64,000 bases of DNA from assembly GCF_018977255.1 (NCBI RefSeq), contig NW_024704745.1, positions 20,026,001 to 20,090,000 of the forward strand, given 5' to 3'. This DNA is from Callorhinchus milii. Taxonomy: Eukaryota. The notes beneath the pieces were generated by a model. The model was not told the DNA's origin. It saw nothing but the letters and a program-made list of their open reading frames with translations, and made no database searches. The translations under genes and the position numbers were made by a program. Positions 1 to 64,000 of the stretch are shown here, one piece after another (position 1 is the stretch's first letter; each line of letters starts with the position of its first letter).

Positions 1-794
1 ATTCAGCTATAAAGCGGATCACATGAATAGTAGATTCATCCTGAGGTTATTTAGAAGATTATCAGAACGTTCATACTCTTTAAATCACGAGACAAATCTT
101 AATTCTTTATTTCAATTAAAGACTGGTTTGACTTTTAAGACTGTAATCTAATATTGAAGTTTTGATGACTGAAACCACCTAACCTTTCTTCTTGTATTTG
201 AACTCCTCATAGATTATTGAACCACTGGAAGCAATTGCAAAATGGTAGTTTTTAATTTGCAAATCAATTTATACAGTTAAGGAATCTGAGGAAGCGAACA
301 TTTCCCCCCAAAAGAATAAAGTGTAATGATTATCTCTGAATTACAGGAAATAAATGATGTAACAATAGTTTATGTATCCCATGTGTTATAGGGAGGATGT
401 CTTGTTAAAATCAGGTGCACCATACCATACAATCTCCCACTATCAACCTGCCCAAAATTCTAATTAAGGTTTTAGGACTTGACAAGCCCAGTTAAATGTA
501 ATGCTTTACACCCAAAGGTCTATATGAGGCTATATCTTGGGTGAAAACTACAGAGACCACTTTCCAGCAGTTGGTTGATTATGATCTGGATGGGAGAGGG
601 TTGGAGCACACTGTAGCATGTAGTCATAGTTGCTTAGAGTGTTTAAAGGGAAGGCATGATAATTGTTCAATAGTGCAGAAGGATTATCATGGTAGAAGAG
701 ATTTAGTTTACAATTTTGTTTGAATCACTCGTAAGAGGCCTTGTAGATTAAGTCTAAGTCATGGTTCACGAGTTATAATAATCTTGGCATTTAA

Positions 795-1240
795 TATTAA
801 AAATCCTTATATTTAATATAGTGCCTTTCATGTCAGGATGTCTCAGAGCATTTCACAGAATTTGCATCGTGAATGTATTTTTGTGGGCAAATGTGGCAAC
901 CAATTTGTGGATTGCAATGTTCCATGTAGTGATTGACCAATTTTATTTGGGGATTGTTGGCCAGAACACTGGCAAAAACTTCCTTCTCTTTTTGAATAGT
1001 GGCATGGGATCATTAATGTCCACCTGGACTGGCAAGACAGGACTTTGGTTTAACATCTCATCCAATGAATTTCACAACCAACAATACAGCACATATAAGA
1101 ATGAGTTCAAAGTGCCAATGTGGGCCGTGAACCCGCAACACTTTGACTTGGGTGAGAGTTGTGGGATGTCCTCCTGATTGGAAAGATGCTACATAAATGT
1201 AAATTTGTATTGAGTGCTACTGACTGAGCCAAGCTGACAC
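795..1240 (-). mobile_element. DeuSINE (SacSINE1-like), with a + strand L2-type 3' tail inserted at ~1163-1211
   Basis: Reverse complement gives tRNA-like head GTCAGCTTGGCTCAGTCAGTAGCACTC, Deu core (CAGGTGGACATTAATGATCCCATGCCACTATT) and tail ...GAAAGGCACTATATTAAAT. Confidence 0.75.
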
Positions 1241-1544
1241 TTTTCAATGTTTTGGTAATTAGTATTGAATACATAAAAATACAACATACAGTACACGATT
1301 ACGCTTCTCTTTCCGAGCTGTTTCCCTCACGAGTGATTAGTAGCTATTTGAAAAAGTAAATTACCTGCAGGCATTTTAAGTGATTATGTAATTGTGTAAT
1401 AGTATTTTTGTGTTTTACTACGTTTGCTATGAATAAGGTCATATTTTAATATTTTACTATAAAAATCCAATTTGCAGAATAATTGGTGTAGTGCATAATT
1501 GTCATTTGCAAATTTTCCGTATCTAAGTAAAGCACATACATGGT

Positions 1545-1790
1545 GGCCTGGCTTAGACATTAGCAATCTCGAATCTGACATTGAAGGTAGTGGGTTCAAG
1601 GCCCACTTCAGAACTTTAAATGCAGTCTAGACTGACATTCCAATGCAGTGCAGGGATGCTATGCTCCACATTGTTATGGTGCCATCGAATGAAACATTAA
1701 ACTGAGATCCGGTTTCCCAGTTGAGGTGAACCCACAAGATACAAAGGCACTATTTGAAACGAGAAGAGAGTTTCTCACAAGACCACTATT
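1545..1790 (+). mobile_element. DeuSINE 5' part (degenerate)
   Basis: GGGTTCAAGGCCCAC B-box-like head, CTGACATTCCAATGCAG and AGATACAAAGGCACTATTTGAA shared with other copies. Confidence 0.6.
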
Positions 1791-2235
1791 GGTCTGGCTG
1801 AAGAAGATCCTTCGACCCATCCAGGGTTATCCTTCCAGAAGACCTATCCCCTTATCATTGATTCAAGCTGCTTTTAAAACTAATCTAGCGACCTGGCCTC
1901 TACTACCTTCCTAGCAACCTGTTCTAGTTATTGATTACCCTCTGCATAAAGAAAAAGTTCCTGGATTCTGTCCTGAAACTGCCATTCATATATCTAAACA
2001 TATGACCTTTGTTTTATTATTTTGATACAACCTTGATACAATCCTGGTATAATTTTGCAATCCTAATTAAATTGCTGTACACTTGAGTCCACTCTCAGTC
2101 ATCTCTTTGAGACGTCTTGATGTGATAAGTTGCTAAATCAAATGCAAGCATTATATAACATCATAAGCACTTGCTTATATATCTGGAGACAAGTTTTTTT
2201 ATTAAGCCATTATTAGTCCCTGTTTTTTTTTACAG

Positions 2236-2412
2236 CATGTTGGGAAAGATTATCCACCTTCTGGAAGATTTAAACCTGGTTTTGGAAAGAGAGGTTTTAC
2301 TATGCAATCTAAATATATGCGTGTATATGGTGTTGGTTTTGGATGGGCTAATCACAAGATATTCACTAAACACTTCAGGGAAGGTATAGCAAGAAAACGG
2401 AGAGATGAAAGG
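2236..2412 (+). CDS. BCLAF3: BCLAF3 (CXorf23)-like, penultimate coding exon (59 codons, phase 0/0)
   Basis: Acceptor TTTTTTTTTACAG|CAT and donor AGG|GTAAGG. Open frame HVGKDYPPSGRFKPGFGKRGFTMQSKYMRVYGVGFGWANHKIFTKHFREGIARKRRDER resembles the recalled human BCLAF3 C-terminus (YIQAKYQRL...FRERLMRKKK). Lies upstream of SH3KBP1 on the same strand, as in human Xp22. Confidence 0.7.
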
Positions 2413-3045
2413 GTAAGGAGGCAATATGTTCATTCAGATATTTATTTTGATCTTGGAGGTACCGTATTTAGTTTGTAATAAGATATGAATTTTCATTCTG
2501 CAGATTTTAAGTGATTGATTCTGCATTATGTTTCACCATTTATTAATATATATTTTCATTTCCTCTTTCCTGCCATGCAATATTCTTGTCACAAGAAGGT
2601 AGGCAAGTAACCCGCAGCCAGTGAAGGTCCATGAATGAGAGCTCAGGTTAATTTGCTGCTCTTTTTTAAATCGTCTGCTTACTTTCTTCACTATTTTCTC
2701 ATGGTAGTGTAGATATTTCTTTATAAAGGCCAAGGGACCATTTCTGCATTCAGAATCAAAAATTCATCACAAAGTGGAACAACACAATTTTCTTCCAGAT
2801 CTAACAGCCATATAATGCCAGAATATCTGTGCATTAGAACTTGAGAACAAAAAACATTCTTTCTGAAAGGCAATGTGCAATGTTGCAGTTGAATGGATAC
2901 ATGGTTTTACAGGTATAAATATCAGAGATTCTAATGTAATGTTTAATTTGTTCCCTTTTTATTTCCCACTTTCTCAAAAAGTAGTGATCTTTTGACACCA
3001 TATAACCCTCTAACAATTAACTTATTGCATTTTCTTCTCGACTAG

Positions 3046-3075
3046 GAATTACCCAGTAGTACTACAGACAAGTAA
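3046..3075 (+). CDS. BCLAF3: BCLAF3-like, last coding exon (ELPSSTTDK*)
   Basis: Acceptor TTTTCTTCTCGACTAG|GAA, phase 0 matching the previous exon; 9 codons then TAA, followed by a long AT-rich repeat-poor UTR-like tract. Confidence 0.62.
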   Translation, partial: ELPSSTTDK

Positions 3076-5450
3076 CTGATTTATTCTTGGAAACACTGGA
3101 ATCCACAAGTCTTTTTGGGAATATAATATCTACAGAAGAATGCACTCCTTTCAGTTGATGTTTATCTGTACCCTGTGATGGCTAAAGTTTGTACACTGGA
3201 CTACGTTTTCTACATGTTAATGGCATATATTTGCAAAAATATCTTTGATCTGGATTTTAGTTAAACTTGTTTTGACACAGTTTTTTGATGAGACCGCTGT
3301 TTCCCGTTTACGATATTTTGATCAAATCTTTTCTCCCCTGTCCACCTCAGCCTTTTGTCTTAGTTTTTCTATAAATGCTAATTTACTCATTAACCTGAAA
3401 TGGAGAATATAAAAACACTAATAAACATTGAGATTCTGTTTACATGAAACTGTACGAATCAACGCATGATGCACCACGGTAGAAAATAACTGCATAGTAC
3501 ATTTATAAACCAGTAAGAAGCTTGAGGTGGATTTATAATTAATTCACATATGCAGAGGGAGAGGAAGAACTAAAATTTTATCTTGCAATGAGTGTCTAAG
3601 CTCCCCTTTGAAGGAGGATAAGCAGCAGGTGATTTTGTTTGATGTCAAACATTCTTTCAGTTTGTAAACTTTGCCAATAGGGTTTCAGATTTTGCTGGAG
3701 GTAAAGTATTTTTTGATTTCAGCACATTTATATCAAACAGTAAAAGTGATTCAGTATGAGAAATAGATCTTTGCTGTTTCACTGGTATGGGAATTATTTT
3801 CTGATGAGACCAGAGTAAATTGTGTATGGAAAGAAAAGTGTCAAAATTGCTAGAAATTTGAAGGAAAAGTTACAGCAAGTAATTTGTTTCTGAAAGGGAA
3901 AAATTGGTTGTTTCAGAGATCTTTTCATCGTTGTGTGTTGTGAAGAAAGCATAAATTTATTTCAGTAGCTTTTTCACATGTGCATTTCCACTGTGTAGAG
4001 GTTGGAATAAATAGAGAGATCGATAGTAAAGCTAAGAAGGAATAGTGAAGAAAAGTTAGAAATCTAGTCATAAGGAAAAGAGGGATACAAAAAATAGTGA
4101 GTATGGTATTGGATGATTATAAAAACGGAATGAGAGATTAAAAGAATCATATTAGTCATAGAATTGGTTGATTTTGTTCACTTTCCGTTTGTCCTGTGGT
4201 TTTGTTTTAGTGTATCAATTTCTCCGCGTAATATTTTTTAAACCAGTGTTGTACTATTTTTTCACATCTTTATGGTAGTGTCCAATACAATTCCAGAATA
4301 AGAATACATGTTGGAAGTGAACATTTAGCCTCCTGTACACGTTCAAAATACCTAGGTGGAAGTGCTTTTTTTGTTGGTAAAAATGGAAATTTGGTTCTAC
4401 AGAAAATGGAATATTTTATTCTGTCTCAAGAATTGGAACCACGTTAACTTTTCCCCTGGACCAGAAGGTCAAACTTTTCGAATGACTAAACATGACTATT
4501 ATGTAATGCTAGATTAATTCACTTCAACATCTAGTTAACATTTAATTCTCATGCAGCTTGAATATTAGAATGCAGTATTTTCCATGGAAATAACTATGTA
4601 TAACACCCACCATCCCTTTTTAAACCATGATAGAATCTGCTGTTTAGATTACTTTTTTTATACAAACACCTGGATAAGATTTCGTCAATAGGGTTTGCTT
4701 TATTATGCTTTAAAAGCCCAGTGTCATTGCATTAGCCATTGTCAGGATTTACATCTGTACTGAACCAGCTCAGGCTATTTCCATAATGTGGTAATTCTAA
4801 CCTCATCCACAGTTGGATTTGAATAAAAGTTGTGAATAGTGTGACAATATCACAATTTTGTAATGACATGTTAGCATGCGAGAAAATATTCTTCCTCTTG
4901 TTAATGTATTGGTCGTTCATTTAAAACCTTAAGATTTTTGAAAGTCTATGCAAAGATTTCTACCTTGTATGGATGCTTTTGCTTTTACCAGTTTTTGAAC
5001 CCATCTTGTTGGTTTAAATATGTAAATAACGTAAAAAAAATTAAAATCTGTACACTAGTTTTTTTGCGTGGTTATGTTTACCTTTCCACCAAAACTTATA
5101 AATGTATTAGTAAGTGTTTCAATGTGGATTTTTATTGTTTAATGTGATCCCCTTCAATACTCTTAAGACAATTGCAGTGTCAGGGACTCAGAACTGACGT
5201 GAAGCTATTTCTATAGTTGCATCCTTGCCTTCATCTATCAGGTTTGTGACTTCCTTTGCAGTATTGTCATTTTGAAATTAATAATTGAATTCTGCAATAG
5301 GTAGACTCTTCATTTTTAAGATTTTTTTGACCCAAATGCATTGACTGTATTCACATGCTTATGTATGGTTTTGGTTGTTTATTTTAAAATCGGCATAATC
5401 TTCTTTGACTCACTTGTTTACTGCATTAAATGTTCATCTATTGCTTCAAT
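3076..5450 (+). other. Putative BCLAF3 3' UTR
   Basis: AT/U-rich and free of the SINE/LINE copies seen elsewhere; poly(A) hexamers AATAAA (~3420, ~4822) and ATTAAA (~5425). True end not determinable. Confidence 0.45.
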
Positions 5451-5859
5451 CTGTATTTGTTGTGGTTTTTGTATTGTGCATGGCGAGTATCTTCATATAT
5501 TTGACTATCATAATTTTATTTCATCAGTTAATTTGTCACATGCCGAAAGATCACTATTCTAAAGAGTTTCCAATCCAAACTACTGTGAGTTAGGCATATG
5601 CATAGTTCTACATATGCATGGTTGGTTTTATCCTACATGTCCAAACCAGGAACCTCCTCCTGGATACACACCTCTACCCAGTGAGCATGATTTCCATCGG
5701 TTTGAAGTGAGGAGCTTCAGTACTTTCCCCTGGTGCTGCTGAGACCCCAATCCACACTTTTATCACATTATGGTTTGGTTATTCCAATGCTGAACTCCCC
5801 AGCTAATCCCTACACAACTGCAGACCATCCAGAATTCTGCAGCTCATGTCCTCTGCCAC

Positions 5860-6075
5860 ACCGGGCTCTGCCAGGCTATCAACCCTCAGCTTCGCTTTCA
5901 CCACTGGATCAAATTCAAGAATTTTGTTCTCGCTTTCTGCGACATACTGCTCCAGCTGCTCCCTTTACTTGGCAAACGTCAGTCACGCCTTCCACCCACC
6001 ATCGGTGGGTGAGTTTTCAGCTCTTCTGCTCATGCTCTCTGGAACTCCATCTGGAGTTCCCCTGCCTTGACCCCA
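5860..6075 (+). mobile_element. L2 LINE 3' fragment (degenerate)
   Basis: CCACCATCGGTGG...TTTTCAGC...CTCTGGAACTCC motif shared with L2 copies at 13.8, 36.2 and 49.0 kb. Confidence 0.5.
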
Positions 6076-6585
6076 GCAGGTGCTGTTTACTGCTCAGAGT
6101 TATCAATCTTGGTATGTAGCAAGCCTGTATACATAAGCATGGTCACAAACCTAACACTCCAAGTCATGCCTTCCAACAGTTGTAGTATACTTAATTAAGG
6201 CCCTTATTTATGCCTTTGCAAAAAGAAATTCTAGCTTTGAAGCTGACTGGCTCTGGAGTGTTTTAGCAACAGACCAGTGCAAGCTGGTGCTTACTCCTGG
6301 ACTTTGCAAATGGGCTGGTTTATATAAAAAAAACTTTTTTGTTGCATGAAGAGGAACTTTTAGAGTTGTTTGGATACATGTTTATGCTTTACAATCTCTT
6401 CCTCAAAATGCACTCGTCTATCAACACCCCCAACACTGGATTACCGCCCTTTTGTCCACTGCCCCACCCACCCCAACAACTTGGGTGGCCAGACAGTTGT
6501 TTGAAGCAATTTGAGACATCCAACGTGAGATACTGTATATAAATTATAAATGTGATTTAGAATTCCAGCCATTATCTATCTTCTA

Positions 6586-7105
6586 TCTATACTAATAAAA
6601 CAGCAATGTCTGTCTGCTTCAAGAAGGATCTCAATAACCGATTGACATAGAGACATAATACCTCATCAGAAAGTCTTACTTCTCGGAGTGACATGGGCAT
6701 ATTTGTTTATCAGTATCTCCTTTGGTTCATGAGTTATTTTCAGTTTGGGTCTTTTCACAAGTTACACCCGGTGGCCGCCGAGTCAAAGTGGTGCTCTGTC
6801 ATTGTGTGTCACAGAGCACTTACGTATGTACGTATGCACTGCACTTACATCTGGTGGCCGCGCTGGCTGACCGTGGTGCTGTGCATCCAGCGTCACGGAG
6901 CATACACGTAGCCAAGCGGCGCGAACAAAATAACACAAATTAAGCTAAGCCACGGCAACAACAAAATAAAATTTTTAAAGCACTGAGTCCTCCCAAAAGG
7001 ACTTCTCCTACAGGAGTCCTCCCAGGTGAGTATAGATAAAAATTAAATGTCTATATCAATCTACATTCCATTTGGATCCTATGGTTGCGAATGTAGCTGC
7101 TTCTA
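6586..7105 (+). mobile_element. Non-autonomous Helitron-like element, copy 1
   Basis: Begins A|TCTATACTAATAAAA (Helitron-type 5' TC end); homologous to copies at 24.7-25.1, 39.8-40.0 and 51.3-51.7 kb, one of which ends in hairpin + CTAG|T. Confidence 0.65.
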
Positions 7106-7257
7106 AATAATTGAATATCCAAGTTGTTTCAGCCTGTTGAGAGATTTAATTGTGGGGGACAGTTTTGATGTCTTAACAAGTTTGACAATTATCCTGAATC
7201 ACACGTTTTATGTCCACTCTCAGATTCCCAGAACTGGATCGGGTACAATCTGATCGC

Positions 7258-7680
7258 TTAAGGTTGTTGCTTAAGGTTGTTGTTATTGGACCCCACACAT
7301 TCATCCTTAGTGTTCCTGTTCAAAAGAGGTATGCAATTGGAACTTTCTGGGGAGCAGGGATCTGTCACTGGACATGAATCCATCATATGGTAAGGATTGG
7401 TCACAAAGCATTTACAAAGGGGTCTTGGCGCTATTGGAGAGCACATGGTCATTTCAGGGTATGAAGGCACAGGGCAGTTGATAATCGGACCCCCCATTAA
7501 TGTTGGGCATACCGTTTTCAGAGGATATAATTTCAGCTGAGGGTATATCTTCCAACACAAATTCCTCGGAAAAGGTATGGATACTGAGGTGGTTTGTGCG
7601 GGCTTGCAACATGTGTTGGACGGGAAGCTTGAGCTGCTGCGTCTTGTCTCCAGGTTTCCTACACAACATCTCCCATACAT
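7258..7680 (-). CDS. Unrecognised 140-aa Cys/Pro-rich protein, single coding exon
   Basis: Minus strand reads branch-like CTAAT (~7724-7720), pyrimidine tract TTTCTATTTTTATTCACTATAG|, then GAAATAGAGCCACC-ATG (consensus GCCACC Kozak) at 7680. 14 Cys and 20 Pro in 140 aa; ATTAAA ~110 nt after the stop (7150-7145); not similar to any repeat seen in the window. Confidence 0.6.
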   Translation of the reverse strand: MYGRCCVGNLETRRSSSSFPSNTCCKPAQTTSVSIPFPRNLCWKIYPQLKLYPLKTVCPTLMGGPIINCPVPSYPEMTMCSPIAPRPLCKCFVTNPYHMMDSCPVTDPCSPESSNCIPLLNRNTKDECVGSNNNNLKQQP

Positions 7681-8128
7681 GGTGGCTCTATTTCCTATAG
7701 TGAATAAAAATAGAAACTGATTAGCATGAAAGTGATAAATAGCTGTTCTGATATTCCTTTGCTATTCATGAGAGAAGAGTTAAGCAATACAAACACTAAA
7801 TTAAAATAAGCTTTATATTATCTGACTAACCCCAGTAAAGGTTAAGAGGACAGTGAATGCAGCAATGACATAATATGATTATCATAAAACTTTCTGACTC
7901 TTCATTATGACACATCATAAAGCTTGCTAATGAAAATGTGTCATTATGCACCTGTCTAAATAACTACAGTCGCCTCACTTTACAGTAAATCCTATGAATT
8001 GCTTTTGAGACATCCTACCATGAAAGGTGTTCTATTGAATGCAAGGATTATTATAAATAATATCTACAAATATTATTATAAATAACATCTTTAAATATAA
8101 ATTATCTACAAACTGAATCTGAAGTTGT

Positions 8129-8230
8129 GTAGATTCAGAGGAAATGTCTTGTTTACAAACTTCTGATAAGCAGTTACTGGTAGATTCAAAGGAAATGTCT
8201 CGTTTACAAACTTCTGATAAGCAGTTACTG
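8129..8230. repeat. 51-bp direct tandem duplication
   Basis: GTAGATTCA(G/A)AGGAAATGTCT(T/C)GTTTACAAACTTCTGATAAGCAGTTACTG twice, 2 mismatches. Confidence 0.9.
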
Positions 8231-9009
8231 GAAACTCAAATCAAAAATGTGTGTTGATTATAATTTCCTTTAATTTTTAAGCAAATTGTGTTCGAATTAT
8301 CTCATTTGCCTCACACAAGCATTTCCTCAAATTGACTTGTACGTTAGATCTGCCGGGCGAATCTCTTCGAATTTGTCCATTGTGTTCACTTGGGGTGCAA
8401 TATGACCATTTCATATGACCTGAGCACAATGCTTCATCACAACACATGTGTTCTCAAACATCAAACTCCACCATTGTTCAGCGCTCTCAAATGCTACCCT
8501 GTGTGAAGGGTGCTATATAAATTCAAATTGTTTGAAACAACAGGTTAAATCAAACTATGTTAATAGATTGTTGTCTTCATGAGACCATTAATTGCAATAT
8601 GTTGCAACTTCTGTAACTTCTGTAATGCTTCTGTAATGCCTGGTACTTTTCTATTGTGAATTACACCACCCCCAAGAACAACAAGTGGTGGTATAGCCTG
8701 AAGGGTAAAATCCAATTGAGTGGAGGATATATAAAACAAAAACAATTCATTAAAAGAGGGACGATAAGTGCAAAAAAAGTATCAATGAATGAAATGGAGT
8801 TCTAGAATTTATAAAATAATCTACCAATAGCCTCATGATGGGCCATCACTGGAGAGCAGAATTTTGAAGAAATAGGTGTAGACAGATAAATTCAATGATG
8901 TCTGTGTTGCTGGAGTCAGAGGAAGGGAATATTGTCTGTGGAGTGGAGGACGCCAGGATTGCCTGTGTGAAGCGTGAGTGGTCTGGATTATTTCCATGAT
9001 TATCTTCAC

Positions 9010-9235
9010 AATTTGGGGAATTAAAAATCCCTTGGCACTATTCAAAAAGGGAAGGGTGTTTCTCCCAGTGTCTTGGCAAACAATGCCCAAGATAAAATTG
9101 GTCATTCCCTTCATGGCTGTTTGTGGGACATTGCAGTGCGCAATTTATGCACATGTTTGCCTACAAAATACAGTCACTATGCTTTATATTAAATCCTATG
9201 AAGTGCTACATCAAATGCAATGATTTATTATTACT
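9010..9235 (+). mobile_element. DeuSINE 3' half
   Basis: AAATCCCTTGGCACTATT...GGCTGTTTGTGGGACATTGCAGTGCGCAA...CAAATGCAA(TTA)n. Confidence 0.7.
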
Positions 9236-9737
9236 AATCTTTTCACACTCAGAACAAACCCATTAGGATACACGACATTTTTTAAAATTCAAAATTCAAA
9301 TTCAAATTGAAAAATTGCTTGGAATCCTGAAATATTCAGGATCTTTGTTTACCTCCTGTCAACCAAGCGCAGCGTTTTCAAATAGTCTAAATTGCACTGA
9401 GCTGGTTTCGGCAGTTACATGCTCAAGTGTTTGTTGCAATTAACTTTTGATTAAAATCTTGTCATCCAACAAGCATCGCCTCTCTGATTTACTGACTCGG
9501 CAACCCTTCCCAACTGAACCAGAGCGGGCAGCGTTCGAGAAGATTAACCGTGACCCTTAGAACCCGCACAAAGTGTGGCAGATTTGAAACCTTCTGAAGG
9601 GTACGCGGCGGGTGAGGGTGGGGGGGTGGGGGGGTGGGGGGGGGCTCTAAATGTTGAAAGGTCAAGCTTCTAAAACGAATGCTCCTCACTCCTGAAAGAG
9701 CGACACTCGGTAGAATTGAGACGAGATAGCATTCTCC

Positions 9738-9838
9738 GTCCATCCATCCATCCGTCCGTCCGTCCGTCCATCCATCCATCCGTCCACCCGTCCTTCCGTG
9801 CTTCCTTCCTTCCTTCCATCCTTCCGTCCTTCCTTCCC
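9738..9838. repeat. Compound (TCCA/TCCG/TTCC)n microsatellite
   Basis: Direct reading. Confidence 0.9.
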
Positions 9839-10394
9839 GACACCCCAGATCTCAAAAAAAAAAAAAATTTTTTTGCAAATGTTTCAAATGTTGTTGTTGT
9901 TTTTTTGCCTAACACTGGCCAGTCTGACGTGTGAAATAGGTCCAGCGCAGGTGAGTTCGATGTGCAATCGGGGGTTTGAGCTGCGGTCCATTCGCCCATC
10001 TCCAGCCTTGGTGGGTTGTGTGTGTGTTTTTTTTGGCCCCATCTGCCACCTCCTTGACATTGCGCGGTAGCCCCGCTACGTGTCGCTGCAGCGCCTGTGC
10101 GCGCGTGTGCGTGTGTGTGTGTGAGAGGGAGAGAGGGAGGGTTCCTGTGTGTCGAGTCCCTGCAGTGCACACAGATGGTAACTGCTGTAGTGGAGGCTGG
10201 AAACCCCGAGAAAAGGTATTTCATCATTTTATCTTTGAACTCACCCCTCACCCACCAAACCCCCCCCCACCCCCCACCGCCGCCATCACCACACCCCTCC
10301 GAAACTGGGCATACGGTGGGAGGAGGAGGAAGGAGGAGGAGGAGGAGGTGATGGTGCTGAGAGCCTCAACATAAACAGTCGGGGCAAAAAAAAA

Positions 10395-10439
10395 ATCATC
10401 ATCATCATCATAATAATAATAATAATAATTTCCCCCCCA

Positions 10440-10474
<35 letters not shown>
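10395..10474. repeat. Compound (ATC)n(ATA)n and (CA)n(GA)n microsatellites
   Basis: Direct reading. Confidence 0.9.
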
Positions 10475-10636
10475 CGCTCGGTGTGAGAGTGCAGCGGGTC
10501 CCGCACAGTCCAACCCCCGTCACGGTAACCGGGACCGCAGTGTCGCCGCTCTCGACGCGGACATATCATTCTGCAGCTTCTCTTACTCCATCTTAGATTT
10601 TCCTCTCGGGCGGGCGGTCGGCGCGCGGGGCGGCGG

Positions 10637-11020
10637 GTGAGTGAGTGAGTGGGTGGGTGTGTGCGGGTGAGTGGGGGAGGGGGTGGGGGGTGTGGGTGGG
10701 TGAGGGGTGAGGGGGGGTGTTGGTGAGGGGGGGGAGGGGGGGTTTGGGTGACGGGGGTGAGTGAGGGGTGAGGGGTGCGGGGGGGGTGTGGGTGAGTGAG
10801 TGGGTGAGGGGGGGGTGGGAGGGAGGTGAGGGGGGTGAGGTGAGGGGGGTGGGAGAGGGTGTGGGTGAGGGGGTGGGAGGAGGGGGTGGGAGGAGGGGAG
10901 GGGGTTGAGGGTGAGGGGGTTGGGGGGAGGGGGTGGGAGGAGGGGAGGGTGAGGAGGTGTGGGTGGGGGGGTGAGTGAGTGGGTGAGGGGGGGTGGGGGT
11001 GAGGGGAGGGGGAGGGGGTG
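10637..11020 (+). repeat. G-rich low-complexity tract (GGGTGA(G)/GGGGA units)
   Basis: Almost C-free on the + strand, immediately after the donor at 10636. Confidence 0.85.
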
Positions 11021-11199
11021 CGGTCGGTTGTTTAAGCCGTCACTTTGAATGGGACTTTAGGCCTCGCGCCTCCCCCGAGCGGCCGAGTTTGAGAGGCCTC
11101 ACCGGCCCCGACCGGTCCCCGCGTGCGGCTCAAATTTAGCCCGAGACAGCGGCGAGCCCGAGGCCTACAGACCGCGGCCATCACCCGGGCCCCGAGCAG

Positions 11200-11702
11200 T
11201 GGGGGGGGTTTGCTGAGGGGAGGGGTGGGGGGGGTTTGCTGAGGGGAGGGGGTGGGGGGGGGTTTGCTGAGGGGAGGGGGTGGGGGGGGGTTTGCTGAGG
11301 GGAGGGGGTGGGGGGGGGGTTTGCTGAGGGGAGGGGGTGGGGGGTGGTTTGCTGAGGGAGGGTTGGGGGGGTTTGCTGAGGGGAGGGGGGGGGGGGTTTG
11401 CTGAGGGGGGGTGGGGGGGGTTTGCTGAGGGGGGGTGGTGGGGGTGGTTTGCTGAGGGGAGGGGGTGGTGTGGGGGGTTGCTGAGGGGGTGGGGGGGGTT
11501 TGCTGAGGGGAGGGGGTGGGGGGGGTGTTTGCTGAGGGGGGTGGGGGGGGTTTGCTGAGGGGAGGGTTGGGGGGGGTTTGCTGAGGGAGGGGGTGGGGGG
11601 GTGGTTTGCTGAGGGGTGGGGGGGGGGTTTGCTGAGGGTGGGGGTGGGGTGGGGGGGGTTTGCTGAGGGGAGGGGGGGGGTGGGGGGGGGTTTGCTGAGG
11701 GA
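11200..11702 (+). repeat. G-rich minisatellite, unit ~GGGGGGGGTTTGCTGAGGGGAGGGGGT
   Basis: About 20 tandem TTTGCTGAGG cores separated by variable G tracts. Confidence 0.9.
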
Positions 11703-11811
11703 AGCTGCTGTGGCTGTGCTTTCTGAGCACAACTGCTGCTCTTTCTGAATCCTCGCCTGGAACCTGTGAGTTACACTGCAAAATTCTGCCATTGAATTTT
11801 TTTTGTGTATA

Positions 11812-11977
11812 AATATATATATATGTGTGTGTATATATGTGTGTATATATAGATACATATATGTATCTAGGGCTCAGGTGATTGATATATGTGTGTGTGT
11901 ATATATATGTGTGTGTATATATATGTGTGTGTGTATATAAATACATATATGTATCTAGGGCTCAGATGATTGATATT
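11812..11977. repeat. (TA/TG)n microsatellite with duplicated ATACATATATGTATCTAGGGCTCAG..TGATTGATAT unit
   Basis: Unit occurs at ~11852 and ~11941. Confidence 0.85.
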
Positions 11978-12604
11978 TTTGCAGTTCGCACGAGCGATGT
12001 GCTTTCCGTAAGAGAAATGGAGTGAAATGTGTGGTACATTGGCGACGTGCAGGCGTTACGGAGTGATTTTAAACCGTTGGGGAGAAGCTGGGCGAGCTCT
12101 TTTCTTTTGAGGTAAATTGCCCGTGTGGTTACGGTGCAGCAGCAAGCTTTGTGCCATCGGAAGTCGTCGGACGCGTGCTCTGGCTGTGCTTCGCCCACCT
12201 CACGTCCAAGTGTTCCTTGGGCAAGTTTGTACATCTCCTGAAAGCTATTTACACACCAGCAATCACTGGTCACGTGTATGCTGTGAAAATGGCTAGAGTT
12301 GGTCCTGTTAATCCTGTATTATTTCATGCGGAGACAGGCTGGCTCTGCTTTTCCCCAGATGTGTAATAATAACAATAATCCTTGCAGTTGATAAAGAACC
12401 TATGGAGTCAAAACATCTCAAAAGATTTCATGCGCAGTTGCTGTCATCCATCGGTCATCTTCCCAACCCCATCCTTCTTAACCTCCAATTCTCTTGATTC
12501 CAACCCCCAGCTCGGGTGCAAACCCTTCACTGTCCAGCGCCTCAGGACATTATTCGCACGTGAAAAGCGCTAAATACATCCAGTTTGTTGTCGTTTTTGT
12601 TGCT

Positions 12605-12910
12605 GTTAAATGTGGTGATTTGAGTATTTGTATGCAAATGTGGCAGCCAATTTGAGCACACCAATATTCCACAAACAGCATTCAAAGTGAAGTTTTTTTT
12701 TATCCTGAACACTGTTGGCCAGAACACCGGGAGAAACTCCCTTGTTTCTGAAATTGATCACAGGATCACGAACATCCACCTGAACAGAGAAATGGGACAT
12801 TGGGTTAATATGTCTTGTAAAGGATAAATGTAGTGCTCCCAGCTAGGACTTCAAACTCAAGTGCTAAAATGGGGCTTGAATCCACAACCTTTTGACCCAG
12901 ATATCTGAGT
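12605..12910 (-). mobile_element. DeuSINE
   Basis: Reverse complement contains GTTGTGGATTCAAGCCCCA head and CAGGTGGATGTTCGTGATCC Deu core. Confidence 0.65.
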
Positions 12911-13749
12911 GATATGCTGAATAGTCTCCTCCTGTTCCTATTTTCTTATTAGTAATTTGAGCCAGGCCAATACCGTTATTCAGTTCTAGTTTAACGTCAG
13001 ACCATACTAGTGCTGTTTTTCTTTCTTTACAATTATTTTCATTGAATTTTTTTCTCCTGGGTTAAATTAATCAAATAGTGTTCCTTTCGAGGCATCAAAA
13101 TTTTAAGGGAATGTCGTGCCTGTTTCCACATTGAAGTTGTTGATTTGGATTGGGGTGAAGATGTTTGTCTATCCATGGTTGCTGGATCTAGTGTCATTTT
13201 TTTGGATTTTATTTTACATTTACCCTCCAAAACACCATTGGAAGACCAATAGGACAGACAAACCACTCATCTGCAAGCCATGAGAAAACATTTTATTTGG
13301 TCTCATTCTCCAGTTTATCTTGTTTACGTCTCCCTCTACTTCCTGTGGCAAGTCTGAGATTAAGAACGGCAAAGCAGTAAACTTACCAGGCAGCTAGAGT
13401 AGGAAGTATTGCTCATTTCCTGACAATGTAACTGCTTGTCTTCCATCATCACCAAACCTGGTCAGCAGTCTTCCAGATAAATTGGTCATTCAACTCATGA
13501 TTATTTGAGGGATATTCCTGTGCAAAATGGAACCATAAAAAATTATGCCACAGAAGAAAGGCATTCGGCCCATTGTCTCTGTACTGACTCCTTGAAAGAG
13601 CAGTCCTTTCAGTCCCATTTACCTACCTTTTCCCCATACTCCTGAAGCTCAATCCTTTTTAGTTGTTCTTTAGTTAAACTATTCTCCTAGATTTCTCACT
13701 CCTGGTTTGGACTTTTTCAACCTCCCTGACCTCTCTCTCAAATTCACCA

Positions 13750-14350
13750 AATCAATATGCAACCTTGGTGTCTAGCTCCACCCTCAGCCCTCCTTTCTTC
13801 CTCACATCCAGTCTCTGACCAAAACTTATTTTCTTCACCTCTGCCACATTATCCACCTCCACCCCTACCTCACTGTAAATATCACCAAAATCCTTATTCA
13901 AGTCTTATCAAATCCTGGCTGGATTTTTTAAATGCACTCCTCGCTGTTTTCCCTCGCTCCACCATTCATAAACTTCAACATCCAAAACTCTGCTGTCTGC
14001 ATCCTTGTCAGCACCAATCTTTGCATGTTCATCAGCCGAGTTTACACCAGGCTCCATTGGCTCTCTGTCTCTCAGCAGATCAATTTCAAGGTCTCAGCCA
14101 CACCACTTCACGTCCTAGTACCTCCTTATGTTTCTGATTTCCTACCTCCATTCTTCTGCTTACCCCTCTGATCGGCTGACTCAGGCTTGAGTGCATCACC
14201 ATCAGTGGGCGAACTTTCCATTTCTATGCCCCTAACTTCTGGAACTCCTTCCCTCAACTCATTTGTCTCGGCTCTCTCTGTCTTCAATTCCCTCCTTAAG
14301 ACCTACCTCCAACTGGCCAGAGATCACCTCTTTTCCCCCTCCACTATCCA
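13750..14350 (+). mobile_element. L2 LINE 3' fragment (degenerate RT C-terminus)
   Basis: Translations such as KLQHxQNSAV..TRLHWLSVSQQINFKV are typical of the L2 ORF2 C-terminus. Confidence 0.75.
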
Positions 14351-14624
14351 CCAGATTGGCATTTGCCCTGTCATTTTAAAGCACTCCAAAATGTTATATA
14401 TAACCTAAGATCGCAGTTTTGAGCAATACTTAAATAGCTGTCTCATTTTTGTACAAAAAATAGCAGTTGACTACATATTAATTACTGGAAAGAGCATTGG
14501 AATGTTTTGATGTGATAGGATGCTATAAAAATGGAAGTTCTTCTTTCTTTGATATGCAATTAATATTTGTTTTTCTGCATTAATTTGCAACAGAGAAGAA
14601 GCGGAAGACTTGAACTTGGACAGG

Positions 14625-15707
14625 ATGGAAGCCGGCACGTCTGGAGAGAGCGCGCCTGGGATTAACCATTTGTTCATAGCATCCAGTGGAGAGTATTGCA
14701 TTAAAGTCTATGATGACGAATCAGAAAGGTACTCCGTATTACAGGTATCTGATGACGAATCGGACATCACTGATATCTCAACAGAGGATCCGGACTCTGA
14801 ACTAAATGACACTGGATCCAGTGATCAAGGTTGGAGCAACAGCTTCACTCCAATCCAGATCAATGACTTCTGTGGAGAAGCAGGAGTGTTGTTCCCTCGA
14901 GATTTCGATATCTCCGAAGCAACCCCGCTGGATTATTTCAGCCTCTTCCTACATTCCAACTTGTTCAGCGATTTTGTGGAGCACACAAATAGCTATGCCA
15001 GATGGAAAATGGGGCATGAGGGGGCAGCAGATGCCAGGTGGGTGGATGTCAGCGAGGTTGAAATGAGATGCTACATTGGCCTCAATGTACTGATGGGAAT
15101 TAATCAGCTGCCGAACTATAAACTGTACTGGAGCCGGGACAACTTGTTTGGAAATGATGGGGTGAAGAGTATCATGACCTGCAATCGTTACGAAAAATTA
15201 ACTGAATACTTTCACGTGAGTGACAGGCTGTATGACACCAGTGGACATGACTCGAACTTTGATGCCCTGTACAAAGCACGGCCGCTTCTTGACACAGTTC
15301 GCGCCAGCTTCAAAAAGCTGTATCGGCCGTCCAGGTACCTAAGTGTAGACGAGGCAATGATTGCAATGAATGGTAAACTGACGTTCAAGCAGCACATGCC
15401 TCCGAAGCTCAACAAAGGGGGGGTTAAAGTGTGGATGCTGTCGGATGCTGAGAATGCCTACCTGCTTGATTTTGAAGTCTTTCATGGGCGGCGCGGCGTT
15501 AAGACCTCAAAGAACGGACTCAGGTACGAAGCTGTCAGAAAATTAACCAAAGAGCTCGAAGGCCAAAATCACTGTGTGTTTTTTGACAGCTTTTTCACGT
15601 GTGAGAAATTGATGATGGACCTGCTGGATGCTGGGATATATTCTTGCGGGATGGCTCAACCCAACCACAAGGGTTCCCCAAGGATCTCCAGCAGCTCACC
15701 AAAATGA
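14625..15707 (+). CDS. piggyBac-derived transposase (PGBD4-like), N-terminal ORF (360 aa from ATG 14625)
   Basis: Acceptor TTTTTCTGCATTAATTTGCAACAG| at 14593/4 and AGG-ATG-G Kozak. Acidic N-terminus, then piggyBac motifs TPLDYFSLF, W..V...EMRCYIGL, YWS, MTCNRY, SVDEAM (first catalytic Asp), FFDSFFT (second Asp), GIYSCG. Confidence 0.85.
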   Translation: MEAGTSGESAPGINHLFIASSGEYCIKVYDDESERYSVLQVSDDESDITDISTEDPDSELNDTGSSDQGWSNSFTPIQINDFCGEAGVLFPRDFDISEATPLDYFSLFLHSNLFSDFVEHTNSYARWKMGHEGAADARWVDVSEVEMRCYIGLNVLMGINQLPNYKLYWSRDNLFGNDGVKSIMTCNRYEKLTEYFHVSDRLYDTSGHDSNFDALYKARPLLDTVRASFKKLYRPSRYLSVDEAMIAMNGKLTFKQHMPPKLNKGGVKVWMLSDAENAYLLDFEVFHGRRGVKTSKNGLRYEAVRKLTKELEGQNHCVFFDSFFTCEKLMMDLLDAGIYSCGMAQPNHKGSPRISSSSPK

Positions 15708-16321
15708 AAAGAGGCGAGTATCGAGTGCAACAGAAAGGGCACTTAACAGCAATACTATGGCAAGATACCAAGCAAGTGGCGATGATGAGCACTCTGAGTG
15801 ACCCAATGGAGGAGATGTTGATCCAGCGAAGGCAGGGGCAGGAGGTGATTGAAGTCAGGCAACCTCACTCAATCTATGTCTTCAACAAGTATATGAATGG
15901 AGTGGACAGGTATGGACCTCTGCGTGCCCACTACCAGGTTGGAAGACCAGGCAAAGAACACTGGAAAAACATCACCTGGTTCGTGATCAACTGTGCCATC
16001 CTGAACGCATTTATCCTCTACAAAGAGACCTCGATCAGAGTCAACAAGAAGAAGAACTATTCTCACCTGGACTTCCGATGCGAGTTGGTGCGGCAACTGA
16101 TCGGAGGTTACAGCAGCCGGAAAAGAAGAAGTGTTCCAATGGACGACAACTTCGTTCTGCATAGAAACGTGGTGATGGGACACGAGTCTGTGCACATGGG
16201 CTACAAAAGACGGTGCAAAGTTCACCTGCAGAAAAAGGTGCGAAAGGAGACAGTGTACGGATGTAAAATCTGTAACATTCATTTGTGTAAAGACGGATGT
16301 CACTTTCAGTATCACAAGTAA
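15671..16321 (+). CDS. piggyBac-derived transposase, C-terminal part in the -1 frame
   Basis: GFPKDL..KMKRGE, WQDTKQVAMMST, YMNGVD (third catalytic Asp), INCAILNAFILY, FRCELVRQLI and Cys-rich end RCKVH..TVYGCKICNIHLC..GCHFQYH*. Joined to the upstream ORF it gives ~565 aa. Confidence 0.85.
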   Translation, partial: GFPKDLQQLTKMKRGEYRVQQKGHLTAILWQDTKQVAMMSTLSDPMEEMLIQRRQGQEVIEVRQPHSIYVFNKYMNGVDRYGPLRAHYQVGRPGKEHWKNITWFVINCAILNAFILYKETSIRVNKKKNYSHLDFRCELVRQLIGGYSSRKRRSVPMDDNFVLHRNVVMGHESVHMGYKRRCKVHLQKKVRKETVYGCKICNIHLCKDGCHFQYHK

Positions 16322-17419
16322 AACTCATATGGGGGAGAAAAAAACAATTCATTGCACATGGACTGTAAACAAGTTCTTTCTTATACATCTCAACTCTTAT
16401 TCAAGTGACAAATGCTCAAATTTACAAAAAGCAGGTATAGGTGGACAGTTTAACAAAAATGTTTTTGTACAGCATCCAAAACGGCGCCACAATGTTGCAT
16501 TTTTCCTTTTGAACCAACACAAACATTCTGCTTTGTAGGAATGTTATGTATCAGTGTTAAATACATCACTAGATTTGAGCGAGAACTGTAGGTATAGTCC
16601 ATACTTTACCCAAACGGACCAGGACTGCTGTGAACTGAAAAGTGTATTGTACAAGTGAGCCATGTGCATTGAAATGCTTATTTCATAAGTGATATATATT
16701 TTGGCCAGACTGGATAGGCGCTCAAAGCATTCATCCGTTGTTTGAAGGGCTTCTATAGCAGAGACTGGTCGGATGGACTCAGCAAGACCTCAAACAGTGA
16801 CCTCAACAACTGAAGTCTTTCCAACAATCACACAGTGGCCAGTGTTAACTGAGGTGCCCCATGAACAGAATAGAACAATAATCGAGAAATTTCCTGGTCA
16901 AATGAAATACGTTCCGTACAGATCCTGTATGAGTCAGATTAATTCAATCCAATGGTTTTGGATTGCAAAGCCATTTAAAAGCAATGGCATATCAGGAGGT
17001 TTACAGAATCTACACAGAACTGTTCTATTCCTGTAAAAGACTTGGTTATTAGTGCCCTCCTCTTCCTGTCATCAACATAATGTTGCAGATGACCTAACTC
17101 CCTTTCTATGATGTGACGTGGTGTGTAACTACACAAAATATTCAGGGACCATATCACAAGAGCAAATGATGGCAATGAACGATTGACAGCTGGAGTTGTA
17201 TGCACTCTTTTTCCACACGCACCATAGGCAAGTGCAGCTGCTTTCTTTCTCCTGCTTTTGTCTTGTTCTGTTTAGTTGCCTGTAGCAGGGAGTTGCTATA
17301 GCCAGAGGTGAGCTGCGATGGAATCGTATGACACGATCACATGGGTTTGGATGAAGAAGGCTCTTCCATTGAATCTCGTCCTTCCAAAATGCCCATCTTA
17401 ATATCTTCTTGCTACAATA

Positions 17420-17810
17420 TTAGAGCTGAAATGGGTGCTTGCGCAACTGTGCAGCCTGGTTATCTTTTACAGCTTTGGTTAGTCGCTGTGTAAAGAAATA
17501 CTTCCTGGAATCTGTCTGAAAATGACACTTTGCAATCCTGTGACCTCTTATCCTGCTACCTTGATGTATCTGAAAGCATTGTTCTGGGTATGCTTTCTCA
17601 ATCCCATTCAGCATCTTGTATATCTATATAAGGGCCCCTCTGAGATGTCTCTTTTCCAAGACTAAAGAGCTCCAGATCCGAGCTTATCCCTGTAACATGG
17701 GATCATCCACATTGCCCTTTTCTGTACTGCCTCTGGGGGATGGGCAGTCCTTATGCTCCGGAGACTAGAACTGTACACTATGCGCCAGATGTAACTTCGC
17801 CAGAGCCCTC
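17420..17810 (-). mobile_element. CR1 LINE 3' fragment (degenerate)
   Basis: Minus ORF ...RIRGH....FQTDSRKYFFTQR is the typical CR1 ORF2 C-terminus. Confidence 0.7.
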
Positions 17811-17811
17811 A

Positions 17812-18200
17812 TAATAATCATCCTTGTATAGCGCCTTTCAGGTCGGGAGGACGTCCAAAGCACACAAGATTCACTGTGAAGTGGAGCAACTGTACATCTG
17901 TGGGCGAACGGGGCAGCCAATTTGCGCACAGCAGTGTTCCACAAACAGCCATAAAGTGAACGACCAATTCTATTTGGGGGATTGTTGGCCAGGACACCAG
18001 AAGAAATTCCCTTCTCTTTTTTGAAGAGTGCCATGGGATCTTTAACGTCCACCTGAACAGATAGACAGGTTTAACGTCTCATCTAAAGGATGGCATCTCC
18101 AACAATGCCAAACATCCCCAGCTCTCCTTTGGAGTGTCAGCTTAGACTATATGCGTTCAAGACCTGACGTAGGGCTTGATGCCCCAATCTTCTGAGAGCT
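17812..18200 (-). mobile_element. DeuSINE, near full length
   Basis: Reverse complement: CAGGTGGACGTTAAAGATCCCATGGCACTCTT...GGCTGTTTGTGGAACACTGCTGTGCGCAAATTGGCTGCC...GAAAGGCGCTATACAAGGAT. Confidence 0.85.
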
Positions 18201-21200
18201 TGAGCTCAACATCTAGGGATCAGAACTGATTTGGCAATGTAGACCGGTATTGTGTTTGCTTATTGCTGCCTCCCTTTTTGGACAGGGTGAGCAATGAACA
18301 CTTGTAGGTCTTTTTCAACGTCCTCCTTGATGAATTCTAACCTGTCAATGGAGTACATATACCTACTATTTTTACTACTTGTGTGCGGTAACTTACATTT
18401 ATCTGAATTGAACTTTGTTTGTTTGCTCAGATACTTAGCCTGTTCAGCTCTCTTTGTAAGATCTTGGCTGCCTCCTCTGATTTCACAGTAACCCTGGTGT
18501 CAGGAGGAATGCAAACTGAAATGCTATTGCACATGATTTGAGCTGCACTGTCATTAGGCTTATTCCGCTGCATGTAATGGAGAATAGCACTCTGTATATA
18601 TTGTAATAGCTCCCCTAAGGGATTCAGACCCTGTGATTTTCGATCGATGCTGCTCGCTTCATTTTTGAGGTGGGGTGGGGCAGTCATGAGGAATATAAGC
18701 TGAATGCAAATTTATATTTGGAAACAAATCGAATTGAGAAGTGTAACAATTTACTTTCTAATCCGTTCATCACCAGCCAATACTGACCAGGTTTGTTGAT
18801 ATCTTTGCTTATTTTAATCTTTAGTCAATGTTGGCAGTTTAGAAATACATCTCTTACTAAAACTGATTTTTTTTGAAAAAAAGTCAATAGCCTTGCTGCT
18901 CTCTACAATTATCACGTATTATAATTTGAAGAAGTCGTATGCTTTATTTGTCATCATGAGCTGCTTTTTGTGATATTTATTATAGAACGATTTATTTATT
19001 AAAGATCGGGTGTTGAAGGGGATTACAACACCACTGTTCTGCATGTAGCAAATGGGTTCAAATGCAGTACAGGAAAGTAAACTAGATGTCTCTTGTCTCT
19101 GGCAGTTTTCATGCCTCTTTCATGCTGATGGAGCAATTTAACATTGGTTCCAGCAGTGCAGAGATTCCGATTGGGAAGCTCAATTATACTGTGTTCCCTG
19201 TATTGCTTTTTCCAGGGGCTGAGCAGACCCTGCAAATGTGTAGCTAGGTGAATGCGCAGAGCAATGCTGTCGGGCATCAAATGCTGATAAATGGTTTAAT
19301 GATATTAAAGGGCCAGGAATGTAGACCGCTCTGTAGTTAACATTCAAGAGCCTAAAATTATATTTTTTTAATCGTTAAAAGTTCTCTGGAATCAGCTGCG
19401 GCAACCCCAGATTTATATTGGTATGAACAAATGTATATTGATTTCATTCTGAAACCAGTCCTGGAGATGTGCTCAGGAGAGTGGCTCAGAATCAAAGCTA
19501 CTTACTAAAAACTGCACTTTTAGCATCAATTCATGTGCAGTATGAATAGGACATACGTGTCCTAATTTAATTGAACTTTAGTATTTACAGCATAGAACAT
19601 ATGGCGCAGAGCTGCCCATAGTTTGTCATCATTTGGGCAACCAACCTTGTTCAAAAAAAACCAAATAAGAGCTGGAATGGGAGATGAACAATGGTGCAGG
19701 ACGGTTACTTTCTGAGGCTGATTTAGCCACGTATAGACGGGGAAGAGTAGAGGGAGCTTTACTTCACATCAAATGTATGCTACACCCAATCCATCTGATT
19801 CTGTACCTGGGAGGAAAACATTCTATTCCTGGGTACTGAAGTCTCTCCTGTTAGTGAGGACAATATTTACAAAAAAAATCCAATGTCTTTAGTCCCAATG
19901 AAAATTCTTGTAAGTGTTTTGAATCAGTGTAGTAAATGTTGATACTTAGGTGTCCATGAAGAACACTTAAGTGAAAATGAAGAAACATTGCCTGATTTTA
20001 GACAATTCTTCTTAATGCTAAGCATTAAATCATACCAATAATGACAGCAGAACAGAAGTACAAAAATATGTTGGTTTGTATTTAAATACAGCCAATACCA
20101 GTGAACCAGTAGGTCAAAATAGCTGAGTAGTTGTTACACATTCGATGCACAAAAAATGCTTTATGAATAAGCACATTATTATGTATTTTAAATAACTATC
20201 GTCTTTTGCAAAAATGTAATTTTTAGGTTTAATTTTGTTTTAGATTTTCTTCTGTAATGTTCTATATTTTTGGATATTAAAATTCTTATTTTCAAATGTA
20301 ATCTGTCTGTGTTAATTCTGGCTGAGATGTGCACAACCATTTTATACTTTAACCCAAAGGGAAGTTACTCAAACGATTTTGGCTCTTGTTCACTGGTGTT
20401 TCTCCTGTGTTAATCCTAAACAGCCTGCTGTTTTCATTAAGGGTAGCAGCTCTAAATATTAATGTGCTGTAATTTTGAAAAAAAAATCTAATCTCACAAT
20501 TGCTTCCAGTAGAACTTCTTGCATACTTGGGATTAATTTGGTAATTTCTAACAGTATTCCTTAATTCAGGAAACCTTCAGTAATCACACAGAAGTACATC
20601 CGTGCTCTTGACCATCACGTTTGGGGCAGAATTCCTGCAGATCAATGTGAGATAACTCAGATTATCAGAAGGAGTACCCACTCAGATTTCCTTACTTAAG
20701 AAACCTGTTAGAAATGACCATTTTATTGGACCCCAATGTAAGTCAAATGTCATCTATTGCTGTCTAACATCTCAATTATTGTTGCCAAAATATTCAAGAT
20801 ATATATTGACGGCAGTACATTCTTAATTCCACTTAAAATTCCAAATCTGGGTGACATAAATCCATTCAATTTACAAGAAATATTGTACATAGCCACCTAA
20901 TATTACTTGTCTGGGGGAGTTTTTTTTAAGTCAAACTAATCAAACATTGTGAAATTTCTGAACCACTTGGCTTTAAAGCCATTGTCTATTTTAGCTTGTA
21001 TCAAGATTAATGCATTTTGAAATGTGAGTTAACTTTGTCTCATTTTGTGTCTGTCTGTTTCTAACAAAAAGGTTGAAATTAGCACATTGGCATGCATTTT
21101 GTGTCTAAAATTTACATCATTTGTATTTTCTCTATCTTAGAACTTCAGTCCTACTAAATGCACAGTTTATTTAACTTCATTTTTGAACCTAGTAAATGTT

Positions 21201-21799
21201 TTATTATTGTACAAGACAAATGTAAAAAAGTGAAATAAAATCAATGATTATTAAATGTGGTGTAAAAATTGGAGTTGTTTTTATTTTGTAATATTTTTAC
21301 ATAACATTTTACAGTAAAACTAAATTATTTCGTGCATATCAATGACATGTCCGTTTCAAACGTTGTTGCAAGTAAGCACAGTAGTGTTCATTTTTGGGAA
21401 AAAGTTTAATATTAATCCTTACACTTGATAGTCAAAATGTTTCTTTCAAAGTACTTCATAGTAATGTCTCTAGAAGTGTAGTGACTATTTCTAGGTAAAC
21501 ACAACATTCTGACCAAAAATCCCCCATATAAAAATTGGTCATTCACTTCATGCCTATTTGTGAGACATTAGCCCTGTGCCAATTGGGGATGGGAAAATAA
21601 AAGGTTATTGGTACCTCTCAACATATACCTCTTTAACCGAGCTTTCAATCATCTAACCATCCCCAGCTTCTTCAGCTCCCACCCCAGCTTGGGTGCCCAG
21701 CCAATATTGTCAGATGCTTTGAGTGTCCTTCCAGTGTGAAAGGCACAACTGTATATAAATGTAAATGGTATTGTATTGATACTCCAGGACTAAAACTAC

Positions 21800-22280
21800 C
21801 AGCAACAACAACTTGCATTTATATAGTACCCTTCACGCCGGATAGTGGCGGACCCTGATGCCGAGCCAGGGAGAGAGGGATGCTGACTAGGCATGGTCGA
21901 AGAGGAAGGTCTTCAAGGCGCAACCTGAAAATGGGGATTACGGGGACAGGGTGAAGGGATTTAGGGAGAGAGTTCCAGTTTTGGGGCGTAGTGGCTGAAA
22001 GCACAGCCGCCGAGGGGCTGAGGGTCTGGGAGACCAGGAGGCCGGAACCAGTTGAGCGGAGGCGGCAGGAAGTAGTGTAGGGAGAGAGCAAGTTGGAGAG
22101 ATGGGGGGGTGCCAGGGCATGAAGGGATTTGCTCTGTGACGGAGCCAGTGGCGTTTGACAAGGATTGGGGTAATGGACATATGGAGTTTAGTGCAGATGA
22201 GAATGCGGGCGGTGGAGTTTTGAATTAGTTGAATTTTGTGAATGGTGGAGACCAGTGAGGAGGGTGTTTGAGTATTCGAG
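21800..22280 (-). mobile_element. L2 LINE 3' end
   Basis: Minus ORFs ITPILVKRHWL, RLRSTGSGLL..NWNSLPKSL; (TTG)n tail. Confidence 0.8.
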
Positions 22281-24232
22281 TAATCAGTGCTCCCAGCAAA
22301 AGCAAAGGTTAATTTGTGAGTTGTTTGTCTGTGTTACAGTTGGCTCCAGTTGCTCTGAGCTTTTTTCTCACCTGATGTAGTAAACAATGAAGTATATATT
22401 AGGTGACTAGGGTATAAAATGTATAATTTGTAATGGGTTTCCTCTTTAAGTAGATTTTGTTCGAGTGGATTTCCCACAGGTCAGTGTGATGTACTTCCAG
22501 TTAAGGAAGAAGTTCCCATTTACATTCCTTCACCGTTAAGAAATCCTTAAGAAATATTCAAATTAGACCCCAAACAGAACCCTTTGTGAGACCTCAATTC
22601 CGTAATGCAGGAAATTTAAACCACTGAACATTACCACTAGATGGAGTCTGTGCTTTTTAAAACCAAAATGTGTTTTATTATATTCACTGCTGGATGATGC
22701 TGTGCAGAAAATCCAACTGTTCAGAGGTTGCTCTCAAGTTAGCAGGCCTGAGGCCTCTCACTCACATTTCCATCGTCACCCACCCTGTAGCCTCTTATTT
22801 TCTTCTTTCGCTGGTGTTATAATGCGGTTAGATTTTACTGTGGGTCAAACACTAACGTCCCAGTCAGAAGCCAGTTACTAATAAATCCAAAAGGGTAAAA
22901 TATGATGATATTCAGTCTCTTACATTATTCCAAATGGTAACATTAATGTCTTTCTTGCATGTTGTAACTGCTCGGAGCTCTATAAATAAGTTCGATTTAT
23001 ACTGAATACAGAAAAACAGGAGAAAATAGCCATTCATACCCACTTCACTGGCACAACAATTTTTGGGCAAAATCATCCACTTGAATTAACATGGACACAG
23101 AGTAGACATCCACTCTTAACTTGTATATCCTTGAATCTATTCCCCATTTTCATATTTACCAGCATTAAATAAGTCCTGCCATTTTTCAATTGTGGATCAC
23201 AAAGATATCCAGTGATGGAGTAGGAGCTTGGTACATTGCTCAAATCTGGAAGAGTGAGAACATGTGTTACTGTATTTATTAAAATAATACAGGAATATTT
23301 AATAGAGGATGGAGCTGTGTGACGGGGTGGAACTGAGTGACACTATGAATTGATACAAATACTGAGGTGCTGCTGAAATAAGGTTTTTTTTCCTGGCATA
23401 ACATCAAAAACTCTCCTTGTCACAATCCTGTAAAGAAAGGCCTTAATAACCTGAATCCATCTGCCCAGTGTATGCCATCCTCATTTTCTCTGCACGCCTC
23501 CAGCATTCCAATAACACTGAGTGGGTGTTGCCTTTCCATATCCACCCAGTGATATTTAGGGCTGTAACAAGCAGGTCTGTATTTGATCTGTCCATGATGG
23601 TTTTATCAGGAAAATGAACGTTACTTCTTAATGCCATATATTTTCACCCACACAAAATATACAGTCAATTCACATTACAGTATATTCTGTGAAGCACTTT
23701 GAGATGTCTCGAAGACATTATAAGGTGATATATTAAATGCAATGATTCTTTTTTTATTATTATTGTACAACATCTCTTTGGAGTTGGTGGATACCATTAG
23801 AAGTGACATTCATTTTGCAATCAGAACCAGATTGGATGGACACACTGGAATTTCACCCATTTGTAATCCGAGTTTCGCCATGGTTTGGTGACAATATTAC
23901 TCCTGGTATGTAGTACACCCTGTCATTTTTCAATATACTCCAGGTAAGCACTAAAACTGCTTCCTAAGATCCCCATCAACCCGTACCATCCCCTCCCCAT
24001 CCTGCCTCGGTTCAACCTGTTGTATTTGTGAATTCCAGCTTTTTTAAAATTAAATGCACCTGAGAGATGGCAATAATAATAATAATCCTTGCATTTGATA
24101 TAGCGCTTTTCACGTCGGGAAGACATCCCAAAGCGCTTCACTAAAGGAGGTTGGTTTCACTCAGTACTCAAAACTCAATAACAAAAACTTTCAATGTTAC
24201 TACATGTAAGTAAATCATGATAAATAATGCAG

Positions 24233-24550
24233 GTAATAATAATAATAATAATCCTTGCATTTGATATAGCGCTTTTCACGTCTTCTAGACGTCCCAAAAC
24301 GCTTCACAGAATATACTGTAAAGTGAATTGACTGTATATTTGTGGGCGAACGTGGCAGCCAATTGCACACAGCAATGTCCCACAAATAGTCGTAGATTGA
24401 AAATGACCAATTTATTATTTTTTTTTTGGAGGGATTATTATTAGGTGTGTGGAGTAAGGAAACTTGCCCAAAGTTTCGCCCTGCCTGGAATTGAACTCAG
24501 GTCTCTGGCTTGCAAAGTAAGTGCTCTAACCACTGAGCTACAGGACTAGG
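24233..24550 (-). mobile_element. tRNA-headed SINE family B (short variant), preceded by an extra tail copy at 24072-24142
   Basis: Head AGTCCTGTAGCTCAGTGGTTAGAGCAC...GAGTTCAATTCCAGG; tail ...GAAAAGCGCTATATCAAATGCAAGG(ATT)n. Confidence 0.85.
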
Positions 24551-24726
24551 TACAGGTACAGATTGAATGAGTCAGTTGAGTTCTCTATGAATACTGTAGT
24601 GGACTATTGCACAANTTTTTTTAATGGCAGTGTATAGCGCTCTGCTGTACTCTATGTCACGGTGTCTAGAGTTGCTTAGGCATCTTATCTTTATAATAAT
24701 GAATATAAAGGTATAATTTATTAATC

Positions 24727-25132
24727 ACTGGGACGTCCTCCCGACATGAAAGGTGCTCTAAAAATTTAATTTTGTTGTTGTTGCCTTAGCTTTGTTCCCG
24801 CCGACGCTTGACTACGTGCATGCTCTGTGATACACAATGCCACTGCGCCACGGTCAGCCATCGGGGCCACCAGGCGTAACTGCATGATGCCACAGTGCTA
24901 CTTTGACTCAGCAGCCACCAAGTGTAACTGCAGCAAAAACGCAAAACTGAAATACATTTTAGGTCACAACTCATGAACGACAGGAGATATCCGACAACAA
25001 ATATGCCCATGTCACTCTCAGATGCAAGGCCTTTCTGATGAGGTAGAAATCATGCCTTTAGGTCAATTGGTTACTGAGATCTTTCTTGAAACGCACACAC
25101 ACAGACAGACATCTTTGTTTTATTAGTCTAGA
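24727..25132 (-). mobile_element. Non-autonomous Helitron-like element, copy 2 (3'-truncated, ends in the embedded L2-type tail)
   Basis: Minus strand starts TCTAGACTAATAAAACAAAGATGTCTGTCTG and is colinear with copy 1. Confidence 0.65.
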
Positions 25133-27176
25133 AGAAGATATAGATAAACTGAAAAACCTGCACCATTCCTTTCTATTCTTGTGAAAAAAAAGTAACCGTG
25201 ATGTCTGACTGCCATTGTTTATTTTCATAGCTTCCAGTGCACTACTAAAGCTTGTATACAAAAGTCAGGCCAGCAAAACAAAAAACTTCACTACAAAGGA
25301 GAGACCAAACTATCCCATATCCTGTGGGACACTGCCAATCCCTATCCTGCCTAGTTCCTGACTACTCAAAAGTCCTTGAAAAATCCTCTGACACACTAAT
25401 GGCGATACACTCTGCTTAAAACCTTCAGTTATTGCCATTAATCTTCCAGCATTCCTTCTCTCCACACCTGTTTTTTCTTTCCCTGTTCATACTGTATTTT
25501 CTTTTCCTCTTCTTAAGGAATTATGAGCCCTGTTAGCTTCAATTTGAAATAATTTCCAGCATAGATTCTGACAACATCTGGCAAAATAAAATAATACTGT
25601 ATAAAGATATAGCGAATTACTTTCCTGATAAAAGACTCAGGAATTTTAGCATCCACAAAAGATGGACATCTCTACAAGAATGTATTTCAATCTCGCTCAT
25701 TATAAAAGTCCAATGGCAAACATAATTTTGTAAAAAGTATGTGTCAATCTAATGAACAAACGTCTAAGAATAATACTCTATTGAACAGTGCTGTACATGT
25801 GTTAAAGTTTCTCCATAATAACATGTTTTAACATTTCGCTGGTCTTAGATTTTTCTCCTGCTGTTAGCTTAAAATTATAACAATCATTGGCCTTGACTTT
25901 GTGTAAAATTGGCTGCTGATACAATGAGCTTTCTTCAATTCTACTGGGGAAAATTAATTCAAGAATGGGAAAAAAAAAGCATTTGTTGGAAATTCACCAT
26001 CTTACAAGTAACAGTGTGTTATTCTTCCACCCGAGTCCTCATATATTCATCTCTTTTGTTTGTCCTGCTGACGTGAAAGGCGTTATACAAATATAATTTG
26101 TTGTTGTTGTGATACTTCTGAGGCCTGAAACCCATAACATCTTTATTTGTAAGACTATTTTGTCTTCAATTTTAAGATTGTGCAGAAATTTGAAAAATTC
26201 TTAAATTCAGTCGTCGTTTGGAAATTGGTTCTTTAAGAACCGCAGAAAAATGACCTCCAAATCCCTTGGGATCCTTTGAGTTTCCCTCTGTTTCAGTCAG
26301 CTTCTTGCGAAAGTGTATATTATTATTTTATTGAATGTTTCCGCTGGTGAGAATTCAAATATTGTAAAAGTTTTAGGCAGCTAAAGAGGAAATTTAGGTT
26401 TAAATTTAGAACAACTGTTCAGAAATAGAAGGAATGAAGTTGCATTTGGATTGTGTCTTTTCATGCCAAAAAAACATGTTACAAAAAAAACTTTTCAGTT
26501 AGGCAAACTTGGCAGACACATTGCATGTGGGAAGATCTCACAAAGAGCCATAAGGTGAATGTCCAATTCATCTGGAGGACTGTAGGCCAAGAAACACCCT
26601 TTTCTTTTTGACAGATTTTCTTTTCTAGGTTGGTCTTGAATTGCCAACCTTCTCGTCCATAGCTCAGAGTGGTATGAAATGAGCTGAGCTGACACCATTA
26701 TAGCAGCAGTCCAATTGAGATTTACTGATCAAGTTGCAAATTAGATTATGTCTTATTTGTAGAACTGGGCACCGCTCAGTTTATTTAGTTGGAAAAATAT
26801 GTATATCTAAGTGTTCCTGGTTTACTCGAGATGTTCCCATTTCTGTTCTTCAAGTCATGTGATAAGGTTGCGTTCTATAATGTAAGTCAAGTTTTCTCTG
26901 CGCTGGTTAGCTACCCTCTCAATCTGGTTAGTCAAATCTAACCATGAATGCAGTCAGGTTTTACATACAGTGTGCATACTCTATTTCTTGATCTGTCCTA
27001 ACTTGGAGTCTCTTGTATACGCTGAGTGCATTAGTTACCGATTTTCTGGGTTGTATGTGGATGCTTCTCCACCTTTCATTTGAACCATTTTTCTCTAGTT
27101 ATGTTTCCTGCACTAGTTCTGTTGCTATACTTCCTGTTGTTTTAATAAATATATTGAAATGAATAATACATTTTGG

Positions 27177-27420
27177 AAAAAAAACACAAAATACTGCAGA
27201 TGCTGGAAATCTGAAACAAAAACAGAAGTTGCTGGGAACACTCAGCAGGTCAGGCAGCATCTATGGAGAAAGGAAAGTGAGTCAACGTTTCGGGTCCACG
27301 ACCCTTGGTTAGAATTGACAAACTGTGGACCCAAAAGGAAAGTGAGTCAATTTTTTGGGTCTATGACCTCTTCATCAGAACCATTCTCAGAATCTTCCCA
27401 GCGATTTCTGTTTTTGTTTC
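27177..27420. mobile_element. Penelope-like element terminal-repeat remnant with 14-bp flanking direct repeat
   Basis: AAATACTGCAGATGCTGGAAATCTGAAACAAAAACAGAA...CTCAGCAGGTCAGGCAGCATC with a partial inverted copy at the right end (TTCTGTTTTTGTTTC); flanked by ATAATACATTTTGG at 27163-27176 and 27421-27434. Confidence 0.65.
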
Positions 27421-28189
27421 ATAATACATTTTGGGTTCAACCCAAAACAAAAGTTACTTCAATGCCAGATATAGACTGAGAAGTAGAAAATCAGATGTCC
27501 CCCTGGGTTGCTCAAAAACTGCAGTAGCTGATACAAGACAGAGATGTATCATTCTGGTTATTGTTGTACTGCTGAGTTTAAAGGTTTGCTTGGATATTGC
27601 TGACAATAGTCAGCATTGTAAGAATTCTCAATACGCATTTCCTCCAGATACAGGAGGTAATAATCCTCCAGATAAAATTAGTCAATTTCTTCATGGCTAT
27701 TTGTGGGATATTACTGTGCACGAATTGGCGACTTCATTCACCTACAAATACATTACACTTTACGAAGTATCAATGTTAAAGTTTCTATATCAAATTAAAG
27801 GATTATTATTGTTACCGACTGGATATGTTTTGGGAAATAGGACTGAAGACTGAATCAAGGCCCCCAAGACTGGGTTTATATAATACATTTTAACATCAAG
27901 CAGATAAAGAGATTCCATTGAACAACATTAACATTCCATGACACACATGGCATAACACTTCAAAATCTGAATTATAAATCCCATTTTCATTCCCAAATGG
28001 TTCCACCTGCTATTGCTGAACACAATTGCATGCTGAGAATAAGGAAAGTTTGTAAAAGCCAGAGCCGATTGCTCAGGTATCCATTCAGCTCCAAGGCATG
28101 TTCCATTGATAGACATTTAGTTCACTCCATTTGCTATACTGTACAGTATTTGCTAATGACAAGGAACAACACTAGAAGAGGGTGAAACC

Positions 28190-28842
28190 TGAGGCAAGAT
28201 TCCTCGCTCCAGACGCCTCTGTTTGTCTAGCAGTAAGTAGGAACACAGTTAGCCGTTTGGCGGATCGTTTTCCGGGAGTAATAATCAATTCAAAAAATAA
28301 TAATAATGATTTGGTCACTCAATCCAAGACTGTTTGTGGGACACTGCTGTGCGCAATTGGCTGCTGCATTTCGCCCACAAAATATACAGTCAATTCACTT
28401 TATAGTCTCGTCTGTGAAGGGCTTTGAGACAACTCAACAATGTGATAAGGCCCTATATCAAATGCAAGGATTATTATTATCTAAATATATATAGATAATA
28501 TACATATATATAGATATATATGTGGAGTCCTGTAGCTCAGTGGTTAGAGCACTCGCCTTCCAAGCGAGATACCTGGGTTCAATTCCAGGCAGGGCGAAAC
28601 CTTGGGTAAGTTTCCTTACTCCACACGCCTAATAATAATCCCTCCAAAACAAAACAATAATAAATTGGTCATTTTTAATCCAATCCACAACTGTTTGTGG
28701 GACACTGCTGTGCACAATTGGCTGCCGCGTTTCGCCCACAAATATACAGTCAATTCATTTTACAGTCTATTCTGTGAAGCGCTTTGAGATGTCGAGAAGA
28801 CGTGAAAAGCGCTATATCAAATGCAAGGATTATTATTATTAT
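28190..28842 (+). mobile_element. Two tandem SINE family B copies (long variant 28190-28480, short variant 28521-28842)
   Basis: Second copy has an intact tRNA-like head GGAGTCCTGTAGCTCAGTGGTTAGAGCACTCG...GGGTTCAATTCC; both share the 3' body and (ATT)n tail. Confidence 0.85.
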
Positions 28843-31389
28843 ATAGCCAACAAGGTTATTCTATTGAGTGCTCACAGACAACATCCTAAATCATAGCAGA
28901 AGATCTCAAGAATGGCTAAGGGAACAGAGGAACTATGGAGTTCATTCAAGGAGGTGATTCAGAATGCATTGGACCAATGTGTACTCATGCAAAGAAAAGG
29001 TACCAAGCTTTTATTATTGAAAAAAATAGATGGAGTCCAATCAACATTAGAGTTCTGACACATTTTACATTTGGATTGGGACTTAGAAATCTTATTTTGA
29101 AATAATACTTGGTAAAATCAGTGTTATGCTGGGATCAAGTTCTCCTTGATTCAAATCTGACCATTAAACATTGATCACCATTGGGCTAAACTTTTGAGCA
29201 GCAGGGGCTCTTTACATGCACTTTATCCTGTTGAGTTGTTGTAGCTAAATGCATTAAAGCATTACTAAGCATGCAAAGTTACTAAGGGTGGTGCAGACCA
29301 CATCCTTTGCAAGTAATGGTTAAAAAGAATGATCTCACTGAAACAGTATTTGTCCAGCTAGAGCTCAGTACTAACATTAGCGTTTGGGCTCACAGGATTG
29401 AGAATATGTCACTGCCTCTAAGTCTGCACCTTGGATTACTGCAGACCTCTGTGGCTTTGCCAGCCACTTTTCAAAGCCACTTTAATCTCAGAGAAACTAC
29501 ACTTCCCCCCTCAGCATTTCGCCTGCTTGGGATTTGAGATTTGCAATTTCCAGATGTTGTGGCATACTCACAATCCGCACAGGCTAACATTACTTTATTA
29601 ATGGTACTAATATTACAGTATAATACACAAAAGGATTATGTTGAGTCATCATAGTCATGGTACCAACTGCAAAAGAGTGAAGGGCTGAGTCGACCCATCA
29701 GAATCTACTGTCAACCAATTGAGCCATCCAAGATGCCTTCACTAATACATTAAAAATAAAATATTTCTCAATCAGAAGTTTTTTGCATTAATAGTGACTT
29801 TGGGTTTGTGCATATTAATTTACAGGATTCCTGAATGGCAAATCCCATGCTTGCAAAATCTTTAAAGAGGTCAGTGTTGGTTTTTTTCTCTAAACATTTT
29901 GCCTGCTTGGGATTTAGCATTTGTAATTTCCAGATCTTGTTGCATATTCACAATCCGCCATTTGCAAACCAGGAGTTGCAATGAACACAAGAAATCCGGT
30001 GTGCAAATTAACATTTTCAACCACATTCAAGCTGATTCTCAACCACTTTTTTATGTAACAAGAAAATGCAAAAGTAACAAGAATACGTTTTGACGTCAGT
30101 TTGAAAGCCAAATATTATAGTCAGGTTGAAATCTGCTCTCAAAACACCAAAGTTGCAATTGCAAGTTAATATGAAAATCCTGTTAACAAATACTCTTTCA
30201 TCATCTATTCCCTTTCCCTTGCTCAGGAGTCCAGTCAATCTCAAATGTTGAAGAGTCAGCAATCTCATTAGTGCAAAGAGAGAGATGAAAGTCCAATGCA
30301 GGGATTAATGTTTTACAGCACCCACCTCAAAGCAGCACCATAATTTCTGCTGGTCACTCGCAGGTCAGTGAAAATTATTAAAAGCAAGGAAGCTAATAAG
30401 AAACAATTTTGTAGGGAAATGCTGCAGTTTGCGTAATGATAGATTGAGAAAATCAGCACTCCTTAGGGGATTGACTGCTGCTGCTGGTTTGGCTGCTCAG
30501 AACTACTTGGTTATTTTTGGGACCCATCCTGTTAGCTTGAGGTTTTCTAATGGAGATTAATGTCCATTTCCATTATCTTTTCTGACCTGTATAAGCTGAA
30601 TTGGAAATGCCTGCCTACCCTTGCCTTAGGGCAAAACGATCACAGAGGAATCGTTTCTGGGCCTCTCTCTGCCTACATAAATGCATTCAGTAAATGAAGC
30701 AAGCATGAATGAGCCAAACAGCATTACTTTCTGTAATGATTTACTGCTCCCTAGCACAGCCTGTTAAAAAAATTAAATGATCAGACGAGGATGATTGCAG
30801 TACTGTAGATACTCTATATTAAAAAAAGAGGCAAGTTTATGTGCATCCAGTTTGATTATCTGGTGAACATCGCAGACTGACTTCGGGGATGTTTCCAGTA
30901 CGGGCACGTATGGGCATTTGCTTCCCATTTCTCTCTCTTCAGCTCCAACAAGATGATAGCAGCAGTGATGAGAGGAAAGGCCATGTCCAAGCAGTCTTGT
31001 GAGGTGCATGTCACAGATTAACACACTGAGTCTGAATTTTACTGGAATCACTGACCAAACGAAGAACATTTTGCTTTGAATTTTCTTGAACAGTCTCCAG
31101 ATTATTGCTTTTCAGCTTTTTATAAACGAATAGATTATTATGTTTATACTGAAAAAATTCAAGCAAAAAAAATGCTGTATAATTCAAATTCCAACAGGTC
31201 TTACTTAGTCTATAGGGCTATTTTGTCTTAAAATTTAAGGTTGCTCAGAATTGAGAAAAATTCTTTAATTCAGTCTTAATGTGGATGACTGTTGTTTTAA
31301 GAACTGTGGAAATTGGCTTCCAGTCTGGGAATATTAGAGCTGTATGTACATTATTTTGAAATATTAATGCATTGTCTCATTTGGAAATA

Positions 31390-31545
31390 CAGTAAAACCT
31401 GCATAAGTTTGATCTGTATAAAACGTATAATCACCTAGGTTGTACACCTGCCTAAGTTCCATTGAATTTCCTATTAAGTTTCACATAACTCATACTTTTC
31501 ATAAGTCATATTAAATGTATGGGATAACGTATTTGAGGTTTACTG
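31390..31545. mobile_element. Tc1/mariner (Tigger/pogo-like) MITE
   Basis: TA|CAGTAAAACCT ... AGGTTTACTG|TA: terminal inverted repeats with TA target duplication, 156 bp. Confidence 0.65.
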
Positions 31546-32149
31546 TATAGGCACTATATCTTATTTGCTTTTGTAAAATGTTATGCTAAGTGAATGTAAC
31601 AGTAAATTACATTTGTTTCCCCTGCTCCTGTAGACCCACAACTGGTGGATATAAGACTGTAAGCTATTTACAATGCGTTGTGACTACTGGGACGAGAAAG
31701 GGCTGCTGAGTGGAGTGTGACCAGAATATAAGGACCTAAAGATGTGAGGTAGATTTAGAGATTGGAGACATATGGTTGTAGGCCTGAAACTTGAGCTGCT
31801 AAAGCCTCAAATATAGTACAGAAGGGAATCTGAATGTCCTGAAAGTGGAAATAATGTTTAAATTATGTATGTCTGCCTCAGGTGCTGAACATAAAGACTG
31901 AAATGTGCCTTGTTTTTATCCATATTGATTATACAGTTTATAAAGCTGGGTGAGAATTGCACGGAAAGATTTTTACCAAGCATTAAAATGAGAAATTAGT
32001 TGTATATTAAATAAACATTTATTTATACTTATATATTATGTTCAAAGGAATACCGATCACAAGAATCAGATTAGTGAACCTTCACATTTTGTAAAAAAAC
32101 TTTGATAAAGCCATTTAAGATAAGTAATGATAAAAATAACCTCACTGAG

Positions 32150-32440
32150 TTTATTCATCAGTATTGTCTCAAAGCACTTGAGAGAATTCACTGTGAAGTC
32201 ACTGTGTATTTGTAGATGAATGTGGCAGCCCATCTGCACACAGCAATGTTCCACAAACAGCCATGAAACAAATGACCAATTTTATTTGAAGGTTTGTTAG
32301 CCAAGACACTGTGAGAAACTGCCTTGTCTTTTCGAGTAGTGCCATGGGATCGTTATCGTCCACCTGAACAGGCACACAGGACACCTTGGTTTAAAGTATC
32401 ATCAAAGGATGACACTTCTGACAATGCAACACTCCTCCAG
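32150..32440 (-). mobile_element. DeuSINE
   Basis: Reverse complement CAGGTGGACGATAACGATCCCATGGCACTA...GGCTGTTTGTGGAACATTGCTGTGTGCA. Confidence 0.75.
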
Positions 32441-34049
32441 CAGCTCTGCTAGATGAGTTGTTTTTATCACAAAATGTGTGAGTGTTTGTTTTCCTCTCAA
32501 CAGCTCTATTGTTACCCTTCATATTTCACAAAACAAACAGCGATTCACAACCAAGACCCAGCACAATGAAAGTCATACATTGCATGGGGCCCAGGATCAT
32601 AAATTCACATGTCTCAAAACAATATTAAATAGAATTGAATGTCACAACACAGAGACAATCCATAACCAAACCTAAGAAATGTCAGGCCGTGCTCTATTAA
32701 AAAGCGTCGTCAATTTTTATTGCTCTTTGCAATTGTAGATGGTGAAGTCAAGATTCTAACAAAAATTGCTACAATCTTTGGTTTAGTTTTAGCGCTGTAC
32801 ACAGTTATGACTGCATTTAAAATGAGTGCCCCGAGATACTACTTGGTTAAAGTTGCTGGGTTAATTTTCTCATTTAATTTTAGAAACTCAACAGAAGATC
32901 GGAAGTAACTGTTTGAATGTATTCCAATGAATAAAGGGGAAATAACTATGAATATTGCATGGTCTAATGATGCCTGACTCAACAGTGAATGCAAATTATT
33001 AAAATGTGTTCCTATGCTGTATATTCTTGTGAAGCAACAGTTTTTAATAGCATTAAACTCAAAAATATTCAAAAATGCAGCTATGTTACTCCTGATTCAT
33101 TTTTTGCAGTGTGGAGACTGCCTTCCAAAACTAACAATGCTTGCTGTGCACTTGGCTAGCACTGTGTTAGAAAATCCATCTAACACATGGCAACCTCTGC
33201 TTTCAGGCCATCTGCTTGTTCCTGTCATCGGCTGAGTGAGATATTTTACTTCCATTCCACACAGAAGTAGATCTCTCTGAAATATGGTTCAAAGAGACTG
33301 CGGTGTTCACCCAGGCAAGAATGTTCTCCCCTTTTTTATATAGGGGAAAGTTCCCAACAGTATGAATGATTTTTTTTTAAAAAGCTACAAGTAGAATGAC
33401 AATTGTTTTTGTGTCTTTAAGTGAGGGGATTGTCTAACACCATCATAAACCACAGTTTGGTCTTTTCTTCCTCCACTTCTTCCTGTTTCATCAATGAGGT
33501 TGGATTTGCTTGCTGCAAGCACATACTTTCCAGTTGGAAAATAAATAACTGGGGAATCTACACATAAACGTGCACATAATTCTAACTATACACACACTTA
33601 TTTCTCTGGAATATTTGAACTATAAATCACCCTGGTTGCCTCTGATTACACCAGTGAGTCAGTGTTTGTGCAGGTGTTAAATCTCTCTTTGAAAATGAGC
33701 ATTTCAGTGAAAGAACAAGTAGCCATGACATCAACAGAAGCACAATCTATTTCTTCACTACTTGCTGATATCTCTAGGTCTCTGTTGCCCAAACCGCTCT
33801 CACTTTGTATTTTATAGGAGTTGGAAATACAGCAAAATGCATATATATTCTGTGAAGCGCTTTGAGACATCTAGAAGACGTGAAAAATTTAAACTCATCT
33901 TGTTCTTCAGGTAGGTTATTATTTAGACAGATGAGACTTATGTGAGATTTACTGTATTTTAAATCACTAGCTGGGTAGACCATTGCATACAGACGGAGAA
34001 GGGAATAGAGAGATATGGGATTAGAAGTGGTGGAGACTCATATGATTTA

Positions 34050-34255
34050 TAAACACGGCAATGTTATGTGTTTCGCTTTACTTTACAGTATATTCCGTGA
34101 AATGCTTTGAAGACGTGATAAGGCAATAACAACAATAACAAGATTACATTTTATAGCGCCTTTCACGCCGGGAGGACGTCCCAAGGCGCTGGACAAAGTA
34201 CAACATTTCAGACCCGAGCTGTACAATATCAAATGCAAGGATTATTATTATTACA
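34050..34255 (+). mobile_element. SINE tail interrupted by an antisense L2 3' end (34129-34223)
   Basis: SINE tail GTGATAAGG..ATATCAAATGCAAGG is split by AACAACAATAACAAGATTACATTTTATAGCGCCTTTCACGCCGGGAGGACGTCCC; CAATA repeated at both junctions. Confidence 0.7.
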
Positions 34256-59869: not shown

Positions 59870-60680
59870 GCATTTTATGTAGCGCCTTTCACCCAGAGTA
59901 ATGTTTGCAAGTGATTTACAGAGGTTGCTAGAAATTAACCAAAGCGTGGTTGCAGAGGTAGATTTTCAGGAGGCTTTTAAAGACCAATGCAGAGGGATGA
60001 GGTTAAGGGAGTCCTGCAGGGTAGAGCTATAATGGTCGAAGGCATGGCCACAGAAAGTGGAGCGAGAATGCTCAGCTGAGTGGAATTTGCTGAGATGGGG
60101 AAGGGTGAGGGCATATAGGCATTTGTAGGTGAGATTGAAGATCTTAAGTCTTGTCCTGCGAGAGATACGGAGCCCAGTGAGGACAGGGGTGATGAGCATG
60201 TAAAGTGTAGTGGTGGTCAGGATTCGAGTGGCTGAATTATGGGTGAATGAGCCGGTGGATGGTAGTGCTTGGAAGGAGGGCATTGGAGAGGTCAAGTCTG
60301 GAGATAACAGAGACATGGCTGCATTGAATGTGAGATAGGGATGGGAATGAGCAATGTGGCGAAGATGAAGAAAAGTGGTCCTAGTCAGGAACCTGATATA
60401 AGGACAGAAATAGAGCAAAATGCTAAGTATGGTTGTGCACTGGCACATTGAGGAGAGAACTACTGGGAAGGTTGAGATAATTGGAGCCGGAAGCAAGGAG
60501 AATTTGGCAGCACCTGAGTAGGATAACTTATTTTTTGTGAACATTAAGCCCAAGAAAATTGAAATTCATCCAAGACTTGATCACCTGACTGTCACGGATA
60601 TCAGAACATCACTTAACTGGAATCAAGTGGAAGCAGAGGCAGATTTCGGTGGGTTCAGCATACAGATGGTGTCATCAAGG
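59870..60680 (-). mobile_element. L2 LINE 3' fragment (old)
   Basis: Minus ORF ...TTFLHLRHIA..HNSATRILT..ITPVLTGL..LKIFNLTYKCLY; tail GAAAGGCGCTACATAAAATGC. Confidence 0.75.
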
Positions 60681-60849
60681 GGGAATAAAATTACAACGTG
60701 GATTTGTAGATAAAACAGCATAATTTTACCATATGATATTGGAATTTAAATTTATGTTAAATGTAGGTATTTTAAACAGTATATGAAAACTGTTTATCTC
60801 AATTTTTCCCAGCATAATTAACAGTAGAGCTAGAATTTAGTGTAACTGT

Positions 60850-61200
60850 AGTCCTTTCGCTCAGTAGTGAGCACTTGCCTCGCAAGCGAGAGACCTGGGT
60901 TCGATTCCAGGCATGGTGATACATTCGGCAAGTTTCCTTACTCCACACGCCTGTGTTTACCTTGCAGTAAGTAAGAATCCGGTTGTTAGTCGATTGGTGG
61001 ATCACTTTTCTGGGGGTAATAATTCCTTAAAAAAAATTGTTCACTCTATGCATGACTGTTTGTGGGACACTGTTGTGCGCAATTGCCGGGTTTAACCCAC
61101 AAAATATACAGTCAGTTCACAGTATATTTTATGAAGCACTTTGAAATGTCTTGAAGACGTGATTACCCGCTATATCAAATGCAAGGATTATTATTATTAT
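60850..61200 (+). mobile_element. SINE family B (long variant)
   Basis: GCTCAGTAGTGAGCAC..GGGTTCGATTCCAGG head, GTTTACCTTGCAGTAAGTAAG middle, (ATT)n tail. Confidence 0.85.
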
Positions 61201-64000
61201 TAACTTTTCTATCCATCTTGGTCATAAGATGCCAATGATCTTACTCTGCAATATGTAAACTTGTTTATAAACTATAATTTATGTATTTCCTGTAAAATGT
61301 TTTCAATGTTGCTGAATGGAATAAATGGAGATGAGAATGGTTTTATTTTGTTACTTTAGTGCCCTTGATTGTGCAAATCTGTAGAGGAAATGATGCAGTG
61401 ATATGAGGGACGTAATTGTTTGTAAGCATACTGTATTTATAACTCACTTGTACCTTATGAAGCAGTTATTTACCAATGTAAAACTGTGGAGCTTACAATA
61501 GTTAACAACACTAGTCTGTTACACATTGGTGTATTTGGAGTCGCACTTATTTAACTGGAAATGAAGGTAGGATATTTGGCAGTTTTGGTATCGTGTGTTG
61601 CAAATGATAATTATAATAATTGTAAAAATACTACCTAATCTTTATTTTAGAGTCTTGTTATGTTGTCCTTGAAAGATCGTTTTTCTATTTAGATGTTTTA
61701 AAACTGGTTGCAATGTTTTTTTATAGTGCATACAATAAAGATACGTTTAGGGAACTTCTGCAATTTAATGCATGAAACATTCTTGTTTTGGAAGTGTTTA
61801 CGTACTCCCACATCAGGTGTATTATAACGCTTGTAGTTCCCTCTGCTTCATTCAATAATGTACATAGATACCAGTCAGTCAAAAGTAATTTAGTGTATGA
61901 AATGCAGCCTGAGGTTAGACGCTTTGTTTGCATGTTATTGGCTGATTTGTGATCTGGGAGCACTTAATGCTAACTAACCCTGAATGTCAAAAAGGTTTAC
62001 ATTTTTCAGCACTGAAGTGAATCTGTCATCCTGACAAATGCAAAACCTATAAATTTTGAAAAGTGAACTGAATATACGAGCTATCGTCAACATGTTCCTT
62101 GATCTAGGCTTTTTAAATTACGATAATTTTTCACTTTCACCTGTTTACTACATACAAAGAATTATTGCAAATCTGTTAATTCATTTCATGTGGATGGAGT
62201 TTGGTGACAGCCAAAGGCATCTCCTTATTTAGCATATTCTATTGGTAGTGTTTTTGGTCTCATTAAAGAGCAGTTGCAGTATTTTAATAAGTTCGAAGAT
62301 TGGAGAGTAAACTCGTTTTTGCAGAGAACAAATGTATTGTGATGGGAAGCACACACGACACAGGTGATTCAGTTTGGCTGATGAGCGTGTGTATTTGTCA
62401 GAATCTAATGATTGCATTGTGTATCTAAAGATTAAGGGTTTTTTTAGTTGTAAAAATACAACGTTAGTACTTTTATGCAGGTTAGAATGACCTTGAGGTT
62501 AGAACCGTTTGCATAGCTCCATTATACGTTCTTCCCCCTTCTAAGTAGATGGTCGGACTGGAATAATGTGCTTTCTGCAGAATAACTTGCGGAGCCAGTA
62601 TCCCGTGCCTCAGAAGCTAAATTGCCCCTTGAAACTGCTTTGTTTAATGATCATAAATCTGCTCTCCCTTGAGAAGAATAACTTGAAAATTGCCATATTT
62701 TGGATGAATAATCTTTCTACGCAAAAAAGTTTCTTCATTTGTGTGTTCTTCATTCACTAGCAAGATATGTAGCAATGTTATACTAAGTCATGTTAATGAT
62801 GAGAAACTCAACTATAACCTCTCCTATTGGCCCAGTGGATAGAAGCACTGCCGGTGAAGGAGGATTCAAATTGCAGTCAATTCGGAGTTGTCTTATCTCA
62901 CCAGAGCAGAGGTTGGAATACTACCTACAAAAGTGGAGGAATTTGATCATCAAGGCTAAGCTGGAGCTAACTTATCCACTGAACAAACCATTCTAATCCT
63001 AGTTATCTGCTTCTTTCCTTAGCCTTTATACTTACCTGCTTCAAATGTTTAACCCCCAAAAATGGTGGATAAGGATGGGGAAATTCATTTTCGATTGCTA
63101 TTCAGTCACTTCTGCTGATAGATGCACATTGTAAATGTTGGATGAAGATAGAATCGTATTTTGGATTGCTCCAATTTCATCCTAGTTTCAGGAGGAGTAG
63201 GAAGAAAATGGCTCTGAACTTCCATTATCCAATATTCAAGCATTCCTGTGTGAAGTTCACTATATATAAATGCAAGCTGTTGTTGTATCTCTGTGTTAAC
63301 TGTTTAGAAAGCAATGCATTTCGTTCCCACATTCCCTGAACTCAGATGCAGAATTATTTAGCCTTTAAGTTTCTAAATTGTAAGGCACGAGGATAATAAT
63401 TTAAGTACTTATTTTCATTTGCCAGCAAATTACCCTTCACTCTTTCTGAAATCTTTTTATGGATGCAAATCTAATTTTCATTGTTTAGGATTTATAATTG
63501 TTTTTAAATGTGCAGATATTAATGTCAGGAAAAGGCAATATCCAAAATTACTGGGAAAATTCAGTACTTAAGCAGTTAATCGTGTCACATGCCTGTTAAA
63601 TGTATTTGTATCATACGTAGAACTGGGTCTTGCATAAACATTTCCTGTCCTTGCAGTTAACGGGTTGATTCTTCTTTTGAGAGAAAGATGAAACGCAAAG
63701 TATATTAGTGAATTGCGTGTTTGCATAGAAGTGAAAGTTTCAATAATCATTAGTCAATTGCAGATTTCATTTTTTTTCCTCTATTCACTTAAGAATTAAG
63801 AATTTTTGTGCTAGTGTTTGGCTGTAATTGTCTTCTCAGTAACTCAGTAACTTGGTATCAAATGCACTTAACTGGAAAACTTAGGATACTTCAACAGCAG
63901 CATGCATTTATATAGCACCCCTGCAGGATCATGCAGGATAGTACCTCAAATCGCCTGACCAGAGCAATGTACTGTATAATTTGTCTATGATATCAGAGGA

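Follow-up and report, generated by a model that had tools for sequence, protein, structure and literature searches.

Is the piggyBac transposase frame in this window (the whole stretch of 64,000 nucleotides from Callorhinchus milii that was analysed) the relic of a mobile element or a working gene of the host, and, if a gene, what does its protein do with DNA? A preliminary description had proposed a lineage-restricted domesticated gene driven from a CpG island, which is now supported by its single copy, by spliced contigs and by an orthologue in a second species, and we regard it as almost certain that this is a domesticated piggyBac transposase gene. The fuller account that we favour on balance is a single-copy, spliced, piggyBac-derived host gene under strong purifying selection, whose protein would bind DNA without integrating it.

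Gene structure and promoter region

The gene has MAP7-family, BCLAF3-like and SH3 exons as neighbours in Callorhinchus milii. The following features were located.

9500..12300, no strand: CpG-rich promoter region, broken by G-rich tandem repeats (CpG observed/expected 0.84-1.06, four patches)
10122..10215, + strand: upstream exon A, coding (ATG 10175, 13 codons and a further 2 bases; donor GTATTT 10216), from uniquely mapping loose contig ends of runs X1 and X8
10633-11020 and 11201-11701: G-rich tandem repeats within the CpG-rich region
11986..12111, + strand: upstream exon B, which adds no codons to the main frame (donor GTAAAT 12112), from the unique loose end of one X9 contig
14570..14593, + strand: splice acceptor of the transposase exon (AG 14592-14593)
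14594..16321, + strand: exon derived from the transposase; protein of 565 aa when begun at ATG 14625, of 589 aa when begun in exon A (Pfam PF13843; P0001/P0036)
15670..15673, + strand: one base lost from a G run, splitting the frame
16322..17853, + strand: 3' untranslated region of at least 1.5 kb, to about 17853 by the lengths of the X1 and X8 spliced contigs

Splicing is documented by three junction contigs from two studies (the runs are presumed to be RNA, none being recorded as such), which join exons of the island to 14594 with GT-AG borders, all three using the acceptor ahead of it. This acceptor had been correctly predicted, as had the start of the frame 31 nt into the exon in a good Kozak context (A at -3, G at +4). 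The predicted donors fared otherwise: the contigs use GTATTT at 10216 and GTAAAT at 12112, and none of the three uses the GTGAGT sites proposed at 9950, 10636 and 11765, which lie outside the assembled stretches. Those positions were each one base low (9951, 10637 and 11766), and GTGAGT occurs eight times, not three, in 9000-14600, five of the eight inside the G-rich repeat 10633-11020, at whose edge the second proposed donor sits. The three sites may serve as donors for further upstream exons.

Non-coding first exons, as had been expected, do exist (the 12111 junction and three 565-aa RefSeq isoforms), but the commonest upstream exon among the junction contigs is exon A, which codes for 13 residues, the same 13 with which RefSeq isoform X1 (P0036) begins. 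The 5' end of exon A at 10122 presumes contiguity of the 93 loose letters of X8, and that of exon B is placed by a pyrimidine tract and AG preceding 11986, read from the sequence. The first kilobase of the 3' untranslated region is unique in the genome. Run X10 is fragmented, and spans neither a junction nor the frameshift.

The CpG island is real as four patches, with observed/expected ratios of 0.84 (9500-10120), 1.01 (10440-10660), 1.06 (11020-11200) and 0.98 (11980-12300) over a background of 0.33-0.34, but it is interrupted by the tandem repeats. Three other assignments were ruled out: the island is not the BCLAF3 promoter, as the BCLAF3-like exons sit upstream on the same strand; it is not a copy of the downstream gene's promoter, with which it has only common repeats in common; and exon A does not fit as the exon that opens the SH3 coding sequence, the phases being 2 and 1. 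A search of Rfam gave just four tRNA-like matches, all outside the gene.

A frame split by an assembly error

The transposase frame had been taken as continuous, and a frameshift was thereby missed: in the window it is split near 15670 into a 360-aa frame (14625-15707) and a second frame ending at 16321, which correspond to positions 1-243 and 240-349 of PF13843. The whole protein covers 1-349 of the 349 positions (E 4e-83), and carries, at its C terminus, a cysteine-rich domain encoded in the same exon as the transposase. The split is an assembly error, because the missing base is present in all six of the runs that cover it (seven were examined) and because the older RefSeq proteins of Callorhinchus milii are whole (565/589 aa). 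Possibly the assembled animal carried a rare null allele, which would leave the status of the gene unchanged. The current RefSeq protein is shortened to 384 aa, and this truncation together with its PGBD5-like name makes a living gene appear dead. In RefSeq, ‘PGBD4-like’ and ‘PGBD5-like’ are names assigned automatically and do not state orthology.

Copy number and flanks

Mobile elements are recognized by terminal repeats and several copies, neither of which was found here. A DNA search of the genome returned one match from one candidate, the gene itself, while a repeat family of 80% identity, used as positive control, gave 2214 candidates. The PF13843 search gave five matches from nine candidates, two being this gene, and the other piggyBac sequence in the genome consists only of two distant fragments and a PGBD5-like exon, the exon-sized match at C3:77.59 Mb, which we take to be PGBD5 by resemblance. 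In agreement with the preliminary description, no TTAACCC/GGGTTAA is positioned as termini around the gene, and of the 115 pairs in 12300-19500 the 25 longest include no terminal inverted repeat, a search that heavily decayed ends might escape. The 3' flank as seed gave no repeat family in the genome. A search for the ends of related elements yielded just four distant loci (24-28%), all from metagenomes, and none from genomes; the ancestral element's ends were not recovered from relatives, and no cognate binding sites for the protein were found. The flanks do contain multi-copy repeats (depth peaks), as had been described, while their naming as L2, CR1 and SINE is presumptive and goes by resemblance.

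Conservation and selection

One other species has the gene at the same site with an open frame (runs X13 and X17). X13 contigs span its intron, exon and 3' flank, and among the 12 indels listed of 46 the only coding one is the frame-restoring base; X17 covers 14552-16328 as a single piece and shows 80 differences and one gap, and the acceptor stretch 14552-14593 differs at one position. Of 76 differences 37 were classified, none in DDD or zinc-finger codons, and these comprise 33 synonymous and 4 replacement changes in 14602-15341 (the 5' 43% of the frame; p<1e-12), giving a dN/dS of 0.03-0.05 over 14595-15341 for this one species pair. The gene is thus under strong purifying selection in two species, as shown for the 5' 43% of the frame. 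The outcomes that would have spoken for a transposon, namely near-identical copies with terminal inverted repeats, an empty site in the second species or a lack of spliced transcripts, were not encountered.

These data decide against a dead or broken transposon copy. The split frame in the window and the 384-aa RefSeq protein would fit such a pseudogene, but the base present in the covering runs, the low dN/dS and the spliced contigs refute it, leaving next to no probability for this reading.

Among the matches listed (33; the best 120 of 134; 150; 0 of 1219) there was no protein named as from a shark or ray and none of 53%-99% identity, many of the entries being unnamed and the set of 150 excluding relatives above 50% identity. 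The gene is likely absent from sharks and rays, to judge by these comparisons.

Ancestry

In trees, the gene nests among mollusc-type piggyBac transposases. Its nearest relatives among the matches listed are piggyBac-like transposases of molluscs and marine metagenomes (for example Saccostrea P0062 and Pecten P0067; 45-53% identity), whose C-terminal zinc finger is near-identical to its own; compared as proteins, they differ from it in that D450 and the contacts to hairpin and target are kept.

A candidate for an orthologue is NeoPGBD of ray-finned fishes, domesticated in this case once, in the jawed-vertebrate ancestor. Both proteins keep DDD (10/11 NeoPGBD rows), share N347S (11/11) and have lost R372 (11/11; Gln in six), and the best match of gar NeoPGBD in the genome is this gene (37-40%). 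However, an AU test with 28 rows rejects a single clade with fish NeoPGBD (p=0.002), identity to NeoPGBD is 35-39% compared with up to 53% to mollusc-type elements among the matches listed, and the zinc-finger pattern agrees with the mollusc clade. The neighbourhoods differ too, as seen in zebrafish, the one fish species compared: zebrafish si:ch211-130m23.5 adjoins vcana-hapln1a (PMC9210284), and none of 29 Xlink matches in the genome lies on the contig of this gene. Common descent by a single domestication is therefore already largely refuted and very improbable, and the sequence comparisons show an origin separate from fish NeoPGBD.

Residues, domains and fold

The DDD residues 242, 321 and 428, equivalent to D268/D346/D447 of the T. 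ni transposase, are kept, so that in the D268-D346-D447-D450 motif only the fourth position is altered, to Gly. The replacements are Y283H, P288L, N347S, T370M, R372Q, K375H, D450G and Q451P, at sites whose transposon residue is retained by 17-18 of 18 close relatives, and Y439F, at a site where 18/18 retain Y. In the T. ni transposase the hairpin is held by Y283 and Y439 and target DNA by R372/K375 (PMC7351741), and N347 also contacts target DNA (PMC8642419). The count of 8/9 at nine sites is biased, the sites having been chosen after viewing this protein.

Across sites conserved in 17 or more of the 18 relatives, 20/73 are changed in the catalytic core and 5/69 in the DNA-binding domains (Fisher p=0.002), with 1/15 changed in the C-terminal cysteine-rich domain, while the relatives pooled are changed at 2.3% and 3.8% of core and DNA-binding sites. 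The skew is not unique to this protein, since the distant transposases P0009 (21/73 vs 9/69) and P0080 (19/73 vs 12/69) also show it; others do not (16 vs 14 and 9 vs 9 changed sites). The predicted structure (pLDDT 86.5) resembles T. ni transposase 6X67 (Z 37.6, rmsd 2.7 over 404), and the predicted fold also matches 9C0F.

Binding or cutting

On its residues, the protein very probably cannot transpose. With the parts that grip DNA kept and the residues for pasting lost, it likely acts by binding DNA and not as a transposase, and probably binds DNA more than it cuts it. In the scenario that we propose, an element of the clade now found in molluscs would have inserted between the BCLAF3-like and SH3KBP1-like genes in the chimaera stem, its frame would have been captured via the acceptor preceding its ATG, and the ends of the element would then have disappeared. 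Transposon-like character would have persisted in the dimerisation/DNA-binding and zinc-finger domains while contacts to the hairpin intermediate and target DNA were replaced; given this pattern, the protein may sit as a dimer on sites like the old transposon ends, as a nuclear regulator or scaffold that cuts little or not at all.

Two observations count against a pure binding role: a binding protein need not keep DDD, and R372A/K375A and D450N in T. ni leave excision unchanged or raise it (PMC8642419, PMC7351741). The main rival, unlikely as it appears, is a cut-only nuclease, in which DDD still nicks or excises without pasting and the host uses the breaks. The kept triad in a well-predicted piggyBac fold is compatible with this, positions 347, 372, 375 and 450, replaced here, are the ones changed in T. 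ni mutants that excise well but integrate poorly, and for Hydrolagus colliei, a chimaera, meiotic chromatin diminution has been reported (cited in PMC12203969 and PMC5959867). Against it, replacement extends to the hairpin contacts (Y283, Y439) and to the proline of the omega loop; D450 has become Gly, not Asn, and every D450 mutant tested showed lower excision (PMC2533014); the DDD codons lie outside the classified differences of the second species; and PGBD4 has DDD without demonstrated activity. A specific form of this rival, by analogy, would be a chimaera PiggyMac, descended from a piggyBac domesticated at least 170 million years ago as a cut-only nuclease serving meiotic chromatin elimination in Hydrolagus colliei, with the same residue changes as engineered excision-only piggyBac; taken jointly, this is a long shot.

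An improbable third reading is a transposon suppressor, a crippled transposase that occupies piggyBac ends or poisons dimers of active transposase. Kept DNA-binding and dimer domains with an eroded core are what a dominant-negative protein would be expected to have, but the genome holds no related intact piggyBac (besides the PGBD5-like exon, two distant fragments) and by an earlier description has few DNA transposons (PMC4350176), and the dN/dS would point to a stable role and not to an arms race.

Comparison with known systems

Like NeoPGBD, the gene is single-copy, has one transposase exon without terminal repeats, is of unknown function, comes from a related piggyBac clade, keeps DDD and the cysteine-rich domain, and has N347S and a lost R372 (PMC5381638); NeoPGBD likewise has a low Ka/Ks of 0.094 (PMC5381638). 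It differs in clade, neighbours and zinc-finger pattern, in length (565/589 aa vs 649-682; PMC5381638), in the altered D450 and omega loop, and in the splicing of upstream exons shown here. A further mark of NeoPGBD is a conserved 365-bp stretch upstream of its frame. With PGBD4 of primates and KOBUTA of Xenopus it has in common an intron-free frame, DDD, the cysteine-rich domain, restriction to a lineage and unknown function, whereas their lineages and ancestral elements are others (PMC5381638), neither having been included in the trees. PGBD5, by contrast, has introns inside the transposase and no cysteine-rich domain.

As in CSB-PGBD3 of primates, the transposase exon is entered by an acceptor just ahead of the frame, but here 13 host-derived residues are added without a host domain, and the triad is complete. 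Beyond the transposase exon no continuing host gene was seen, P0036 contains no second Pfam family, and a search for fusions among longer proteins, weak evidence in itself, gave 0 of 1219 candidates. Ciliate PiggyMac/Tpb2, of the excisase type that cuts DNA in programmed elimination, similarly retain DDD although they do not spread, and the residues replaced here include the positions of engineered excision-only piggyBac (R372A/K375A/D450N); the chimaera protein, known from its sequence, has lost more hairpin contacts and is of unrelated origin.

Significance

We found no description of this gene in the literature, although the 101 PGBD-like sequences in the supplement of PMC5381638 may include it. 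It represents a piggyBac domestication that took place independently in cartilaginous fishes, a lineage absent from the main text of that 2017 survey, and its constraint (0.03-0.05 for part of the gene in one species pair) is tighter than the 0.09-0.43 of the surveyed groups (PMC5381638). It also calls for a database correction, the current RefSeq protein being shortened by an assembly error and carrying a misleading PGBD5-like name. Together with NeoPGBD it makes two separate domestications of related elements, both of which keep DDD and change N347 and R372, and the pair offers a natural experiment on the disarming of a transposase.

Reading frame and assembly error

The piggyBac-derived gene is built from the following exons:
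up to 10215, + strand, exon A (donor GTATTT; loose ends of the contigs of runs X1 and X8, one study)
up to 12111, + strand, exon B (donor GTAAAT; loose end of the contig of run X9, another study)
14594-16321, + strand, transposase exon (ATG at 14625)

As given in the preliminary description, the transposase frame is preceded by an acceptor AG (14592-14593) and its ATG sits 31 bases into the exon, but in the window the frame breaks near 15670, its two pieces carrying Pfam PF13843 positions 1-243 and 240-349. This frameshift is an assembly error. One extra base is present at ~15670 in all six of the runs covering the site (seven compared), namely X1, X2, X8 and X9 of organism A and X13 and X17 of a second species, organism B, and the base absent from the assembly belongs to a G run, single-base loss from which is a typical long-read error. 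The older-annotation C. milii proteins are whole (XP_007889898.1, 565 aa, P0001; XP_007889897.1, 589 aa, P0036), while the newer XP_007889897.2 (384 aa) is shortened exactly where the window frame predicts; the older 589-aa model is the correct one. The current RefSeq protein (384 aa) is named PGBD5-like, and its shortening was traced to the error at 15670-15673. The transposase exon (14594-16321) has a CpG O/E of 0.64, against 0.33-0.37 in its surroundings, which may reflect low methylation or coding constraint.

Promoter region and splicing

The upstream CpG-rich region reported earlier consists of four patches (O/E 0.84-1.06 vs 0.33 background) with G-rich tandem repeats between them. A 500-bp G-rich tandem repeat inside the promoter region (11201-11701; period about 28) lacks CpG and has many G runs, and G-rich tracts resembling it occur in a second island at 43-45 kb. 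The three GTGAGT donors singled out by the preliminary description (9951, 10637 and 11766, each given there one base lower) proved to be a selection, as GTGAGT occurs eight times in 9000-14600, mostly within a repeat. No junction from any of them to 14594 was seen among the three contigs entering the exon, which join it from elsewhere, each loose end mapping once in the window; these donors may serve exon B or further exons upstream. Because there is one genomic copy and the X2, X13 and X17 contigs continue through the intron into the exon, splicing into 14594 is the plain reading of the junction contigs, with the runs presumed, by guess, to be RNA. Exon A has an ATG at 10175 and contributes 13 codons and two bases in frame, in agreement with the start of the 589-aa protein. 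Exon B, as read from its sequence, has only short upstream frames and thus gives the 565-aa form. The transcript extends to at least about 17853.

Copy number and genomic neighbourhood

No TTAA-CCC termini surround the frame, as previously noted, and a DNA search of the genome, with a repeat at 80% identity recovered as positive control, gave one match of one candidate. The protein search found the gene and one exon on contig C3 (31% identical), and the PF13843 search gave five matches of nine candidates, two of them the gene itself and two others distant fragments. The C3 locus (L003, G000:C3:77586429-77586824) is an exon-sized piggyBac-like frame, which we take to be probably PGBD5. Locus L007 (G000:C1672:5482-7306), on a small contig, is a broken distant piggyBac 3' fragment, 24% identical to the subject protein. 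The neighbours are:
C4:20.007 Mb, same strand as the gene, MAP7-family exons, upstream neighbour
C4:20.022 Mb, same strand, THRAP3/BCLAF1-family exon, between the MAP7-family exons and the gene
43000-45400, second CpG island, downstream of the gene
52268-52459, same strand, SH3-domain exon (Pfam SH3)

These are presumably MAP7D2, BCLAF3 and SH3KBP1, the second island and the SH3 exon being read as the SH3KBP1 start. In human the three genes are adjacent, with nothing known to lie between the last two. The subject gene has its own CpG island and lies outside BCLAF3. The segment at 2230-2480, continuing to about 5100, has no Pfam match for the exon itself and follows a BCLAF3-like family match 4 kb before the window; it probably holds the final exons of that BCLAF3-like gene together with its 3' UTR. 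At 6575-7100 lies a repeat some 530 bp long (2214 genomic candidates, about 80% identical) whose ends, in our reading, look like those of a non-autonomous Helitron, and four tRNA-like Rfam matches within repeats (24476, 28526, 37438 and 55331) are probably SINE heads.

Relationships

The nearest proteins, 45-53% identical, come from oysters, scallops, clams and marine contigs, and NeoPGBD, the domesticated piggyBac gene of ray-finned fishes, is 35-39% identical (120 of 134 rows listed). A quick tree (62 hand-picked of 302 rows) placed the gene sister to a Saccostrea group (96*), with NeoPGBD as a separate clade. In a careful tree (28 rows) the Saccostrea link is weaker (89/73), and a starred branch (98/96) still parts the gene from NeoPGBD. 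One clade with NeoPGBD was rejected by the AU test (p=0.002), for a group named only after the first tree was seen; the trees were built without PGBD1-4 and KOBUTA sequences. The molluscan affinity carries no claim on donor or transfer direction. No shark or ray orthologue appeared among the protein matches listed, which is suggestive only. Zebrafish NeoPGBD is described as adjoining vcana and hapln1a (PMC9210284), and in the genome search none of 29 Xlink matches lies on C4, the contig of the subject gene. NeoPGBD was also found in bichir (P0095, Polypterus senegalus), grouping with the fish genes (support 100), and is thus older than the Neopterygii range of PMC5381638.

The gene bears all PGBD-gene marks tested; identities as a mobile element, NeoPGBD or PGBD5 were rejected, as it lacks the marks of each. 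Shark, chimaera and milii are absent from the main text of a survey published in 2017 that covers nine PGBD groups (PMC5381638). Literature searches found no published description of the gene, which so far stands in databases under automatic names only.

Orthologue and selection

In organism B (0.17 of words present), contigs reach across intron pieces (11-14% different), the exon and the 3' flank, which marks the site as orthologous. X17 covers 14552-16328 in a single piece with 80 differences (4.5%) and one gap; the flanks are about 10% different (by subtraction across two runs). Of 76 X17 differences 39 were listed, and the 37 within 14602-15341 were classified; set aside were an intronic difference, that at 16168 and another found only in X8. 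These 37 comprise 33 synonymous and 4 replacement changes (dS 0.23, dN 0.007; p<1e-12), giving dN/dS of 0.03 (NG86) to 0.05 (transition-weighted) for this stretch and one species pair, in rows that stop short of the catalytic codons. The N-terminal tail holds three of the four replacements, and one of the 33 synonymous changes (15221) occurs in organism A runs too.

Substitution rates in the chimaera group are slow, so dS 0.23 suits a split ~173 Ma ago far better than one of 15 Ma. PMC11521621 places the crown of the chimaeras at about 173 Ma or earlier and the common ancestor of living Callorhinchus at about 15 Ma. Judged from dS 0.23, organism B probably belongs to a different family of chimaeras, which would make the gene about 170 My old or older.

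Protein fold and proposed function

Structure prediction (pLDDT 86.5) confidently yields a piggyBac fold whose N-terminus is disordered and which matches 6X67 with Z 37.6 and rmsd 2.7 over 404 residues; alignment to the T. ni transposase gives the triad D242, D321 and D428. Where 17-18 of 18 close relatives are conserved, the protein carries Y283H, P288L, N347S, T370M, R372Q, K375H, D450G and Q451P, and also Y439F (T. ni numbering). Of 143 conserved sites, 25 are altered in this protein and 1-11 in any one relative, and replaced sites number 20/73 in the catalytic core vs 5/69 in the DNA-binding domains (p=0.002), a skew absent from close relatives. Because two of four more distant transposases skew similarly, this core clustering is supportive, short of proof. 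Like the subject gene, NeoPGBD has N347S and has lost R372 (11/11 NeoPGBD rows), a convergence, since the trees separate the two; both sites are also altered in five other transposases outside both groups. A basic stretch at residues 499-502 could be a nuclear signal.

In the T. ni cryo-EM study, target DNA is held by R372/K375, and losing both allows excision without integration (PMC7351741); low-integration variants repeatedly carry N347S and D450N (PMC8642419). With these contacts replaced, the protein would have lost integration ability. A nuclease that only cuts would fit this pattern, but Y283 and Y439 hold the hairpin and an omega loop melts TTAA in the T. ni structure (PMC7351741), and in another study every D450 mutant tested lowered excision (PMC2533014); excision by way of a hairpin has probably suffered as well, and such a nuclease seems rather unlikely. 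By analogy with PiggyMac (PMC6143343), a role in meiotic chromatin diminution, as reported for Hydrolagus colliei (cited in PMC12203969 and PMC5959867), may be imagined and is very improbable. Selection would instead maintain end-type DNA binding, and the replaced residues somewhat favour a binding regulator or scaffold as the function of the gene.

Follow-up and report, generated by a model that had tools for sequence, protein, structure and literature searches.

Gene structure and neighbourhood

The window, by which we mean the whole 64,000-nt stretch of Callorhinchus milii DNA that was analysed, carries on its forward strand a piggyBac-derived transposase gene whose 565 codons lie within one exon (Table 1). 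Positions 10175–10215 match the N-terminus of the annotated 589- and 384-aa isoforms (P0036 and P0034, respectively), and P0036 continues in phase from the acceptor that ends at 14593. An earlier note on this DNA had outlined the gene without this upstream coding exon, which makes the 589-aa isoform. Contig 23 of the public sequencing run X5 starts at 14592 with 79 letters located elsewhere, as a spliced transcript would, the RNA status of X5 and likewise of runs X9 and X13 being the tool's guess. Reads were aligned from position 12000 on, and the joint between exon 1 and exon 2 rests on RefSeq models, not on direct reads. The CpG observed/expected ratio is 0.72 for 9500–10700 versus 0.34 for 1–9000, and transcription appears to proceed from the CpG-rich region near 10–11 kb. 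Another candidate first exon lies at 10460–10645 (+); its donor (CGG/GTGAGT, ~10638) is strong, and the 565-aa isoforms could start from it.

Downstream of the acceptor, X5 contigs cover 14592–17853 and 18032–19000 (alignment extended to 19000), and the second of these has 2184 further letters that would carry it to ~21184 if colinear. The first AATAAA past the stop codon lies at 21234, to which the 3' UTR probably runs. Depth in X5 was ~110 on the exon contig versus 3–6 on intron contigs, a difference given no weight because contigs cannot rank gene parts; X9 and X13 are without intron cover, which was likewise given no weight as evidence.

Table 1 Features of the piggyBac-derived gene and its surroundings, in positions of the window.
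Feature	Position	Strand	Basis
Upstream exon in CpG-rich region, coding part (MVTAVVEAGNPEK-R, 13 codons + 2 nt); followed at 10216 by a GT donor	10175–10215	+	N-terminus of P0036/P0034
Inverted, decayed piece of this piggyBac element, lying within the intron of the gene 1.6 kb upstream	13060–13199	-	matches 14804–14943
Splice acceptor of the transposase exon: pyrimidine tract, ...TTTGCAACAG	14570–14593	+	sequence; X5 contig 23; P0036
Coding sequence of the piggyBac-derived transposase, unbroken in reads but split in window; 565 aa when started at the internal Met, 589 aa when exon 1 is included	14625–16321	+	
First catalytic Asp, D242 (SVDE)	15348–15350	+	
Second catalytic Asp, D321 (FFDSFF); next residue Ser, Asn in relatives	15585–15587	+	
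G run one base short (GGG), the apparent frameshift	15671–15673	+	reads with one more G, 4/4 runs
ATGA overlap: ordinary internal Met361 then Lys; TGA in the wrong frame	15704–15707	+	
Third catalytic Asp, D428 (GVD); G431 and P432 in place of the fourth Asp and the Gln after it	15905–15907	+	
C-terminal Cys/His-rich domain: C531 ... C547, C550, H553, C555, C559, H560	16214–16303	+	aligned with relatives
Long 3' UTR (probable), reaching about as far as the AATAAA at 21234	16322–21250	+	

Short matches suggest names for the neighbours of the gene. A THRAP3_BCLAF1 match (G000:C4:20022007-20022105, L012; one short exon scored) lies 4 kb before the window and is likely, we assume, BCLAF3, while an SH3-domain exon recognised by Pfam at 52268–52459 (+) is presumably the first SH3 of SH3KBP1/CIN85. 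Frames upstream of the BCLAF3-like gene (L008, L011) we take to be MAP7D2-like, giving the order MAP7D2, BCLAF3, piggyBac gene, SH3KBP1 on one strand. BCLAF3 and SH3KBP1 are adjacent in human; if the neighbours are so identified, the gene has been inserted between the two. A Pfam scan of 264 of the 307 open frames of at least 55 aa in the window (the gene's own and some overlapping frames left out) gave two matches, neither of them part of the gene.

The protein has the DDE_Tnp_1_7 domain, the DDD triad (D242, D321, D428), and the C-terminal Cys-rich domain of the piggyBac superfamily. Its structural model has a mean pLDDT of 74.5, with an acidic, low-confidence N-terminus and a Cys/His-rich domain modelled at pLDDT 77–89. 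The PF13843 domain, triad, Cys-rich tail, and fold are shared with piggyBat (PDB 9C0F) and Trichoplusia ni piggyBac (PDB 6X67/6X68), for which 9C0F and 6X67 gave profile E-values of 5e-87 and 3e-60 and Foldseek E-values of 6e-30 and 2e-25, respectively, with TM scores of 0.72–0.73 by target. Unlike these transposases, to which it is 22–24% identical in structural alignment, the Callorhinchus milii gene is apparently spliced to host exons, has a replaced fourth Asp, and has no terminal repeats that we could find. The fourth Asp may be involved in excision according to the available text of PMC5381638; its position is Gly in the Callorhinchus milii protein. Across 125 columns invariant in 13 relatives, 20 are changed here, versus 0–10 for each of 14 relatives, whose counts are lowered by near-copies among them.

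A one-base gap in the assembled coding sequence

As it stands in the window the coding sequence is split between two open reading frames: ORF1 at 14553–15707 (+), with a Met at 14625 and 360 aa from it, and ORF2 at 15605–16321 (+), in the -1 frame relative to ORF1. They are two halves of one domain, because ORF1 matches positions 1–243 and ORF2 positions 240–349 of the PF13843 model. The letters at the junction (15669–15683) read AAG GGT TCC CCA AGG. A TGA at 15705–15707 overlaps an ATG at 15704–15706, so the ATGA stop/start overlap described in the earlier note is present in the letters. Protein P0001 (XP_007889898.1, 565 aa) is identical to ORF1 over its first 350 aa and to ORF2 over its last 216 aa, bearing out the statement that there is no further stop or shift. 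The description of an otherwise intact piggyBac-type transposase with a single -1 shift holds for the letters of the window but not for the organism, whose reads carry an extra G.

A search of public runs listed 24, 20 of them with the whole or part of the stretch, and four, carrying four study codes, were aligned over 12000–19000 (X1, X5, X9, and X13). All four have a G inserted behind 15670, and in each it carries the whole depth of the contig over the site (7.89/7.89 in X1, 109.6/109.6 in X5, 16.8/16.8 in X9, and 3.4/3.4 in X13). The window's GGG form was absent from every aligned contig of these four runs, such contigs being ones that drop rare variants. Three of the four contigs extend more than 31 letters beyond the site in both directions (X1 14392–17852, X5 14592–17853, X9 15392–15976); the X13 contig (15647–15807, depth 3.4) has ~24 letters to the left of the site and was counted as weak. 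Checking reads for an additional base at the junction had been suggested in the earlier note, and such a base was indeed found, albeit as a G in the run at 15671–15673 rather than the T of its example.

Once the G is added, H-K-G-F-P-K-D is read continuously. XP_007889898.1 (565 aa), XP_007889897.1 (589 aa), and UniRef A0A4W3IBJ4 (534 aa) are unbroken across HKGFPKD, and these lengths are those of the three continuous members of the five-member P0001 cluster. Its two truncated members (384 and 360 aa) end as ORF1 does and are annotated on a contig of 81,177,816 bases, a length equal to that of the window's contig (G000:C4). The lost base lies within a G run adjoining a C run, and loss of a base in a homopolymer is a typical long-read consensus error. 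Since all four sequencing data sets carry the missing G, we are confident that the apparent frameshift is a one-letter homopolymer error of the assembly and that the gene is one continuous frame with ordinary decoding. The error has been carried into RefSeq: version 1 of XP_007889897 has 589 aa, whereas version 2 has 384 aa and a PGBD5-like label. Comparative studies would thereby mistake the gene for a truncated one or for PGBD5.

The first of two options in the earlier note, a 1-nt homopolymer assembly error or null allele, is supported by the extra base in 4/4 runs, and an error rather than a private allele is the most likely cause of the missing base. A real loss-of-function allele of the assembled animal, heterozygous or homozygous, with the common allele of the species intact, seems very improbable to us. 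The window does represent a haplotype of its own, separated from every covering run by six substitutions (16327, 16737, 16905, 17626, 18181, and 18626), and the comparison involved Logan contigs, which keep one allele, from runs other than the source animal's own raw reads. Nonetheless, the three-G form occurs in 0/4 runs, the loss sits in just the kind of place where consensus errors arise, and frameshift alleles in constrained genes should be far rarer than such errors. Small indels between the window and the runs were also seen at 13320, 17656, and 18084.

The second option of the earlier note was recoding or split expression, in which -1 programmed ribosomal frameshifting (PEG10-like) or AUGA stop/start reinitiation would yield a short and a long product. 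Four successive in-frame heptamers (15668–15677) have at most one mismatch from XXXYYY, and the ATGA overlap exists in the window. However, as the note itself had remarked, a perfect X_XXY_YYZ heptamer is absent from the junction, the best being one mismatch away, and heptamers with one mismatch occur at 27/357 and 10/213 in-frame positions as background. Nor is there a strong downstream hairpin, again in agreement with the note: in a calculation covering structures without pseudoknots, 70-nt windows downstream fold at -12.3 to -13.0 kcal/mol, and 61–69% of coding windows are more stable. Overlap with an in-frame ATG is found for 9/28 shifted-frame stops, and the ATG at 15704 encodes Met361, common to 8/14 non-fish relatives at that alignment column. 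The ATGA overlap and the near-slippery heptamers are at chance level. The split is not conserved, the frame being unbroken across the shift site in 19/19 aligned relatives, which are relatives rather than true orthologs. Recoding is unneeded because contigs resembling spliced RNA carry the continuous frame; the continuous frame in the reads rules out both frameshifting and reinitiation, to which we leave virtually no probability. With PEG10 and retroviral -1 programmed frameshifting the Callorhinchus milii gene shares no more than the appearance, in the present assembly, of two frames that overlap; it is without perfect heptamer, stimulatory structure, or conserved split and is continuous in reads.

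Relation to known piggyBac-derived genes

The proteins nearest to the Callorhinchus milii protein are 50–53% identical, and the named ones come from bivalves. Ray-finned-fish proteins of 639–673 aa follow at 35–38% identity; from their length, host, and label, set against the accessible part of PMC5381638, we infer that this set (P0076–P0087, P0112) is the NeoPGBD group of that paper. A quick tree was built from 47 rows and a careful tree from 25 chosen rows, with long branches and near-copies left out. In the careful tree the protein falls inside a clade of 15 rows (support 100/99) that excludes the ray-finned-fish NeoPGBD-type proteins. An AU test rejects a joint clade with these proteins (p 0.007), the group for the test having been named after the quick tree was seen. 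On sequence comparison, the protein is placed with mollusc-type piggyBacs and not with PGBD5 or the ray-finned-fish NeoPGBD.

Some motifs hint at a different history, in which the gene would be the cartilaginous-fish ortholog of NeoPGBD and the domestication would belong to jawed vertebrates. D-S-FFT at the second Asp, YQVGRP, GINQLP, and an end at H-K-stop are common to the Callorhinchus milii protein and the ray-finned-fish proteins. Against this, identity is 37–38% to NeoPGBD-type proteins versus 50–53% to invertebrate transposases, and orthology is rejected by the careful tree and the AU test; we consider it quite improbable. Single-copy state, intactness, a PGBD4-like label, a related piggyBac clade, and some motifs are likenesses to NeoPGBD as presented in the portion of PMC5381638 at hand. 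By contrast, NeoPGBD has 649–682 aa in that portion versus 565/589 aa here, the Callorhinchus milii gene keeps D at all three catalytic positions, and it has a splice acceptor that one contig appears to use, whereas the same text gives no splicing signal 5' of NeoPGBD.

The primate exon trap PGBD3 (CSB-PGBD3), as described in the available sections of PMC2268245, resembles the present gene in having a whole transposase frame in one 3' exon, with entry through a splice acceptor and an in-frame junction to an exon further upstream. The Callorhinchus milii gene differs in adding only 13–14 upstream residues and no host domain, and in belonging to a different lineage. It also differs from PGBD3, within the compass of those sections, in that no family of non-autonomous copies was found for it beyond one fragment.

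The likeness to PGBD5 consists in the name that RefSeq gives to the truncated XP_007889897.2. A piggyBac-domain exon elsewhere in the genome (L004, G000:C3:77586429-77586824, -) is 29–31% identical to the protein (29% over 139 aa). Its motifs are, we assume, those of PGBD5, and this exon is likelier to be PGBD5 than is the Callorhinchus milii gene on C4. PGBD5 is a multi-intron gene in the consulted text of PMC5381638, and PGBD5 identity is ruled out for the C4 gene, whose coding sequence is one exon of 565 codons. The PGBD5-like label of RefSeq on the C4 gene is misleading. Another locus (L013, G000:C1672:6982-7302, -) holds the 3' part of a distant piggyBac transposase at 24–27% identity, which runs off a contig of 7,306 bases.

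Transposon copy or domesticated gene

Several near-identical genomic copies were looked for in DNA, protein, and family searches of the species' own genome and were not found, the counts being lower bounds. Each of two DNA queries gave at least one match and one candidate, the gene locus itself. The protein search gave at least four matches among seven candidates, of which two are the gene, one is the decayed fragment in its intron (L005), and one is the 29–31% identical exon on C3. The family search adds at least two more, the distant and partial one on C1672 and, on C3, a weak copy that is broken. Inverted arms flanked by TTAA were not found: the best agreement among 19 x 59 TTAA pairs (10216–14625 and 16321–24000) was 10/14, and of the 66 inverted pairs in 12000–22000 the 25 longest included nothing resembling a TTAA-flanked end pair. 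The gene is single-copy among the scored candidates, with an intact frame and no ends found, as in a domesticated gene.

The intronic fragment is identical to the gene at 98/140 nt (70%), 28 of the 42 differences being transitions, which corresponds to a K2P distance of 0.40. It has three stops in its 45 codons versus none in the 565 of the gene. This fragment is the only close relative of the gene found in the genome.

Changes at the invariant columns are conservative, with a mean BLOSUM62 score of 0.45 versus a neutral expectation of -0.60 +/- 0.39, and 12 of 5000 simulations reach 0.45. These changes would need ~0.08 neutral changes per site. Under neutrality 5.7% of frames would stay stop-free at 0.05 changes per site and 0.6% at 0.10, hence ~1–6% at the load needed, even without indels. 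X1 differs from the window at two coding positions, synonymously each time (2/2, p 0.11), and polymorphism at 2/1728 coding versus 7/1531 3' sites (Fisher p 0.09) is a weak signal. This pattern of substitution would fit purifying selection, which may have operated ahead of the insertion, in a transposon lineage that has not been sampled. The CpG observed/expected ratio is 0.65 in the coding part (14625–16321) versus 0.34–0.35 in the depleted flanks, and this retention also fits a younger insertion.

We think it probable, from sequence evidence, that the gene is a domesticated host gene and that its domestication was a separate one. This judgement weighs the single copy, the missing ends, and the conservative changes against possible selection before insertion and the retained CpG. 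As a mechanism, which we hold to be probable, we suggest that an exon-trap insertion, having lost its ends, persisted as a host gene of two exons, and that its product would be a nuclear DNA- or chromatin-binding protein. Little or no transposase activity would be expected of the product because 20 residues invariant in relatives are changed, several of them beside the active site. The origin would be a piggyBac lineage otherwise sampled in molluscs.

Alternatively, the gene may be a lone, passively transcribed piggyBac copy that was never domesticated and is intact because its insertion is young. The nearest proteins are transposases, the coding CpG ratio is high, and the excess of changed invariant columns over that in relatives could be decay. 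Furthermore, piggyBacs bear natural splice acceptors in the part of PMC5381638 available to us. However, neither terminal repeats nor sister copies were found in the searches of the genome and the window, the sister fragment is far diverged and broken by stops that the gene lacks, and the changes at invariant columns are conservative. A young, undomesticated copy is in our view unlikely.

For domestication in its fullest form, our confidence is a little better than even. This would be a chimaera-lineage event separate from PGBD1-5, KOBUTA, and NeoPGBD, in which a transposase from a lineage known otherwise from marine invertebrates inserted between the BCLAF3-like and SH3KBP1-like genes and was captured as a spliced host gene. 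With its three catalytic Asp kept, the product may be a working host nuclease or a DNA-binding regulator of cartilaginous fish, and the one-base error would have hidden the gene in the present annotation. We found no description of the Callorhinchus milii gene in the literature searched; the supplement of PMC5381638, which lay outside that search, may list it. As a modest lead, the intact gene probably adds one to the independent piggyBac domestications of vertebrates.

Protein searches for orthologs returned 33 and 57 matches, with nothing between 53% and 99% identity. A second cartilaginous-fish protein was not found among the named rows of the best 150 of 20,184 representatives, of which most rows are unnamed and 10/150 were looked up. 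Runs X14–X18, from a second organism, share 0.15 of sampled words, which would correspond to ~94% identity if even, and were given no weight.

Elsewhere in the window, a CpG-rich block at 43000–45000 is probably the promoter of the SH3KBP1-like gene. Two degenerate direct copies of a ~55-nt GC-rich unit (GGTGGCCGC...GTGGTGCT...GTCAC.GAGCA...CGTA) surround a palindromic TACGTA at 6756–6910 and are perhaps a repeat end. A weak reverse transcriptase fragment at 57929–58153 (-) (RVT_1, E 3e-4, below the cut-off) looks like a LINE remnant.
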